DNA of 64,000 nt from Chthoniobacterales bacterium (lineage in GTDB: Bacteria > Verrucomicrobiota > Verrucomicrobiia > Chthoniobacterales > UBA6821): NCBI GenBank assembly GCA_049282095.1, contig JBAPTI010000004.1, forward strand, positions 1,770 to 65,769, written 5' to 3'. Below the pieces are notes generated by a model. That model saw only the letters and a list, made by a program, of their open reading frames with translations, did no database searches and was not told the origin of the DNA. Positions 1-64,000 of this stretch are shown here, in pieces (the first letter of the stretch is position 1; each line of letters opens with the position of its first letter). The position numbers and the translations under genes were made by a program.

Positions 1-202
1 CATAACCCCAAGAGGCAGATCATCGCGGGGACAACGTTTCGTGATTCACGCAATCCCTTCAGTGCACATTGTAACTCTTCAACGTTCTAACCATTTTAAC
101 TCCTTGATCTACCCGTCACTCCGTCCCTAATCCACTTTTTGGGTTGAACACCGCATGCATTCTTAGTCTTGCCCCATTGTGATTTGCAGGCACGTTGTTG
201 TG

Positions 203-1093
203 ATGTCCCGGATGACAAAAACCATTTTTCCCTGTCTTTGCGTCGCAACCCTCCTTCTCACCGGTTGCGCCTTCGACGAACCCACGGCTCCGCAGCGGCC
301 CGCGGCTTCCACCACGACGGTCACCGAGGTCGCGCCTCAGGCACCCCGCTTGATCTGGCCTTCTGACGCGCCTCCCATTCTTGCCGCTTCGGCCATCCTG
401 ATCGACGCACGCACCGGCCGGACCCTCTACCAGAAAAACGCCGACCAGCCGCGCCAGGTGGCAAGCACCCAGAAGCTGCTCACCGCGCTGATCGTGGCCG
501 AGCAGGATCCTCTCGATGAACAGGTTTCCATCGCCCGTGAGGACACGGTGGTGGAACCGACCAAGCTCGGGCTCCGCATCGGCGAGAGCTATTCGCGACG
601 CCAACTCATGAGGGCGATGATGGTGAAGAGTGCGAACGACTGCGCTGCCGCGCTCGCCCGTTCCCATTCCGGAAGCACCGGTGCCTTCGCCGTGGAGATG
701 GACAGGCTGGCGTCGCGATGCGGGGCGAACTCCTCCCACTTTGTGAACCCGCACGGGTTGCCCGCCCGGCAGTACTCCACCGCGCGCGACATGGCCCGTG
801 TCGCCTTCCGCGCCTACCGCAATCCTGATCTCCGCGAGGCGATGGCGATGCGTTCCTACTGCTTCCACTACGCCAACGGAAAACTCTGCTTCCTTGATCC
901 CACCAACCGCCTGCTCCTGCGCTCCCCGTTCTTCAACGGAATGAAGACCGGTTACACCGAATCGGCCGGGAAGTGCCTGATCAGCAGCTACAGCAAGGGA
1001 GGCCGGGAACTGATCCTCGTCCAGTTAGGAAGCCATGCGCCGAGGATCTTCGACGACGCCCAGCGGATGGTCGCTTGGGCGGAGAGTCGCTAA
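203..1093 (+). CDS. Serine-type D-Ala-D-Ala carboxypeptidase (low-MW PBP) with a lipoprotein-like signal
   Basis: ORF track 179..1093. ATG at 203 gives MSRMTK...LLLTGC. Active-site motifs SxxK (STQK), SxN (SAND) and KTG (KTGYT) are present. Confidence 0.8.
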   Translation: MSRMTKTIFPCLCVATLLLTGCAFDEPTAPQRPAASTTTVTEVAPQAPRLIWPSDAPPILAASAILIDARTGRTLYQKNADQPRQVASTQKLLTALIVAEQDPLDEQVSIAREDTVVEPTKLGLRIGESYSRRQLMRAMMVKSANDCAAALARSHSGSTGAFAVEMDRLASRCGANSSHFVNPHGLPARQYSTARDMARVAFRAYRNPDLREAMAMRSYCFHYANGKLCFLDPTNRLLLRSPFFNGMKTGYTESAGKCLISSYSKGGRELILVQLGSHAPRIFDDAQRMVAWAESR

Positions 1094-1099
1094 AGCAGG

Positions 1100-1135
1100 C
1101 TGTTAGGCTGAAGGCTGAAGGCTGAAGACTGTTAG
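1100..1135. repeat. Tandem heptamer array (ctgttag/ctgaagg family)
   Basis: Reads ctgttagg ctgaagg ctgaagg ctgaaga ctgttag directly after the stop codon at 1091-1093. The same family recurs at 7869-7907, 9214-9247 and 9425-9445. Confidence 0.9.
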
Positions 1136-1296
1136 CAAGTAATCCCGACCCTATCTTCTCCTCAGCTCAGCGCCCCTGCGCCCCTGCGGGAGAATCTCCC
1201 TTCCCCCGAAAGCATCAAGTCGACGGTTTTTAGAGCATCATCTAGTTAATCTATCGTTGCTTTGGCGATCATCTTGACCGTCGATAAATAAAAGGA

Positions 1297-1495
1297 CTCG
1301 CGCAGAGACGCAGAGACGCAGAGGAAAAGACAAAGGATTGGGTCCGGAGAAGATGGTCAGCGTTACTGCCATCAAATCGGAGAATCATTTGACCGATTAA
1401 CAATGGGGTCTGACGACTCTTTTCAAGGGAGATGTCTTCTAAAGACACATGGCCATTATTCATAAAAACTCTGCGTCTCTGCGTCTCTGCGCGAG
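1297..1495. repeat. Perfect 27-bp inverted repeat enclosing a 145-bp AT-richer core (MITE-like or structured-RNA locus)
   Basis: ctcgcgcagagacgcagagacgcagag at 1297-1323 and its exact reverse complement at 1469-1495. The arms are built of cagagacg tandem units. Confidence 0.9.
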
Positions 1496-1561
1496 ATTTC
1501 TTGCCTTGTAAATGCGTCCAATAAAACCGAAACCGCTCTAGCTACCAGCTCCCAACTCCCA

Positions 1562-2128
1562 TCAACCTTTCCACTTGATGCTGCAGCCGAGTGCCGGAGG
1601 CCACGGTGAGGCCGGCGACCTGCCTTCCGCGACGGCTTCGAGCGCGGCGCGAAGATCATTGCCGGTCAGGGGCTTTCCGTTTTTCGGGCTGCTCTCGTCA
1701 AGCCGTCCGCGGTAAGCGAGGCGGAGATCCGCATCGAAGAGGAAGAAATCGGGCGTGCAGGCGGCCGTGTAAGCCCTTGCCGTCTCCTGAGTGGCGTCGA
1801 AGAGAACCGGGAAGGGCAGGTCGGTTTCGAGGACCATCTCGCGAAGTTTCTCCGGCGAATCGTCGGGATAGGCGACGGGGTCGTTGGCGCTGATGCCGAC
1901 CGTCGAGATGCCCTCGGGGAAGAATTCCAGGGCCAGCTCGGCCACCTTGCCGCGCACATGGACGACATAGGGGCAGTGGGCACAGAGGAAAACGACGAGC
2001 GTCCCCTTGGGGCCGGCCAGATCCGCAAGGGACCGCTTATTCCCGGTGACGACATCGGTCAGGGTGAAGTCAGGGGCGGAGGCGCCGACGGGCAGGAGGT
2101 CGTTGAAGTCGGAGGAGAGAGTGGCCAT
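1562..2128 (-). CDS. Thioredoxin-fold / AhpC-TSA family protein
   Basis: Last 188 codons of the 897-aa ORF-track entry, from ATG at 2128 (MATLSSDF...). CxxC motif CAHCP. The rest of that long ORF is antisense to kdsA/lptC/lptA. Confidence 0.75.
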   Translation of the reverse strand: MATLSSDFNDLLPVGASAPDFTLTDVVTGNKRSLADLAGPKGTLVVFLCAHCPYVVHVRGKVAELALEFFPEGISTVGISANDPVAYPDDSPEKLREMVLETDLPFPVLFDATQETARAYTAACTPDFFLFDADLRLAYRGRLDESSPKNGKPLTGNDLRAALEAVAEGRSPASPWPPALGCSIKWKG

Positions 2129-2233
2129 GACGCGATCCTGCCGTGAAATGCACTTGCTGTTCAAGCAGGGGCGACTGCATACCTCACAATCCTCGTGACC
2201 AGTCGGGCTGGCAGCCGCTAGTGTGAAAGGCTC

Positions 2234-3115
2234 ATGCCCGCCGGAAAAAACAGTCCCTGTCCCTCCAAAAGCGACCCCAAGCAACCGAAGATCGGCGAGA
2301 TCAAGGTCGGCTCCCTGACGCTTGGAGGAAAGGAGCCTCTTTTCATTCTCGGTCCCTGCGTGATCGAGGGGGAGAAGCCCCTTCTGCGCGCCGCCCGGAC
2401 GATCAAGGCGATCTGCGACGATCTGGACGTGAAGTTTGTCTTCAAGGCCTCCTACGACAAGGCCAACCGCACATCCGGTTCCTCCTACCGCGGCGTCGGG
2501 GTGCTCGACGGTTGCCGGATGCTTGCCGAAGCGGGAGATGCGATCGGAGCCCCGGTCACGACCGACATCCACACACCCGAGGAAGCGGAGATCGCCGCGG
2601 ACTTCATCGACCTGCTGCAGATTCCCGCCTTCCTCTGCCGCCAGACCGATCTGATCGAGGCCGCTGCGAACGCGGCAGCCTCCGCCGGACGCGCGGTCAA
2701 CGTCAAGAAAGGGCAGTTCCTCGCCCCGTGGGACATCGCCCCGATCGCGGGCAAGCTGAAGGCGGCGGGTTGCAGGCAGTTCTGCTTCACCGAACGCGGA
2801 ACCACCTTCGGCTACAACAACCTGGTGGCCGACATGCGCTCCCTCTACTGGATGAGGGAGCAGGGATTCCCCGTGATCTTCGATGCCACCCATTCCGTCC
2901 AGCGTCCCGGCGGTGGTGGCGGTCACACCACCGGTGACGGGCATCTGGCACCCGTGCTCGCACGCGCCGCCATGGCGGCCGGCGTGGACGGGGTCTTCCT
3001 TGAGACCCACGAGAATCCCGCCAAGGCACCCTCGGACGGTCCGAACCAGATTCCCCACAAGGGCTTGCCCACACTCCTCAAGTCCCTTCTTGCGATCCGC
3101 CGTGCGCTTGCCTGA
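2234..3115 (+). CDS. kdsA: 3-deoxy-8-phosphooctulonate (KDO8P) synthase
   Basis: 293 aa. Motifs LGPCVIE and FKASYDKANRTS, with the full-length layout typical of KdsA. Followed by lpt genes. Confidence 0.9.
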   Translation: MPAGKNSPCPSKSDPKQPKIGEIKVGSLTLGGKEPLFILGPCVIEGEKPLLRAARTIKAICDDLDVKFVFKASYDKANRTSGSSYRGVGVLDGCRMLAEAGDAIGAPVTTDIHTPEEAEIAADFIDLLQIPAFLCRQTDLIEAAANAAASAGRAVNVKKGQFLAPWDIAPIAGKLKAAGCRQFCFTERGTTFGYNNLVADMRSLYWMREQGFPVIFDATHSVQRPGGGGGHTTGDGHLAPVLARAAMAAGVDGVFLETHENPAKAPSDGPNQIPHKGLPTLLKSLLAIRRALA

Positions 3116-3632
3116 TCCGAATCTCCGTCTCCAGATCCTGATCGCCGCGCTCTTCTGCACGGCGATGCCCCTCCGTGCGGCCCAGCCCCAGGCGGTGAAG
3201 CCGGCGCCAGCGAACGCCGCTCCCTCCCCTTCCCTCGCCGCCGCCACCAATGCAGGCGCGATGGACGTCCCTGTCCCCGTGGGCGAACCGGTCAAGGGGA
3301 TCAAGATCCCCCAGTATGACGAGCAGGGGAAGCTGACCATGAACCTGACCGCGGAGACCGCGCTGAAGCTTGATGAGAAGAAAGTCGAGTTCAACAACCT
3401 CAGGATCCAGTTTGCCGACAAGGAGGAGAAGGAGATCATCGTCGAGATCCCGCACAGCATCCTCGATCTCGATACCAGGCTCCTTGTGGCCGACACCAAG
3501 ACCGTGATCCGGCGTGAGGATTTCGACATCGCCGGGGACAAGGCTGAGTTTGACACCGTCGCACGAACCGGCACATTCAAGGGGCCGGTCCGCGCCTCGT
3601 TCCGCAACGGAGCCCCGACCGACCAGCCATGA
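3102..3632 (+). CDS. lptC: LptC-like LPS export protein (periplasmic, N-terminal anchor)
   Basis: Frame of ORF 2883..3632. In-frame GTG 3102 or TTG 3108 gives MRLPDPNLRLQILIAALFCTAM..., a charged-then-hydrophobic anchor. Sits between kdsA and lptA, and its stop overlaps the lptA ATG (ATGA). Start is uncertain (ATG 3165 is the alternative). Confidence 0.55.
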   Translation: MRLPDPNLRLQILIAALFCTAMPLRAAQPQAVKPAPANAAPSPSLAAATNAGAMDVPVPVGEPVKGIKIPQYDEQGKLTMNLTAETALKLDEKKVEFNNLRIQFADKEEKEIIVEIPHSILDLDTRLLVADTKTVIRREDFDIAGDKAEFDTVARTGTFKGPVRASFRNGAPTDQP

Positions 3633-4243
3633 CCATGCGCACCCATCTTGCTTTCCTCTCCCCGGTTTCCCTGATCGCCATGATCATCCTGGCTTCGCCG
3701 GGCCCGATCGGAGCGCAGGGATTCGGCCCCTTGGTTGAGCCTGTCCAGCAACCGGGCGGAGGCGCGGGTCCCTTTGCCACCGCGGGGAGTCAGGATCGTC
3801 CCCGGGGAGGGCGCACCGTGATCGAGAGCGATGACGGAGCAACCTTCGACAATGTCACCAGCTCCGCCGATTTCATCGGCCATGTCGTTGTCCGCGACCC
3901 GCAGTTCGACCTGACCTGCGAGCGCCTCCATGTGATCCTCCGTCCCGACCGGAAGGGCCTCCAGAAGGTTGTCGCCACGGGCAGTGTGGTCATCGTGCAG
4001 GAAAAGCGGAACGACCGTGGCGATCTCGTGAAGTCGGTCGGCAAGTGCGGCAAGGCCACCTACGACACCGCTTCCGGCGACGTGACTCTCGAGGAATGGC
4101 CCCAGGTCCAGCAGGGGATTAACAATCAGGTCGCCACCCAGCAGAACACCGTCATGATTCTCAATGCCAAGGGGCGCTCGCGCACCATCGGACCCAGCCG
4201 CACCATGATCGTCGATCAGGGTGAGAAAGCCGTCACTCCCTGA
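3629..4243 (+). CDS. lptA: LptA / OstA N-terminal domain protein (periplasmic LPS transport)
   Basis: Signal peptide, then a beta-jellyroll-like repeat pattern (ATFDNVTSSADFIGHVVV...LTCERLHVIL...ATGSVVIV). Lies directly upstream of lptB. Confidence 0.7.
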   Translation: MTMRTHLAFLSPVSLIAMIILASPGPIGAQGFGPLVEPVQQPGGGAGPFATAGSQDRPRGGRTVIESDDGATFDNVTSSADFIGHVVVRDPQFDLTCERLHVILRPDRKGLQKVVATGSVVIVQEKRNDRGDLVKSVGKCGKATYDTASGDVTLEEWPQVQQGINNQVATQQNTVMILNAKGRSRTIGPSRTMIVDQGEKAVTP

Positions 4244-4261
4244 TCCCCGGATCATTTCCCC

Positions 4262-5017
4262 ATGTCCTCCACATCATCCTCTTCCAACCAAGACGAACCG
4301 ATCCTGCGCACCGAGGGCCTCGTGAAGGTCTACAACGGCCGCTCCGTCGTCAACGGCGTCGACATCCATGTCCGCGCGGGCGAGATCGTCGGCCTTCTCG
4401 GCCCCAATGGCGCAGGAAAGACCACCACCTTCTACATGATTGTCGGCCTGGTCCGCCCTGACGGAGGTCGCACCTTCTTCCGGGGGCACGATGTGACCCA
4501 TGAGCCGATGTACAAGAGGGCCCGCCTCGGCATGGGGTATCTCCCCCAGGAGGAGTCGATCTTCCGGAAGCTCACCGTCCGGCAGAACATCATGGCGATC
4601 CTCGAGACAACGGAGCTTTCCAAAAAGGAGCGCGAGATGCGCTGCGACGAGCTCCTGGAGCGCTTCGGCATCACCCACATTGCCAAGAACGAGGCGCTCA
4701 CCCTCTCCGGCGGCGAGAAGCGCCGGCTCACGATCGCCCGGTCGCTCGTCACCAATCCGAAGCTGCTCATGCTCGACGAGCCCTTCAGCGGCGTCGACCC
4801 GATCGCCGTCTACGACGTGCAGCAGATCGTCTCCGACCTCCGCGACATGGGGTTGGCCATCCTGATCACCGATCACAACGTCCGCGAGACCCTCGCGATC
4901 ACCGACCGGGCCTACCTGATCTTCGAGGGAAGGGTGGAGAGCCAGGGTGACAAGGACTTCCTGCTTCACGACCCGATCAGCCGCAAACTCTATCTCGGCG
5001 AATCCTTCGCCATGTAG
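4262..5017 (+). CDS. lptB: LPS export ABC transporter ATP-binding protein
   Basis: Walker A GPNGAGKTT, signature LSGGEKRR, Walker B LLMLDEP. About 250 aa, in synteny with lptC and lptA. Confidence 0.9.
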   Translation: MSSTSSSSNQDEPILRTEGLVKVYNGRSVVNGVDIHVRAGEIVGLLGPNGAGKTTTFYMIVGLVRPDGGRTFFRGHDVTHEPMYKRARLGMGYLPQEESIFRKLTVRQNIMAILETTELSKKEREMRCDELLERFGITHIAKNEALTLSGGEKRRLTIARSLVTNPKLLMLDEPFSGVDPIAVYDVQQIVSDLRDMGLAILITDHNVRETLAITDRAYLIFEGRVESQGDKDFLLHDPISRKLYLGESFAM

Positions 5018-5019
5018 CC

Positions 5020-5994
5020 ATGCCACGCGCCGGAGCCTCCTCCTCATCCAAAGCCAAGGCCTCCCCGCCCACCGTCGGGAAATTCTTCGCCGATCACGGG
5101 CCCGCGCTCGGTCTGGAGCTCATGGGTGACTCCGCCGGGATGGAGCGGCTCATCCCCGAGCCGACCATTAACCGGCCCGGCCTCGCCCTCGCGGGCTTCT
5201 TCCGATACTTCGCGGCCAAGCGCATCCAGGTCGTCGGCCATGCCGAACTGAGCTACCTGAAGAGCCTCGCGGCCGCCGAGCGAGCGGAGCGCATCGGGGC
5301 CCTCTTCGCCCAGCGCATCCCCTGCCTCGTCGTCGCACGCGGCCTGCCGCTTCCATCGGGCCTGCTCGATCTCGCGGCCAAGGCCACCACACCCGTATTC
5401 AGCACGCCGCTCGTGACGATGAAGTTCATCAACGCGGCCACCATCGCGCTGGAGGACGACTTCGCCCCCGTCGCCTCCGAGCACGGCAGCATGGTCGACA
5501 TCATGGGGATCGGCGTCCTAATCCGGGGCAGTAGCGGGATCGGCAAGAGCGAGTGCGTGCTCGGTCTCATCGAGCGCGGCTACAGCCTGGTCAGCGACGA
5601 CATCACCCGCTTCCGCAACCTCGAGGGCCGCGAACTCATCGGCACCAGCAAGGAACTCACCCGGTTCCACATGGAGGTGCGCGGCATCGGCATCATCAAC
5701 GTTGCGGCCGTCTTTGGCGCGGGTTCCGTGCGCCCCGAGAAGCAGCTCGACCTGGTCGTCACGCTAAAGGACTGGCACGAAGTGCCCGACATTGATAGAT
5801 TGGGTCTGGACCGTGAGACCTACGATATCCTCGGCATCCCGATACCCCATGTCACCATCCCTGTCAGAACCGGCCGCGATCTCGCCCGACTGGTCGAGGT
5901 GGCCGCTCTTGACCAGAAACTCAAGTCCATGGGCCACGACACGGCCCGTGAATTCAACGAACGCCTCCTCAGGGCGATGAAACCCGCCACTTGA
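5020..5994 (+). CDS. hprK: HPr kinase/phosphorylase
   Basis: P-loop GSSGIGKSE, followed by the HprK C-terminal core (LVSDD...EVRGIGIINV). Adjacent to ptsH. Confidence 0.85.
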   Translation: MPRAGASSSSKAKASPPTVGKFFADHGPALGLELMGDSAGMERLIPEPTINRPGLALAGFFRYFAAKRIQVVGHAELSYLKSLAAAERAERIGALFAQRIPCLVVARGLPLPSGLLDLAAKATTPVFSTPLVTMKFINAATIALEDDFAPVASEHGSMVDIMGIGVLIRGSSGIGKSECVLGLIERGYSLVSDDITRFRNLEGRELIGTSKELTRFHMEVRGIGIINVAAVFGAGSVRPEKQLDLVVTLKDWHEVPDIDRLGLDRETYDILGIPIPHVTIPVRTGRDLARLVEVAALDQKLKSMGHDTAREFNERLLRAMKPAT

Positions 5995-6013
5995 CGCCAG
6001 AAACCACCGATTC

Positions 6014-6289
6014 ATGAGTACCCAGATTTCCAAAGACCTGACCATCGAGAACCGCAACGGGCTTCATGCCCGTCCCTCCGCCCTCTTCGTGAAGACGGCG
6101 AGCCGCTTCCGTTCCGAGATCTGGGTGGAAAAGGACGAGGAGAGGGTCAACGGCAAGAGCATCATGGGCCTCATGATGCTGGCTGCCGGCAAAGGATCTG
6201 TCCTCCGCGTCACCGCCGAGGGGGAGGACGCGACGACCGTCCTGACAGAGCTCGAGGAGCTGATCCGCACCCGTTTCGGCGAGGAATAG
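6014..6289 (+). CDS. ptsH: Phosphocarrier protein HPr
   Basis: 91 aa. His-15 context NGLHARPSA and Ser-46 context NGKSIMGLM. Confidence 0.9.
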   Translation: MSTQISKDLTIENRNGLHARPSALFVKTASRFRSEIWVEKDEERVNGKSIMGLMMLAAGKGSVLRVTAEGEDATTVLTELEELIRTRFGEE

Positions 6290-6425
6290 GCATAGGCACT
6301 TCGCGTCCCTCTGCTAAAGCGGCCGCTTTCCCCTGCCCGCCCGCGGTGCTGCCGGCTCGACACATTTCGGGCCTTTTGATTGACTGAAGGATCACTAACC
6401 CAGCCACTCGCACCCCATCGCACCC

Positions 6426-7526
6426 ATGTCCATCCTAACTCTCCGTCCCGCCGATCAATGCCGTTATGACGAGATCTCCATGGGGGAGGTCATGCTCCGC
6501 CTCTGCCCGGGCGAGGGTCGTATCAAGACAACCCGCTCCTTCAAGGCTTCCGAGGGAGGCGGCGAGTACAACGTGGCCCGCGGGCTTCGTCGTTGCTTCG
6601 GTCTCCGCACCGCTGTCCTGAGCGCCTTTGCAGACAACGAAGTCGGCCGTCTTGTCGAGGATCTCATCCTTCAGGGCGGAGTTGACGACAGCTTTGTCAA
6701 GTGGGTGCCCTATGATGGCATCGGCCGTACCGTCCGCAACGGACTCAACTTCACGGAGCGTGGCTTCGGAGTGCGCGGGGCAGTGGGTGTGTCGGACCGC
6801 GGCATCACCGCCGCCTCGCAGATCAAACCCTCCGACTTCGACTGGGACCACATCTTCGGAACGCTCGGTGCACGCTGGTTCCATACCGGCGGCATCTTTG
6901 CGGCGCTCAGCGAGAGCACGGCCGAGACCGTCATCGCCGCCACCGAGGCCGCCCATCGTCATGGAGTCATCGTCTCCTACGACCTGAACTACCGTCCCTC
7001 CCTCTGGAAGGCGATCGGCGGCAAGGAGAAGGCCCAGGCCGTCAATAAGCACATCGCCAAGAACGTCGATGTCATGATCGGCAACGAGGAGGACTTCACC
7101 GCCTGCCTCGGACTTGAGGTGAAGGGAGCTGACCACAACCTGACCAACCTCGAGCTCGATAGCTTCAAGGCCATGATAGGCGAGGCCGTGAAGGCGTATC
7201 CGAACTTCAAGGTCGTCGCCACGACGATGCGCGGAGTGAAGACCGCCACGATCAACGACTGGGGTGCCATCTGCTGGGCGGGTGGCAAGTTCTACGAGTC
7301 CACCCACTATCCCAACCTCGAGATCATGGATCGCGTTGGTGGCGGCGACAGCTTCGCTTCCGGTCTGATCTATGGCTTCCTCACCACCGATGATCCGCAG
7401 ATCGCGGTCAACTTCGGCGCCGCCCACGGCGCCCTCGCGATGACCACCCCCGGCGACACCTCGATGGCATCGCTCGCCGAGGTGAAGAAGCTAGCCGGAG
7501 GGGGCGGCGCTAGGGTGGATCGCTGA
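6426..7526 (+). CDS. PfkB-family sugar kinase (2-keto-3-deoxygluconate kinase-like)
   Basis: 366 aa. C-terminal PfkB signature DRVGGGDSFASGLIYG. Confidence 0.7.
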   Translation: MSILTLRPADQCRYDEISMGEVMLRLCPGEGRIKTTRSFKASEGGGEYNVARGLRRCFGLRTAVLSAFADNEVGRLVEDLILQGGVDDSFVKWVPYDGIGRTVRNGLNFTERGFGVRGAVGVSDRGITAASQIKPSDFDWDHIFGTLGARWFHTGGIFAALSESTAETVIAATEAAHRHGVIVSYDLNYRPSLWKAIGGKEKAQAVNKHIAKNVDVMIGNEEDFTACLGLEVKGADHNLTNLELDSFKAMIGEAVKAYPNFKVVATTMRGVKTATINDWGAICWAGGKFYESTHYPNLEIMDRVGGGDSFASGLIYGFLTTDDPQIAVNFGAAHGALAMTTPGDTSMASLAEVKKLAGGGGARVDR

Positions 7527-7610
7527 TTTTGGCGCAGGAGTTCGTTGCCGCTCGCTTGCCGTAGGTTCGGCTACGGCTGCGCTCACGCGCCTGCTCCTGC
7601 ATCCAAAATC
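7525..7610. repeat. Nested hairpin / REP-like element
   Basis: gattttggcgcaggag (7525-7540) pairs with ctcctgcatccaaaatc (7594-7610) with a one-nt indel. Inner hairpin ccgtag-gttcgg-ctacgg at 7558-7575. Confidence 0.7.
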
Positions 7611-7634
7611 CCTCGATCACCCGTTAAAATTCAT

Positions 7635-7667
7635 AAACCCCGCGTTGGAAACGGCGCGGGGTTTTTT
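7635..7667 (+). terminator. Rho-independent terminator after the sugar kinase gene
   Basis: ccccgcg (7638-7644) pairs with cgcgggg (7655-7661), followed by a T6 run. Confidence 0.75.
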
Positions 7668-7766
7668 ATTTAGAGATTCGCCGGTTCCCGCGTTGGGATG
7701 AGGCTATTCCTTCATCCCCTTCATCCCTGTGCAATTCACCTCTGCGGCCTTTGCGGCCTTTGTCCT

Positions 7767-7907
7767 CAGGCTCTCCCGAGCCGTTCGCCTCTCTCCCGCA
7801 ATTACGGGATCGGGCTGCCTCCGGCATGACTACCTCCGCCTCCCGGCAGGAGGTTTGCGGGAATTTTTCCCTAACAGCCTTCAGCCTTCAGCCTTCAGCC
7901 TAAACCC
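7767..7907 (+). repeat. Intergenic element copy A (111-nt core plus ccttcag heptamers)
   Basis: Core 7767-7877 matches the reverse complement of 9239-9349 at 102 of 111 positions (hand alignment, no gaps). Continues into cctaacag(ccttcag)x3 at 7869-7907. Confidence 0.85.
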
Positions 7908-7967
7908 CTCCCAGCCCCCTTCAGTGCTTGGCTTTGTAGCCAGGTTTTTGCTCTACTCTCCGGCTCT

Positions 7968-9206
7968 ATGGCGACGCTCAATTCCAACTACCTCAAGCTC
8001 AAGGCTGGCTATCTCTTTCCCGAAATCGCGCGGCGCGTGAAGGCCTTCACCGAGGCGAATCCTGAAGCCGCGACCCGGATGATCCGGTGTGGCATCGGTG
8101 ATGTCACCGAACCGCTTCCCCTCGCCGTCCGCGAGGCGATGCATGCCGCGATCGACGAGATGGGGACGCATGGCGGATTCCACGGCTACGGCCCCGAGCA
8201 AGGGTACGAGTTCCTCCGCACCGCGATCGCCCAGTACGATTACCGCGACCGTGGCCTCGACGTGGCGGATGACGAGATCTTCGTTTCCGACGGCTCGAAG
8301 TGCGACGGCGGCAATATCCTCGACATCCTTGGTGACGACAACCGCATCGCCGTCATGGATCCCGTCTACCCCGTCTACGTCGACACCAACGTCATGGCGG
8401 GCCACACAGGCGATGCCAACGAGGATGGCTCCTACAACGGGATCATCTATCTCGAGTGCACCGCAGAGAACGGCTTCGTGCCGCAGATCCCCGAGGATAA
8501 GGCCGACATCATCTACCTCTGCTTCCCGAACAATCCGACCGGGGCCGTCGCCACGCGCGCACAGCTCGAGGCATGGGTCGCCTATGCCCGCAAGCACGGC
8601 TCGATCCTCCTCTACGACGCCGCTTACGAGGCCTTCGTGAGCGATCCCTCCGTGCCCCGCTCCATCTACGAGATCCCCGGAGCCCGCGAATGCGCGATCG
8701 AGTTCCGCAGCTTCTCCAAGAACGGCGGCTTCACCGGCACCCGCTGCGCCTTCACCGTGGTCCCCAAGAACCTCACCGCACTCTGCTCCAACGGCGAGCA
8801 CCGCCCTATCCACCCCCTCTGGCACCGCCGCTTCACGACGAAGTTCAACGGTGTCAGCTACATCACCCAGCGCGGCGCGGCCGCCCTCTACAGCGAGAAG
8901 GGTCGGGCCGAGGTATCAACCCTCATCAGTCACTACATGGGGAATGCAGCGATCCTGCGCGAGGCTGTCGAGGCGGCGGGTCTCAAGGTCTACGGCGGCG
9001 TGAATGCCCCCTACATCTGGGTCCATGGTCCTGCGGGTCAGACCAGTTGGCAGATCTTCGACCGGATGCTCAACGAGGCCAATATCGTGGTCACCCCCGG
9101 CAGTGGCTTCGGTCGCGCGGGCGAAGGCTACTTCCGTATCTCCGCGTTCAACAGCCGCGAGAAGGCTCTCGAAGCCGCCACCCGCATCAAGGCGATGAAG
9201 TGGTGA
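7968..9206 (+). CDS. dapL: LL-diaminopimelate aminotransferase
   Basis: 412 aa. N-terminus [16 protein letters not shown] is typical of DapL. PLP-lysine context [13 protein letters not shown]. Confidence 0.85.
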
Positions 9207-9213
9207 GCGGAGA

Positions 9214-9349
9214 GGCTGTTAGGCTGAAGACTATTAGACTGTTAGGTAAAAACTTCCTCAAACCTCCTGCCGGGAGGCGTAGGTAGTCATGCCGTAGGCA
9301 GCCCGATCCCGCAATGGCGGGAGAGAGGCGAACGGCTTGGGAGAGCCTG
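9214..9349 (-). repeat. Intergenic element copy B (inverted relative to copy A)
   Basis: Reverse complement of copy A. Begins with ggctgttagg ctgaaga ctattag actgttagg heptamers 8 nt after the dapL stop. Confidence 0.85.
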
Positions 9350-9475
9350 CAACTAAGGCCGCAAATGCGCGGAGACGCAGTGATAGCTTGTCTTTGCGGG
9401 TGAACGCCGCAACTTAGCGCCCTAACAGCCTTCAGCCTTCAGTCTATCTACCTTCATCGGCGGCTACGCCGATGA

Positions 9476-10639
9476 TCAGGCCACCAGCGAGTCGAGGTAG
9501 GCCGAGGGCTCGTAGCCCTCGATCAGAACCTCCTGCTGGTCGCCACGCTTCATCCGGACCTGCTTCACGAGGATTTCCGGGGTCTTGTGCGGGGCGAAGA
9601 GGATGTCGTCGTGGGTGGCGTGGCTTTTTTCGGCGAACATGGAGGGGACGAGATGTCCTCCGAGATGGTCGCTGCGGCCGGTGGCCACATGGACGGTGCC
9701 GCGGACCTTCTCATCCTGGATGTCACGCCCGCTGACGGGAAGCAGCTGCGTGCCGAGACCGAGTTCGCCGAGTTCGCCGGTGACGGGATCGGAGGAAAGC
9801 TTGGCATTGTGGGCGGCGATGGTCGCGGCGCTCCCCTTGATGAGTTCGGCCTTCACGATGCGGCCGCCCGTAACGGTCATGAGACCCAGGGTGCCGTCCT
9901 CGTATTTGTGGGGGAAGGCACCCTCGGCGCCCTCGGGAACAAAGTAGACTTCACCCGCAGGCAGATTCGCGACATCGGGCTCGTCGCCGAGGCAGAGACC
10001 GTGGCTCTTCTGGGCTTCCTGCCCGTTCAGGATGAGGCGAAGAAGATGATCCTTACCCTCGCAGGCAAACTCGATCTCGATCCAGTCAGCCTTGGTGACT
10101 CCTTGGCGAAGCTTTTCGGCCTCGACGCTCACATCGTTGTAATCGACCGCCAGTCCGCTTGAGAGGATCACTTCGTTCACCCCGTGCAGCGTGGCGCCGC
10201 GGAAGCCGTACTGCTTGGCAAAGGCGGTCAGAGGCGCGGTGGCCGAGAAGGTGGAGATGCAGAGAATGATGTCGTAGTTGGGGTAGACATCCTTGGAGAG
10301 GCTGACTTGCTTGCCGGAGGGATCGTAGGCCACGTCGGGAAGGTCCAGATTGCTGCCACCGGTCAGCTTGTAGGCGAAGATCTCCCCACCCTTGAGCCCC
10401 ATCCTGGCGAGGATTTCCGAGTTGAGCGGCTTGTGGAACGACTCCACGGCGTGTTTCTGGATCGTGAGCGCGGGATTCTTCAGGAAGGCGAAGTCCTTGA
10501 TCTCGGCGGGATTCTCCAGATCAATCAGGATGCAGAGGCGCTGACCGGGCTTCGGGCCGAAAGTGGTCGTGAGCAAGCGCTCGAGACTGAAGGGAGGAAA
10601 TTTGCGGGCCGCGATCCGCTGGGCGATGGGTAGGGTCAT
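9476..10639 (-). CDS. M29 (aminopeptidase T/PepS)-like metallopeptidase
   Basis: 387 aa. Segments NLPAGEVYFVPEG, GELGELGLGT, DEKVRGTVHVATG and ATHDDILF resemble conserved M29 blocks as I remember them. Not verified by search. Confidence 0.45.
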   Translation of the reverse strand: MTLPIAQRIAARKFPPFSLERLLTTTFGPKPGQRLCILIDLENPAEIKDFAFLKNPALTIQKHAVESFHKPLNSEILARMGLKGGEIFAYKLTGGSNLDLPDVAYDPSGKQVSLSKDVYPNYDIILCISTFSATAPLTAFAKQYGFRGATLHGVNEVILSSGLAVDYNDVSVEAEKLRQGVTKADWIEIEFACEGKDHLLRLILNGQEAQKSHGLCLGDEPDVANLPAGEVYFVPEGAEGAFPHKYEDGTLGLMTVTGGRIVKAELIKGSAATIAAHNAKLSSDPVTGELGELGLGTQLLPVSGRDIQDEKVRGTVHVATGRSDHLGGHLVPSMFAEKSHATHDDILFAPHKTPEILVKQVRMKRGDQQEVLIEGYEPSAYLDSLVA

Positions 10640-10652
10640 GGGGAGATCAAAT

Positions 10653-10681
10653 GCTGAAAGCTGAAAGCTGAAAAGCTGAAA
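10653..10681. repeat. Tandem heptamers (gctgaaa x4)
   Basis: gctgaaa gctgaaa gctgaaaa gctgaaa, 13 nt upstream of the minus-strand start codon at 10639. Confidence 0.9.
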
Positions 10682-10765
10682 CCATGCCGTGATGTAAAGA
10701 AATAGTCGCTTTGCTTAGTCAAGATGTCTTGGTGTTCTCCCGAAACCATGTCATGAAGGCATCCC

Positions 10766-10969
10766 ATGAAACCCCTCAGCAACCTCTGTTTCGTCCTGGG
10801 CCTCGCCTCCGTCATCGCCTCCATCGCCATCTGGTATTATGCCGGCGGCAAGGAAGCCACATTTGAGGCGCGCACCCACGGGGAACTCTTCGGGATCTTC
10901 GTCGGCCTCTGGGCCCCGACCTTCCTGATCCTCTCGAACCGCATCGCGCGCTTCGCCGAAGGGAAATAG
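10766..10969 (+). CDS. Small two-helix membrane protein, hypothetical
   Basis: 67 aa with two hydrophobic helices. Followed by a strong terminator. Confidence 0.4.
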   Translation: MKPLSNLCFVLGLASVIASIAIWYYAGGKEATFEARTHGELFGIFVGLWAPTFLILSNRIARFAEGK

Positions 10970-11004
10970 TTTCCAAGGCTCGCCTTGGAGCGCAAATTCA
11001 CGAA

Positions 11005-11038
11005 GAAGGCCGGGTCATTGACCCGGCCTTCTCTTTTT
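11005..11038 (+). terminator. Rho-independent terminator
   Basis: 12-bp perfect stem gaaggccgggtc / gacccggccttc with a 3-nt loop, then tcttttt. Confidence 0.85.
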
Positions 11039-11052
11039 CACAAAGTACCCGG

Positions 11053-12060
11053 GTGGATCCCAGTAGCTACCAACGCATCCGTCTTTGGGCCGGCATCACA
11101 TCGATCGGTGCCAATCTTGCGCTGATCTGGGGACTCGCCCTCAGTGCGTCTTTGTGGGGAAGTTGCGTCCATGGTCTTCTTGGGACTTCGGCGGCTCTGC
11201 TGGCCGTGGCACTGGTAGTGACTCTGGCAAACCTCCCGTTTGATTTTCTGACAGGAAACGCACTGGAGAGCGCTACGAATCGTCTCGGTCAATCCACGGC
11301 TGCTTGGCTCCAGGATTGGCTTCAAAACCGACTGCTCACGTTGGCAGGTCTTTGGACAGGATTCCTATTCTTCGCCGCGCTTTCTCAAGCACCGCGGCAA
11401 TGGGTTTTGCCCATGCTCCTCGCCGCAGGAGCGGTCATCCTGCTCCTTTTTCTGTTTGTTCCGGCGGGGCGCTTCTCCGAAGCAGGCTCCTCGGAGAAGG
11501 CTTTTGAGAACAATCTCCAGCTCGAATTGAAAGCGCTGGGGATGTCCTTGCGGCCCGTTCGCTGGTTTGATTCCGGTGACATGGAAACGGTCAATGGCTG
11601 CATCACTCCCCGTGGAGTCCTTTCCCTCTCCACTACGGTCGCCCAATGGCTTACTCCGCGGGAGGCTGCTCTTCTTGCGGCGAGGGAGGAATATTACCGC
11701 AGGTCGGGGGCATGGATCCTGATCTTGGTCATCGTGGCGGTCTGGACACTGCTGGGAATTCTGTTGGCATCTCTCCTGCCATGCGTGAATACGGTGCAGG
11801 CGGGACTGTTTGGAGCAGCCGTCATAACCACGTGGTGCTTTCTGGCACTCTTCGTCTGGCCAACACTTAACAGGCTCTGGATGTGGCGGGCCGATTCCTT
11901 CCTGGCCTCACTGGCAACTCCCGGGGAAGTCCGTGATCTCTTGTCCAAGATCGAACGGCTCAACGCCACGGATATCGCCCTCTCTCCCGCCAAGACGGCG
12001 GTCTTTCATCCCATCCCTCCTCTTCAGGAAAGGCTCTCTAACTTGGACCAACGAACATGA
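11053..12060 (+). CDS. Polytopic membrane protein, hypothetical
   Basis: GTG start, 335 aa, several hydrophobic segments. No catalytic motif recognised. Confidence 0.5.
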   Translation: MDPSSYQRIRLWAGITSIGANLALIWGLALSASLWGSCVHGLLGTSAALLAVALVVTLANLPFDFLTGNALESATNRLGQSTAAWLQDWLQNRLLTLAGLWTGFLFFAALSQAPRQWVLPMLLAAGAVILLLFLFVPAGRFSEAGSSEKAFENNLQLELKALGMSLRPVRWFDSGDMETVNGCITPRGVLSLSTTVAQWLTPREAALLAAREEYYRRSGAWILILVIVAVWTLLGILLASLLPCVNTVQAGLFGAAVITTWCFLALFVWPTLNRLWMWRADSFLASLATPGEVRDLLSKIERLNATDIALSPAKTAVFHPIPPLQERLSNLDQRT

Positions 12061-12175
12061 ACCAGATTCCCCGCCTGCTTTTCTTTGTGACCCGCTGGTT
12101 CGGGAACGCCATCGGGACCTCGCTGCATTGTCATGTCGGGAAACCCCGTTTCTGGAATCACCCCCCCAACTGGTC

Positions 12176-12793
12176 TTGAGTCAGGATCAGACATCCCTTT
12201 TCAAAGAAATCGATCGCCCTCTCCTGCAACGGGATGGTGTCGTGGAATATACGCCAGCTCTCTTTGACTCCATCGAGTCGGAAGACCTTTTCAGGGAGTT
12301 GCTGGCTACGACTCCTTGGGAGAATGATCAGGTGATTCTCTTTGGCCGGAGAAGGGTCCTTTCCCGCAAGGTCGCGTGGATGGGGGATGCCGGCTTCACC
12401 TATTCCTATTCGGGCACCAGCAAGACTGCCTCCCTATGGAGTCCTGCGTTATGGCTCATCAGGGAGCGTGTCGAGCAGTTGTGCGCCCATCGCTTTAACT
12501 CCTGCCTGCTGAATCTCTACCATGACGGCTCCGAAGGGATGGGGTGGCACAGCGATGATGAGAAGACCCTGGGTCGAAATCCCGTGATCGCCTCCGTGAG
12601 CTTCGGAGCGGAAAGGATCTTCAAGCTGAAGCACCGCAAGTCCGGTGAGGTCGTCTCCGTGCTCCTTGAAGATGGCAGCCTGCTGGTGATGAAAGGGGAG
12701 ACCCAGCATCACTGGGTTCATACGATGCCCAAGACCAAGAAAATCACCACGCCCCGGATCAACCTGACTTTCCGGACATTTCTCGGCCGATAG
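12176..12793 (+). CDS. alkB: Fe(II)/2-oxoglutarate-dependent dioxygenase AlkB (alkylation repair)
   Basis: HxD (WHSDDE), distal His (HHWVH) and RINLTFR motifs. No in-frame ATG lies between the upstream gene end (12060) and the domain. TTG 12176 is chosen; TTG 12128 and GTG 12242 are alternatives. Confidence 0.75.
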   Translation: MSQDQTSLFKEIDRPLLQRDGVVEYTPALFDSIESEDLFRELLATTPWENDQVILFGRRRVLSRKVAWMGDAGFTYSYSGTSKTASLWSPALWLIRERVEQLCAHRFNSCLLNLYHDGSEGMGWHSDDEKTLGRNPVIASVSFGAERIFKLKHRKSGEVVSVLLEDGSLLVMKGETQHHWVHTMPKTKKITTPRINLTFRTFLGR

Positions 12794-12799
12794 AATTCC

Positions 12800-13099
12800 A
12801 TGAAGGTTCAAATCCATGCCGATCAGATCTCACTGGTGATCCGCCTCGCATGGGAGGATCGGACCACGTTTGAAGAAATAAAAACACGCACCGGTCTTGC
12901 AGAGCATGAGGTGATCGACATCATGCGCCGCGAACTCAAGCCTTCCAGTTTTGCCATGTGGCGCAAGCGAGTTGCGGGTCGGGTCACCAAACACCGAAAA
13001 CTTCTCGAGAGGCGTCTCAAATCCCCAAGCCGAACTTTCAGCGAATCGGAGGAAGACGAAATCGAGGCTGATGAACCCAAATCAAAAGATCCGAGTTGA
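12800..13099 (+). CDS. DUF2805 / TIGR03643-family small protein (photolyase-neighbourhood protein)
   Basis: 99 aa. Motif LAWEDRTTFEEI...MRRELKPSSFAMWRKRV matches my recollection of DUF2805. Confidence 0.55.
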   Translation: MKVQIHADQISLVIRLAWEDRTTFEEIKTRTGLAEHEVIDIMRRELKPSSFAMWRKRVAGRVTKHRKLLERRLKSPSRTFSESEEDEIEADEPKSKDPS

Positions 13100-13362
13100 A
13101 TGGGCGCTTCCTGATACCATCTCCACTCTTATTCCGGTGAAATCAGCTGGTTCTTTCGGCGATGGGCGTTGTTGTCATCCCTCGGGTTATCTACAGATTG
13201 ATGGCATCCGCCTACCGGTGGACGGTGCCACCTCTTCGAGGCTGCGGCATCAACCGCAGTCTTCCGCACCCGTCCCCACGGGCTTGGTTGCCCTCGGTCT
13301 TCCGCCTAGCCCATCACCAAAATCCCTTCGCTAATTCCACCAGACTAATCATGGAAATGGTA

Positions 13363-14583
13363 TTAAGCAAAATGACGAAGGACGATGGGAATCTGTTCTT
13401 TGAACCTGAAGAATCCATGCGTGGCATGAGGCCAGAGGGCATCATCCCAGTCTCTTCGTAGTCTCCGCACGGCCACTCCCTGCTGCTTCAGGAGCGAGAG
13501 CAAGGGATCCATGATCTGCCGAGTCGGCCCCACCGTGGCCCCCATCATGCTGACGGTAGAAGTTCCACCAACATGATGGCCCTGCAGAAGCCTGCTCATA
13601 TTTTCCCACTGCGTCCCCATCGTCCCCATCGTCCTGCTAAGGAGCGTCACCGAGGAGTAGCCCGATGCCACCAGTCGTTCCTTGGTTGACTCAAGAGCCT
13701 TCCGCTTGAAGGTCGTCACATTGCTTGAGATCCCGGCAGTGGCGTCAGCTGCATCAATCAGAATCACTCCCGACACATCGGCCCTCGGGACACACCAACT
13801 CTCCGGAGAGAGATCCTCCTCGGTGACTAGCAGAACCGTTTTCTCTCCGGGCACATGAGTCTCTCGGGTAGGAAGCAGCTGTGCTTTCGGAATGGAATGA
13901 TCCGTAGGAATCGGCGGGGCCTCTGTTGACAGGAGTCCAAAGGGGGCGTAACGCCCCCCCGTGTATCGCTCAATATTCTCTGCGCTCGCCACATAGACTT
14001 TTCCCTGAGTCTGTAATCCGCAGACCCAGCGCCACGAGAGGGCATTGGAAGCCGGGTCCCCGTCCAGAAGGTGGCGCATGAAGAAATCGGCTCCCAGTTG
14101 CCATGGCAGGCGAAGCGTGTGAATCCAAATGCTCGCAAACCACATTCTGACATGGTTGTGAAGATACCCTGTCGACCGAAGCTCTTTTGCCCACTCATCC
14201 AGACAGTCGATGCCCGTGCGCCCCTCCTCGGCCGATGCAACCCTCGCGGCTATCTCCGGATCGCGGTCCGTTGCAGCCCGCAGGGTGGCGAGATCTTGGA
14301 GATAGTTCTTCCAAACGTCGGGACGGAGCTCGAGCCATCCCTTCCAATAGGTGCGCCAGAAGACCTCCTGCAGGAACTTTTCCGCCGCCTCTTAGGGGTG
14401 CCGCTGCAGGACCGCGACAGCGATCTCCTCCTCGGTGATGAGTCGATGGCGGATGTAGGGAGAGAGCCCGGAAACCGTTCCGGAAACGTGGTTTCGACGC
14501 TCTGCATAGTCCCTTCCCGCAAAGGGCAAAAAATCTTCCAACCGCCGCAGACCCTCCTCCCGGGTTGGCTGTGGTCTCGTCAT
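13363..14583 (-). pseudogene. Photolyase-family FAD-binding-domain protein interrupted by one in-frame TAA
   Basis: ORFs 14392..14583 and 13363..14145 are in the same frame. My translation across the gap reads ...AVAVLQRHP*EAAEKFLQEVFWRTYWKGWLELRPDVW...HNHVRMWFASIW..., with TAA at 14392-14394 as the only stop. Motifs GLSPYIRHRLI and DGDPASNALSWRW. Confidence 0.7.
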
Positions 14584-15548
14584 CGCGGTGGCGTCGTGAG
14601 AAAGCGCTCCGGCACGCCGCAGGCCGCGCCGAGGATGCTTCCGACGACGGCGCCCCGGTGGCAGTTGTCCCCGCCGACCATGGCATTGGCCACGATGCCG
14701 GCCACGAAGTCAGTGTGGTATTTCCAGACCAGGTAGAGCGATGCAGGCATCGCGTCGGCGATGTAGCAGGCGGGGCTGAAGCGGGAACCGATCACGTGCT
14801 CGTCAGGTTGATGGAGCCAGGAGTCGGATTTCTTCCCCGAGATCCAGTCGCCCGCTTCGCGGCGGATCAGTTCGTGCACAGACTCTCCGTGGGCGATCCC
14901 CCAGAGCAGACGGACCAGGGTGTCGGCGGCCCGGAGGACATTGGCGTGGGCATGGGTCAGGCCGACATGTTCCTTCACGATGGCCCGCAGTTCCGGGAGC
15001 GGCATCCCTTCCAAGGCGCAGCAGAGAGCGGGCACGGTGGCCAGACCTCCGATGTGCTCGTCGCTGATCCCGCACTTCCGAGGTTTCTTTCCCTGCGCGT
15101 AGCGGGTGAAGAATGCCCGGTGATACTCCTCCACATAGGTGTCGCGATGCCAGCCGGGTTCCAGCATGCGGGCAATGTAGCGCTCCAGCCATGCATCGGG
15201 ATCGTATCCACCCCGCTCCTTCACGAATTCAAAGAGCTCCCGGGCCAGCCGGAAGTTCAGAGTGTTCTCACCCGCCTTGAGAAACTGGTGGTAGTGGATT
15301 CCCCGTTGACCCCAGTACCGCGCCTGCTCTCGGAGGATATCCCCCTTTTCGTTGAGAGCATGGTATTCCGAACGCCAGAGAATGCTTCCGGGATGGGGAT
15401 TCTTAGGGTCAAGGAAGTGGTCGACAACACCGTAGTCGCGTCGAAGCGCGGCCGTGTCGTAGTACCAGTGAACGGGCATCGCCAGCGCATCCGCAGCAAG
15501 CGAGCCGAGGTATCCCTGATGCCACCGTGAGCCCGAATCTTCCGTCAT
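14580..15548 (-). CDS. ADP-ribosylglycohydrolase family protein
   Basis: 322 aa. N-terminal GSLAADALAMPVHWYY and C-terminal GGDNCHRGAVVGSILGA. Stop overlaps the start of the downstream photolyase-like gene by 4 nt. Confidence 0.75.
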   Translation of the reverse strand: MTEDSGSRWHQGYLGSLAADALAMPVHWYYDTAALRRDYGVVDHFLDPKNPHPGSILWRSEYHALNEKGDILREQARYWGQRGIHYHQFLKAGENTLNFRLARELFEFVKERGGYDPDAWLERYIARMLEPGWHRDTYVEEYHRAFFTRYAQGKKPRKCGISDEHIGGLATVPALCCALEGMPLPELRAIVKEHVGLTHAHANVLRAADTLVRLLWGIAHGESVHELIRREAGDWISGKKSDSWLHQPDEHVIGSRFSPACYIADAMPASLYLVWKYHTDFVAGIVANAMVGGDNCHRGAVVGSILGAACGVPERFLTTPPR

Positions 15549-15576
15549 GACGTGATCCTCATGCGGTGATCAGTGT

Positions 15577-16923
15577 TCACGCTGTGATCCATCCGGGAAG
15601 CTCGACTTTCACCCGCGCGCGCAGGCGGCCGAGCAGGCTGTAGAGCCCGAAGAAGGCGCGGTTCACATAGATCGTGTCGGGAGAGCCACGCTGGCCGCGC
15701 ATCGTTCGCAGATGGTCGGCGCGGCGGTTCTCCTCGCCGAGGTCATAGATCGCCTTCAGGAACGCGGGATCGCCGAAGTCGAAGTTTCCATCCCGGAAGG
15801 GACGCGCAAGCAACTCCAGCCATGCCATGCAGAGGGAGGTGATCATCGCGATCTGATCCGGGCCATCCCCGGGGAGGATCACGTCGAGCATGAGCAGCGC
15901 CTGCCGCAGAAGTTCGGGGTCGCTTTCCAAGCGGGGGTCCAGGAAGCGGAACTGCTTGCGGTAAAACTCCTCCGGGATCTTTTTCGTGCAACCGAAGTCG
16001 AGCACCCAGAGTTCCCCTTCCTTCACGAGGAAGTTCCCGGGATGAGGGTCGGCGTGGAAGAGCAGCAGTTCATGAACCTGATGGCTGTAGAAATCCCAGA
16101 GTGCCTGGCCGATGCGGTCGCGCTCTTTCGGTGATGCCGTGCCATCAGCAAAATGGTCGAGCGGCATTCCGTCGATCCAGTCGGAAGTGAGGATCCTGCC
16201 CGTCGAGAGTTCCGGGTGATAGGAGGGGAATCGCACCCCCTCCAGATGAGCGGAAGCCTTGGTCAGCTCCACCGACCTTGTGAGCTCGTGGCCGTAGTCG
16301 GTCTCCTCGAGCAGGCGGGTCTCCACCTCGCGGAAGTAGGAATCCACATCAGCCTCCCGGAGGCCGAGGATCCGGAGAGCAATCGGCTTCACGACGGCGA
16401 GGTCGCTCTTGAGGCTCTGCGCCACGCCGGGATACTGGACCTTGACCGCGTAGTCGCGGCCCTTGAGCCGCGCCCGATGCACCTGTCCGATGGAAGCGCC
16501 GTGCGAAGCCTTTTTCTCGAAGTGGTCGAAGAGATCCTCCGGACCCTTGCCGAACTCCCGCTGGAACGTCCGCGCCACCAGCGGATAGGAGAGAGGAGGC
16601 ACGGAGGACTGGGCCTGGGCGAACTGACGGGCGTAGGCGGCGGGGAGCAGGTTCTTGTCGATGCTGAGCATCTGGGCGAGCTTGAGCGGCCCGCCCTTCA
16701 GTTTGCTGAAGGTCTCGTAGACGGTCGCCGCATTCTTCTCGTCGAGATTTTCACGAAGCTTCCGGCGGCGCTCGGCATCCTTCCCGCCGACCATCGACCG
16801 GCCGTAGTGCTTCAGGTAATTGACCCCGACGCGGGCCCCTGCCCCGCCGAGCGCAGCCATGCGCCCCACAGCTCCGGCCCGGATGGTCTCCTGTTCCCTC
16901 TTTGCTGACTCGGTGCCCTTCAC
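15577..16923 (-). CDS. ABC1/UbiB-family atypical kinase
   Basis: ABC1 domain features (AVKVQYPGV, HADPHPGNF, LDFG). GTG 16923 lies 4 nt after the TetR stop; ATG 16860 is the alternative. Confidence 0.75.
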   Translation of the reverse strand: MKGTESAKREQETIRAGAVGRMAALGGAGARVGVNYLKHYGRSMVGGKDAERRRKLRENLDEKNAATVYETFSKLKGGPLKLAQMLSIDKNLLPAAYARQFAQAQSSVPPLSYPLVARTFQREFGKGPEDLFDHFEKKASHGASIGQVHRARLKGRDYAVKVQYPGVAQSLKSDLAVVKPIALRILGLREADVDSYFREVETRLLEETDYGHELTRSVELTKASAHLEGVRFPSYHPELSTGRILTSDWIDGMPLDHFADGTASPKERDRIGQALWDFYSHQVHELLLFHADPHPGNFLVKEGELWVLDFGCTKKIPEEFYRKQFRFLDPRLESDPELLRQALLMLDVILPGDGPDQIAMITSLCMAWLELLARPFRDGNFDFGDPAFLKAIYDLGEENRRADHLRTMRGQRGSPDTIYVNRAFFGLYSLLGRLRARVKVELPGWITA

Positions 16924-16927
16924 GGGG

Positions 16928-17659
16928 TCACTTGCCTTTCCCGGCACACCACGGATTACCGGGCAACAGGAAGCGGAGCAGGTCGGCAGCCGAGTCGAGC
17001 GCCTGTGAACGGAAGAGATCGAAGGCAAGGGTCACCGTCTTCTCGATGAAGGCATCGGTCCGCTCGAAACCCTCGCTCTCATCCTTGAGATACTGGTCGA
17101 TCACCCAGCGCAGGTGGACGTAGAGGATGCCGGGATAGAGATTCGTCAGGCCGCGCCGTTCCGCGATCTCACCCGAGGAGGTGCCGTGGTCGATGATCCG
17201 CCGGGCGAACTCCAGGAACTCCGCGCGCATCCCTTCCAGGGCGGCGGGATGGGCGAGCGGCGAGATGTCATGGAACCGCTCCAGCAGGAGCGAGCGCCGC
17301 TCCGCCCCGGACTGCGTCAGCGCAAAGAGGAAGGCGAGGTAGCGCTCGCGGGCGGTGAAGTCCTGCCAGTCGCCGCCCTCCTCCACGGCGGAGATCACGT
17401 CCGAGATCCAATGACGCCAGAAGGCCTTCTCCACGGCGTGGAGCGAGGGAAAGTGCTTGTAGAAGATCGACTCGGTGATCGCGAGATGCCTGCAGAAGCG
17501 GGCCACCGATCGCGGGGGTGCCCCCTCTTCCTCCCAATACTCCGCGAAAGCCTTCAGAATCTTCCCGCGGAGGTTCTTGGATTCACGGTCAGAGGGTGAG
17601 GAAACGCTTTTGGTGGAACGCTTGGTTGCCATTGATCGGAATCTTACTCCATCGGCCAA
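16928..17659 (-). CDS. TetR/AcrR-family transcriptional regulator
   Basis: N-terminal HTH (SVARFCRHLAITESIFYKHFPS) with an all-helical C-terminal domain. Start may be ATG 17632. Confidence 0.7.
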   Translation of the reverse strand: MADGVRFRSMATKRSTKSVSSPSDRESKNLRGKILKAFAEYWEEEGAPPRSVARFCRHLAITESIFYKHFPSLHAVEKAFWRHWISDVISAVEEGGDWQDFTARERYLAFLFALTQSGAERRSLLLERFHDISPLAHPAALEGMRAEFLEFARRIIDHGTSSGEIAERRGLTNLYPGILYVHLRWVIDQYLKDESEGFERTDAFIEKTVTLAFDLFRSQALDSAADLLRFLLPGNPWCAGKGK

Positions 17660-17773
17660 GAATGAGCAATCAACCTGTCGGCTTTGAGCGGTTTAGACTG
17701 GAGGCGGAAGTGCTGAAATCCCGAGGAACTTCATTTTCACACTCCGCCCAACGGGGCTACATTCCGGTGACGT

Positions 17774-18766
17774 ATGAACCACCGAGGTGACGCCATGGAG
17801 GTCAGGCTCAGGAACGGGATTCACCTTCCCGGATGCGGTCTCTGGCTCGATCCCAAGCGGAAGTCTCCCATCGGGGTGGTCTCCCACGCCCACAGTGACC
17901 ATGCGGGGTGGCATGAGGTCACCATTGCCACTCCTGCAACCATGGATCTGATGAGGGCGAGGAAGCCGCCTCCGGCAGGCATCACCCTTGTCGAGTTGCC
18001 TTACCGGGAGACCTTCACGACGGATCGGGCCAGGATCACCCTGATCCCGGCGGGACATGTGCTCGGATCAGCCCAGGTGCTGGTCGAGACGGAAGAGGGA
18101 AGCCTGCTCTACACGGGTGACTTCAAGAGGGGTGAGAGCCTTACCTGCGAGGCGGCCGCATCGGTGCGGGCGGGGACGCTTGTGACGGAGTGCACCTTCG
18201 GTCGCAGCCGGTATGCCTTTCCTCCGATCGAGGAGACACGGGATAGGATCGTCGGATTCTGCAACAGGGTGCTGATGGAAGGGGAGACGCCGGTGCTACT
18301 GGCCTACTCGCTCGGAAAGTCCCAGGAACTCATGGCAATCCTGTCCAGGGAGGGAATCAGTCCCGTGATCCATGAATCCGTCGCCGCAATGAGCGCAGTC
18401 TACGCCAAGCACGGGGTGGATCTCGGCTCCCACATCATCTGGAACGGCCGGAACCACGGGGGGAGGGTGATGATCATTCCTCCGAACGCACGCAGGCGTC
18501 TCGCCGCGCTTGGAAACATCCGGAGCGCGATCTTGAGCGGTTGGGCGCTGAATGCGGATGCCGTTTACCGCTACGGATGCGACGAGGCAATTCCTCTCTC
18601 CGATCATGCGGATCATGGCGAACTCATCGAGCACGTCGAGGAGGTGGGTGCGCGCCGCGTCTACACGGTGCACGGCTTCACCGAGGAATTTGCCGGTGAC
18701 TTGAGATATCTGGGGATGGATGCGCTCGCTCTGGGCGGAGGAAATCAATTGGAACTCCTGCGCTGA
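17774..18766 (+). CDS. MBL-fold / beta-CASP-like hydrolase (resembles ligase-associated DNA-damage-response exonuclease)
   Basis: HxHxDH motif (SHAHSDHAG), about 330 aa, C-terminal SDHADH. No ligase or Lhr gene is adjacent in this window. Confidence 0.5.
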   Translation: MNHRGDAMEVRLRNGIHLPGCGLWLDPKRKSPIGVVSHAHSDHAGWHEVTIATPATMDLMRARKPPPAGITLVELPYRETFTTDRARITLIPAGHVLGSAQVLVETEEGSLLYTGDFKRGESLTCEAAASVRAGTLVTECTFGRSRYAFPPIEETRDRIVGFCNRVLMEGETPVLLAYSLGKSQELMAILSREGISPVIHESVAAMSAVYAKHGVDLGSHIIWNGRNHGGRVMIIPPNARRRLAALGNIRSAILSGWALNADAVYRYGCDEAIPLSDHADHGELIEHVEEVGARRVYTVHGFTEEFAGDLRYLGMDALALGGGNQLELLR

Positions 18767-18897
18767 GAAATTTGGTTCCTCGCTTTTTGGAGCGGGCGGC
18801 CAAGAGGCCGATTCGATGCAGGGCGGTCTCCTTGGCCCGGATCCCGGGAGAGGGAAATTCCCTTTCATTTTCAAGCGGGATGCACTTAGGTGGGTTC

Positions 18898-19260
18898 ATG
18901 GACTTACTCCGTATTATACTCCAGGTCGTGGTGGGTCTCGGAATTTTGAATGTGTGGCTCATCCGCGCCAATTGGTCGACCGGATACCGGGGCGGAGAGG
19001 CCAAGACCTTGAAGGAGGAGTTTGCCACCTATGGACTCCCCGTCTGGTTCTACTATCTGGTCGGCACCCTCAAGATCGTTTGTGCCCTCGCCCTGTTGGC
19101 CGGGATTTGGATTCCTCCTCTGGCGACGCTCGGAGCTGCCGGGATGGCGGTGCTGATGGCGGGAGCCTTTTCCATGCACTTGAAGGTGAGGGACCCGTTC
19201 AAGAAGGCCATCCCCTCGCTTGCCATGCTCGTCATGGCTCTTGTGATCGCCTTCCTGTAA
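18898..19260 (+). CDS. DoxX-family membrane protein
   Basis: ATG 18898 (MDLLRIILQ...), four hydrophobic helices, about 120 aa. Confidence 0.55.
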   Translation: MDLLRIILQVVVGLGILNVWLIRANWSTGYRGGEAKTLKEEFATYGLPVWFYYLVGTLKIVCALALLAGIWIPPLATLGAAGMAVLMAGAFSMHLKVRDPFKKAIPSLAMLVMALVIAFL

Positions 19261-19271
19261 AACCTCTCTCG

Positions 19272-19601
19272 CTAGTAAGCGAAGAGCACCAGATAGCCGT
19301 TCAGTAAAAAGTAGAGAATGGCGGGTGTGGTCCTGAGGAAACCATCGCGGATTTTGATCCGCACCAGGATCGCAAGCAGCATCATGAGGGCAAGGCCTCC
19401 AGACCCCGCTTTCCCGAGAATCGGGAACCACAAACCCGCGATAAGACCCAGGGAACCGCAGATCTGCAGGAACCCTATCAGCTTGCGCAGGGTCGAGAGT
19501 CCGAATCTCACGAACTCCTTTTGGAGATGGCGGGAAGTGAAACAGCCTGCCCCGTAACCCAAAAACGAAAGGGCCGAGAACACTATGATCGCGTTGTTCA
19601 A
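19272..19601 (-). CDS. DoxX-family membrane protein
   Basis: 109 aa, four hydrophobic helices. Convergent with the previous gene. Confidence 0.5.
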   Translation of the reverse strand: MNNAIIVFSALSFLGYGAGCFTSRHLQKEFVRFGLSTLRKLIGFLQICGSLGLIAGLWFPILGKAGSGGLALMMLLAILVRIKIRDGFLRTTPAILYFLLNGYLVLFAY

Positions 19602-19680
19602 TCAGCCCAACCTAGGGAAAAGAGCCGCATTCACCTAAAACAATCGCTTGGCTTGGCCTCTTTTTTGACTTTCTCAACAT

Positions 19681-21117
19681 TCACTGGTTTCCGAGGTCGA
19701 GTTCCATCTGCGGCTCGGCCGGTTTCACGGCGCTCTTCGGCCCGTTCGATCGCATGACCCGCCAGAGCGATCCCGGTGACACGATGGCGGCCGCATAGCC
19801 GTGGCGGCTTTGCTCTGCCGGCAGATGGATCGCGTCTCCGGAAAGGTCGCGGAGTTCGGGAACCCACCTGCGAATAAATTCCCCCGATGGATCCTTTTCG
19901 AGCGACTGCTTGATCGGATTGTAGATCCGGGGCGGTGAGCCGTAGGTGGTGCCCGACTGCATCTGAAGCTGGCTGTAGTGGATGCCCGGCTCGTAATCGA
20001 GGAAGGTGCGTGCCAGATGCGGGGCGAAGCGCCGCCAGTCGAGATTGAGCGCGTAGGAGGCGAAAGAAACCAGCATCGCGCGCGCCCGGAAGTTGATCCA
20101 TTTCGTCTCGTTGAGAGAGCGCATGCAGGCATCGACGAAGGGGTAGCCCGTCATGCCTGCCGCCCAGCGCTCATAGGCGGTCTGATCCCACCCGTGAAGG
20201 GTCTCCCTGACCGGATTGATGCAGCGGAATTCCATCCACGGCAGCGACTCGAACTTCTGCAGGAAATGATCCCGCCAGCGAAGCCGCCGGTGGAAGCTGT
20301 TGCGGTGCATCATGCTCCCGTGCGGAGGACGCGGTTCCCGGGCCATCGCCGCCTGGGCTGCCCGTTTTGTCGAGAGGCTCCCCCAGGTGAGATGCGGGGA
20401 GAGTCGGGAGCAGGACTCGTGGGCATGGAGAGGGCTTCCCATTTCCACACGGTATCCTGCGTGCAGGAGACAACGCTCGTTCAGGAAACTCTCCAGCAAC
20501 CCGAGAGCCAGCCCCTCGCCCCCGCGCTGACGCGTGACGGTAGCCGGTGTCGAGAGATCGGGGACGTCGAACTGCGGCGGTACAGTGGAAGGGGCCCTCC
20601 AGAAACGGGGTGTCGGGGCCTGCACTTTCGAAATCCACTCTCTCCAGAACGACTGATGCTCCGGCTTATCCGGCGGTCTGTTCCGGCCACGGACCACGGC
20701 GTTCTGAAGAAATTCCCGCACAGGGATGCCTCGTTCCCTGCAAAGCCAAAGCACACGCTGATCCCGCTCATAGGTCCAGCCGTTGCCCGTCTCCTGATGG
20801 CAGAGGAGTTCCGCAACCCCGTAGTGATCGAAGAGGGATTCCAACACGATCTCCGCGGAGGGGGCTTCCGTGATCAGCAGCGGGCAGTTGATTTTTTCAA
20901 GTTTCGTCGCAAGGTCCCGCAGGCATTCCGCCACAAATCCCCATTGATCATCGGAGGCCTTGTCGGTGACCCAGTAGTCCGTCTCGCGGGCATAGAGTGC
21001 GATGGCTTTCTCTCCTGCGGCGCACCGACGCGAAGCCTCGGCCAGCGGGGCATGATCATGCAGGCGCAGATCCCTCTTCAGCCAGACCAGATGAACCTTC
21101 TCCCGAGTGCTCATCAT
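19681..21117 (-). CDS. Cryptochrome/photolyase-family protein (deoxyribodipyrimidine photolyase-like)
   Basis: ATG 21117 (MMSTREKVHLVWLKRDLRLHDHAPL) overlaps the DUF2256 stop (ATGA). FAD-domain motifs TGYPFVDACMRSL and INFRARAML. The upstream 118 codons of the ORF-track entry are rejected. Confidence 0.85.
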   Translation of the reverse strand: MMSTREKVHLVWLKRDLRLHDHAPLAEASRRCAAGEKAIALYARETDYWVTDKASDDQWGFVAECLRDLATKLEKINCPLLITEAPSAEIVLESLFDHYGVAELLCHQETGNGWTYERDQRVLWLCRERGIPVREFLQNAVVRGRNRPPDKPEHQSFWREWISKVQAPTPRFWRAPSTVPPQFDVPDLSTPATVTRQRGGEGLALGLLESFLNERCLLHAGYRVEMGSPLHAHESCSRLSPHLTWGSLSTKRAAQAAMAREPRPPHGSMMHRNSFHRRLRWRDHFLQKFESLPWMEFRCINPVRETLHGWDQTAYERWAAGMTGYPFVDACMRSLNETKWINFRARAMLVSFASYALNLDWRRFAPHLARTFLDYEPGIHYSQLQMQSGTTYGSPPRIYNPIKQSLEKDPSGEFIRRWVPELRDLSGDAIHLPAEQSRHGYAAAIVSPGSLWRVMRSNGPKSAVKPAEPQMELDLGNQ

Positions 21118-21290
21118 CGCTCTCGACGGCTTCGCTTCAACGCACCCTTGCAGGCATCGCTGCAGCAGGTAATGGACTCCCAGTCGCGCTCCCATTTCTT
21201 TCTCCACGCAAAGGGTCGGTTGCAGTGCAGGCAGATCTTCTCCGGAAGATCGGACTTGCGGACCGCTTTTCCCTCGCGACGCATGGGCAT
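21114..21290 (-). CDS. DUF2256 zinc-ribbon protein
   Basis: ATG 21290 (MPMRREG...). Motif CLHCNRPFAWRKKWERDWESITCCSDAC. Confidence 0.7.
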   Translation of the reverse strand: MPMRREGKAVRKSDLPEKICLHCNRPFAWRKKWERDWESITCCSDACKGALKRSRRER

Positions 21291-21304
21291 TGGGCTGGTT
21301 TCTA

Positions 21305-22096
21305 TCAGGTGGACAGCGCGGCCTGCACGCTGTCCCATAGCCGCGCGCGGCTGGCGAGGGAGGCCTTGGCGGATTCGACCGCCTCCTCGAGCCGCTTCGG
21401 ATCATCAACACAGAGGGTCGCGACCAGGCGGAGAGCCGCCGGTCCATGCTCGTCTCCGTCGAGTTCGGCATGGCGCTTCAGATAATAATGGAAGATCGGG
21501 GCGCGATCCTCGCCGATGCCGAGTTTCGCGAGAAGGGAGTTGAACATCCCCGGGATGACATTCTCCCGACCGAAGGAGAAGGAGGCCGCAACCTTGTGGG
21601 CTTTCCCTTCCCGCAGCAGTGCGAAAGTCTCCTTCATGATGGCCCGGGAGGGCTCGGGAACCATCGGGGCCTCGAGTGCCGCATCCAACCCCTGCGTTCG
21701 GACGATTTCGAGAAACCGGGTAATCGGGGCGGTGTCGGCCCCGACTTCGCGCATCGCCATGAGGTAGAGGTCGAAGTGACTCGCATGGGTACTCTCAGAC
21801 CGGTGTGATTTCGGAAGCTTGTCAGACTCCTCGCCGGTCACGATGTCATTGATCAGGCGCACGAGATCGCTGTGCGCGCGAGGCATCCAGGGCCAGGTGG
21901 AGGGGGCCAGTTCGGCCTGCAGGAACTTCAAAAGCGACATGAAGTCCCAGACGGGAAAGACATGGTGCTCCATGAAGGTTCGGAGCTGGGCTTCCGTCTG
22001 AACGGCGCCAAAGACCGGATGGGACTCCACCTCTTCAAGCGAGGGCTTGAGTGTCTCGGCAAGTTGATGTTCCGCTGGCGTGAGGTCTGCCTTCAT
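21305..22096 (-). CDS. DUF3050 (haem-oxygenase-like fold) protein
   Basis: 263 aa. FMEHHVFPVWDFMSLLK motif. First gene of the DUF3050-DUF2256-photolyase operon. Confidence 0.6.
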   Translation of the reverse strand: MKADLTPAEHQLAETLKPSLEEVESHPVFGAVQTEAQLRTFMEHHVFPVWDFMSLLKFLQAELAPSTWPWMPRAHSDLVRLINDIVTGEESDKLPKSHRSESTHASHFDLYLMAMREVGADTAPITRFLEIVRTQGLDAALEAPMVPEPSRAIMKETFALLREGKAHKVAASFSFGRENVIPGMFNSLLAKLGIGEDRAPIFHYYLKRHAELDGDEHGPAALRLVATLCVDDPKRLEEAVESAKASLASRARLWDSVQAALST

Positions 22097-22230
22097 TGGA
22101 AGAGATTACCACGGCCGTCCAGCGGGGGCTTTGTATCGAAAACATTGCCTTGGATCGTCAGGAAGCAGATGCTTTTCGAACTTGCAGCAAGTGCCAAGCG
22201 CCTGTCTCTCAAGGTCATCCTCATATCTCC

Positions 22231-23178
22231 ATGCATATCTCAACGCCCGCTGCCCAAGATAACGCCGGGTCGGTGCAAACCAACCGCCTTCCCTGGAAGT
22301 TGATCCGCGTTGTGGTGATCTTTCTGCCGCCCCTCGGGGTTATTGCGGCCATGATCCTGCTTTGGGGAGGTTGTTTTGGCCCCATGTATTTGGCGCTCTT
22401 CGGCGTGATGTACCTTCTGACCGGTTTTGGAATCACAATCGGGTTTCACCGTCTTTTTACCCACGGAGGATTCAAGACCAACCCGGCCATGGTGTGGATT
22501 TTGGGGATTCTCGGCAGCATGGCGATCGAGGGGAACCTGATCTGGTGGGTGGCCACCCATCGCAGGCATCACCAGCACTCCGACAAGGAACTTGATCCGC
22601 ATTCGCCCAATGCAGGCCGCAAATCCGGTTTTCTCGGAGCCGCAAGGGGGCTTCTCCACGCCCACGTCGGGTGGAGTTTCAGCGACTCCTGCAATCAAAC
22701 AGACCAGAAGCGCTACGCTCCGGATCTGCTGGCCGACAAGAGGATCGTCACCATCGATCGGCTTTTTCCCCTCTGGGTCGTGATCGGATTGCTCATTCCT
22801 GGGGTGATCGCCGGCGTGGTCACCCACACCTGGACCGGCGCATTCTTGGGGTTCCTCTGGGGCGGTCTGGTCCGGGTCTTCATGGTTCACCACATCACCT
22901 GGAGCGTGAACAGCATTTGCCACTTCTGGGGAAGCCGCGACCACGAGACAGGTGACGAGAGCCGTAATAACGCCCTGATGGGGATTCTCGGTCTCGGGGA
23001 GGGATGGCATAACAACCACCACGCCTTCCCGACCAGCGCGCGACACGGACTGGAATGGTGGCAGATCGACCCGAGTTGGCTGGTGATATGCCTCATGGTC
23101 AAGCTCGGCTTGGTCGCTTCGGTCAAAACCGCATCCCTACCCGGATCCAGAGATAACCAGTGCATTCCAAGCGTGTGA
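22231..23178 (+). CDS. Membrane acyl-CoA/acyl-lipid Delta9-type fatty-acid desaturase
   Basis: Three His boxes: HRLFTH, HRRHHQHSD and WHNNHHAFP. ATG 22231 is chosen because the 22096 start would overlap the divergent gene. Confidence 0.8.
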   Translation: MHISTPAAQDNAGSVQTNRLPWKLIRVVVIFLPPLGVIAAMILLWGGCFGPMYLALFGVMYLLTGFGITIGFHRLFTHGGFKTNPAMVWILGILGSMAIEGNLIWWVATHRRHHQHSDKELDPHSPNAGRKSGFLGAARGLLHAHVGWSFSDSCNQTDQKRYAPDLLADKRIVTIDRLFPLWVVIGLLIPGVIAGVVTHTWTGAFLGFLWGGLVRVFMVHHITWSVNSICHFWGSRDHETGDESRNNALMGILGLGEGWHNNHHAFPTSARHGLEWWQIDPSWLVICLMVKLGLVASVKTASLPGSRDNQCIPSV

Positions 23179-23213
23179 TCTGGCACCATACGACGCCTCA
23201 AATCCGTTTCCTG

Positions 23214-25400
23214 ATGACATTTCACCCCCCATACTTCTCATTCAGAAGAGGATGCCTCGGGGTGTTGGTGGCTGCGACCGTGTTTCTCTGGTCGCAGGTG
23301 GTTGCTTTTTCCCAAAACCAACCAGGGCAGGAGGGGGAGGGAGCTCCGAACTCTCAGCAGAGCCACCTCGAACCCTTGCCGGAAGCGGCGATAGACACTG
23401 GCACACTCACCCTCGCCGATCCCTCGGGAGCCATCAGACCCCTTTCGGAACTCACCGGGACATCGGCCACGGTCATCGTGTTCCTTTATGCCACCTGCCC
23501 ACTGTGCCAGAGGGCTGCTCCGGTCTTGGAAAAACTGTGGAAGGAGGAGCAACCACACGGTGTGCGACTTCTCGGAGTTTTCACCGATGGCACTCCGGTT
23601 GCCGACTTGGAAAAATTCAAAAAGACTTACGGCGTCTCCTTCCCTTTGTTTGTGGATAACGGCGGCAAGGTGGCCTCCTCTCTCTCCGCCACCGCGACTC
23701 CGGAGGCTTTCGTTTTGGACCGCCATGGCAAGGTGCGGTACATGGGACGCATCAACGACCTCTACCAGGTCCGAGGCGTGCAAACCCAAGCGCCCGTGAG
23801 GGAGGACCTCCGGGAAGCGCTGAGTGATGTCGTGTCGGGATCGGCGGTGCGGGTTCCCCGCACGCTCCCCGTCGGGTGCGCGATCGTGCGCCAGGATCCG
23901 CTTCCGTCCGCCACTCCGACCACTCCCAAGGAAACCATGATCACGTACCACAAGGATGTGGCTCCGATTTTACGCAACCATTGCATGTCATGCCACAGCG
24001 AGGGAAATGCGGGCCCGTTTCCCCTTGTCAGCTACGATGATGCCGCTGACTGGATGAAGACAGGGCTTCGGGAGATCCAGGCAGGACGGATGCCGCCCGC
24101 CCAAGTGGAGAGCGATCTGGCGATCCGCAATGCAAACACCATCAGCGCTGCGGAAGTGAAGACCCTTGAATCATGGATCAAGTCCGGGAAGCAGGAGGGT
24201 GACACCAACTCGGCTCCTCCGTTAGACCCCTTGCCTGATTTCTCCAAGTTCCAGGAAGATCTCGGCCCCCCGGACATCATTCTCGAGCAAGGGGAGCCAT
24301 TCCACCTCGGCCCGATCGGCAGCGATGTTTACCGCCATCTTGTTTTTACGTTGAACAGCAGCACGGACCTGCGTGTGCGGGTCATCCAATTTCTTCCCTC
24401 CAACCGGACGATCGTGCATCACGCGCTCATCGGATATCTGCCCCATCCGGAGGCGGAACAGGCCCTGCGCAACCACGGCGGCCCCGGCCCGACCTTCACC
24501 GAGGGTGATAAAGGGCCCGGTTTCTGGGCGCGCCATGGCGTGGGATTCCGTATTGCCCCGCCCCGCCCCGACGGCATGCCGCTCCTCAGCTTTCTCAGCG
24601 GCTATGTTCCTGGAACGAGTGCTTGCCCGGCCCCCGAGGATGCCGATTTCATCATTCCCGCCGGGAGCGATCTCATTGCCCAGATGCACTACCATCGCAA
24701 TGGAATCCAGTCGCAGGATTCCACCCGGATCGGGCTCTGGCTGCGCAAAGACGGCAAAATACCTCCCAAGATCGCCAGCTTTCGTTTCCTTCACGGCGAG
24801 ATGGTGGTCATTCCCTCCGGAATCAAGAGCATGAAGGTCAGCGGGGAGTGGACGGTGCCGGAGGATTGCATGATTGCCGGCATCATCCCGCATGCGCACC
24901 TGCTGGCCCAGTCCCTTGATGCGACAGCCATCCTTCCGGACCAAAGCCAATTCACGATCTCAAAGGTCCCGCATTGGCAGTATGAATGGCAGCAGCCCTA
25001 CTTTTTCAAAGAGCCTCGGCTTCTCCCAAAGGGAACCAAGATCAGGTTTTCGGCGATCTACGACAACAGCCCGGCAAATCCGAAGAACCCTTACAGCCCG
25101 CCACAGCCTCTTTTCCTGGGTGAAGAGACCACGGACGAAATGCTGCTTCCGATGCTGGTTCTCACCTCGGAGAAGGTGATTGATCCCAATGGGAACAGCG
25201 GATTCACCCTCTTCGGAGCTTCGTTGATGCGGGCAAATCTTTTGAGGAATTTGTACAATGATCATTTGGATTTCGAGGTGCAAGCCGACGGAACCGTTCT
25301 CCGTGCGGGAGCAACCGTCGAGGGTGGAAGATATTACCGGTTCAAGAAACCCCTCGACCCCGCCCTGCCTCCCTCCGCCTACGAAGATCAACTGCCATGA
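23214..25400 (+). CDS. Secreted fusion: thioredoxin-like (redoxin) domain + CxxCH haem-c motif + PHM/DBH-like copper monooxygenase domains
   Basis: Signal peptide from ATG 23214. CPLC redoxin motif, CMSCH haem-binding motif, then HH (IVHHALIGY), MHYH, HAH and TDEML, arranged like the CuH/CuM ligands of peptidylglycine monooxygenase. Confidence 0.55.
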   Translation: MTFHPPYFSFRRGCLGVLVAATVFLWSQVVAFSQNQPGQEGEGAPNSQQSHLEPLPEAAIDTGTLTLADPSGAIRPLSELTGTSATVIVFLYATCPLCQRAAPVLEKLWKEEQPHGVRLLGVFTDGTPVADLEKFKKTYGVSFPLFVDNGGKVASSLSATATPEAFVLDRHGKVRYMGRINDLYQVRGVQTQAPVREDLREALSDVVSGSAVRVPRTLPVGCAIVRQDPLPSATPTTPKETMITYHKDVAPILRNHCMSCHSEGNAGPFPLVSYDDAADWMKTGLREIQAGRMPPAQVESDLAIRNANTISAAEVKTLESWIKSGKQEGDTNSAPPLDPLPDFSKFQEDLGPPDIILEQGEPFHLGPIGSDVYRHLVFTLNSSTDLRVRVIQFLPSNRTIVHHALIGYLPHPEAEQALRNHGGPGPTFTEGDKGPGFWARHGVGFRIAPPRPDGMPLLSFLSGYVPGTSACPAPEDADFIIPAGSDLIAQMHYHRNGIQSQDSTRIGLWLRKDGKIPPKIASFRFLHGEMVVIPSGIKSMKVSGEWTVPEDCMIAGIIPHAHLLAQSLDATAILPDQSQFTISKVPHWQYEWQQPYFFKEPRLLPKGTKIRFSAIYDNSPANPKNPYSPPQPLFLGEETTDEMLLPMLVLTSEKVIDPNGNSGFTLFGASLMRANLLRNLYNDHLDFEVQADGTVLRAGATVEGGRYYRFKKPLDPALPPSAYEDQLP

Positions 25401-27349
25401 CATCAACCCCTTCCGACGCCCACTCCCCTTCCCTCGCCGGAAACCTCTCCCTCAAGGTGGAGGGACTGGCCGTCTCGGCCGGCGATTCCGGCCCCGAGTT
25501 ACTCAAAGACATCTCGCTCTCCGTGAAGCCCGGGGAGTTTGTCTGCGTTCTCGGGCCTAGCGGTGCGGGAAAGACCACCCTGGTGCGCGCGCTGCTGGGA
25601 CAACTGACACCGAGCAAGGGTGAGATCCGTTTCGGTTCGTTGCGCGTGAGCGGGGACTCGGAGCTTCTCAATGGTCTCATCGGTTATGTGCCTCAAAAGG
25701 AAATCGTTCATGATGCACTGCCGGTCGGTCGGGCTTTGCAGTATGCGGCAAAATTGCGGTTACCCCCTTCGATGGACCGGAGAGAGATCGCGGAGCGCAT
25801 CCGTGCCATCGAGACGGATGTGGGGATCGCCCATCGGCATGACACGCCGGTCGGCAACCTCTCCGGAGGAGAAACGAAGCGGGTCAGTCTCGCCGTGGAA
25901 CTGCTCTCCTTTCCGCGCATCCTGATTGTCGATGAAGCGACCAGCAGTCTGGATCCGGCCAGTGATGCCCGGATCATGCAGCTTCTGGCCATGTATGCCA
26001 AAAAACATTCCATCACGCTCCTCTGCATCACCCATCACCTTGAAAACGCCAAGCTTGCCGACCGCCTGCTCATCCTTGCTTCCGGCCATCTGGTCTGGTC
26101 TGGCGGGGTGAAGGAGGCGCTGGATCACTTCGGCGTCCATCGGCTTTCGGAGATCTACTTGCTGCTCGAGGATCTGCCCGTCGAACAATGGGTCGGCCTG
26201 CACAAGGTTTTTCAATTTCAGGAGAGTGAGACCCTTGATGCCTCCAAGGGCGAGCCTCCAAGCAAAGTGGAACTGCTCCAGCGAGCTCCGCGACCCGCGT
26301 GGTTTCGTCAGTTCAGTGCACTGTTGCAGCGGGGGCTTGAGGTCCTCTTCCGCGACAGACGCTCGCTTGCATTTCTGATCGGCGTTCCCCTGGTGATGGT
26401 GGCGTTTGCCTACTTGGGCTTTGCCAACGAGCACTTTGGCCAGAAGTCGATCCTCTCCAGGCCTCTGGAAGCACGTGAAATCCAGTTGGCCGGACAACTC
26501 TGGGGCCACACCTTAAGAGCCCTCGCTTTGTCCGCGAGTGATGCACACGAAGATATCAGTGTCCCTGCACAAATCCGTGTCTTTTTGGACAAGGAGCCGA
26601 TTTTGCAGGAGCGACTACGCTCCCCGGAAACCGCACTGATCGTGAAGGAGGCTCTCGCCGGCCGTATTCCAGTTGTTCCTGAGAAGAAAATCACCGATCC
26701 GTGGCCGACTTGGAAGTTCCGTTTCACGGTCATGTTCGGCATTCTCATCCTGGGCTTCCTCGCCGGGTTGACAGAGATCGTGAAGGAGCGCCCCATCATG
26801 GAGAGGGAGTTTGCAGGCGGCGTCAGGACCAGTGCCTACATCGCCTCAAAATTCGTTCTTTTGGGAGTGGTGCTGGCCGCCCAGATTGTTCCAAGCGTCT
26901 GCCTGCTGCAGGGAGCATTTCGACTGACCGCGGCAGGATCGCCGTTGGGTGCCCTTGCTCCGTTCCTTTTGGTCAGTTGGTTGGCCTCCATGGTTTGCGC
27001 CGGTTTCGGTCTGACCATCTCAGGGCTTGTGAAGACCCGCGAGCAAGCGCTGCTGACACTTCCCGTTCTCATTCTACCCCAACTACTGCTCGGGGGTATG
27101 CTGATCCGGTTGACGGGTGGGGCGCTGACAACGATTGCCAAACTTTTTGTCCCCGCCTTCTGGGCCTTCCGGGGAACCATCGACTACATCACCTTGAATT
27201 ACCCCTTACCCCTCTACGAAATCGGCGAGCATTACTCGACAAGCCAAGCGATCACCGCTCTCTCCCTCCAATTGGCTGTCATCATGATTGTTGCCTATCT
27301 GGTGCTCGCATTGAGTTTGCATAGGTACTCTTCACGAAAAGGAAAATGA
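25397..27349 (+). CDS. Fused ABC transporter (ATPase + ABC-2-type permease)
   Basis: Walker A GPSGAGKTT, signature LSGGETKR, Walker B ILIVDEAT, and about 6 C-terminal TM helices. ATGA overlap with both neighbours. Confidence 0.8.
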   Translation: MTSTPSDAHSPSLAGNLSLKVEGLAVSAGDSGPELLKDISLSVKPGEFVCVLGPSGAGKTTLVRALLGQLTPSKGEIRFGSLRVSGDSELLNGLIGYVPQKEIVHDALPVGRALQYAAKLRLPPSMDRREIAERIRAIETDVGIAHRHDTPVGNLSGGETKRVSLAVELLSFPRILIVDEATSSLDPASDARIMQLLAMYAKKHSITLLCITHHLENAKLADRLLILASGHLVWSGGVKEALDHFGVHRLSEIYLLLEDLPVEQWVGLHKVFQFQESETLDASKGEPPSKVELLQRAPRPAWFRQFSALLQRGLEVLFRDRRSLAFLIGVPLVMVAFAYLGFANEHFGQKSILSRPLEAREIQLAGQLWGHTLRALALSASDAHEDISVPAQIRVFLDKEPILQERLRSPETALIVKEALAGRIPVVPEKKITDPWPTWKFRFTVMFGILILGFLAGLTEIVKERPIMEREFAGGVRTSAYIASKFVLLGVVLAAQIVPSVCLLQGAFRLTAAGSPLGALAPFLLVSWLASMVCAGFGLTISGLVKTREQALLTLPVLILPQLLLGGMLIRLTGGALTTIAKLFVPAFWAFRGTIDYITLNYPLPLYEIGEHYSTSQAITALSLQLAVIMIVAYLVLALSLHRYSSRKGK

Positions 27350-28068
27350 ACCCCTCCGGTCATGCCGGAACCGGGTTGCCGACGGACACAGGGACGACGA
27401 CCGGCCGCTCCGCGGCATTTTTTGACCTCGATAACACGCTGATCAGCGGCTCCTCTCTTTTTCATCTCGGCTGGGGAGGTTTCAGGAGGGGCATGTTTTC
27501 ACCAGTCGAGGCGGCGCGTTTCACCCTGGCCAATCTTCGTTTCATGCTGACCCGGAAAGAGCTGGCGGGGGCTCCGCAAATCTGGGGAAACTTCGCGGCA
27601 TCCTTCGTCAAGGATGCCGAGGTTGCCGAGATGCTCAGGATTGGGAGGGAAATCATCGACGAGTCGATCAAGCCTGCCATCCGGGGCCTTGTTGTGGAGA
27701 TGGCCCGGCACCATCTCGATAACGGAAAGGAGGTTTGGATCGTGACCGCCTCACCGCAGGAGCTCTCGCAGATGTTGGCGGAGAAACTGGGCTTCACAGG
27801 GGGCATCGGGACCCGTGCCGAAGTGATCGACGGCCGCTACACCGGTCGCATCCCGCAAGGCATTCTGCATGGCCCGGAGAAAGCGAAGGCCATCGTTTCC
27901 ATGGCCGGAGAGCGCGGGATCGACCTCGCCGCTTCCAGCGCCTACAGCGACAGCATCAATGACCTGCCCATGCTCCTTGCTGTGGGATTTCCGAACGCCG
28001 TCACCCCCGACAGGGAACTTGCCAGAAGGGCCCGGCAGGGCAATTGGCCCATTCATAAATCCAGATAG
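27346..28068 (+). CDS. HAD-IB family hydrolase (SerB-like)
   Basis: DxDxT motif (FFDLDNTL), with downstream TASP and SDSINDLPM motifs. Confidence 0.7.
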   Translation: MNPSGHAGTGLPTDTGTTTGRSAAFFDLDNTLISGSSLFHLGWGGFRRGMFSPVEAARFTLANLRFMLTRKELAGAPQIWGNFAASFVKDAEVAEMLRIGREIIDESIKPAIRGLVVEMARHHLDNGKEVWIVTASPQELSQMLAEKLGFTGGIGTRAEVIDGRYTGRIPQGILHGPEKAKAIVSMAGERGIDLAASSAYSDSINDLPMLLAVGFPNAVTPDRELARRARQGNWPIHKSR

Positions 28069-28077
28069 CGCGAGAGG

Positions 28078-28911
28078 CTATGCATCCGACCCAGTGCCGG
28101 CCATGAGTCCGGAGACCACAGAATTCGTTTTCGACGCGAGTTCAAAACGGTCGCCTGGTTTCAGGCCGGTGGTTGGAATGGGTTTCCCGATCAGCACCTC
28201 GAGCTTTGAAGGCCGTACCAGAAAGCCACCCCTTCGCAGCATGCGGTCACTTCCCAGAATTGCCACCGGCAAGACATCCACGCCCGCCGCGATTGCCGAG
28301 GCAAATGATCCCGAGGCAAAGCGCCCGAGTGTCCCGTCCACCGATCGGGTTCCCTCCGGGAAAACCCCCATCCATTCACCGCGTTCCAATGACGCCTTGA
28401 GATCAAGGATTCCCTTGGCGGCGCGTTGATGGGTGGAGCGGTCGAGGAAAATCATGCCCACGGCACGTCCAAACATTCCGATCAGAGGCATGCGTTCCAG
28501 TTCCTTCTTGCCTGCAAAATTAAGCGGAATCGGGAGTGCCCTGTAGAGAATAGGGATGTCCGCGTAAGATCGGTGATTGGAGACGATGAGCGCTGGCCGC
28601 GCACGGGACAGATTTTCCAACCCCGCAACGCGCAAGCTGGAAAAGCCTCCCGCGAGAATGACCCGCGCCCAGACATTTCGAGCCATCCATAGAGCCGGCC
28701 CGGTATTCCCGGAAATCTTCCGGGCTGCAATCGCTAGCGGAATCACGATTCCACAGAGGACTCCGAGGCTGACCGCCTGCAGGATATTCACGGGCAACCA
28801 GAGAAGGAATTTCAGGAAGCCCTCCTTCTGGGGGCAGTGCGTTACCTCCGATACATGGCTGTCGTGACGTGCGTGCATTGATGGCCAAAATGCTGGAAGG
28901 ATAATAGGCAC
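28078..28911 (-). CDS. plsC: 1-acyl-sn-glycerol-3-phosphate acyltransferase family
   Basis: HX4D (NHRSYADIP) and FPEGTRS motifs. N-terminal TM helix. Confidence 0.75.
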   Translation of the reverse strand: MPIILPAFWPSMHARHDSHVSEVTHCPQKEGFLKFLLWLPVNILQAVSLGVLCGIVIPLAIAARKISGNTGPALWMARNVWARVILAGGFSSLRVAGLENLSRARPALIVSNHRSYADIPILYRALPIPLNFAGKKELERMPLIGMFGRAVGMIFLDRSTHQRAAKGILDLKASLERGEWMGVFPEGTRSVDGTLGRFASGSFASAIAAGVDVLPVAILGSDRMLRRGGFLVRPSKLEVLIGKPIPTTGLKPGDRFELASKTNSVVSGLMAGTGSDA

Positions 28912-28962
28912 TGGCCTCTAATGGCATAGGTCTATTTTGGCACCCTTCAGCAATTCATCGTC

Positions 28963-30168
28963 TTGTCCGCTTCAACACCTCATATCCTGCTGATGGCCAC
29001 GGCCGATGCACGGGGACATCTGATGCGCGGACAGTTGCTCTATCATGCCCTGCGTGCCCGCGGGGCGGAGGTTTCGGTCCTCACCACATCGGATGCAGGC
29101 CGTGGATTCTTTGCCGAATTCGGCGTGCCAGCGGAGGTGTTGTCGCGTCACTACGCGGTGCTTTTCGACAAGCGGCAAAAAATGCGGACATGGGCCACGG
29201 ATCTGCGTGTCACCACCTATTTTTTCCTGCCCTGGCATATGCTTCGCGATATCCGGCGCTTATCACGACGGGTGGCCGGGGTGGATCTGATCGTTAACGA
29301 TTCCTTCCATCCGGCCCTTCTGGTGATGGGCGGCCTGAATCCCTGGCGGCGTCGCACCGTTCATGTTTATGGCTGGAGCTTGAGGGAATCCCTCGAACGC
29401 AACTTCATGGGACGCATGTTGGGCCCTTGGGCGCACTTCTTTCATTGGTGGGTGGGATTCGGGCTGTCGCGTGCGAGGGGAAGGCTCGTGCATGATTTCG
29501 CCTTCCCGGTACCCGAGCGGGCGGATTTCTCATCGCCTGAACATCAATTGCCGACCCCGATTGCCTTGATCAACGCAGGGCGAGGCAAGCAGCCAGCTCG
29601 AAAAGTCGCGGTCTATCTCAACCCTCATTTTTCCGATCCTGCCTTGGCTGAGGCCCTGGAAACGGGACTTCAGGAAGCCATTGCGCGGTCTCCCGATGAA
29701 CATCATCGCAACATTGGCGATGAGTCCGCGGACGGGGGTGTCTTCTTCCTCGGCGAGGGGTATGCAGGGAGACCCGGATGGCGGCCCTATGCAACGGATT
29801 GGATTGATGTCGCCGCCCGTGCCGAGCTGCTTGTGTCAGCTCCCGGCATGGCGGCACTGGCTACCGCGCAAGCTCTGGACAAACCGATCATCCTCATTGT
29901 CACGGCTCAACCCGAGCAGCAAAGGAATGCAATCCGTGCGGCGTCGCTTGGCTTGCGCCACCGGGTGGTGTCATGGGATGAGTCAACGACGATGGAGCAC
30001 TTCAGAGAGTCGTTAAGGAAGGCTTATCGGGGACTGATTCTTGAAGATAAAAAATACTGCGGCCAGAGGGCGGGAACGATTGAGCCTGAAGCAGCTCTGA
30101 AGAAGCGTTTGGATGTCTGGGCGGATCTCCTGATGACGTGGGCCAATTCAGAACCCAAATGCATGTGA
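28963..30168 (+). CDS. Putative GT-B glycosyltransferase (MGT/MurG-like)
   Basis: TTG start (ATG 28993 is the alternative). N-terminal ILLMATADARGHL and C-terminal LLVSAPGMAALATAQALDKPIILI resemble GT1/GT28 nucleotide-sugar-binding folds. Weak call. Confidence 0.4.
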   Translation: MSASTPHILLMATADARGHLMRGQLLYHALRARGAEVSVLTTSDAGRGFFAEFGVPAEVLSRHYAVLFDKRQKMRTWATDLRVTTYFFLPWHMLRDIRRLSRRVAGVDLIVNDSFHPALLVMGGLNPWRRRTVHVYGWSLRESLERNFMGRMLGPWAHFFHWWVGFGLSRARGRLVHDFAFPVPERADFSSPEHQLPTPIALINAGRGKQPARKVAVYLNPHFSDPALAEALETGLQEAIARSPDEHHRNIGDESADGGVFFLGEGYAGRPGWRPYATDWIDVAARAELLVSAPGMAALATAQALDKPIILIVTAQPEQQRNAIRAASLGLRHRVVSWDESTTMEHFRESLRKAYRGLILEDKKYCGQRAGTIEPEAALKKRLDVWADLLMTWANSEPKCM

Positions 30169-31328
30169 CAGCCACCCCAAGAACTCTCCTGCACCAAGGG
30201 CTTTTCAGGACATTGCACGGGAGCCGCCTTGTCTACAACGCGACTTGGGAGGATCCGCGTATTGACCGGGCCCTTCTCGGGATAGATACGGCAAGCGAGG
30301 TGGTGGCCATCACGAGCGCGGGGTGCAATATCCTCGACATGCTGCTCGACGGCCCCAGGTCGATCCACTCAGTCGACATCAACCCCCGCCAGAATTTTCT
30401 GCTGGAACTCAAGATGGCGCTGATCAGGAGAGGGGATTTCAGCGATCTCTTCCAGTTCTTCGGAATCGGTTCGCATCCGGGCCGGCATGAAGTTTTCCGT
30501 TCTGCCCGAGGCTTTCTGAGCTCTGATGCGGAGCGTTTTTGGAGCCGTCGCCTCTCCATGTTCAGTCCAGCGGGATCCAGATCCTCCTTTTATTGGCACG
30601 GCACCGCGGGATCCGCCGCATGGTTGATCTGGAAAGTGGCCTCGCTGCTAGGGGTGAACCTGAGGGGACTCGCGCTGGCGCTCCTGGACGCCTCCTCGCT
30701 GGCGGAGCAGCGGGACATCTACTCCATGGCGGAGCCGCACATCTGGAAGCCTTGGCTAAAGTGGTTCCTGAGCCATCCGGCCTTGATGTCGCTGGTCGGT
30801 GTGCCGCCCGCACAGGTTCGCTTGATCGACAGATCCCATCCGGGCGGACTGCCTGGCTACATCCGGGACAAGTTTCGGCACGTGATGACGGAGGTTCCTT
30901 CCCGGGATAATTATTTCTGGCGCGTCTACACGACCGGATCCTACACGTTGGATTGCTGCCCTGAATATCTGAGGCGCGGGAACCAGGAGGCGCTCTCGGC
31001 GGCTCTTGATTCGGTCCGGCTCCACTCGACCTCGATTGCCGGCTTTCTGCGGAAGAATCCCGGCGTCTACTCTCACTTCGTGCTGCTTGACCACCAGGAC
31101 TGGCTTGCCTGGCATGACCCCGAAGGCCTGCTTGAGGAATGGGAGCTGATCCTGGCGAACAGCCGTCCCGGAACCAGGATTCTCCTCCGCTCTGCGGGCT
31201 TGGATTGCTCCTTTATTCCGGACGACATCGCCGGACGCCTGCGGTTTCGCCCCGACCTTTCCGAACCGCTCCACACCGCTGACCGGGTCGGGACCTACGG
31301 CAGTCTTCACCTTGCCGAGGTGCGATGA
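30159..31328 (+). CDS. btaA: DUF3419 / BtaA-like S-adenosylmethionine:diacylglycerol 3-amino-3-carboxypropyl transferase
   Basis: Motif block LVYNATWEDPRID...ITSAGCNILDMLL...VDINPRQNFLLELK is characteristic of DUF3419/BtaA. Overlaps the glycosyltransferase stop and is coupled to btaB by ATGA. Confidence 0.75.
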   Translation: MHVTATPRTLLHQGLFRTLHGSRLVYNATWEDPRIDRALLGIDTASEVVAITSAGCNILDMLLDGPRSIHSVDINPRQNFLLELKMALIRRGDFSDLFQFFGIGSHPGRHEVFRSARGFLSSDAERFWSRRLSMFSPAGSRSSFYWHGTAGSAAWLIWKVASLLGVNLRGLALALLDASSLAEQRDIYSMAEPHIWKPWLKWFLSHPALMSLVGVPPAQVRLIDRSHPGGLPGYIRDKFRHVMTEVPSRDNYFWRVYTTGSYTLDCCPEYLRRGNQEALSAALDSVRLHSTSIAGFLRKNPGVYSHFVLLDHQDWLAWHDPEGLLEEWELILANSRPGTRILLRSAGLDCSFIPDDIAGRLRFRPDLSEPLHTADRVGTYGSLHLAEVR

Positions 31329-31960
31329 GGAACGGAAACGCCATGGAGGAGCTCGAGCGATATTACCGGTTCCACGCAACCATCTACGACGCCACCCGAT
31401 GGCTCTTCCTTTTCGGGAGGAAGGGGATCCTCAAGGAAATCCGCGCACGCCTCCCTGAGGGTGGTGAGATTGTCGAGATCGGATGCGGCACCGGACGCAA
31501 CCTTGCGCATCTGGCCCGGATTTTTCCGGAAGCCCGGATAACGGGCATCGACCTCTCTCCCGAGATGCTGGCCGTCGCCTCCCGCAGGACGGCGTGCTTC
31601 GGCAAGAGGGTCATTCTGCGGCGGCAGATCCAGCGGGGCCCCCTGGAGACTCGCCCGGACGCGGTGCTCTTCTCCTACTCGCTGAGCATGATGAATCCAG
31701 GCTGGGACGAGGTTCTTGCCGCGGCCGTGGACAGCCTTGGCCCGTCAGGGATTCTTGCGGCCGTCGATTTCCACGACACTCCTGCGCGTTGGTTCAGGAC
31801 CCACATGGGTAATCATCACGTCTGCATGGAGGCTCATCTCCTGCCGCTTCTCTCGTCGCTGCTGGAGCCGGAGCACCTGGTTGTCCGCAGGGCCTATGGC
31901 GGCCTCTGGAGCTATGTCTCGTTTGTCGGTCGAAAAGCCGCAAACGCACCCTCCAAGTAA
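31325..31960 (+). CDS. btaB: BtaB-like SAM-dependent N-methyltransferase
   Basis: Class I methyltransferase motif I VEIGCGTGRNL, about 210 aa, immediately downstream of btaA. Confidence 0.65.
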   Translation: MRNGNAMEELERYYRFHATIYDATRWLFLFGRKGILKEIRARLPEGGEIVEIGCGTGRNLAHLARIFPEARITGIDLSPEMLAVASRRTACFGKRVILRRQIQRGPLETRPDAVLFSYSLSMMNPGWDEVLAAAVDSLGPSGILAAVDFHDTPARWFRTHMGNHHVCMEAHLLPLLSSLLEPEHLVVRRAYGGLWSYVSFVGRKAANAPSK

Positions 31961-31977
31961 CTCCGTTGCCAGCCGCC

Positions 31978-33597
31978 TCAGCCCGCCTGCGGTGGCTTCC
32001 TGGGCCCGTTGAGCAGCGTGCCGATCCAGGTGTAGCGGACCAGCCAGCGGTAGGAGGTGAGCAGTAGGGTTGTGACAACCACCATCACCATGAGGAACTT
32101 GAGGGAGGGTGGCCAACCGAGGGGCAACACCGCGATCTGGATCGCCAGTACCAGCGGAAGATGGGCGAGGTACATCCAGTAGGATGAGTCGGAGAACCAT
32201 TGGGCGCGGTAGCCGAGATGGCTGCAGTAACGGCCGAAGAGACCCATGATTCCGAGCGTGACGATCCAAGCGTAAGCGCATTGAACGAGTGATCCGGCCC
32301 AGCGGTTGCCAATCAGCACGAATGAGGCCGGCAACAGGATCAGCAGCCCAAGAGGAAGCAGGATCTTCCAGCCTGCTCCCATCCCGGTCTGCATGCCGTC
32401 ACGTGAAAAAACCGCGGCTCCGAACCAGAAGAACAGGCCGTAGTAGAGCAGAAGATGGGGCGGGGGAAGGGGTCCGAGCCAGACATCCGGCCCGAGCACC
32501 GTCCCCATGAATGCCTGAGGCAACAGGGTGAGAGGGGGAATCCACCATATGAACTTCCCGGAGGGAGGGAACCCCATCCGGACGGCCAGCGCAACACCCG
32601 CCACCAGCCAGAGCAGTAGCCACAGGAACCAGAGGTGGTCGAGCATCTCCTCGTCGAAGAGATGCAGGGAGTGACCGTTCACGCGGATCAGGAAATCGTT
32701 CGAGACAAGGAACTCCCTGTAACGTGCAGTCACCCTGTCGAACCACGAGGAAAAAGAGTTGGATCCCTGCGCCGGGACAAGCAACTCAAACGTATCATGT
32801 ATTCTTCCGCGCAGTTCAGGATCCCCGGGAAGTTCGAGTCCGAGTTTGACGGCGGCATCCTTCTTCAGCTCCAACATCGCGGCGCAGACGCCCAGGGGGG
32901 TCGATCCCGCATTGTTCCTTGCGGATGGATCCGCGCCATGCTCGAGAAGCAGGCGGACTGTCCGGGGATGGCAGAACAATGCCGCTTCATGAAGCGGCGT
33001 GTTCCCGGAGGAATCCTGCCCGCGGAGGTCCGCCCCGTGCTCCACCAGGAGAGAGACCGCCTGATCGTTTCCCGAGAGCGAAGCCCAGCAGAGAGGGGTT
33101 AAACCATAGGCAGGGTCGGCCTGATTGACGGATGCCCCCATGTCGAGTTGGCGCATGACTTCGAACTGATCGCCCGAAAGGATCGCATGGACGAGAGGAC
33201 CCCGCTTCGCGGGGTCAGGCACGGACAAATCCCGCGCCTCCCGCTTGAGGAGATTATCCACGGGGACAATCGTGATCAGGGCAAGCAGCAGGGGGAAGAG
33301 GATCCTTCGGACCCGCTGGCTGATCATTCCACCAAGGCCGTGCCGTTGGAGGATGAACATCGTGAAGAATCCGCTGATCAGGAAGAACAGCGGCATCCGG
33401 AACATGTGGATCGCCGCATAGGGGATGAAAAAAAGGCCGTTCTGCCGGGTGTCCTGAACGGGCCAAGGGGTCGGGATGAAACTCAGCAATGCATGCAGGA
33501 CGATGCCGAGAAGCATCGCGACCCCGCGCAGGGCGTCGAGGTCGGTTCGCCTCGCGGAATTGGTGCGATGGCTGCCAAATGTCTTCGGTTCTGTCAT
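31978..33597 (-). CDS. Acyltransferase-3 family membrane protein with an inserted ankyrin-repeat module
   Basis: N-terminal LDALRGVAMLLGIVLHA (acyltransferase_3 signature) with about 10 TM helices. Between the TM blocks lie ankyrin consensus repeats (GLTPLCWASLSGNDQAVSLLVEHGADL, GNTPLHEAALFCHPRTVRLLLEHGADP, GSTPLGV). Confidence 0.7.
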   Translation of the reverse strand: MTEPKTFGSHRTNSARRTDLDALRGVAMLLGIVLHALLSFIPTPWPVQDTRQNGLFFIPYAAIHMFRMPLFFLISGFFTMFILQRHGLGGMISQRVRRILFPLLLALITIVPVDNLLKREARDLSVPDPAKRGPLVHAILSGDQFEVMRQLDMGASVNQADPAYGLTPLCWASLSGNDQAVSLLVEHGADLRGQDSSGNTPLHEAALFCHPRTVRLLLEHGADPSARNNAGSTPLGVCAAMLELKKDAAVKLGLELPGDPELRGRIHDTFELLVPAQGSNSFSSWFDRVTARYREFLVSNDFLIRVNGHSLHLFDEEMLDHLWFLWLLLWLVAGVALAVRMGFPPSGKFIWWIPPLTLLPQAFMGTVLGPDVWLGPLPPPHLLLYYGLFFWFGAAVFSRDGMQTGMGAGWKILLPLGLLILLPASFVLIGNRWAGSLVQCAYAWIVTLGIMGLFGRYCSHLGYRAQWFSDSSYWMYLAHLPLVLAIQIAVLPLGWPPSLKFLMVMVVVTTLLLTSYRWLVRYTWIGTLLNGPRKPPQAG

Positions 33598-33651
33598 GAG
33601 TCGCTGGAAACGGGGAGCCGAACTGCCTGCGGGTATCCCTGCCGGTAGGGA

Positions 33652-34659
33652 TCAGGGATGTGCGGATGGTGCCAGGATGATGACGGAGTTGGTTTTTTCC
33701 CGGGGAAGGGGCGCATTCGTTGACTGGGGAGCACCGTCGATGAAGGCATCCATCTGCTGACCGACATAGACCGGCACCTTGGTCTTGTCGAATTGGTAGA
33801 TCACCTGCAGGACGCGTGTGTCGACGCGCTCGGTGCTGTCACCGGTAAGTGATTTCTTCACGGTGATGTATGGCTCGATCCGGACGAAGCGGAGCGGGAT
33901 CGCGTCGGAGCGCATCCCTTTGATGTAGGCGACCGCCGGCGCCCCGGCAATGACCCGGGAGGCGCTGTCCTCGTCGACATCGGCGCGGAGTTGCAGTCTG
34001 TCCGTTTCCCCGAGCAGGAGGGAGGGTGCGTTCGGATCGGAAGGGGCGACGCCCGCATACTCACCCTCGTGCATGTTCTGCCTCAGGATTTCACCGTCGC
34101 GCGGTGCGCGGACGGTGAGGAGATCGAGATTCACCTCCGCCTGAGTCAACTGGGCACGGGCCAGCTGGAGATTCGCGCAAGCAGAGTCGAACGCCGACTC
34201 GGCTGCCTGCAGGTCGAAGTACCTGCGCTTCTGCACATCCTCGCTGATCACCCGCTGTGCGAGAAGCCGGTCGGCGCGGGCGAGATCATCCTTCTTGTCC
34301 TCGATCTTGACCTGCGCCTCCTTGACCTGCGCCTCCAGCAGGGCAACCTGTGCCTGCTGAGCCGCCACTTTCGCCGTGGCGTCGCGGGTGTCCTGACGGA
34401 ACAGGGGGTCCCCCTTTCTCACCTGGTCCCCCACCTTCACGTAGATATCCATGATCAGCCCGGGCAGAATAGGGGCCACGATGACGTTCTCGTTGACCGC
34501 CTCCACGAGGCCGCGGGCCCCGATCGAATCGGCGTAGGGCGCGCGCGAGGGCTCGACCAGCGGGACCGGCGTCGGCAGCGGTTTCTTGAGCCTGAGGACG
34601 AGCAGCGTGACGGCGACGATCCCAAGGAGGGCCAGAAGGATGGAGAGACGTTTAAGCAT
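33652..34659 (-). CDS. HlyD/MFP periplasmic adaptor (DevB/MacA-like)
   Basis: N-terminal anchor, coiled-coil hairpin region, beta-barrel C-terminus. Last gene of the exporter operon. Confidence 0.75.
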
Positions 34660-35392
34660 GGTGGTACTCGGCGGCGGGACAACTCTTGATCACCCTGCCA
34701 TCCTCCATCTCGGCGATCGAGTCGGCGAAGGAAAAAATCCTGCTGTCATGGGTGACCACGATGACACAGCGGTCGGGACGGCAGGCGCTTTGCTTGAGCA
34801 AGTCAAGGGCATGGTGTCCCGTCTTGGCATCGAGCGAGGCGGTCGGCTCGTCGCAGATGATCAGCCTCGGTTCATGGACGAGGGCGCGCGCGATAGCCAC
34901 GCGCTGCTGCTGGCCGCCGGAAAGCTGCTTGGGAAAGGATCGGAGGCGTGTTCCAAGCCCCAGATTCTCAAGGATGGATGCCGCTTTCTCCTCCGCCTTC
35001 CGGTAGTTCCATCCCTGCAGGATCAGCGGCACGGAAGCGTTTTCCACCAGCGTGAGCGTCGGGATCAAATTGAACTGCTGGAAGATGAACCCGACGTTTC
35101 TGCTTCGAAATCCGGTGATCTCCGCGTCGCTCATCGTCCCAAGGTCCTTGCCGAAGACCTCGATGCGCCCGGAATCGGTCCTCATCGTGCCGCAGATGAC
35201 ACTCAGCAGAGTGGTCTTTCCGCAGCCGGAAGGTCCCACAATCATGGTCAACCGACCGCTGAGCGCCTCGAAGGAAACATCGCGGAGGGCGTAGGTCGGC
35301 GTGTCGCCGTTGGGGAAGGTCTTGGTCACCTTCTCCACCCTGACGGCCACGGGAAAGGAGATGTTCGCGGCCTTGTTTTCCTCGGCGCTCAT
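34652..35392 (-). CDS. ABC transporter ATP-binding protein (DevA/MacB-ATPase-like)
   Basis: ATG 35392 overlaps the permease stop (ATGA). Walker [10 protein letters not shown], signature LSGGQQQR, Walker B LIICDEPT. Confidence 0.85.
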
Positions 35393-36522
35393 TTGAAGAC
35401 GACGGCGGGTTCGAGCTTCGCGATCTGTCGCAGGCCAACCAAGGCGGAGAAGGAGCAGATGAGCATGATGATGCCGGCCACCGCAACGGGCACCTGCCAT
35501 GGCATGAAGAAGGGAGGGGTCTCGAGTTTGAGAACCTTGAGTCCGAAGAGGGTGGTCAATCCGACGCCGATCCCGAAGCCCACGATGCCAACCGAGAACG
35601 ACTGCAGGAAGACCATGGCCGTCAAGATCGGCATGCGGGCCCCCATCGCCTTGAGCGCCGCCAGATAGCGCAGGTTGTCGAGGATGAAGAGGTAGAAGGT
35701 CTGTCCGGCGATGGCGATGCCGACGATCATCCCCATCAGCACGACCGTGCCGAAAGAGATCGGGATGCCGGTGTTCCTGATATACCAACGGACGGTCGTC
35801 CAGAAGAGGTCATCACGGGCGAAGGCGCGCAATCCCGGCACGGCACTGATCCGCGCGGCAAGTTCCTGCGGCGGCACCCCGGGCTTCGGCTCCACGAGGA
35901 CGCAGCTGAGCATCTTTCGCTGCGGCTTGGCGAACTGGAGCGCGCGGTCGTACGTGGTGAAGACGTAGGGTTGGGCCAGGAAGCTGCGGTTTTCATGGCA
36001 GATGGCGACGACTTCGGCGCGCTTGTCGTTGATCTCGAAGGAGGTCCCGATATCGATGTGGATGCCCTTTTTGCGGTATTTCTCGACGCCGACCTGATCG
36101 ATGATCACGGCGTCGGGCAGTCGCAGGTCCTCGATGCGCCCCTTGAGGATTTCCATTGGCCTGCCGACGAAGGTTGCGGTGTCGAGGCCCGTCAACTGGA
36201 CGTTCTGAAAGGAGCCGTCGCTCAGGCGCGCCTGCTCGATCCCCAGATAGAGGGGAACGGCCCACTCCACGCCCGGGACGCTCCGCACGCGCGTCACCTC
36301 GATCTCGCGCAGGGGGATCACCTCGTTGACCTGCTCCACCTTGGCGTCGAAGACCCAGACCTTCGCATCGATGTTCCGCACGGTCGCGGTGGTCCAGAGC
36401 ATGATCCCGCAGAAGACCGATGTCTGCTGGGTCATCAGCAGGGAGCAGAAGGTCAGGCCGCCGACCAGCATCACGTACTTCGCCCTGTCCCGGAAGAGCA
36501 TGAGGAGGGCGATGCGGAGCAT
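35389..36522 (-). CDS. FtsX/MacB-type ABC permease (DevC-like)
   Basis: 377 aa: TM1, a large periplasmic domain, then 3 C-terminal TM helices. Confidence 0.7.
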   Translation of the reverse strand: MLRIALLMLFRDRAKYVMLVGGLTFCSLLMTQQTSVFCGIMLWTTATVRNIDAKVWVFDAKVEQVNEVIPLREIEVTRVRSVPGVEWAVPLYLGIEQARLSDGSFQNVQLTGLDTATFVGRPMEILKGRIEDLRLPDAVIIDQVGVEKYRKKGIHIDIGTSFEINDKRAEVVAICHENRSFLAQPYVFTTYDRALQFAKPQRKMLSCVLVEPKPGVPPQELAARISAVPGLRAFARDDLFWTTVRWYIRNTGIPISFGTVVLMGMIVGIAIAGQTFYLFILDNLRYLAALKAMGARMPILTAMVFLQSFSVGIVGFGIGVGLTTLFGLKVLKLETPPFFMPWQVPVAVAGIIMLICSFSALVGLRQIAKLEPAVVFK

Positions 36523-36687
36523 GGGGGGAGATCGGGATGAAACCTGAAACTGGAGACCTGAAAAGGAGGATGGGCTGAAGTTAGCGCATCAAGAGGAAAT
36601 TCACTTCCTTAAGGTGAATGGACCTGTGCCTCTGCGGTTAATTCTTGTTTCAGGTTTCAAGTTTCAAGCCTCAGGTTTCCTGCTGCG

Positions 36688-37275
36688 CTACCGCGCGGCA
36701 ATCTGCCTCTCCGCGTATTTGGCCAGCATGTCGTATTCGAGGTTCACGGGGCTGCCTGCGCGCAGGTCTCCGAGGTTGGTCTCCTGCAAGGTGTGGGGGA
36801 TGATCCAGAGACCGAAGCGATCGTCGGCGAGCGAGGCGACGGTCAAACTGACACCATTCACGGCGATCGACCCCTTCTCGATCAGGTAACGGGCTCCGGC
36901 CTCCGGCAGCGCGATGATCAGATTGAGGTCCGCTCCCTTGGTTTCCGCGGAGAGAACCTCGGTCGTGGTGTCGATGTGCCCCTGCACGAAGTGGCCTCCG
37001 AAGCGTCCGTCGGCACGCAGGGCGCGCTCGAGATTCACCCGGGTTCCCGGAACAAGCCCGCCTAGATTGGTCCGGGCGAGGGTCTCTCCCAGCAGGTCGA
37101 AGCATGCCGAATCCCCATCGGTCGAGGTGACGGTGAGGCAGCAACCGTTGACGGCCAGGCTTTCGCCGAGGGAGAGCCCGGCGGCGAGCGGGGTCTCCAA
37201 AGTCAGGCGGGCGGCATCACCGCGCCGGTCAAGGGAACGGACGCGACCAATCGATTCGACAAGTCCGGTGAACAT
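36688..37275 (-). CDS. ribE: Riboflavin synthase alpha chain
   Basis: MFTGLVESIGRV N-terminus and the duplicated lumazine-binding repeat (NGCCLTV / NGVSLTV). Confidence 0.9.
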   Translation of the reverse strand: MFTGLVESIGRVRSLDRRGDAARLTLETPLAAGLSLGESLAVNGCCLTVTSTDGDSACFDLLGETLARTNLGGLVPGTRVNLERALRADGRFGGHFVQGHIDTTTEVLSAETKGADLNLIIALPEAGARYLIEKGSIAVNGVSLTVASLADDRFGLWIIPHTLQETNLGDLRAGSPVNLEYDMLAKYAERQIAAR

Positions 37276-37284
37276 GCCGTCAGG

Positions 37285-38571
37285 CTACCTGAGAAAGAGC
37301 CAGCCGACCAGCGCGAGCACGGGAAGCAGGATCGGGATGGCGTAGCGGACGATGTAACCGAAGAATCCCGGAGTGTTTGCGCCGAACTGGGTTGCCACGC
37401 TCTTGACCATGAAGTTGGGCCCGTTGCCGATATAGGTCATGGCGCCGAAAAACACCGCGCCCATTGAGATGGCGATCAGGTGCCTGGGATCATGGGTCGC
37501 GATCCGGAGGACATCCTCGGGATTGCCAAGCATCCCTCCCTTCAGGCCCAACTCCACCGAGAGGAAGGCCAGGTAGGTGGGGGCGTTGTCGAGGAAGGAG
37601 GAAAGGGCGCCCGTCAGGTAGAAGAAATGGAGCGGGCCCATCCCAAGGGAACCGCCCAATTCAGGGGCGTAATGCTCCAGGTAATCCAGAGCCGGCACCA
37701 TTGTTGCGAAGATTCCGAGAAAGAGCCATGCCACCTCCTTGATCGGGGCGAAGGTGAAGTCGTTCTTTTGATGGGTGAGGCGGGGGGTGAGATACCAGGA
37801 GAGGAGTGCCGCCGCCACCATGAGAAGTTCCCTCCAGGGACTGGGTAGAAACACAGCGGCCAGGATGGCACCAAGCGCCGCGAGATTCCCCAGTCCCTCA
37901 ATGCTCCAGCGTTCCTCCGCAGTCGCCTCATCGCGCACGACGCGCGGGGCTCGCAGGAAGTTTTCCCGGTCGATGAGGTAAAAAATCCCGAGCAGCAGCC
38001 CCGTCGTCAGCAGCCATGGCCGCCAGAGATGCCCGAGCGTCCACCAGAAGGGGACACCCTTCAGGAATCCCAGGAAGAGCGGCGGATCGCCGATCGGGGT
38101 GAGGGCTCCGCCGACATTCGAGATCAGGAAGATGAAGAAGACACAGTGGAATCCGGTGATCCGGTATTTGTTCATCCGGATCCAAGGGCGGATCAGCAGC
38201 ATGGAGGCCCCCGTAGTGCCGATGATGCTGGCCATCACCGAACCGATCATCAGAAAGATCACATTCCTCAATGGCGTGGCCTCGCCGGAGACACCGATGT
38301 GAATGCCTCCCGCCACGATGAAGAGCGCGGCCATGACGACGACGAAGCCGACATATTCATGGAGCGGATCGAGCAGGCGGGCCGCACCTCCCGGAACCGC
38401 GATATAGTACAGGACCGTCACTCCTCCGAGGAGCACGGACACCTTCGGGTAGTGCCTCTCCCACCAGTGCGTTGCCAGGAATGGCATCCCTGCGATCGCA
38501 AGCAGGAGTACCGCAAAGGGGAGCAGAAGCAGCGGGGGCGGCAGGGCGTTGTGAAGATCCGCGGCAGGCAT
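37285..38571 (-). CDS. Ion-transporter superfamily permease (ArsB/NhaD/citrate-transporter-like)
   Basis: ATG 38571 (MPAADLHN...), about 12 TM helices. Overall resemblance to NhaD-type sodium:proton antiporters. Family-level call only. Confidence 0.5.
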   Translation of the reverse strand: MPAADLHNALPPPLLLLPFAVLLLAIAGMPFLATHWWERHYPKVSVLLGGVTVLYYIAVPGGAARLLDPLHEYVGFVVVMAALFIVAGGIHIGVSGEATPLRNVIFLMIGSVMASIIGTTGASMLLIRPWIRMNKYRITGFHCVFFIFLISNVGGALTPIGDPPLFLGFLKGVPFWWTLGHLWRPWLLTTGLLLGIFYLIDRENFLRAPRVVRDEATAEERWSIEGLGNLAALGAILAAVFLPSPWRELLMVAAALLSWYLTPRLTHQKNDFTFAPIKEVAWLFLGIFATMVPALDYLEHYAPELGGSLGMGPLHFFYLTGALSSFLDNAPTYLAFLSVELGLKGGMLGNPEDVLRIATHDPRHLIAISMGAVFFGAMTYIGNGPNFMVKSVATQFGANTPGFFGYIVRYAIPILLPVLALVGWLFLR

Positions 38572-38641
38572 GGCAACGCTGTCTTTTTCATGGACTTCCG
38601 GCCATTCGCGAGCAAATTCAATCACCTTGAATATTTTCCGG

Positions 38642-39373
38642 ATGTTGAAACACCTCACGCTTCTTCCCCTGCTGCTCCTTGCCGGTTGCGCCTCGGTCAG
38701 CGTGGGCAACATCAACCCGAAGGGGAAGCCTCCCGGGAAACTCCCCGACAAGATCTATGTGCAGGAGTTCACCGCTCCATACGACAGCTTCCGCGTCGAC
38801 CGCAGCAACCACGACCTGTTGGCCTTCGTGAAGGCGGAGCGTCGGGCCCTGGCCGTCAACATTCAGGAGCAACTCACCAAGCACATCGCCCCCGCCGAGG
38901 TTCTCCCCGAGGGGGCTCCCCTGCCCAAAGGAAACTTCTGGCTCGTCAAGGGCGTCTACGACCGGGTGAATCAAGGGAGCCGCGCCTTGAGGATCGGCGT
39001 TGGATTCGGCGCCGGCGGCACCAAGCTCGAGACCCGCGTCCAGATCCTCGATCTCTCCGGCAAGACTCCTTCCATGTTTCTCAGCATGCTGACCACGGGC
39101 GGCTCGGGTCTTGCACCGGGTGCCTGGGCCGCCTTCACTCCGGCGGGGGCTTTCTTCATTCCCGGAGCGGTGGCGAATGCGGGGGGGGCCTCCCTCGGGG
39201 GGCTGTCCGTCGACCGCGTCAGGACCGCGCGCGAGATCACCGCCACCCTTTCGGAATACTGCTTCCAGAAGGGATTGATCACCGAGCGCCGGACCCGTCG
39301 TCCCAAGAAGGTCGGACTCCTGCCCGCCTTTCAGAGGCCCGAGTTCGTCATCCCGAAAAAGGGACTTCAGTAA
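38642..39373 (+). CDS. Lipoprotein, hypothetical (DUF4410-like)
   Basis: ATG 38642, lipobox LLLLAGCAS. Confidence 0.55.
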   Translation: MLKHLTLLPLLLLAGCASVSVGNINPKGKPPGKLPDKIYVQEFTAPYDSFRVDRSNHDLLAFVKAERRALAVNIQEQLTKHIAPAEVLPEGAPLPKGNFWLVKGVYDRVNQGSRALRIGVGFGAGGTKLETRVQILDLSGKTPSMFLSMLTTGGSGLAPGAWAAFTPAGAFFIPGAVANAGGASLGGLSVDRVRTAREITATLSEYCFQKGLITERRTRRPKKVGLLPAFQRPEFVIPKKGLQ

Positions 39374-39539
39374 TTGGGGGTCTGCCTCACCACAGCTTCC
39401 CATGGTGCGGGGGCCGTGGGCTGATGGAGGTGATGGTCGGCGAACGGGACTTCCCAAGAGGCCGCGCCTCTGATTTGCTCTTGAGCTTGCCCAAAAAGAG
39501 GCCTTCGTCTCTTCCCATGCTCCAACAGCCAACACACCC

Positions 39540-40952
39540 ATGACCACCACACTGCGCAAAACCAAGATCATCTGCACCCTCGGCCCCGCGACGGAGTCAC
39601 CCGAGCGCCTCCGCGAGATGATCCTGGCAGGAGCCAACATCTTCCGGCTCAACATGAGCCACGGCCAGCATGACTGGGTCCGCAAGATCGTCCCCACGAT
39701 CCGCAATATCGCCGCCGAACTCGACATGCCGGTCGGCATCCTCCTCGACACGCAGGGTCCCGCCGTGCGTACCGGCGACCTGCCCACCAAGCTCAACCTC
39801 AAGGTGGGGGACACCATGGAGTTCACCGTCCGCGGAGCCCGCAGCGAGGAACTCTACTCGGTCAATGTCAACTACGACGGCCTGATCGACGACATCAACG
39901 AGGGTGACGTCGTCCTCGTCGACAACGGCGTCATTCATCTCAAGGTCCTCTCCAAGATCAACAACCGCATCCGCTGCGAGGTCCTCACTCCGGGCGAACT
40001 CGGATCCCGTCGCCACATCAACCTCCCCGGGGTGAAGGTCAACCTCCCCCCCCTCACCGAGAAAGACATGGCCGACGTCGCCGTCGGGGCGGAGGTCGGT
40101 GTGGATTTCGTCGCCCTGAGCTTCTGTCGCGAGCCCTCCGACATCGTCGAGATGCGCCGTGTGCTGGCCTCGCATGGGAGCCAGGCCCGCGTCATCGCCA
40201 AGATCGAGGACCAGAGCGCGGTGAAGCTCATCAACGAGATCATCAGGGAGACCGACGCCGTCATGATCGCACGCGGCGACCTCGGCATCGAGTGCCCCAT
40301 GGAGGAACTACCCATCATCCAGCGCCGCATCCTCAAGGCCGCCCTGAAGATCGGCAAGCAGGTCATCGTCGCCACCCACATGCTTGAGTCGATGATCGAG
40401 AACCCTGTGCCGACGCGCGCCGAGGTGACCGACGTGGCCAACGCCGTCTTCGAGCAGGCCGATGCCATCATGCTCAGTGGAGAGACCACCGTCGGGAAAT
40501 ACCCCGTCGACTGCGTGAAGGTGCTCGACCGGATCGCCCGACGCATCGAGCGCAGCGGCAGTGCCCACTTCGCCGACCAGACCTCCCTCATCACCCCCCG
40601 CCAGAAGACCGCGCACTCCGGCGTCGTCCTGGCAAACTCCTTCCCCAACGCCTCGCTCCTCGTCCTCACCCGTCACGGGCACATGGCCGACTACACCAGC
40701 CACATCAGGCCCGAGCATGCCCCCATCTACGCGTTCACTCCCTCCGAGGTGACCGCCCGTCACCTCACGCTCAATTGGGGCGTCATTCCCTTCATCATGC
40801 CCTTTGGCGCCACCCCCGAGGAATCGGTGAAGAAAGCCGAGGAACTCCTTCTCTCCCGCGGACTTCTCAAGCAGGGTGACCAGCTCATCGTCATGAGCGA
40901 CATCGTCGAGGGGGAGGAGAAGTTTGACTCCATCCAGCTCCGCAAAATCTAG
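39540..40952 (+). CDS. pyk: Pyruvate kinase
   Basis: 470 aa. TKIICTLGPA N-terminus and MIARGDLGIE motif. Confidence 0.92.
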   Translation: MTTTLRKTKIICTLGPATESPERLREMILAGANIFRLNMSHGQHDWVRKIVPTIRNIAAELDMPVGILLDTQGPAVRTGDLPTKLNLKVGDTMEFTVRGARSEELYSVNVNYDGLIDDINEGDVVLVDNGVIHLKVLSKINNRIRCEVLTPGELGSRRHINLPGVKVNLPPLTEKDMADVAVGAEVGVDFVALSFCREPSDIVEMRRVLASHGSQARVIAKIEDQSAVKLINEIIRETDAVMIARGDLGIECPMEELPIIQRRILKAALKIGKQVIVATHMLESMIENPVPTRAEVTDVANAVFEQADAIMLSGETTVGKYPVDCVKVLDRIARRIERSGSAHFADQTSLITPRQKTAHSGVVLANSFPNASLLVLTRHGHMADYTSHIRPEHAPIYAFTPSEVTARHLTLNWGVIPFIMPFGATPEESVKKAEELLLSRGLLKQGDQLIVMSDIVEGEEKFDSIQLRKI

Positions 40953-41080
40953 ACAGCTGAGGGCTTGCGCTTTTCGCGCGGTTCGGCGTTATCCCGCGCT
41001 TGCTGTATTTTCAATACAGCGGCGCTTGGATGCCTTGACCCGCATCGAAAATCCCGGCGCCGTCTGATTGTGAGACCCCC

Positions 41081-41497
41081 TTACCTTCCTCGCGTGATCA
41101 GATAGATCCAGTTCGCGGCGAGAAGGCCGATTGCCGTGAACCTGACGAAGTTGGCCTCGGTTTTCGTGAAGGCTTCCAACCGCAGGCGCGGGAGTCTTCC
41201 AATGACGACCACGGCGGCATAGCAGACATAGAGGGCTGTACCGAGGAGTGCCGTCGTCATCAGGGGGTTGAGGAGAAAGGCCGCGCCGATCTCTCCATGC
41301 AGAAGGTGCCAGGATGCTCGCGTCATGCCGCAGCTCGGGCAGGGGATCCCGGTTGCCGCATGCAGCAGGCAACGCGGAGTGGCGATGCCCGAGAAGAGCC
41401 ATGCGGTTGCAAGCAGGGCCGCAAGCAGGAGGAGGGATCCCCAGACCAACTCGTGGTCACGGCTGCCCGGAATGATCGGGCGCCGTTGGATCCTCAC
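41081..41497 (-). CDS. DUF2752 membrane protein
   Basis: CPSCGMTR motif with TM helices. Confidence 0.6.
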   Translation of the reverse strand: MRIQRRPIIPGSRDHELVWGSLLLLAALLATAWLFSGIATPRCLLHAATGIPCPSCGMTRASWHLLHGEIGAAFLLNPLMTTALLGTALYVCYAAVVVIGRLPRLRLEAFTKTEANFVRFTAIGLLAANWIYLITRGR

Positions 41498-41507
41498 CTC
41501 AGGCCCC

Positions 41508-42386
41508 TCAATGGGAGTACTTGCTCAACTCGGCCACGCTGATGCCGGCCGCCGTGGCGATCAGCAGCAGACCGCCGCAGCAGAGCAGTCCCGGAAGGGT
41601 GATGGCAAGCGTGGCCTTCAGGCCGGAGGTGCGGTGAGTCTCCTTGAGTCCGATGATGATGCAGTAGGCACCCCAGATCACGCCGATCAGGCCGCCGCAG
41701 AGAGGCAGGAGGTTGAAGACCATGGCGCTGGCCTGGGCGTAGCAGATGACCCGGAAGGTGGTCTCGAAGGGTCTCGTCGCCCCGCCAAGAATCCTCAGGC
41801 AGAGGTGGGTGATGCCCGAGGAGAGAAAGGCGCTGACCACATAGAGCGCGGGTGAGATCAGGATCGAGCCGATGAGGGCCACCGAGAAGGCGGTCTTGGA
41901 GGCGTGTGGCAGGCCCTTGGCGAAGACCTCGGGGTTCATCGAGGTGGCGCCCATCTGGTAGAGGGCGGAGACCGCAAACATGGTGCTGCTCAGCAGCACG
42001 AAATAGAGAAGCGGGTTGGCGAGGCCACCGCTCTGCTTCATCGCCGCAAAGGTGGGGGAGGGGCGAATCAGCACGGCGCTGATCGTCTGCCCGATCGCAG
42101 GGAAGAATCCGATCCGCTCGCGCTCCTCCCAGGCAGGTTCCGTTCCATCACCGGGAAGTGAGGTGGTTGTTTCAACGGCGCTCGTTGAGACGGGAGTGAG
42201 GGCGGGTGCCGGTGTTTCCATGCCCCACTGCGGGGCCATCTCGCCGAGAGGCTTCCACTCGGCCATTCCCTCGCGCCAGGCAAGGTCGCTGGAGACGAAG
42301 CGGCCGGAGACGATTCCTTCGCGGAGATCCTCCTCGGAGAACGTGCCGAAGGGTTGGTGATTGCGGGCGATGTGGATGGAGGACAT
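41508..42386 (-). CDS. GYF_2 (DUF4339) domain fused to a Yip1-like membrane domain
   Basis: N-terminal ...QPFGTFSEEDLREGIVSGRFVSSDLAWREGMAEWKPLGEM, then 5 TM helices. Confidence 0.6.
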   Translation of the reverse strand: MSSIHIARNHQPFGTFSEEDLREGIVSGRFVSSDLAWREGMAEWKPLGEMAPQWGMETPAPALTPVSTSAVETTTSLPGDGTEPAWEERERIGFFPAIGQTISAVLIRPSPTFAAMKQSGGLANPLLYFVLLSSTMFAVSALYQMGATSMNPEVFAKGLPHASKTAFSVALIGSILISPALYVVSAFLSSGITHLCLRILGGATRPFETTFRVICYAQASAMVFNLLPLCGGLIGVIWGAYCIIIGLKETHRTSGLKATLAITLPGLLCCGGLLLIATAAGISVAELSKYSH

Positions 42387-42530
42387 GGGAAAATGATGAA
42401 TGAAAAATGAAAAATGAAAAAGGATGAAGCAAGCTCGTGGGGACGAGCGCGGTAGACTGACGGTGTCAGCCCCGCTAGGGGTGGCACCGTCCGCCGGGAG
42501 GCGGATGCCATCAATGGCGAACGGCCTTCC

Positions 42531-43529
42531 CTATCCCTCTGCCTTGAGCTGGCGGTTCATCAGCGCTTTCATGGCCTCGCCGGGTGACTTGGCCCCCTGC
42601 AGAAGGGCGTGAACCTCGTCGATGATCGGGGTTTCGACGCCGAGGCGCCGCGCGGAGGCGTGGGCGCTGGCGGCTGTCGGGACGCCCTCCGCCACCATGG
42701 CCATGGAGGAGGTGATTACGGAAAGCGTCTCGCCCTGACCGAGGCGGAACCCGACCTGATGATTCCGGCTCCGCTCGCTGAAGCAGGTGACCATGAGGTC
42801 CCCGATGCCGCTGAGACCGCCGAAGGTTTCGCGCTCTCCTCCCATCGCAGTGCCGAGACGCGTCATCTCCGCAAGGGACCGGGTGACCAGAGCCGCCTTG
42901 GCATTCTCACCAAGGCCGAGTCCGTCTGAGATGCCGGCCGCGATCGCAAAGACATTCTTGAGGGCGCCTCCTAGTTGGATCCCACGCAGATCGCTGCTCG
43001 TGTAGGCACGGAAGCTGGTCCCTTCGAACAGTGACTGGATGGATTTCAGTGCATCGGGCTCGCCGCAGCCGATCACACCGGCGGCGGGAATCCCCTTCGC
43101 GATTTCGCCCGCGAGATTGGGGCCCGAGAGGACGGCAATCGTGGCTCCGGGAAAACGGGTAGCAATCACCTCGCTCATGAGCAGACCCCGCTCACGCTCG
43201 ATCCCCTTCGTGCAGGAGACCAGCACAGGCTTCCGCGATCCCGCGGTTTCGGCGAGTCGGTCGGTCACCTCGGCGAGATGTTTCGAGGGGACGGCCACGA
43301 AGAGAATTTCGGCGTCGAGGCACTCGGCCAATTCCGGGGTTGGAAGGATCCCGTCGGGAAGCGTGATGCCTGGAAGGTATTTCTCGTTGGTTCGCTCGCA
43401 CCGCATCACCTCGACGTGGCGTGCATCGTGGCCCCAGAGGGGAACATGGAGGCCGCGGCGGGCCATGACGAGAGCCAGGGCCGTACCCCAGCCTCCCGCG
43501 CCGATGACGGCTACTGACGAGGCACTCAT
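42531..43529 (-). CDS. gpsA: NAD(P)H-dependent glycerol-3-phosphate dehydrogenase
   Basis: ATG 43529 overlaps the plsY stop. VIGAGGWGTALA Rossmann motif. The 488-aa ORF-track N-terminal extension is rejected. Confidence 0.9.
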   Translation of the reverse strand: MSASSVAVIGAGGWGTALALVMARRGLHVPLWGHDARHVEVMRCERTNEKYLPGITLPDGILPTPELAECLDAEILFVAVPSKHLAEVTDRLAETAGSRKPVLVSCTKGIERERGLLMSEVIATRFPGATIAVLSGPNLAGEIAKGIPAAGVIGCGEPDALKSIQSLFEGTSFRAYTSSDLRGIQLGGALKNVFAIAAGISDGLGLGENAKAALVTRSLAEMTRLGTAMGGERETFGGLSGIGDLMVTCFSERSRNHQVGFRLGQGETLSVITSSMAMVAEGVPTAASAHASARRLGVETPIIDEVHALLQGAKSPGEAMKALMNRQLKAEG

Positions 43530-44176
43530 TTCTTTTTGCGTTCGAAGCGGGATTCGGTCCCCGCTCGCAGGCGGGCAATGTTTGACCGATGACGCCAGAC
43601 AGCCAGGAAGCACATCGCGATCGAGACCGCCAATGCCAGCCAGTCGGTGCGGTGGAGCAGGAAGAGGGCGCCGACAGCCGAGGGCAGGGCAATCGATGCC
43701 CCGATCGAGGCTGCCGAGACGTAGCGCGTTGTCGTGAAGAGCAGAAGCCAGACGCCCAGACAGAAGAGGAATGCCTGAGGGAAGAGCACGACGATCACTC
43801 CCGCCGAAGTGGCGATCCCCTTGCCCCCCTTGAATCCCAGCCACACCGGAAAGCTGTGGCCGATGAGCGCACCAAGGGCGGCGAGCGCGCCGGGGGCGGA
43901 GGCCGGATCGATGGTTGCGAAAGTGCTCCAGATCAGGGCGAATTTCACGGGAAGCCATCCCTTCAGGAAATCGAAGAGGAAGACCGCGTAGCCCCACTTC
44001 TTTCCGAGGACCCGCAGGGCATTGGTGGCGCCGATGTTCCCGCTGCCCTGCGTGCGGAGATCAATGCCACAGATCTTACCCGCGATGAATCCCGCCGGGA
44101 TCGATCCGAGCAGATAGGAGCCAAGGGCAATCAGGAACCAGGGAAGGACGGAACTCACAGCCAACGATCTCACCAT
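43526..44176 (-). CDS. plsY: Glycerol-3-phosphate acyltransferase PlsY
   Basis: GSGNIGATNALR motif. ATG 44176 (MVRSLAV...). Confidence 0.85.
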   Translation of the reverse strand: MVRSLAVSSVLPWFLIALGSYLLGSIPAGFIAGKICGIDLRTQGSGNIGATNALRVLGKKWGYAVFLFDFLKGWLPVKFALIWSTFATIDPASAPGALAALGALIGHSFPVWLGFKGGKGIATSAGVIVVLFPQAFLFCLGVWLLLFTTTRYVSAASIGASIALPSAVGALFLLHRTDWLALAVSIAMCFLAVWRHRSNIARLRAGTESRFERKKK

Positions 44177-44212
44177 CCGCAACGGCAGGGACAAGGAAAA
44201 AGGGTGCGGATT

Positions 44213-44351
44213 AATATGGAACTCAGGAACTGAAGAAAAACTACCGTAAGAATCAACCATGAAGATCATCAGGAATACACAGCGTGCTTGGGAGATGGTC
44301 TGTAAGCTATGTATGGTCCTTTTCCCTTCCTGATTTCCTGAGTTCCATATT
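44213..44351. repeat. 17-bp perfect inverted repeat in the plsY/msrB divergent region
   Basis: aatatggaactcaggaa at 44213-44229 and ttcctgagttccatatt at 44335-44351. Confidence 0.9.
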
Positions 44352-44379
44352 TTTCAGATTCTTATGCTAGGGTCTTCCC

Positions 44380-44949
44380 ATGACTAAACGTCAACTCTTG
44401 CCCGCAGCGCTGCTGCTTTCTATGGTCTCCTTCATGCCCGCACAAATACCCGCAAGCGATGCCAAAACCGTCGCCGTGCGACTCGTCGGATCCGATGGGA
44501 AGCCGGGTCCTGTCACCGAGGTGCCCCGCGTGGTGAAGACCGACTCGGAGTGGGAGAAGCAGCTCGGGCCCACCGCCTACCGTGTCCTGCGCGCCAAGGG
44601 AACCGAGGCGCCCTTCTGCGGCAACCTCCTGGACAATCACAAGACAGGCATTTACTTCTGCGCGGGCTGCGACCTGCCGCTTTTCTCCTCAGTTTCGAAG
44701 TTTCATTCAGGAACCGGCTGGCCGAGCTTTTACCAACCCTTCGCCAAGGAGAACATCACCGAACTGCGCGATGCCTCCCACGGCATGATCCGCACCGAGA
44801 TCCTCTGCGCCCGTTGCGGTGGTCACCTGGGCCATGTCTTTGAGGATGGCCCTCCTCCGACCGGGCTTCGCTATTGCCTCAACTCCGTATCCCTCACCTT
44901 CCGCGACGAGTCCGAGGTGAAGTCAATGGAGGTACAAGCCAAGCGCTGA
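44380..44949 (+). CDS. msrB: Peptide-methionine (R)-S-oxide reductase with signal peptide
   Basis: Zinc CxxC pairs (CAGC, CARCGGHLGHVF) and the catalytic RYCLNS motif. Confidence 0.9.
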   Translation: MTKRQLLPAALLLSMVSFMPAQIPASDAKTVAVRLVGSDGKPGPVTEVPRVVKTDSEWEKQLGPTAYRVLRAKGTEAPFCGNLLDNHKTGIYFCAGCDLPLFSSVSKFHSGTGWPSFYQPFAKENITELRDASHGMIRTEILCARCGGHLGHVFEDGPPPTGLRYCLNSVSLTFRDESEVKSMEVQAKR

Positions 44950-45058
44950 CCCCGATCCTTCGACTGGCCCGCGAAGACGACCAAAGGAAAAAAGTTGCCT
45001 CCGGACGCGGGGGAATTATGATGCACAACCCTTGAGGTGCCGTCGGCACCTCGCAACT

Positions 45059-45133
<75 letters not shown>

Positions 45134-45633
45134 CTTCAAAATCAGCCAAAATTACTCTTTCAGGCTGATGAATAAAGGCTCTACGGGCAACTTCCCTCCC
45201 TGGCCCCTCCTCGCGGATTTCCGCGGATCCTGCGAAATTTTTGTTACCTTTTGTTACCTTTTTTGAACTCTTCGCGGTCATTCGGGACGTGCATCAGAAT
45301 GTCTCTGGGTGTGATGGTTTTGACTCAGAGACGGAAATTACCCAACAGCCCAAGTTTTTGCGCAAACTCGATCACTGGGAAAAACATGCCTACCAGTCCA
45401 CTTGATCGAAAAGGCTCAGGCGTGATCATGCCTCGAAGACCCCTCGCCTCGATGCAATCGATTTCGCAATGAATGAGGTTTAAAATTCCTCGCAGCGGCC
45501 GCACATGAATTTTGCGCCAGGCAATAAATACAAAAAAGGCACAATCTTTATTCAAAAACTCGATTTGGCCTCAAATTGGATTGCAACAAGGGGTATAAAT
45601 ACATATTTTGCCTAAAACGTTTTTAATCCACCT

Positions 45634-46770
45634 ATGAACATAGAGAAGTTTCACCCAGGGGAACTCCGCCAGCAGTATCACTACCAGAGCTTCCAACCCA
45701 GCCCAGTGAATCATTCCTGGACTTGGGAGGATCCCGAAATTCATAGCTTGCTGGCCGAGGCCAATAGACGCTTAGGAGAGCTCAATGGCCTCTCGTTAAT
45801 CGTCCCCGATATTGACCTCTTTATCCAGATGCATGTGGTCAAGGAGGCTCAAACCTCTAGCCGTATCGAAGGCACTCGCACGGAGATGGACGAGGCTTTG
45901 GAGGAGAGTCCTGAGCAAATTACTCCAGACAAACGTGACGACTGGCAGGAGGTGCGGAATTACATCAATGCGATGAATAGCTCGATCGAGGCGCTGGGCA
46001 CTCTACCTCTTTCGAACCGCCTCCTTTGTCAGGCACACGCTACTTTGCTCGACGGAGTGAGAGGAGAAGGCAAGACGCCCGGGGAGTTTCGACGCAGTCA
46101 AAATTGGATTGGCGGAGCCACCCTTGCAGATGCCGTCTTCATTCCGCCACATCACGAGGAAGTCCATGCTCTCATGGGTGATCTCGAGAGCCTCTGGCAC
46201 AATGAGGCCATCACCGTTCCTTACCTGATACGCATTGCAATCAGTCACTACCAGTTTGAAACAATTCATCCATTCCAAGATGGCAATGGCCGTATTGGCC
46301 GACTCCTCATAGTTCTCTACCTTGTCAGCAAGGGGCTCCTTCACCGGCCTTGTCTCTATATTTCTGATCATCTCGAGAAGCATCGCAGTGCCTACTACGA
46401 CTCTCTTATGGCCGTCCGCACCCGCGGCGATCTAGGCCAATGGATCCGATTCTTCTTGGTAGCCGTTATCGAGACCTCGAAGCGTGGAGTGGAAACCTTC
46501 CAGAAAATTCACCGCCTTCGTCAGGAAACCGCATCGCGCATCGCCACCCTTGGGCATCGAGCATCCAGGGCTCAGCAGGCTCTCGATCACATATACCGCA
46601 AACCGATTATTACTGGAGCACAGCTCGCTTCTCAACTTGGCATCAGTCAACCAACCACTGATCGACTTCTCGCCAATCTTGTAAACCTCGGCATTCTCGA
46701 GGAGTTGACCGGCAAGAAGCGCAATCGTGTATTCTGCTACCGCGAATACTACCAGCTTTTCCTTTCCTAA
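45634..46770 (+). CDS. Fic-family protein (AMPylase-type) with C-terminal winged-helix domain
   Basis: Canonical Fic motif HPFQDGNGRIGR. C-terminal ...ITGAQLASQLGISQPTTDRLLANLVNLGILEE is HTH-like. Confidence 0.85.
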   Translation: MNIEKFHPGELRQQYHYQSFQPSPVNHSWTWEDPEIHSLLAEANRRLGELNGLSLIVPDIDLFIQMHVVKEAQTSSRIEGTRTEMDEALEESPEQITPDKRDDWQEVRNYINAMNSSIEALGTLPLSNRLLCQAHATLLDGVRGEGKTPGEFRRSQNWIGGATLADAVFIPPHHEEVHALMGDLESLWHNEAITVPYLIRIAISHYQFETIHPFQDGNGRIGRLLIVLYLVSKGLLHRPCLYISDHLEKHRSAYYDSLMAVRTRGDLGQWIRFFLVAVIETSKRGVETFQKIHRLRQETASRIATLGHRASRAQQALDHIYRKPIITGAQLASQLGISQPTTDRLLANLVNLGILEELTGKKRNRVFCYREYYQLFLS

Positions 46771-46796
46771 AGGCACGAAAACAAAAGTTGGATATT

Positions 46797-47375
46797 ATGT
46801 ATCATTACTCTTGGCATCAAAGCTCTAATGTAAGCAGGCAGAAATATACCTGTGGTTTTTGCAGCTCTATTGTATCTCCAGATCATGGATACCAAACTGC
46901 AAATGGAGTCGGTCACACTGCGCGAATTTACATCTGTCCGAATTGCGGCTGTCCGACTTTCTTTGGAGCGGATAAAAAACAGGTCCCAGCAATTAGACTA
47001 GGAAACGAAGTAAAAGGGATTACAGATGAACATGTTCAATCTGCATATAATGAAGCAAGAGATTGCAGTGGTTGCGGAGCATACAGCGGTTCCGTTTTAT
47101 TATGTAGAAAACTCTTGATGAATATAGCTGTAAACCATGGCGCGAAAGCCGGGGAAAGTTTCTCTTACTATATTGATTATCTTGAGTCTAACGGATTTGT
47201 GCCTCCTAATGGAAAAGCCTGGGTTGATGTAATTAGAAAAAAAGGGAATGAGGCAACTCATGAGATTCCAATTATGAGTTCGGCAGATGCACAACAAGTG
47301 CTGCATTTTACGGAAATGCTATTGCGATTTATTTATGAGTTTCCAAGCATGATTCCCCAAGAAAATACTGTGTAA
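46797..47375 (+). CDS. Zinc-ribbon + DUF4145-like helical domain protein
   Basis: CGFC...CPNCGC ribbon. C-terminal LLCRKLLMNIAV...VIRKKGNEATHEIP resembles the DUF4145 R..GN.a.H block. ATG 46797 (TTG 46788 in the ORF track). Confidence 0.5.
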   Translation: MYHYSWHQSSNVSRQKYTCGFCSSIVSPDHGYQTANGVGHTARIYICPNCGCPTFFGADKKQVPAIRLGNEVKGITDEHVQSAYNEARDCSGCGAYSGSVLLCRKLLMNIAVNHGAKAGESFSYYIDYLESNGFVPPNGKAWVDVIRKKGNEATHEIPIMSSADAQQVLHFTEMLLRFIYEFPSMIPQENTV

Positions 47376-47444
47376 TAAAAACTTATTATATAGCTGGTTC
47401 TGTGAAATTTTTCGGAGCACACCATTAGTCAAATAATTTTACAT

Positions 47445-48272
47445 ATGAGTGATGATAACACTATTCGCGATACAGCTGATGCAATTAAAGGCATTGTAGA
47501 AGCGGTGCCCGTCTACCAAGATGTAATGCAGCCGGCAGCAAAAGAAGTGGGAGCCGCCTTACAAACCGTAGCTAAAACACTACATGTTTTACTTGCACCT
47601 GTTTCTGCTCTTGTGTGGGGATATGATAAAATCAAAGATCATGTTACAACGAAAGTAAGCGAAAAGCTTAAAGATATTCCTCCAGAGCGAATGAAGATGC
47701 CTGAGCCGAGCGTGGCAGGTCCAGCTCTTGAGGCTTTGCGATATACTGGTTATCAGGAGACGCTTCGTGATTTGTATACAAACTTACTCGCGACCTCTAT
47801 CGATTCAGCTACTGCACACCAAGCCCATCCGGCTTTTGTTGAAATTATTAAGCAGATGTCTCCCGATGAAGCGCTCATAATTCGTGCGCTTTCAACTTTG
47901 CCTATAAGGCCGATGCTCGATGTCCGATTCGAAAAGTCCGATAGTAATCTGGGCCGATGGGTGATTAGATATTTTTCTTTAGTAGCAAACGAAGCTGGCG
48001 TAAAACACACGGACCTCAGCGCTAACTATCTAATTAATCTGCAAAGACTTGGATTAATTGAACTGAGAGAGAATTACACATTGCACAGCGAAGAGGGAGA
48101 TGTATATCAGCCCCTTCGTGAGACTACTCAAGTACAAAATGTGGTAAATCAATACAATGCTCTAGATGGACATAAGACTGCATTTACCCCTGGTGCAATC
48201 ATCACCACTGAACTTGGCAATCTTTTCATTCGCGCATGTGTCATCGATGGCACTCATGCGTTAAAAGTATAA
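47445..48272 (+). CDS. Abi-alpha (DUF4393) abortive-infection-family protein
   Basis: 275 aa. PAAKEVGAAL..., PEPSVAGPALEALRY, LRDLYTNLLATSID and HPAFVEIIKQMSPDEALIIRAL match my recollection of the DUF4393 profile. Confidence 0.55.
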   Translation: MSDDNTIRDTADAIKGIVEAVPVYQDVMQPAAKEVGAALQTVAKTLHVLLAPVSALVWGYDKIKDHVTTKVSEKLKDIPPERMKMPEPSVAGPALEALRYTGYQETLRDLYTNLLATSIDSATAHQAHPAFVEIIKQMSPDEALIIRALSTLPIRPMLDVRFEKSDSNLGRWVIRYFSLVANEAGVKHTDLSANYLINLQRLGLIELRENYTLHSEEGDVYQPLRETTQVQNVVNQYNALDGHKTAFTPGAIITTELGNLFIRACVIDGTHALKV

Positions 48273-48401
48273 GCCAATCGAGTAGGAAGATTAACGCATC
48301 GGGCCTTGGAAAACAGCCTGATTCCGTATTTTGATCACCTCTCATGAAGAGGCCGCATGAGATCCGGGCAGAGGATTTTCAGATGCGGTTTGAACAGCCT
48401 C

Positions 48402-49448
48402 TCACCATTCACAGCAGCCCGGATTGCTGATTCTTGAGATCGAGTGGCGGAGGCGGGCTTCGCTGTATTGTTCAAACAGGGCGGGGTTTTCCTTACGGAG
48501 CCGCTGGAGTTGTTCCCGCAGCGGATCGGGAGCGGGAGGCTCTTCCTCGGGAATATTGAGGGGAGCTGGTGGCTGGGTTTCTTTTCGACGAAAGATCGAG
48601 ATGATGGAGCCCAGCAAGCCGGGGCTGGTTTCAGGCTTGGGAGCATCGGGTGGGCGGAAATCCACGCGGGAGAGCGTGGGGAAGCCCTTGGCCAGCTTAA
48701 GAAAATCCTGGGCGGACATATCGTAGATAAAGGCATCAACGCTTTCCAGTGGGGCCAATCCCAGATCCACTGCGCGCTGACGGAGCAATTCCATATCCCG
48801 CTTCAGGCCCTCTTCCTTGCGGGCTCGAACCTCCTCGGAAACTTTCGCTGAGAACATGCGGTCAAAGGTGATGTCGTCATCATCCTTTTGTTTGGTAATG
48901 CGTGGCTTAGCCGGCCTCTCTTTCTCCTCAGGCTGGCTTTTCATAAAAGCGATCATCTCCACTCGTGGTTCCGGAGGATGAGGGGGCAGCCCCAGCTCTT
49001 CCAACCGACTCCAGAGGACACGCATTCCCTCGATCTCGGGAAAGATCTTCACAAAGAGCTCTCCTCCCATCAGCTCGAAATGGGCTCTGAGAGCCTCCAA
49101 CTTCGATGACAAGGCCTCCTGGTGCTGGTCGCGAAGGGTTTGATTGATTCCGCCGTTCATTCGCTCGGGATCACGTGGGAGCAGTTCGCAGGATTCGAGT
49201 TTGATACGCTCACGGATGAGACCCTCCAGAAGGCTGGAGGGCCAACCTTCGAGCTTCTGCTCCGAGATGATGTGATTTCCGGTGAATAGCCCGGCCATGA
49301 ACCTCCATCTCTTTTCGTGATACGCCTTCGTCTCGGGCAGGGCATCCCACGTGCTGCGCATCCGAGCGTAGGCGACGAAGAGATCGGGGGGAGAGATGTA
49401 GGGATCGGGTGGGGGCTTCATCTCAATCTCATGTTGGTGGGCGTTCAT
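48402..49448 (-). CDS. Hypothetical protein (orphan, charged central region)
   Basis: 348 aa, codon usage looks coding. 94 nt downstream of the M28 gene on the same strand. No motif recognised. Confidence 0.55.
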   Translation of the reverse strand: MNAHQHEIEMKPPPDPYISPPDLFVAYARMRSTWDALPETKAYHEKRWRFMAGLFTGNHIISEQKLEGWPSSLLEGLIRERIKLESCELLPRDPERMNGGINQTLRDQHQEALSSKLEALRAHFELMGGELFVKIFPEIEGMRVLWSRLEELGLPPHPPEPRVEMIAFMKSQPEEKERPAKPRITKQKDDDDITFDRMFSAKVSEEVRARKEEGLKRDMELLRQRAVDLGLAPLESVDAFIYDMSAQDFLKLAKGFPTLSRVDFRPPDAPKPETSPGLLGSIISIFRRKETQPPAPLNIPEEEPPAPDPLREQLQRLRKENPALFEQYSEARLRHSISRISNPGCCEW

Positions 49449-49542
49449 CGTGTCCTGCTGCTCACTCGTCGAGGATTCCTCTGCCCGGCAGTCCCATCAG
49501 GACTGACAAAGACGATCGCCATGGAAAATTCCGGCGACGGTT

Positions 49543-50457
49543 TCATGCCTGCTGCTTTTGGAGCGCCTCGACTGCGTTAGCAATTCTCCGTGTGAGCAGG
49601 GCCATGCGATGGTAATTGAGTTTTTCGGGCGTGTCGGATGAGCGGTGGTAGTGAGTGTTGCGGCACATGGCCGTGTCGGTGAGCATGATGGCCGGATAGC
49701 CCTCGTCCCAGTAGGAGAGGTGGTCAGACAGACGCAAAAAATCCCCCAGGAAGTCGGTCGAGAGAACAGGCAGGTCGTCGTCGCGTTCGAGTCCTGCATC
49801 GAACGAATCCATGAAATCCCGGGAGATTTCATTTCCGACAATGGCAAGAAAGTTGCCGATCGTAGGGTCGACACCGCTCAGGCGGCAAAAGTGATTGAGC
49901 TCCTCCGGGATGCCGAGAAAGCCAATCAATCCGAGAGACTGGGAGTCCGGCTCGTTGGTAAAAACACCGAGGCTTTCCAGACAGATCATCCCGGCGACGT
50001 TTTCATCGCGCTGACGGCATGATTTGGCATGGACGACACTTCCCATGTTGGAGGTGCAGAAATGAGGAGGCTCCTCGTTGGCAAAGGCGACAAATCGGAG
50101 CGCTTCGGCGCAGGGCTTTCCTGCAAATATCCGGGCCAATTCCAAAAGGATGGCAACAGCGGAGGCGTTGTCATCCGCTCCGGGAGTGCCAGGGGCCGAG
50201 TCGTAATGGGCACCGATGATGTAGTGGGGCTTGTCATAACCGACGAATGTGGACGGTAGAGCTTCGACATTGGCGCAGAGGACACCGTCCGCACGGAATT
50301 CCTGCCGGCTCACCTGATAATCCAGCCCCTGAAACGCTCCCGCCAAATAATTTGCAGCGCGCTCCAAGCCCTCGGGACAATTGCCCGTATTGCGTTCGGA
50401 AGCGCATAGCGTGGCAACATGAGATTTGAGAGCGGATTCGAGTCCTGAAAGATTCAT
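49543..50457 (-). CDS. M28-family zinc peptidase fold (aminopeptidase or glutaminyl-cyclase-like)
   Basis: HYDS, GADDNASAVAILLELAR, NEEPP and SDHLSY metal-ligand blocks. ATG 50457 (MNLSGLE...) is preferred over 50649 because the upstream extension covers a nucleotide-level repeat read in a different frame at its second copy. Confidence 0.7.
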   Translation of the reverse strand: MNLSGLESALKSHVATLCASERNTGNCPEGLERAANYLAGAFQGLDYQVSRQEFRADGVLCANVEALPSTFVGYDKPHYIIGAHYDSAPGTPGADDNASAVAILLELARIFAGKPCAEALRFVAFANEEPPHFCTSNMGSVVHAKSCRQRDENVAGMICLESLGVFTNEPDSQSLGLIGFLGIPEELNHFCRLSGVDPTIGNFLAIVGNEISRDFMDSFDAGLERDDDLPVLSTDFLGDFLRLSDHLSYWDEGYPAIMLTDTAMCRNTHYHRSSDTPEKLNYHRMALLTRRIANAVEALQKQQA

Positions 50458-50486
50458 GGATGAGGTTATCACGATACTGATTTCTT

Positions 50487-50559
50487 CCACCTTACCTCCA
50501 TCCGACGACAGGAAGTGTCTATCCCCATCTTTTTTTCCAGGTGGACACTTCCTGTCGTC
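50487..50559 (-). promoter_or_regulatory. Conserved 5' element copy 1 (33-nt block + 16-bp perfect hairpin)
   Basis: Block 50487-50519 is 30/33 identical to 52492-52524. Stem gacgacaggaagtgtc (50504-50519) pairs with gacacttcctgtcgtc (50544-50559), loop 24 nt. Ends 29 nt upstream of the M28 ATG. Confidence 0.6.
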
Positions 50560-50680
50560 CCCGGTTATGCGATAATCCTCCTTGAAACAGAAGATCAGAA
50601 AGGGCAGCTGACCGGGCGCGAGCCCGTTATGGTGGGATTGCCCGTCCACCCTGTTTCCCTCAACTCAACCACCCCCAAAT

Positions 50681-50818
50681 ATGATCACTGATCCCACGCC
50701 TACCCCTGAAGAGACCATTGCTAAAAAGGCCGAGCCTCAAGCCGATGACTTTGATCTTCCTGCCGAGAGACAGGATGGCACCAACTGCACCGACGACATC
50801 TGCACCGTCTGCCAGTAG
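50681..50818 (+). CDS. 45-aa acidic peptide with Cys/Thr-rich C-terminus (candidate RiPP precursor or small metal-binding peptide)
   Basis: My translation: MITDPTPTPEETIAKKAEPQADDFDLPAERQDGTNCTDDICTVCQ. Below the ORF-track length cutoff. Followed within 45 nt by a strong terminator. Confidence 0.45.
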   Translation: MITDPTPTPEETIAKKAEPQADDFDLPAERQDGTNCTDDICTVCQ

Positions 50819-50860
50819 TAGATTGACGCTCCCAGCTGACTTTGCAAACCGGAGTGCGTA

Positions 50861-50900
50861 GGCCGGGCTAGGGTTAACCCCTTCCCGGCCATTTTCATTT
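50861..50900 (+). terminator. Rho-independent terminator after the 45-codon ORF
   Basis: ggccggg-cta-gggtt/aaccc-ctt-cccggcc composite stem, followed by attttcattt. Confidence 0.7.
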
Positions 50901-51014
50901 CGGGGTCAGTCTGTCTCCTACGTCTTCTCCTCTCTTCACCGGCGCACCTAGCATCCAAGCCCGAACTGATGCTCGCAGGAAAGACCCATCAGCGGAAAAG
51001 CAACGGATAACAGT

Positions 51015-51371
51015 TTATCTGTCCGGGCGATGAGTAGAATCGGGTTCACCATCCGAGGCCAACGAACCAGGCCAGAAGGACGAGAGAACCTTTGGTTGCT
51101 CAGGCGTTGCGGGAGACTCCTTAACTGTATCAACAAGGAGTGAAGGGTCGTTGATGTAGCGATCAAAGAATTCCCGGATCGGCATGGTGATGTTCGATTG
51201 CGGTGTTGGGAAGACGGCCACGAGATCTTCCCCCACAATCTCGCCAGCGAATTTTTCGCCCTTACTGACAACACGGCAGGGGGTGTGCGGGCATCCCTCC
51301 CAATCCATGCGATGAAGGTGATCAATCAGGTGATCAATGACTGCGCGGAGGAGTGGAGGATCGGATTTCAT
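51015..51371 (-). CDS. Hypothetical protein (118 aa)
   Basis: 37 nt downstream of the 342-aa gene on the same strand. No motif recognised. Confidence 0.5.
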   Translation of the reverse strand: MKSDPPLLRAVIDHLIDHLHRMDWEGCPHTPCRVVSKGEKFAGEIVGEDLVAVFPTPQSNITMPIREFFDRYINDPSLLVDTVKESPATPEQPKVLSSFWPGSLASDGEPDSTHRPDR

Positions 51372-51408
51372 GAGGAGTTTACAGATTTTTTCGGGCAGCA
51401 GGATTCAA

Positions 51409-52437
51409 TCAATTCAGCACATCCGCCAGATCGTTCATGAATGCGGTCAAAACCGAATGCTCCTCGTCGCACTCGCCGGGTAATGAAGAAAACCGCACCT
51501 TGATATAGGCATCGAAACGGCCCGCCAGCAGAATCGTCGACATGAATCTTTCCTCTTCGGGTAAGGCCGTGCCGATCAGAAATCTGGCGTCTCTGAAGGG
51601 AAGAGCATCCCTGCCGTAGGTCGTGACACTGTTGCGAAGTGCCTTGAGACCGGAGACTGCATGGTGGGCTTCCAGCTCCGATACAGAGCCTTCCATCTGT
51701 GCTATCACTTGGTCCGAATCATGACCGGGTTCGATCAGCTCCTCCTGGAGATCGTAGATGTAGAGATCTACTTTACGGCCATCATCATCCCCATAGCGCA
51801 GGCTGATCCCTTCTCCGGGACCCGTGGACTCATAATCCGTGGCGAAGCAATAGGACATACCCCCCATCTCCTCGGGAAAGCGAATCCGGATTTTGTCGAC
51901 GGACAACCAAGAGGTCGATGAGTTGATGCGAGGTTCGCCCATGCTGCAGTAGGCGAATCGCATGGAGTTCTTGAGGAGATGATCCAGCCCTGCAAAACTA
52001 GGATCACCATGCCACGCCTCAGCTCCCCTTAGTGCCATGGAACTTCCGATGAACGACCGATCCTCCGTCAAGTGACCCAGCAGGTAATAGGACCGGCATT
52101 CGCCATCCGCCATGGAGTAATGACTGGTCATCATGAACCCATTGGCCATGGGTATCAGCCTGAGCGGGCCATCTTCCGGGAAGCCTGGGATGAACTTCCT
52201 CATCGTCTGATCGATGGATTCGGTGGAAACTCCGAATTGCTCGAGGTCATCACTATCGAAGGCGCAAGTTGCCCATTCGATCTCCAGCGGAAGATCTCCC
52301 ACTGAAAAAATCATGGAACCCTTCTCGGAAGTCGTTCGAAAAACCAATTCCGAGGGGAGTTGAATCCGGAAGATCCCATCATCGTAAATCTCTGATTCGC
52401 CCGAAAACTCGAGATTGCCCTTTGGGATGATGTTCAT
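51409..52437 (-). CDS. Hypothetical protein (342 aa, orphan)
   Basis: ATG 52437 (MNIIPKGNLEF...). The upstream 43 codons of the ORF-track entry cover the conserved non-coding block. No motif recognised. Confidence 0.55.
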   Translation of the reverse strand: MNIIPKGNLEFSGESEIYDDGIFRIQLPSELVFRTTSEKGSMIFSVGDLPLEIEWATCAFDSDDLEQFGVSTESIDQTMRKFIPGFPEDGPLRLIPMANGFMMTSHYSMADGECRSYYLLGHLTEDRSFIGSSMALRGAEAWHGDPSFAGLDHLLKNSMRFAYCSMGEPRINSSTSWLSVDKIRIRFPEEMGGMSYCFATDYESTGPGEGISLRYGDDDGRKVDLYIYDLQEELIEPGHDSDQVIAQMEGSVSELEAHHAVSGLKALRNSVTTYGRDALPFRDARFLIGTALPEEERFMSTILLAGRFDAYIKVRFSSLPGECDEEHSVLTAFMNDLADVLN

Positions 52438-52491
52438 GGGGAGTGTGAGGATGTGTTGGAAAATGGATGGTATGAAATTAGTGCGATAATT

Positions 52492-52563
52492 CCACTCTAC
52501 CTCCATCCGACGACAGGATGTGTCCACCTGGTGGTTTTTGACGGAATCACGACATCTCCTGTC
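52492..52563 (-). promoter_or_regulatory. Conserved 5' element copy 2
   Basis: Block 52492-52524 (ccactctacctccatccgacgacaggatgtgtc). Imperfect partner arm gacatctcctgtc at 52551-52563. Ends 54 nt upstream of ATG 52437. Confidence 0.6.
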
Positions 52564-52634
52564 CATCCTGCGGTGGCAAAATCCATTCTTTCAAACGACG
52601 ATTCCACCCAGATCTCCATTCCCTGTCCTCTCCA

Positions 52635-53372
52635 ATGCCCCGCATCGCTCTCATCTCCGATATCCATGGCAACATTGATGCCCTGGAAGCCGTGGTTGAG
52701 GACATCGGACGGCAACGGATCGATGAGATCTTCTGCCTCGGGGATATCGTCGGCTACGGGGCGGCTCCTGCCGAGTGCCTGCAGCTGGTTCGCGAGCACT
52801 GCACAGAGACGATCCTGGGCAACCATGATGAGTATCTGGTCAAGGGGCCCGATAACTATGTCCTGAGCAAGCGGATCGGTATCCCGCTCCTGCTTGCCCG
52901 GCAGACGATTCCCGGTGAGGACTTGCAGTGGCTGAGAGAGCGCCCCTACACGGTTGATCGGCACGGCTTCTCGATCGTCCATGGGACCCTGCACCACCCT
53001 GAGGAGTTCTACTACCTGCTGGAGCGCCGGGATGCAGTTCTGCACTTTGAGCAGCAGCGCACCCCGCTCTGCTTCCACGGGCATTCCCACCGTCCTCTCA
53101 TCACCCTGTCACAGCCCGATGGAGACATCCGTTGGGGCATCCCGTGGGAGACCGAGACGCTGCTTGACCGGAACCAAAGGCTGGCGATCAATGTTGGCTC
53201 CGTCGGCCAGCCTCGGGATCAGGATCCCCGCGCCGCCTACGGGATCTACGACATGGAGCAGAACTCCTTCACCCTGCGCAGAGTGGACTACGACATCGAG
53301 AAGGCCATTCAACGAATCGTGGACGCCGGAATTCCCGAGGAGAATGCCCGAAGGTTACGGGATGGGGTATGA
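52635..53372 (+). CDS. Calcineurin-like metallophosphoesterase
   Basis: SDIHGN, GDIVGYG, GNHD and HGHSH motifs. 245 aa. Confidence 0.8.
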   Translation: MPRIALISDIHGNIDALEAVVEDIGRQRIDEIFCLGDIVGYGAAPAECLQLVREHCTETILGNHDEYLVKGPDNYVLSKRIGIPLLLARQTIPGEDLQWLRERPYTVDRHGFSIVHGTLHHPEEFYYLLERRDAVLHFEQQRTPLCFHGHSHRPLITLSQPDGDIRWGIPWETETLLDRNQRLAINVGSVGQPRDQDPRAAYGIYDMEQNSFTLRRVDYDIEKAIQRIVDAGIPEENARRLRDGV

Positions 53373-53385
53373 AGAGGTTGGGCAC

Positions 53386-53841
53386 TTACTCTCTTTGTTT
53401 CAGGGATTCAAGAGCGTCGTCGTATGCTTGTTGTAATCTAGCAGCTTTTTGAGCTCTCTCTCTTAGAGTTCTGGAGGTTACCTTCCCTGACTTTTTTGGG
53501 TGACTTGCAGCTAAGAGTTTTTCATATGCAGCATGAATCTCTTGCTCAGTTGCATATGGCTTGATTTTAAAAACTCTCCACCAAGGGTCGCGATCATCAG
53601 GAAGCGAAGACAACACGATTATTTTTTCTGATTTAGATAAAGAACTTTCCTTTTTTGAAAATGGATCTTTTGAAAGCCTGAAATCAGGAAACTTTATTTC
53701 GCCCCTTTGCACTTTCCCACGTAGCCACCCAGCGAAATCTTTACTTTTACTATACAAGTATCCAATAGCCGCTCGTTTTTGTTGTGGGGAAAGTTGATCC
53801 CAGTAACTTTTTGCTGTTTCAAACGCAGTTTTCTTTTTCAT
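53386..53841 (-). CDS. J-domain-like protein (HPD replaced by HPK)
   Basis: C-terminal ATEQEIHAAYEKLLAASHPKK...AQKAARLQQAYDDAL follows the J-domain helix II / loop / helix III pattern. AT-rich gene. Confidence 0.45.
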   Translation of the reverse strand: MKKKTAFETAKSYWDQLSPQQKRAAIGYLYSKSKDFAGWLRGKVQRGEIKFPDFRLSKDPFSKKESSLSKSEKIIVLSSLPDDRDPWWRVFKIKPYATEQEIHAAYEKLLAASHPKKSGKVTSRTLRERAQKAARLQQAYDDALESLKQRE

Positions 53842-54382
53842 CGTCACGCCTGCTCGTTTCTTTTTTAGTAACTAACACATTTTTTATATCTTGAAAGAAT
53901 TTGGGCCAACTAAAATAGGCAAACGCCTTTCTAATCTCTAGCATCTTTTTACTGATGTCATATTCATCATTTTCCATAAATGTTTTAACAAAATCTGATG
54001 TTGTTCTCCATCTGTCTGCGCCGACTATAAACAATAGATCTTCATCTTTGAAATCACCACAAATAATCCTCCACCAAATTGTTGAAAATGGTATTGGGCC
54101 TATTATATCGGATCCTTCTTTTCTATAAAAAACCCATGGATCCTCGTCATTCTCTCGACCTGTAAAAGAAATATTCTTCCCGTGTACTGGGGAAGGAGGT
54201 ATTGCGCTACTAAGAGGCTGTGCATTGTCTATTATGTCATTAATCTTAAACAAATCATCTTCTTTAAGATGACCAATACGAAACAATGATATCACAATAT
54301 CATAAGGCCAAGAACCCAACTCGGAACCATCTCTATAGATTGTTAGATATTTTTTATCTTTTTTCTGAATATCGGATTTCAT
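53819..54382 (-). CDS. Protein with two GYF_2 (DUF4339)-like domains
   Basis: YLTIYRDGSELGSWPYDIVISLFRIGHLKEDDLF and WVFYRKEGSDIIGPIPFSTIWWRIICGDFKDEDLLFIVGADRW. AT-rich gene that overlaps the next gene. Confidence 0.5.
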   Translation of the reverse strand: MKSDIQKKDKKYLTIYRDGSELGSWPYDIVISLFRIGHLKEDDLFKINDIIDNAQPLSSAIPPSPVHGKNISFTGRENDEDPWVFYRKEGSDIIGPIPFSTIWWRIICGDFKDEDLLFIVGADRWRTTSDFVKTFMENDEYDISKKMLEIRKAFAYFSWPKFFQDIKNVLVTKKETSRRDDEKENCV

Positions 54383-54434
54383 AGTTTGTTAGGATTTGGG
54401 AATCGCTTAGTTTATAGGCAATCAAGCGTATTAT

Positions 54435-57365
54435 TTATTGAATGGGCTTGATGCAATCAGAGGTGATGTAGGGGGTTGGATCGGTGATGATTGGGGGGAG
54501 GCCGGGGGCGGTGACGGGTTGGCCGGCGGTGATTCTCGCGGCGACGGATTGGTTGAGCGCGAGAAGCTGGGCGAGGAGGTCGGCCTTGGGATCGAAGCCG
54601 TAGGCCGAAAGGACAGCGGCATCGAGTGCGGCATGGGCATCCTTCAGCGGATTGGCTCCGGGGAGTTCGAGGGTGCGGTAGAGAGCACGGAGGCCGCCTT
54701 TGAGGTGTTGGATCGCCTCTTCGCGGATGCGGCGAACTTCACGCCCCGCTGCGGCCACGGCCTCGATAGCCTTGGCACTAGGGTCCTGTGGCCACGGGAA
54801 GGTGTCGAAGACAGATTCCGCACTGTAACGGAAATCGGATTTTAGTTTTCCGCATTTGGTAACAAACCAAAGCCAGTGCAGATGGGACTGAAGGATTCCG
54901 AAGCTGTAATCATCGGCAAATCCAAAAACCTGAATCAGATTGCTGGGCCTGAAAGCCTGATCGATGAATAGGAAGACCGGTCGCTTGGTGACATAGGCAC
55001 ACGCGAGGTAGCGAGGAAGGGGACGCAGGACGGAGAGCATCTCCGGACGGCCAAAGCTGAGTTGCCACCAGCGGGCTAGGAAGGCTTTGTGATGGCCGCG
55101 CATGTTCCCATCAGCATCTTTGCCATCCTCAGCCTTCTTCTCTCGATCGGGCAGGACTTGGGTCTTCACCCAGTCAAAGGCTCCACTGTATCCCGCTGCC
55201 GTGAGTTGATCCATCTGCTCGAAATCCAAAACAAATCGGCTGCTTGTACCCTTAGTCAGAACCTCTAGCCCATTCAAATACGGGTGAATCACCGCAGATG
55301 ATTTTGGATCTTTAATCAGAATCTCGTCTCTCTGTTCCTTCGTGAGCAAAAATCCTTCATGTCCGAGCATCTGGCCATTGAAACAGCGCTGGGGTTTGGT
55401 ATTGCAGTCGAGTGGCCCGGCTGTGCTGACATCGGTCTGATCGCTCAGGGCTGAGTTGATGACCGGAACATCACGGAAGTTGAGTTCGTATTCTTTCGAG
55501 GCTTTTTTCCCCTGTTTCTTCCACTGCTTTTTTGTCGCGGCGGAGGGCTCGACCTTATGCCAGAGGCGGCGGGTTCTCGGTAGGAGAGCGGGCTCCTGGG
55601 TCTTCACCCAATTCGCAATGGAGACGTGGACATTCGCCTCGCCGCTCCAGGGCTGGTTATCGACGGCCTCCACGATGGTGCCCTCCTTCACGATGTGATC
55701 GAGGCCGCCGACACGGGAGGCGTTGTTGCGGATGTTCTGTGTGCCGACGAGTCCGGCGCGGCCAGCTACGGGATCGGCAGGAGTACAAGGAGGCAAGTGG
55801 TCATGGGCGCGGCGGAACCAATAGACGCAGAAGTCGGCCATGCCGGGCACTTCGGGGTAGAGGGCGCGGAGTTTCTTCACGTAGTCGGGGCCGAGCTCGG
55901 GCTTGAGCAACTTGGCTCCGAGGAAGGGGGGATTTCCGATGATGGCGTCGGCCTTGGCCCATTCGGTGCGGGTGGCTTTTCCATCGGCTCCCTCGACGAG
56001 GAGGGCATCAGAGGCGATGAAGTTTCGATCGAGATTGTCGAGTGGCAGGGGACGCTCGGTGATGTGGAGTTCATCGATGGCGAGCTTCCTCGCGATCATC
56101 ATTGTGACCTTGGCCAGCTCAACGGCGAAGGGGTTGATGTCCATGCCGTGGAAGTTCTGTGCCGAGAGGAAGGAGAGGCGCATTTGGTCGCCGGCGGCCT
56201 TGCTCGGGAACTCGGTGTCGAGGCGTTCGTAGATGCGGGCCTCGAGGCGCTTCATCTCGCGGTAGGCAATGTAGAGGAAGTTCCCGGAGCCACAGGCGGG
56301 GTCGAGAACCTGGAACTCCTGAAGGCGGTGGAGGAGCTTTCCAAGGTCACGGGCGGTGGTGGCCTTCTCGATCTCCTTGCGCCATGGCTCGACGATTGTA
56401 GGGCCGACGATCTTCATGATGTCGGCGGGGTGGGTGAAGTGGGCGCCGGAGGCGTGGCGCTCTTCCTTGTCCAAGGTCTGCTCGAAGACGGTGCCGAAGA
56501 TCTCGGGCTGGACCTTGGACCAGTCGGAGGCCGCGCATTCCCGGAGCAGGACGATCTCGGGGCCTGTGAGTTCGAGCTCGGCGGGCTGACTGAAGACGCC
56601 GCCATTGAAGTAGGGGACGCCCTTGAAACGGCCTCCGGCGTTTCCGGAGGAGTTGTTCATCGCTCGGAAGAGGCCTCCAATGAGGTCGTAGCTGGTCTTC
56701 TCATCGACCTCGTCAAGGAGGCGGGTGACGAAATAGCGCTCCAAGAGCCCGATATCCTCGGCAAAGAAGGCGATCAGGATCTGGAGGATGAAGCGTTGGG
56801 CGAGAGGACGATCGACGCCCCGGGAGACGAGAAGATTGAAGCACTTCGCGAGCTTCGCCGCGGCCTCACGGGTGACGGCGACGTGCTCATTCTCAAAGAC
56901 GGGCTTGGGCTGGTCGGGGAAGAGGAAGGCGAGGGAGCCGTAGTTCTCTGCAAGGTCGGCCAGCTTGACCCTTCCTACGGGTGAATCCATCTGGGTCTCG
57001 AAGTCGTAGATCTCGAACTCGTCGAAGTTGCAGAGGATGACGTAGCGTGGGCGGCCGGGAACGAGTCGCGTCCAGTAGTCGAAGGCCTGGCGGTAGTGTT
57101 TCGAGAGCACGGTGCCGCGCTTCTTCATCTCGATCAGGACGAGCGGCTTCCAGACGAAGTCGGCAAAGGCGGTGCCGCCGCCATCCTCAGAGGCCTTGCG
57201 AACGCGGTACTCGGGCTCACCTCCCACATCGAGCGATCCGGGGTGACCGAATGCCTGAAAGAGGCGGTCGAGGAAGATGTGGGCTTCTCCCTTCTCATCC
57301 CCCTTCACATGGAGGCGCGCCCACTCGATAAAGGAGGAGAGTTTGTCGGTGCGGGAATCGCTCAT
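54435..57365 (-). CDS. MmeI-family type IIL restriction-modification enzyme (fused nuclease / N6-adenine methyltransferase / TRD)
   Basis: 976 aa. N-terminal D...ExK nuclease block (FADFVWKPLVLIEMKKRG), methyltransferase motif I VLDPACGSGNFL and motif IV IIGNPPFLG. Confidence 0.75.
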   Translation of the reverse strand: MSDSRTDKLSSFIEWARLHVKGDEKGEAHIFLDRLFQAFGHPGSLDVGGEPEYRVRKASEDGGGTAFADFVWKPLVLIEMKKRGTVLSKHYRQAFDYWTRLVPGRPRYVILCNFDEFEIYDFETQMDSPVGRVKLADLAENYGSLAFLFPDQPKPVFENEHVAVTREAAAKLAKCFNLLVSRGVDRPLAQRFILQILIAFFAEDIGLLERYFVTRLLDEVDEKTSYDLIGGLFRAMNNSSGNAGGRFKGVPYFNGGVFSQPAELELTGPEIVLLRECAASDWSKVQPEIFGTVFEQTLDKEERHASGAHFTHPADIMKIVGPTIVEPWRKEIEKATTARDLGKLLHRLQEFQVLDPACGSGNFLYIAYREMKRLEARIYERLDTEFPSKAAGDQMRLSFLSAQNFHGMDINPFAVELAKVTMMIARKLAIDELHITERPLPLDNLDRNFIASDALLVEGADGKATRTEWAKADAIIGNPPFLGAKLLKPELGPDYVKKLRALYPEVPGMADFCVYWFRRAHDHLPPCTPADPVAGRAGLVGTQNIRNNASRVGGLDHIVKEGTIVEAVDNQPWSGEANVHVSIANWVKTQEPALLPRTRRLWHKVEPSAATKKQWKKQGKKASKEYELNFRDVPVINSALSDQTDVSTAGPLDCNTKPQRCFNGQMLGHEGFLLTKEQRDEILIKDPKSSAVIHPYLNGLEVLTKGTSSRFVLDFEQMDQLTAAGYSGAFDWVKTQVLPDREKKAEDGKDADGNMRGHHKAFLARWWQLSFGRPEMLSVLRPLPRYLACAYVTKRPVFLFIDQAFRPSNLIQVFGFADDYSFGILQSHLHWLWFVTKCGKLKSDFRYSAESVFDTFPWPQDPSAKAIEAVAAAGREVRRIREEAIQHLKGGLRALYRTLELPGANPLKDAHAALDAAVLSAYGFDPKADLLAQLLALNQSVAARITAGQPVTAPGLPPIITDPTPYITSDCIKPIQ

Positions 57366-57454
57366 AGGGGAGATGTGAGACGTTTAGCGGATGAGCGACT
57401 CTCTGGCGAGGGGATTGACTGACTGGAGCAGGCTCTTGATGCGAACAAAGGGGG

Positions 57455-57919
57455 TTATCGGAAATTTCCGTGAATCCATCGGGCGTGGGCAAAGCAGCTC
57501 TCGATGATCCGATCACGAACGAGGTGTTCGGCCTCGGTATCCGACAACTTCCGATCCTCCATGACCGGGAGGATGATTTCCTCGTGAAGCTCCCAATCGC
57601 TCATGCGCGGAAGCTTCCCGTAGAGCGCGAAGAGATCGGCGGCCATGTCCCAGTAGTAGCGCCACATCCCGGTGAGGCTTTCCGAAACCTCGGAATCCCT
57701 CACCCACTCACAGAATGCCTGATACGAGGCGAATCTCCCCTCGATCAACGCATCAGGCCCCATGACCTCGTCGCAGAGATCGCCCAGGATGCTGACTGCT
57801 GTCATCAGGAAGGAGCGCATGGCGCCCGCCCCGGTGAGGAGATGGTAGGTGTCCGAGGCTCTTTCTGACTCCGAAAGGAAGTCGTCGATGGTGAGTCGGG
57901 GTTGCTGGTGGCTGGCCAT
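57455..57919 (-). CDS. Hypothetical protein (about 154 aa)
   Basis: ATG 57919 (MASHQQPRL...) lies 17 nt after the upstream gene stop. No motif recognised. Confidence 0.5.
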   Translation of the reverse strand: MASHQQPRLTIDDFLSESERASDTYHLLTGAGAMRSFLMTAVSILGDLCDEVMGPDALIEGRFASYQAFCEWVRDSEVSESLTGMWRYYWDMAADLFALYGKLPRMSDWELHEEIILPVMEDRKLSDTEAEHLVRDRIIESCFAHARWIHGNFR

Positions 57920-57936
57920 GGGGTGGAAAAAGTCTG

Positions 57937-58650
57937 TCACCGGAGGTGCTTGGGAACGAAGTAGTTCCGGATCCACCATACCCCCACCATGAAGCAGGGC
58001 CCTGAAAACATGAAGGCTCCGGGGGCGAAGGACTCGCTCTGCTCGGAAAGAAACACGAGCAGGATCGCCGAGATACCCACCAGGATCGCGGTGAAGCCCA
58101 GAAAGAGAAAGAAGCCATCCTGATAGCCGTCCCGGTGGAAATCGCCGATCATGCGGTTCCAGTTGTCCTTGAAGCTCTTGGGATCGGGACGACTGTCAAA
58201 CAACTGTGCAAATGCACCAAGCATCACAAGCGGGCCGAGAATCCACCCGATGAATGGCAGGAGCAGCAGCAGGAGACCCAGAATCAGGCATCCGAGAGAT
58301 TCCTTGGCCCGTTCTTTGAAGGGTTTGTAACCGCTTGGAAAACTGGCTGCCAAGTAGGGTGCGATGTTTCGTTGTCCAGGAGCGGGTGAATTCAAGTAAG
58401 GTTTCTCCTCTTGAGTAGCATCTAGGGTTGGTGTCACTCGAACCATGGATGACGAATGCAGGAGTGCAGGCTCTCTGAGAAAGACTTCCAGTGGCTTCCA
58501 TTTACCTCCCTCTTCTCTAGCCAAATCAGAAAGCGTGATCCGTCCCTCCACAAGCATGGCGTCGATGAGATCCATGCCGAAGGGGCCGTAGATCTCGTCT
58601 TCGCGAAGGATGAAGATCATCGTCTTCTCAGAAGGCCACGGTTGTTTCAT
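57937..58650 (-). CDS. GYF_2 domain + four-TM membrane protein
   Basis: MIFILREDEIYGPFGMDLIDAMLVEGRITLSDLAREEGGKWKPL, then hydrophobic helices. Start is ambiguous (58668 TTG, 58650 ATG, 58620 ATG). Confidence 0.55.
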   Translation of the reverse strand: MKQPWPSEKTMIFILREDEIYGPFGMDLIDAMLVEGRITLSDLAREEGGKWKPLEVFLREPALLHSSSMVRVTPTLDATQEEKPYLNSPAPGQRNIAPYLAASFPSGYKPFKERAKESLGCLILGLLLLLLPFIGWILGPLVMLGAFAQLFDSRPDPKSFKDNWNRMIGDFHRDGYQDGFFLFLGFTAILVGISAILLVFLSEQSESFAPGAFMFSGPCFMVGVWWIRNYFVPKHLR

Positions 58651-58715
58651 GAACCCACTCTTCCACAACCGGGTAGACAGGAGGTGTCTAGTCAGCGGGA
58701 ATAAATTCCCTGCGC

Positions 58716-59783
58716 CTATTCACCATAGACCGATGCCAATGCGCGGGCTTTCTCCGCGATCGTTTTCCGGAGGAGAGCGGGGGCGATGACCTTCACAGTG
58801 GCTCCCCAGCCCAAAATCCATGGCTCGATCTCGAGGAAGGTCGGCTTGGCGAAGGGGAGTTCCATACGGATGCGCCCACCGGCAAGGGGAGTCGTCTTCT
58901 GCTCAGGGTGCCAGAGAGTCTCCGAGGCTCGTTGGGCCGCACCCGCCTCGAACTCGAGTACGACGGGCTGCTTAGGCTTCCGGTCGCTGGCCACAATCCC
59001 GAAACTATAACGGAAGCTCTCAGAGGGTTCCCTTGAATCGGGTACGAATGTCGCTTCGGTAATCCGAGCATTGCTGATGCGAGCGAATTTGAGGGTTCGG
59101 CGTTCGGAGGTTCCTGCCTTGGTGGCATGGAGGTACCAGGAGCCGTTGCGCATGAAGACGAAGCGGGGTTCGAGTGTTCTGGAATCCTTAGGGCCGACGG
59201 ATGGCTTGTAGTCGAGGACGACACGGCGGCTCTCGCGGATAGCCCGGTGGAGGAGCTCGAAGAGGCGGACGTCTTCCTTTCCGATCTCGGGCTTTCCCTC
59301 GAAGCGGAAGTGGACGGAGCTCTCCCACTTCTTCCAGTCGGTGGTGCCGGTGAGGATGCCGAAGGTGTGCTCGAAGGACTCGATCATGCTGCGCCCGATT
59401 TCTGTGGAGCGGTAGGGCTCTAGGCACTGGCGCAGGAAGTGGAGCGTGAGCAGGTCACGGTCCCCGATCTGGACGATCGGTAGGTGCTTGAGATTACCAC
59501 GCAGGGCGTAGCCCCGCCGAGCCTTGTCATGGACAATCTCGTTCGTCTGTTTTTCTCCTTCGATATTGCCCAGAAGCGCATTCAGTTGCGCGATGTCGCG
59601 CTGAATCGTTCGAGTATCGACCTCGCAGATCTTGGAGAGCTTGGCGAGTGAGGGGTAACGCTTGTTCTGAACCTCCGAAAAAATCAGGAAAAGCCGATGG
59701 ATGTGATCACGGGAGGTGTTTCCATGGATCTGCTTACGTTTTTTAGCGGGCGGCTTGCCGGATGACTTTCTAGATGAGGCCAT
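58716..59783 (-). CDS. HTH + WYL-domain transcriptional regulator (BrxR/CapW-like architecture)
   Basis: N-terminal HTH (SLAKLSKICEVDTRTIQRDIAQL), literal WYL triad (NGSWYLHAT), C-terminal WCX-like tail (EPWILGWGATVKVIAP). Confidence 0.75.
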   Translation of the reverse strand: MASSRKSSGKPPAKKRKQIHGNTSRDHIHRLFLIFSEVQNKRYPSLAKLSKICEVDTRTIQRDIAQLNALLGNIEGEKQTNEIVHDKARRGYALRGNLKHLPIVQIGDRDLLTLHFLRQCLEPYRSTEIGRSMIESFEHTFGILTGTTDWKKWESSVHFRFEGKPEIGKEDVRLFELLHRAIRESRRVVLDYKPSVGPKDSRTLEPRFVFMRNGSWYLHATKAGTSERRTLKFARISNARITEATFVPDSREPSESFRYSFGIVASDRKPKQPVVLEFEAGAAQRASETLWHPEQKTTPLAGGRIRMELPFAKPTFLEIEPWILGWGATVKVIAPALLRKTIAEKARALASVYGE

Positions 59784-59845
59784 AGCTTTATCCGCCACCG
59801 ATAACCCCTCACACACGGCCTGACGAGTGGATTTCTAGCTCTTGT

Positions 59846-60115
59846 CTAGAGGGTCTCTTCCGGTGGAAGAAAGTCCTTCACATCCATGGGATGCTTCCGT
59901 TTTAACAAGAAGCTATAGAGCCTCCATTCCGGATCCGGAACGGTTTGCTTGTATGGCGGAAAAATGACCGTCGTCGTCCTCAGGCCGTCGACTGCCTCCT
60001 GGCGGTAGAAGCTTTCGACCTGCTTGGGGCGGAAGACGAAGTCGTTGATGATGACAAAGTCAGAGTAGTTGTCCGGTGCGATGCTGTATTTGTTGTTGGG
60101 TCCTGTGATGGGCAT
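59846..60115 (-). CDS. Hypothetical protein (89 aa)
   Basis: ATG 60115. Overlaps the relaxase 3' end by 56 nt. No motif recognised. Confidence 0.35.
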   Translation of the reverse strand: MPITGPNNKYSIAPDNYSDFVIINDFVFRPKQVESFYRQEAVDGLRTTTVIFPPYKQTVPDPEWRLYSFLLKRKHPMDVKDFLPPEETL

Positions 60116-61166
60116 GGTGTTGTTGGTTGTAGTGTTGGTGTTCTAGGAGATAGGTACGTTTGAGCTTGGTAAGGGTCTGCTGCATCTGGCGGAGAGAACG
60201 GCATTGAGCAGCGACTCCGAGTTTTTCCCCAGCTCGTAGCAGGGGGTTCTTTCTGGCCATCAAAACCTTTTCGGCTGCCCGTGCGGCACGAAGGAGAGTC
60301 AGCTGTTTCTTCTTTTCGGCAATGGTCGCTTCTAGCCCTAAGATCGACTCGTAGGATTGGCGCAAATGGGATGCCGCCTGGTGATCCACGTCAATCAAGG
60401 CGATCCGCTGGGCAGCTGAAAGCCTTGGCACAATCGCTAACTTTTCTTGATCGAGACGCTTCGTCAGAGACTCCTCGACCTTCTGCTGATTGGAGAGGAA
60501 TTCGCCTCGGAGCTGATTCTCCCGCTCGAACCATTCTCTCATGAAAACCATCTGGTTTTTATGCCTCCCGGGATGTCGGGACATGCTGCATCCAACGTAT
60601 CGTCCCTTCGCACTTCTGGGACACAGGGCGACGTGAACATGGAGGTTATCCGTGTCGTGATGGAGCCCGTAGGCATAGCCAATCGAGTCACTCCGATGGA
60701 ACTTCTCGGCGAACCGTTCCATCACCTTTTTGACACTGGAAATCACCACCTGATCGGGGCTGATCCCGGCCTTTACGAGAGCATCGTGCTGCTCGGTCGA
60801 CATCGAAAAAACGAGCCGATGAGCCACGACAGGCTGCTTCGCCTGAGATCCAAAACGATTCAGATGATGCCTCCAGACCTCGGTGATTCTCCTCTTCCTT
60901 TCCTCATTGGAAAGTTTGCTAGGAGCGGTGCTTGTCCCATCTGGATTCCGGCGAATCGCGTGATGCAAAAAGCCCCCGACATGAACCTGACCGAGTGATT
61001 CTTTTGAGGCATAATCCGTAAATCCCTTCAGCTTTTTTCCGACTTCTTCATCGAGCTTTTTGGCAGCACGAAGGGATGATTTTCGTCCGGAACTCTCGTC
61101 CAGATATTCCAGATCGAGCCTCCCCCGCGCCGTCGACTTGTGCGCGAAAATGAGGCCGTTCTTCAC
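60060..61166 (-). CDS. Relaxase/mobilisation nuclease (MobA/VirD2 family)
   Basis: Histidine triad context GLHHDTDNLHVHVAL. GTG start overlaps the upstream stop (GTGA). Confidence 0.6.
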   Translation of the reverse strand: MKNGLIFAHKSTARGRLDLEYLDESSGRKSSLRAAKKLDEEVGKKLKGFTDYASKESLGQVHVGGFLHHAIRRNPDGTSTAPSKLSNEERKRRITEVWRHHLNRFGSQAKQPVVAHRLVFSMSTEQHDALVKAGISPDQVVISSVKKVMERFAEKFHRSDSIGYAYGLHHDTDNLHVHVALCPRSAKGRYVGCSMSRHPGRHKNQMVFMREWFERENQLRGEFLSNQQKVEESLTKRLDQEKLAIVPRLSAAQRIALIDVDHQAASHLRQSYESILGLEATIAEKKKQLTLLRAARAAEKVLMARKNPLLRAGEKLGVAAQCRSLRQMQQTLTKLKRTYLLEHQHYNQQHHAHHRTQQQIQHRTGQLL

Positions 61167-61393
61167 GAAAGTTCCTCCAGAAATGCAATCGCCTGATCGA
61201 GCTTGGTCTCGATCCTTTCCAGCGCAGCGGGATCGATTTTGCTGTCGAGTTCTGCAGCGTAGATCAGCGCTTCGAGTGTCTCGGCTTTGGTGCGAAAACC
61301 ACGCGCCTCGTGCAACCGATGGAATCGCTCATACGCCTCGTCGCTGAGCAGAAACTCCATGCGCCTTGTGTTGGGCTTTTGATGATGCGGCAT
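61163..61393 (-). CDS. MobC-like / ribbon-helix-helix relaxosome accessory protein
   Basis: 76 aa. RRMEFLLSDEAYERFHRL beta-strand/helix pattern. Translationally coupled to the relaxase. Confidence 0.45.
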   Translation of the reverse strand: MPHHQKPNTRRMEFLLSDEAYERFHRLHEARGFRTKAETLEALIYAAELDSKIDPAALERIETKLDQAIAFLEELS

Positions 61394-61514
61394 CGCGTTT
61401 TAAGAGCGGAGTTGGTCGGGTTCCCTGGGGCTCGGCTAACGGATTCAGGGAAATCTCTGGAGCGTGCCTGACACGCGGAAGAGGCAGCGGGGAGGAAGCG
61501 CCAGCGGCCCCGCC

Positions 61515-61537
61515 AGCACTTTCCGGGAGAAAGTGCT
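61515..61537. repeat. 8-bp inverted repeat, oriT candidate
   Basis: agcacttt-ccgggag-aaagtgct, about 125 nt upstream of the mobC-like start. Confidence 0.3.
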
Positions 61538-61933
61538 ATCCTGTTGGTTGTTTGGCCCGGGTGAACAAACACCACGATTCAGCTTCCAGAGGTCTGGAAT
61601 GGATCTCTGTGATGGGGGTGAATGAGGTTGTCCCGAGTAGATCGAACAGGTGGGTGAGCCGATTGCAGGGAAGCGGAGGGGATGAGGCCGATTCGCTGCA
61701 ATGGGCGATGGGTAAGAGGATCGTCTGGCAGGGTGAGCTGATGGGACGGAGGAAGCAGGAACAAGCGGGGCCCACACCGAGCCCCCAGTGACGTCCGCAC
61801 AGCGGGCGACGACACCCCATGAGCGTTGGAAAACAGCAGGTGCGAAAAAACTGTCAGAAGAGGGCTTCGGGCGGGCCTGAATGAGGGGTCGAACGAATTC
61901 CATTTCATCCATTCTTTCAGGAAAAAAAGCCCT

Positions 61934-61957
61934 TGGTGCTCCCGATCGGGAGCACCA
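61934..61957. promoter_or_regulatory. 24-bp perfect palindrome, candidate operator
   Basis: tggtgctcccgatcgggagcacca, 31 nt upstream of ATG 61989. Confidence 0.5.
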
Positions 61958-61988
61958 TGCCTCTGTAGATGTGTTTTATTTGGTGGCT

Positions 61989-62192
61989 ATGCCACAAAAC
62001 GCATCCAGCAAAACTGATGATCTGACCAAGGTGAAAACCTGGCTAGAGAAGCCGGAACAGGCCGAGATCCTCGGCTATCTCCGGGAGATGATACGACCGA
62101 CGCTACGGCCGGAACGCCATGAGGAGTTCATCCTCAAGAAGGCCCGACGATTCCTTCGCTCCACGGGCTTCCAACTTCCCGAAGAACGATGA
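61989..62192 (+). CDS. Hypothetical small protein
   Basis: ATG 61989 (MPQNASSK...). ATGA coupling to the next gene. Confidence 0.4.
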   Translation: MPQNASSKTDDLTKVKTWLEKPEQAEILGYLREMIRPTLRPERHEEFILKKARRFLRSTGFQLPEER

Positions 62193-62497
62193 GCGAAGAT
62201 CACAATCTCGCGGAGGGACAAAAGCGTCCCCGCAACACGGGTGAAGCCCTGCTCTTGCTGAAGTCTCTCGTCGGCCCCAAAGGGGATCCACCGGGGGCTC
62301 ATCCCAAGTCGGAATTCATCAACACCAAGACCGCTGCCCAGTGGCTCGGTATCCCCGAACGGTCGATGCAGCAGTACGTCCAGATGGGGCTCCTCCCGAG
62401 CTACAAGCTCGGCAAGCACCGGCTCTTCCGTAAAAACGAACTGCTGGAGGCTCTGGGCGCCACTCGCAGGGCTACCCGCGCGGAGATTCTGAGGTAG
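62189..62497 (+). CDS. Excisionase/MerR-like helix-turn-helix DNA-binding protein
   Basis: INTKTAAQWLGIPERSMQQYVQMGLLPSYKLGKHRLFRKNELLEAL, an HTH_17-type pattern. Confidence 0.6.
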   Translation: MSEDHNLAEGQKRPRNTGEALLLLKSLVGPKGDPPGAHPKSEFINTKTAAQWLGIPERSMQQYVQMGLLPSYKLGKHRLFRKNELLEALGATRRATRAEILR

Positions 62498-62559
62498 GGA
62501 GTGGAGCCACTATATGCTGCTTGCATAGCGAACGTTTAGGCGTTGGCAGAAGCGCTTTG

Positions 62560-63222
62560 TTAGGCCCCAGTCGTTTCATCTTTTAGCATTCCTCCGAAGA
62601 GGCTGCCCAGAACCTGCTGCTCGTTGAGAACTCCTAGGCTGACTAGGCTCTGTAACGTCGAAAGAGCGGAATCTAGTCCTAGTCCGGCTGAGCAACACTC
62701 AAGTCGGTCGTAGCAGAAGAAATGTCGACCCGTCGCACTTGAAGCTCGTTCAACAGCGACTGCCGGTTCCTCATTTCGAATTTCAAGGTTGTAGATGAAT
62801 GAGTGGAAACCAGCCGTCAAGTCGTGCTTGTCCACGGACCAGCGAGGGCCGCAGATGTAATCAATTTTGCCGCACATTCTGAACATTGTGTCGGCGATAG
62901 ACCGTAAACCGCCGCGGCAAGTAGCAAGAAATAGAATGCCGCCCGTGTTCAGCCAGTTGGCGTTACAGAGCGCAAGAGCAAACTTGCCCCATGCGAACAT
63001 GCGTGAACCGTCGGCCTCTCCGAAGCCATGTTCGTTAGCGTGCCCACAGAGGTAAATGTAGTCGAACTGTTCGCCTCCAACGACACCTGCAATGACTTCG
63101 TCGAGGGACGTAATGACGAGTTGATCGCACTCGATGCCAATAAGGTCTGCGATGGTCTTGATGTGCTGGGTCTCAGCGATGCAAACATCTTGACTAGCTT
63201 TGAGGGTGAGCAGGCGCTTCAT
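62560..63222 (-). CDS. Minimal caspase/CHAT-like fold protein (putative His-Cys dyad)
   Basis: A beta-strand plus His (YIYLCGHANEHG) followed by a beta-strand plus Cys (GILFLATCRGG), in the order and spacing typical of clan CD peptidases. Motif-level inference only. Confidence 0.4.
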   Translation of the reverse strand: MKRLLTLKASQDVCIAETQHIKTIADLIGIECDQLVITSLDEVIAGVVGGEQFDYIYLCGHANEHGFGEADGSRMFAWGKFALALCNANWLNTGGILFLATCRGGLRSIADTMFRMCGKIDYICGPRWSVDKHDLTAGFHSFIYNLEIRNEEPAVAVERASSATGRHFFCYDRLECCSAGLGLDSALSTLQSLVSLGVLNEQQVLGSLFGGMLKDETTGA

Positions 63223-63290
63223 TTGTGCGATTACTTAACGTCGAAGCTTGCCGACGCGCAGTAGCGCGTTCGCTTCAGTGCTTTGTTTGC

Positions 63291-64000
63291 TCATTTGATT
63301 GTATCAAGATTATCCAGATTCATTGCTATCCCGAAATTGCGCTCAAAGTGGAAGATATTCCATCGACTGACCTGTAGACGATCATGGCCCTTTGCTATGG
63401 CATCCCTTAAGGCATTTGCATCAGTGATTCCGGTAATAATCGCTAGCTTCTTAAAGTTCTTGTGTTGTGCTGCTCGGATGAAGAAGGGAAATTCGGTTGC
63501 ATAACCTGCGTAATGCATCAGCTGAGGATACCAGCGGGTATCTGCTGTGATAAACGAGATCAAAAGTGTCAACAGGTCGGCTTGGATAATGTCCGTAAAC
63601 GGTAGATCTTGGCGTGTTGATTGTCGCTTTATCAGTTCCGCAGCTGGACTGTAAAGCCTTTGACCTTCCGGCGCCAAGACGGTGTTTAGGGTTTCGGAAT
63701 AGCCGTAAAAATCGTCGAACTTTCCAAAACGATCAAGTCCATGCCTCTCTGTTGACGGAAGGATGTAATGCGATGTGTAAATATTGTGAAGATCCTCATA
63801 TGCACGGACTTTCAGCAAAGCCGCAATGATGTAAAGAAATGTCTCGTAAACAAAAAGCTTGTGCGCCTCGAACCAAGCATCGTTCCAAACTGTAACCTCT
63901 TCGGGGCGTGCCTTGATTTCTCGCAGTCGCTCAAGGAGCTGAATCAAGGATTCACTGAAGTCTTCAGATGGAGACACTTCCCCCTCAATGAGAACCCAGT
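63291..64000 (-). CDS. Hypothetical protein, 5' end probably outside the window
   Basis: The ORF-track start at 63977 is a GTG, and the frame stays open upstream to the window edge (...WVLIEGE-VSPSEDF). No motif recognised. Confidence 0.45.
   Translation of the reverse strand, partial: WVLIEGEVSPSEDFSESLIQLLERLREIKARPEEVTVWNDAWFEAHKLFVYETFLYIIAALLKVRAYEDLHNIYTSHYILPSTERHGLDRFGKFDDFYGYSETLNTVLAPEGQRLYSPAAELIKRQSTRQDLPFTDIIQADLLTLLISFITADTRWYPQLMHYAGYATEFPFFIRAAQHKNFKKLAIITGITDANALRDAIAKGHDRLQVSRWNIFHFERNFGIAMNLDNLDTIK

What the first reader, a model, noticed from the sequence alone, without database searches (positions are those of the whole stretch)
54435..59783. WYL-regulator-led operon: GYF-membrane protein, unknown 154-aa protein and an MmeI-like type IIL RM enzyme
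Four co-directional genes have short gaps. They are an HTH-WYL regulator (an architecture known from BrxR/CapW regulators placed at the head of BREX and CBASS loci), a GYF_2 plus 4-TM protein, an unrecognised 154-aa protein, and a 976-aa MmeI-like nuclease-methyltransferase. MmeI-family enzymes are normally described as stand-alone single-polypeptide systems. A WYL-controlled version with two accessory genes, one membrane-bound, is not an arrangement I know. The accessories could modulate or sense for the RM enzyme, or the four genes could form a composite defence unit.
Basis: partly seen in the sequence, partly recalled or inferred. Interest (0 to 1): 0.66.

Follow-up and report, generated by a model that had tools for sequence, protein, structure and literature searches.

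The report
Swappable restriction cassette behind WYL regulator
The four genes are real, but they are a patchwork: an ordinary self-contained MmeI-type restriction enzyme has dropped into a variable gene slot of some freshwater Verrucomicrobia, a slot headed by a WYL regulator with its own recurring promoter box.

Summary
Observation confirmed. On the minus strand lie an HTH-WYL-WCX regulator, a GYF_2-like membrane protein, an orphan 154-aa protein and an intact 976-aa MmeI-family enzyme, with gaps of 65, 17 and 89 nt.

Interpretation mostly not supported. None of 80 MmeI relatives (54-76% identity) carries any of the three neighbours. Within the source lineage every junction is broken somewhere: the WYL/GYF-TM/154-aa trio precedes a type I RM cluster instead of MmeI (L090); GYF-TM/154-aa/MmeI occurs without WYL (L006); 154-aa plus MmeI occurs without either (L092); WYL plus GYF-TM occurs with no RM at all (L098). 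Synonymous divergence against L006 is 0.20 for MmeI but 1.0-1.3 for the two upstream genes, so MmeI is a recently exchanged cassette.

Partly rescued: the WYL gene does head the locus. A 13-bp palindrome, GACAC(Y)TCCTGTC, lies 25 nt upstream of GYF-TM and at other local promoters. It is absent from about 1 Mb of control DNA and present in 11 of 22 WYL-homologue loci. Its TGTC-N12-TAnnnT geometry matches PafBC/SiwR-type WYL activators. This is inferred, not shown.

The 154-aa family is tiny and has no sequence or fold match. Verdict: a new variant of a known kind, of moderate interest.

The parts
58716..59783 (-). WYL-family transcription factor (HTH_11-WYL-WCX), 355 aa. It heads the variable locus.
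   Evidence: Pfam WYL 47.3 bits, WCX 46.5 bits, HTH_11 26.4 bits. Best solved relatives are DriD (7tzv, 7u02, 8tp8) and PafBC (6sj9, 7p5x) at E about 1e-6; BrxR and CapW are not hit at E<=0.01. An 87%-identical orthologue heads a related locus next to purL with no mobilisation genes (L098).
59784..59833 (-). About 50 nt of conserved 5' region of the WYL gene. The left edge of the WYL module and the junction with the mobilisation genes.
   Evidence: DNA homology with L098 begins at window 59833, just after the stop of the 89-aa gene.
58676..58688 (-). Palindromic box GACACCTCCTGTC, 25 nt upstream of the GYF-TM start codon. Candidate WYL operator, a '-26-like' promoter element.
   Evidence: Exact 13-mer is conserved downstream of WYL in L098/L101, although the next gene differs there; L102 has a one-mismatch copy. 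Enrichment statistics. It is the only box on the gene strand between WYL and the DnaJ-like gene.
57937..58650 (-). GYF_2-like N-terminal domain plus a 3-4 TM membrane protein, 237 aa. A lineage-restricted resident gene of the locus.
   Evidence: hhalign probability 89%, E 2e-6 to the chromosomal GYF_2-Yip1 protein. Only 9 clusters in 5.8 billion proteins. dN/dS 0.15-0.19. AF2 model poor, pLDDT 50.
57455..57919 (-). Orphan acidic all-helical 154-aa protein. The last gene of the resident module, lying at the junction with the cargo.
   Evidence: 14 clusters and 21 representatives in 1.84 billion. AF2 pLDDT 87.4, pTM 0.83. No PDB or BFVD match with E<0.6. Homology with L090 ends at 57451, just past its stop codon. 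Highest dN/dS of the neighbourhood apart from the overlapping 89-aa ORF, 0.23-0.35.
54435..57365 (-). MmeI-family type IIL/IIG restriction-modification enzyme, 976 aa. A self-contained, recently exchanged cassette.
   Evidence: Pfam and PADLOC. 5HR4 alignment with D69/E79/K81, DPACGSGNFL 355-364 and NPPF 478-481 intact. Cassette edges at about 57411 and 54447. dS 0.20 against 1.0-1.3 for the upstream genes versus L006. 0/80 relatives share the neighbours.
54927..55428 (-). Target-recognition region of the MmeI-like gene, replaced in the otherwise 98%-identical locus L093.
   Evidence: No DNA match across this interval, while the flanks are 98% and 84.5% identical. L093 MmeI is 86% identical at protein level, against 98-100% for WYL, GYF-TM and the 154-aa protein.
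53386..54382 (-). Two low-GC genes downstream of MmeI: a 187-aa unknown and a 153-aa DnaJ-like protein. A separate foreign insert.
   Evidence: GC 0.35 and 0.40 against about 0.6 for the neighbours. Absent from L006 and L093, where a 159-aa gene takes their place. DnaJ hit 25.2 bits, below cutoff.
52512..52563 (.). Inverted pair of boxes between w385 and Metallophos: GACACATCCTGTC on (-) and GACATCTCCTGTC on (+).
   Evidence: The (-) copy is followed by N12 then TAGAGT.
50507..50556 (.). Inverted pair of boxes (GACACTTCCTGTC on each strand) upstream of the M28 peptidase gene and of a small conserved ORF or element on the + strand.
   Evidence: The (-) copy is followed by N12 then TAAGGT.
59846..61393 (-). 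Mobilisation module directly upstream of WYL: MobC-like (76 aa), relaxase-like (368 aa) and an 89-aa ORF.
   Evidence: Weak Pfam hits to Relaxase, MobL and MobC_2. Travels with integrase and HTH_17 genes in L093/L095. Absent upstream of WYL in L098/L101.
45059..45133 (+). tRNA-Val marking the chromosome/island boundary, where GC falls from about 0.63 to about 0.50.

Best explanation
The locus is a mosaic, not a dedicated four-gene system.

(1) A resident WYL-family transcription factor heads a lineage-specific variable locus of freshwater Verrucomicrobia.

(2) Its likely DNA target is a 13-bp palindrome, GACAC(Y)TCCTGTC. The box sits 11-14 nt upstream of a TAnnnT -10 box, often 6 nt before the start codon (leaderless-like), in front of several local genes. 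In the window these are the GYF-TM gene, w385 and the M28 peptidase; in relatives also Metallophos, the w348 family, DUF6717 and the 154-aa gene. The geometry TGTC-N12-TAnnnT with no -35 box matches PafBC/SiwR-type WYL activators, which sense ssDNA and recruit RNA polymerase by 'sigma adaptation'. The favoured reading is therefore damage- or infection-induced activation.

(3) GYF-TM and the 154-aa gene form the last resident transcription unit before a cargo slot.

(4) The MmeI-like gene is an ordinary, complete, single-polypeptide type IIL enzyme sitting in that slot as an independently exchanged cassette. It methylates one strand of its site and cuts unmodified DNA at a distance, as MmeI does, and needs no partner. 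It has no box of its own, and no promoter- or terminator-like signal separates it from the box promoter. It may therefore receive read-through transcription from that promoter.

Shown: gene content, mosaic boundaries, discordant divergence, absence of the neighbours from MmeI relatives, box distribution and geometry.

Inferred: that the WYL protein binds the box, the direction of regulation, the signal, and co-transcription.
For: - **MmeI completeness:**
- **Independence of MmeI:** 0/80 relatives have WYL, GYF-TM or 154-aa homologues. No recurrent Pfam family among 106 upstream ORFs. Alternative arrangements are seen in L090, L092, L006, L098, L096 and L102. Homology breakpoints lie at 57451 (L090), about 57400 (L006) and 58621 (the GYF-TM start), with a TRD swap in L093. 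dS is 0.20 for MmeI against 1.05 and 1.28 for GYF-TM and the 154-aa gene.
- **WYL box enrichment (<=1 mismatch):** 0 hits in 45 kb of the window's chromosomal part, 5 in the 19-kb island, 0 in 1.009 Mb of MmeI-relative loci, and 17 in 185 kb of WYL-homologue loci, in 11 of 22 loci. This includes WYL proteins only about 50% identical whose neighbouring genes are otherwise unrelated.
- **WYL box geometry:** the TGTC-to--10 spacer is 12 nt at w385 and M28, and 12-14 nt in the 11 contexts where a start codon follows closely.
- **Literature:** PafBC motif tGTCgg(N10)tA(N3)T with a -26 element (PMC8635444). SiwR is a homodimeric WYL activator that binds a palindrome at -26 of adjacent genes (PMC10693628).
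- **Closest solved relatives:** DriD and PafBC.
Against: - No experiment links the WYL protein to the box. The box could belong to another regulator that travels with these islands.
- Half of the WYL-homologue loci (11 of 22) show no box, though many are short contigs.
- The box upstream of GYF-TM has a poor -10 (AAGAGT).
- PafBC's motif is non-palindromic and PafBC is a heterodimer.
- A palindrome overlapping the -35 region is equally compatible with a BrxR/CapW-like repressor.
- L006 and L096 carry the locus with no WYL gene in the DNA fetched.
- The control DNA (MmeI-relative loci) comes mostly from other genera.
- The 154-aa gene sits next to RM genes in several arrangements, which leaves room for a functional link that this explanation treats as incidental.
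Confidence: 0.68

Rival explanations
1. One reading: the four genes form one composite defence unit, with the GYF-TM and 154-aa proteins sensing for or modulating the MmeI-like enzyme under WYL control.
For: The genes are co-directional with short gaps and no detectable internal terminator. The same four-gene order recurs in L001 and L093-L095.
Against: Those recurrences are 98-100% identical copies of the same element, not independent conservation. 0/80 MmeI relatives have the neighbours. Every adjacency is broken in related loci. MmeI has a different dS and its own recombination edges. A type I RM cluster replaces it in L090.
Confidence: 0.07
2. The 154-aa protein (and, in other loci, the 62-aa + 117-aa pair) is a generic RM-associated accessory. 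It could be an establishment or restriction-alleviation factor or a controller that travels at the 5' edge of RM cassettes on mobile DNA.
For: The 154-aa gene lies directly 5' of RM genes in four arrangements of this lineage: MmeI in the window, L006 and L092, and type I in L090. Distant homologues lie beside a type I RM + McrBC cluster (L005) and about 350 nt upstream of an HsdM-like ORF (L009, tblastn). The protein is acidic, D+E 27 against K+R 14. It has the highest dN/dS locally apart from the overlapping 89-aa ORF. The 62/117 pair precedes RM genes in L090, L092 and L102.
Against: The four close arrangements are not independent, being one lineage and one hotspot. L003 has no RM gene within 8 kb. 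Its homology block goes with GYF-TM, not with MmeI (dS 1.28 against 0.20). It has no similarity to ArdA, Ocr, C-proteins or any solved or viral fold. RM genes are common in any defence island, so adjacency is weak evidence.
Confidence: 0.18
3. The WYL protein is a BrxR/CapW-type repressor. It keeps the downstream genes, including the RM cassette, off until a signal relieves repression, and the palindrome is a classical operator.
For: It has the HTH-WYL-WCX architecture at the head of a locus that repeatedly holds RM systems, as described for BrxR homologues with type I, III and IV restriction (PMC9122601). The palindromic site overlaps the promoter.
Against: No sequence hit to BrxR or CapW structures at E<=0.01, while DriD and PafBC are hit. 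No inverted repeat was seen upstream of its own gene by eye or by the box search. Box position and spacing copy the PafBC/SiwR activator promoters, and the target promoters lack a -35 box.
Confidence: 0.27
4. The box has nothing to do with the WYL protein. It is the site of another regulator or sigma factor, or a promoter element that spreads with these island genes.
For: L096 and L092 carry boxes with no WYL gene in the DNA available. L003 has one copy. 11 of 22 WYL loci lack it.
Against: The box lies directly downstream of WYL or drives its divergent neighbour in loci whose other genes are unrelated (L103, L111, L114, L116). There are zero copies in about 1.05 Mb of control DNA.
Confidence: 0.2

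Closest known systems
MmeI and the MmeI family of type IIL (IIG) restriction-modification enzymes (structure 5HR4)
   Same: Same domain order: N-terminal PD-ExK nuclease, helical spacer, gamma-class N6-adenine methyltransferase, TRD and C-terminal domain. Catalytic and SAM-binding motifs are conserved. It is a single polypeptide with no conserved partner genes in 80 relatives. TRD swapping between close alleles is seen, as expected for this family.
   Different: Nothing essential. Here the gene sits in a cargo slot behind a WYL-headed locus and may be transcribed by read-through from a regulated promoter.
BrxR-family WYL regulators at the head of mosaic defence islands (PMC9122601; Luyten et al. 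2022)
   Same: HTH-WYL-WCX protein at the 5' end of a locus whose downstream content is mosaic and repeatedly includes restriction systems.
   Different: No detectable sequence match to BrxR or CapW structures. No inverted repeat was seen upstream of its own gene. The candidate site lies in downstream promoters at an activator-like position. Most genes it precedes are not recognisable defence genes.
PafBC, SiwR and DriD: ssDNA-sensing WYL transcriptional activators (PMC8635444, PMC10693628, PMC9186387)
   Same: They are the closest solved sequence relatives. Target promoters have TGTC, then 12 nt, then TAnnnT, with no -35 box, as in the PafBC consensus. As with SiwR, the site is palindromic and controls genes next to the regulator.
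   Different: Different phylum (Verrucomicrobia rather than Actinobacteria or Alphaproteobacteria). The regulon is a local island of unknown-function genes, not DNA-repair genes. Binding, signal and direction of regulation are untested.
Defence-island hotspots and integrative mobilisable elements carrying RM cargo
   Same: Conserved flanks with variable RM and Abi cargo. The whole region lies in an island beginning at tRNA-Val, and mobilisation genes (relaxase, MobC; an integrase in the related locus L093) lie nearby.
   Different: The hotspot has a set of resident genes (WYL, DUF6717, w348 family, GYF-TM, Metallophos, w385, M28 peptidase) that share a promoter box.

Membership tests
MmeI-family type IIL/IIG RM enzymes | N-terminal PD-ExK nuclease domain (MmeI_N) with catalytic D...ExK | tested here: met
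   Pfam MmeI_N 86.6 bits. FADFVWKPLVLIEMKK aligns to MmeI FVDLFWPGILLIEMKS, giving D69, E79 and K81. The identity of the MmeI catalytic residues is from memory of the MmeI literature.
MmeI-family type IIL/IIG RM enzymes | Gamma-class N6-adenine methyltransferase with a SAM motif and NPPF/Y | tested here: met
   MmeI_Mtase 109.3 bits. DPACGSGNFL at 355-364 and NPPF at 478-481.
MmeI-family type IIL/IIG RM enzymes | Fused TRD and C-terminal domain in one polypeptide | tested here: met
   MmeI_TRD 63.6 bits. MmeI_C 23.5 bits, just below the cutoff of 27. PADLOC REase_MTase_IIG 1120 bits over residues 5-975.
MmeI-family type IIL/IIG RM enzymes | Stand-alone: no obligatory partner genes | tested here: met
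   0/80 relatives share neighbours. No recurrent family upstream.
MmeI-family type IIL/IIG RM enzymes | Cuts about 20/18 nt from the site and methylates one strand | not testable with these tools
   Needs enzyme assays or methylome data.
BREX (PglX) / DISARM (DrmMI) multi-gene systems | MmeI-like methyltransferase accompanied by PglZ/BrxC or DrmA/B/C | tested here: not met
   PglX and DrmMI models match only partially and far below the IIG model (39 and 264 bits against 1120). None of the seven flanking proteins scanned (six with no PADLOC hit at all; the WYL protein matches only WYL-type models) matches a BREX or DISARM component.
BrxR-family WYL regulators | HTH-WYL-WCX architecture | tested here: met
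BrxR-family WYL regulators | Sequence relationship to BrxR/CapW | tested here: not met
   phmmer against all PDB chains at E<=0.01 returns DriD, PafBC and other WYL proteins, but not BrxR or CapW.
BrxR-family WYL regulators | Binds inverted repeats at its own promoter and represses downstream defence genes | tested here: inconclusive
   No inverted repeat was noted by eye in the conserved 50 nt upstream, and the box search found no copy there; no dedicated inverted-repeat search was run. The palindrome lies downstream instead. Binding and repression are not testable here.
PafBC/SiwR-type WYL activators (sigma adaptation) | Target promoters with a -26 element (TGTC) about 12 nt upstream of TAnnnT and no -35 box | tested here: met
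   Spacer of 12 nt at w385, M28, L092 154-aa, L096 w348-like and L003; 13-14 nt at two others. It is weaker at the window's GYF-TM promoter, where the -10 is AAGAGT. Consensus from PMC8635444.
PafBC/SiwR-type WYL activators (sigma adaptation) | WYL domain binds ssDNA, and the protein activates transcription | not testable with these tools
   Needs binding and transcription assays.
GYF_2 domain proteins | GYF_2 domain (PF14237) | tested here: inconclusive
   17.5 bits for the window protein and 22.1 bits for the L006 orthologue, both below the 25.8 cutoff. One family member has a precomputed PF14237 hit. hhalign to a bona fide paralogue gives probability 89%, E 2e-6.
Anti-restriction DNA mimics (ArdA, Ocr) or RM controller proteins, considered for the 154-aa protein | Sequence or fold similarity to a known member | tested here: not met
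   No Pfam, PHROG, NCBIfam or PADLOC hit. No Foldseek hit with E<0.6 in PDB or BFVD, from a model with pLDDT 87.

The most novel reading that the evidence does not exclude
The WYL protein and its 13-bp box define a previously undescribed, PafBC/SiwR-like ssDNA-triggered regulon in Verrucomicrobia. It switches on a conserved set of island genes of unknown function (GYF-TM membrane protein, 154-aa protein, DUF6717, w348 family, Metallophos, M28 peptidase) together with whatever restriction cassette sits in the cargo slot. That would make this an inducible defence or stress island in which the orphan 154-aa protein, always at the RM junction, controls establishment or activity of the incoming RM system.
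Probability: 0.15. Interest if true: 0.65.

Novelty: new variant of a known kind. Interest (0 to 1): 0.36.

Why it matters
As a 'new composite MmeI system' the finding does not hold. The enzyme is an ordinary stand-alone type IIL cassette, so annotation pipelines can treat it as such.

Three things are worth keeping:
- **A dissected hotspot.** RM cassettes (MmeI-like with different TRDs, type I, another IIG) are exchanged behind a fixed regulator.
- **A testable cis element.** The 13-bp box extends the PafBC/SiwR promoter logic (-26 element plus -10, no -35) to a WYL regulator in Verrucomicrobia. If confirmed, WYL-headed islands could include activator-driven as well as BrxR-type repressor-driven ones.
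- **Unknown protein families to test.** The 154-aa family, the GYF-TM family and a 62/117-aa pair sit at RM junctions and are candidates for experimental work.

Tried and rejected
- **Fold of the 154-aa protein.** The model is good (pLDDT 87), but Foldseek against PDB and BFVD gave nothing below E 0.6. The top hit, MtlR/YggD, has TM 0.35-0.46 and is not significant.
- **Profile search with the 154-aa family.** Only 21 small proteins in 1.84 billion representatives; the ten distant members scanned have no Pfam domain, and none looks like a fusion.
- **Structure of GYF-TM.** pLDDT 50, unusable, so the last fold search was not spent on it.
- **The downstream 187-aa protein as a double GYF protein.** It looked that way by eye, but hhalign gives probability 1.6%, so this was rejected.
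- **Sigma-70 and terminator scans.** Promoter-like counts were at chance level. Terminator-like sites were slightly above the shuffle mean, and none lay in an intergenic gap of the array.
- **Rfam scan of the island.** Only the tRNA.
- **The mobilisable element as owner of WYL.** Rejected, because WYL orthologues head the same locus next to purL without mobilisation genes.
- **BREX or DISARM membership.** Rejected.
- **Fast protein evolution as the cause of the identity step between the 154-aa gene and MmeI.** Rejected, because the step is also present at synonymous sites.

Full report
**1. What is there**

All four genes lie on the minus strand.

| Gene | Window coordinates | Size | Main evidence |
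|---|---|---|---|
| WYL regulator | 58716-59783 | 355 aa | Pfam HTH_11, WYL and WCX |
| GYF-TM | 57937-58650 | 237 aa | GYF_2 sub-threshold in Pfam at 17.5 bits; hhalign to the chromosomal GYF_2-Yip1 paralogue at 41508-42386, probability 89%, E 2e-6; 3-4 hydrophobic helices |
| 154-aa protein | 57455-57919 | 154 aa | No match in Pfam, PADLOC, PHROGs or NCBIfam |
| MmeI-like enzyme | 54435-57365 | 976 aa | All MmeI Pfam domains; PADLOC REase_MTase_IIG 1120 bits end to end |

The MmeI-like enzyme aligns to MmeI (5HR4, E 1.7e-64). The nuclease D69/E79/K81, the SAM motif DPACGSGNFL and NPPF are all intact. The gaps between genes are 65, 17 and 89 nt. All four genes evolve under purifying selection, with dN/dS 0.06-0.35.

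**2. Setting**

GC falls from about 0.63 to about 0.50 at a tRNA-Val (45059-45133), which marks the start of an island running to the window's end. Directly upstream of the WYL gene lie an 89-aa ORF, a relaxase-like gene and a MobC-like gene. Further on are an HTH_17 excisionase-like gene and a TIR/SEFIR gene. Related contigs add a tyrosine integrase. Downstream of MmeI are two low-GC genes (GC 0.35 and 0.40), then a Metallophos gene on the other strand, then w385, w118, an M28 peptidase and a 348-aa gene.

**3. Is the four-gene order conserved?**

Across the MmeI family it is not. I fetched 80 loci from one-genome-per-species references that encode relatives at 54-76% identity, from Verrucomicrobiota, Planctomycetota, Betaproteobacteria and others. 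None has a tblastn match (E<=1e-3) to the WYL, GYF-TM or 154-aa proteins within 7 kb. A Pfam scan of 106 ORFs lying just upstream of these genes found no recurrent family: PIN in 3, SLFN_AlbA_2 in 2, the rest singletons.

**4. The source lineage**

The 154-aa and GYF-TM families are tiny, with 14 and 9 clusters in 5.8 billion proteins. Their contigs give a set of alternative arrangements, read here in the direction of transcription.

| Loci | Arrangement |
|---|---|
| Window, L001, L093-95 | relaxase, 89 aa, WYL, GYF-TM, 154 aa, MmeI |
| L090/91 | Same head (WYL 93%, GYF-TM 90%, 154 aa 79%), then 62 aa, 117 aa, HsdM, EcsC, HsdM, ..., HsdS. A type I-like cluster replaces MmeI. |
| L092 | 154 aa, 62 aa, 117 aa, MmeI (94%), with no WYL or GYF-TM on the 7.7-kb contig |
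| L006-08 | DUF6717, 339 aa, GYF-TM (71%), 154 aa (58%), MmeI (96%), with no WYL |
| L098-101 | purL, then WYL (87%), DUF6717, 346 aa, GYF-TM (73%), 230 aa, 127 aa, EcsC. No RM gene, no 154-aa gene, no mobilisation genes. |
| L096/97 | 344 aa, GYF-TM, then small opposite-strand genes. No WYL, 154-aa or MmeI-like gene; an N6_N4 methyltransferase/ResIII pair lies about 2.4 kb upstream. Flanked by the same core genes as window 39.5-45 kb. |
| L102 | WYL, DUF6717, w348-like, 62 aa, 117 aa, then a different IIG enzyme (30% identical) |

Distant 154-aa homologues (40-49% identical) sit in other islands without MmeI (L003, L005, L009). Every adjacency of the proposed operon is therefore broken somewhere.

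**5. Module boundaries**

- Homology with L090 stops at 57451, just past the 154-aa stop codon.
- Homology with L006 starts at 58621, at the 5' end of GYF-TM. It jumps from 65-81% to 92-100% identity at about 57400, in the 154-aa/MmeI intergenic region.
- Homology with L098 covers the WYL gene plus 50 nt upstream and, separately, GYF-TM.
- In L093, which is 98% identical elsewhere, about 500 bp of the MmeI TRD region has no DNA match.
- The identity step against L006 is also present at synonymous sites: dS is 1.05 for GYF-TM, 1.28 for the 154-aa gene, 0.20 for MmeI and 0.35 for Metallophos.

MmeI therefore has a separate and more recent history. It is a cassette in a cargo slot.

**6. What survives of 'WYL-led'**

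The WYL gene heads the locus in several arrangements, including ones without mobilisation genes. While aligning its 3' intergenic region I found a 13-nt palindrome, GACACCTCCTGTC. It is conserved in L098 even though the next gene there is different.

- **Where the box occurs.** In the window it lies 25 nt upstream of the GYF-TM start. It also occurs as inverted pairs upstream of w385 and M28. In relatives it lies 24-26 nt upstream of the starts of the 154-aa gene (L092), a w348-like gene, Metallophos and DUF6717.
- **Enrichment.** With at most one mismatch there are 0 copies in the window's 45 kb of chromosome, 5 in its 19-kb island, and 0 in 1.009 Mb of MmeI-relative loci. There are 17 in 185 kb around 22 WYL homologues fetched from metagenomes, spread over 11 of the 22 loci.
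- **Link to WYL.** In loci where the WYL protein is only about 50% identical and the other genes are unrelated, the box sits next to WYL and drives its neighbour. That neighbour is a vWA-like protein (by its DxSGS motif, not scanned) in L111, L114 and L116, and a small basic protein in L103, L110 and L115.
- **Geometry.** The layout is box, 11-14 nt, TAnnnT, often 6 nt, then ATG. That is TGTC-N12-TAnnnT with no -35 box.
- **Match to known regulators.** This matches the PafBC consensus tGTCgg(N10)tA(N3)T, with its -26 element (PMC8635444). It also resembles SiwR, a homodimeric WYL activator that binds a palindrome at -26 of adjacent genes (PMC10693628). DriD and PafBC are also the closest solved sequence relatives of the window protein; BrxR and CapW are not hit.

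I therefore favour an ssDNA-responsive activator over a BrxR-type repressor, but only about evenly. A palindrome over the -35 region also suits a repressor, and nothing here tests binding.

**7. Reach of the box promoter**

The stretch from WYL to the DnaJ-like gene has only the one box, before GYF-TM. There is none before the 154-aa gene, MmeI or WYL itself. No terminator-like hairpin falls in the intergenic gaps. The MmeI cassette brings only about 45 nt of its own upstream DNA. Read-through from the box promoter into MmeI is therefore plausible but unproven.

**8. The accessory proteins**

- **154-aa protein.** It gives a confident all-helical model (pLDDT 87.4, pTM 0.83) with no significant match in PDB or BFVD. 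A profile search of 1.84 billion representatives finds 21 small proteins; none looks like a domain fusion, and the ten distant members scanned carry no Pfam domain. It is moderately acidic, with D+E 27 against K+R 14. It has three invariant cysteines and the highest dN/dS in the neighbourhood apart from the overlapping 89-aa ORF, 0.23-0.35.
- **RM adjacency of the 154-aa gene.** It lies at the RM junction in four arrangements of this lineage and near RM genes in two of three distant contexts. That keeps an RM-accessory role alive at low probability. However, the close cases are not independent, and its divergence follows GYF-TM rather than MmeI.
- **GYF-TM.** It has a GYF_2-like head and a membrane tail. 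It recurs with a 339-346-aa partner more often than with the 154-aa gene. Its function is unknown.

**9. Comparison with the known**

WYL regulators at the head of mosaic defence islands, including type I, III and IV restriction, are already described (PMC9122601). MmeI-type enzymes are a well-known stand-alone class. A full-text search for 'WYL domain' with 'type IIG' found no paper that describes this pairing.

The locus is therefore a new variant of a known kind. The new parts are the box and its PafBC/SiwR-like geometry in a verrucomicrobial WYL regulon, the resident gene set of the hotspot, and the orphan families at the RM junction.

**10. Verdict**

The 'composite four-gene RM system' is not supported. 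'WYL-headed locus' is supported in a modified form. Interest is moderate to low for the finding as posed (0.36). There is a 0.15 chance that the box-controlled island is a genuinely new inducible system.

Noticed in passing
window 58676-58688(-), 52512-52524(-)/52551-52563(+), 50507-50519(-)/50544-50556(+); also L092, L096, L098, L101-L103, L109-L116, L119: A 13-bp palindrome, GACAC(Y)TCCTGTC, recurs 11-14 nt upstream of TAnnnT boxes in front of many island genes. It is absent from about 1.05 Mb of control DNA and enriched around WYL homologues. It is a candidate WYL operator with PafBC/SiwR-like promoter geometry, often with a leaderless-like 6-nt spacing to the ATG.
   Followed up: yes
window 53386-54382 (-): The 187-aa and DnaJ-like 153-aa genes downstream of MmeI have GC 0.35 and 0.40, against about 0.6 for all neighbours. 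They are replaced by an unrelated 159-aa gene in L006 and L093, so they are a separate foreign insert. The only sigma-70-like promoter hits on this strand of the array fall inside the 187-aa gene.
   Followed up: partly
window 54927-55428 versus L093 11882-12385: The target-recognition region of the MmeI-like gene is replaced between two otherwise 98%-identical loci. This implies a recent specificity switch.
   Followed up: partly
L090 7748-8286; L092 1917-2455; L102 4126-4639: A 62-aa (possibly zinc-ribbon) plus 117-aa gene pair sits directly 5' of three different RM cargos: type I, MmeI-like, and a distant IIG enzyme. Neither protein has a family match.
   Followed up: partly
L096 9950-10354(-), L098 9826-10386, L099 1206-1898, L003 7490-7939, L005 8742-9170: Another orphan family (134-230 aa) occupies the slot after GYF-TM in loci that lack the 154-aa gene. 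It is also the immediate neighbour of the distant 154-aa homologues in L003 and L005, making it a recurring partner or alternative of the 154-aa family.
   Followed up: partly
window about 50590-50625 (+), downstream of the box at 50544-50556; L096 about 13700(-); L098 about 18190(-): A conserved stretch, GAACAGAAGATCAGAAAGGGCAGCTGACCGGG, follows a box in three divergent loci, near a called 45-46-aa ORF. It could be a small protein or an RNA. There is no Rfam hit.
   Followed up: no
window 41508-42386 (-): A chromosomal GYF_2 + Yip1 membrane protein sits in the conserved core next to the island. GYF_2-plus-membrane architectures are therefore native to this organism, and this is the closest recognisable relative of the island's GYF-TM head domain.
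   Followed up: partly
window 45634-48272 (+) and 63291-64000 (-): Other defence-like cargo lies in the same island. A gene that looks Fic-like, one that looks DUF4145-like and one that looks Abi-like (all by eye, not scanned) follow the tRNA-Val. The 3' part of a SEFIR/TIR_2 gene lies at the window's end, and is complete in L001 at 248-1681.
   Followed up: no
window 48402-49448 (-); L006 5033-7296; L096 7947-8981; L113 16990-17808: A 339-348-aa family with a shorter 270-aa paralogue, often paired with DUF6717 and preceded by the box, is a conserved member of the locus. It sits directly upstream of GYF-TM in relatives but has been displaced about 9 kb away in the window.
   Followed up: partly
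window 59846-60115 (-): The 89-aa ORF overlaps the 3' end of the relaxase gene by 56 nt. It shows dN/dS 1.37 at very low dS (0.018) against L090, so it may not be a normal protein-coding gene.
   Followed up: no
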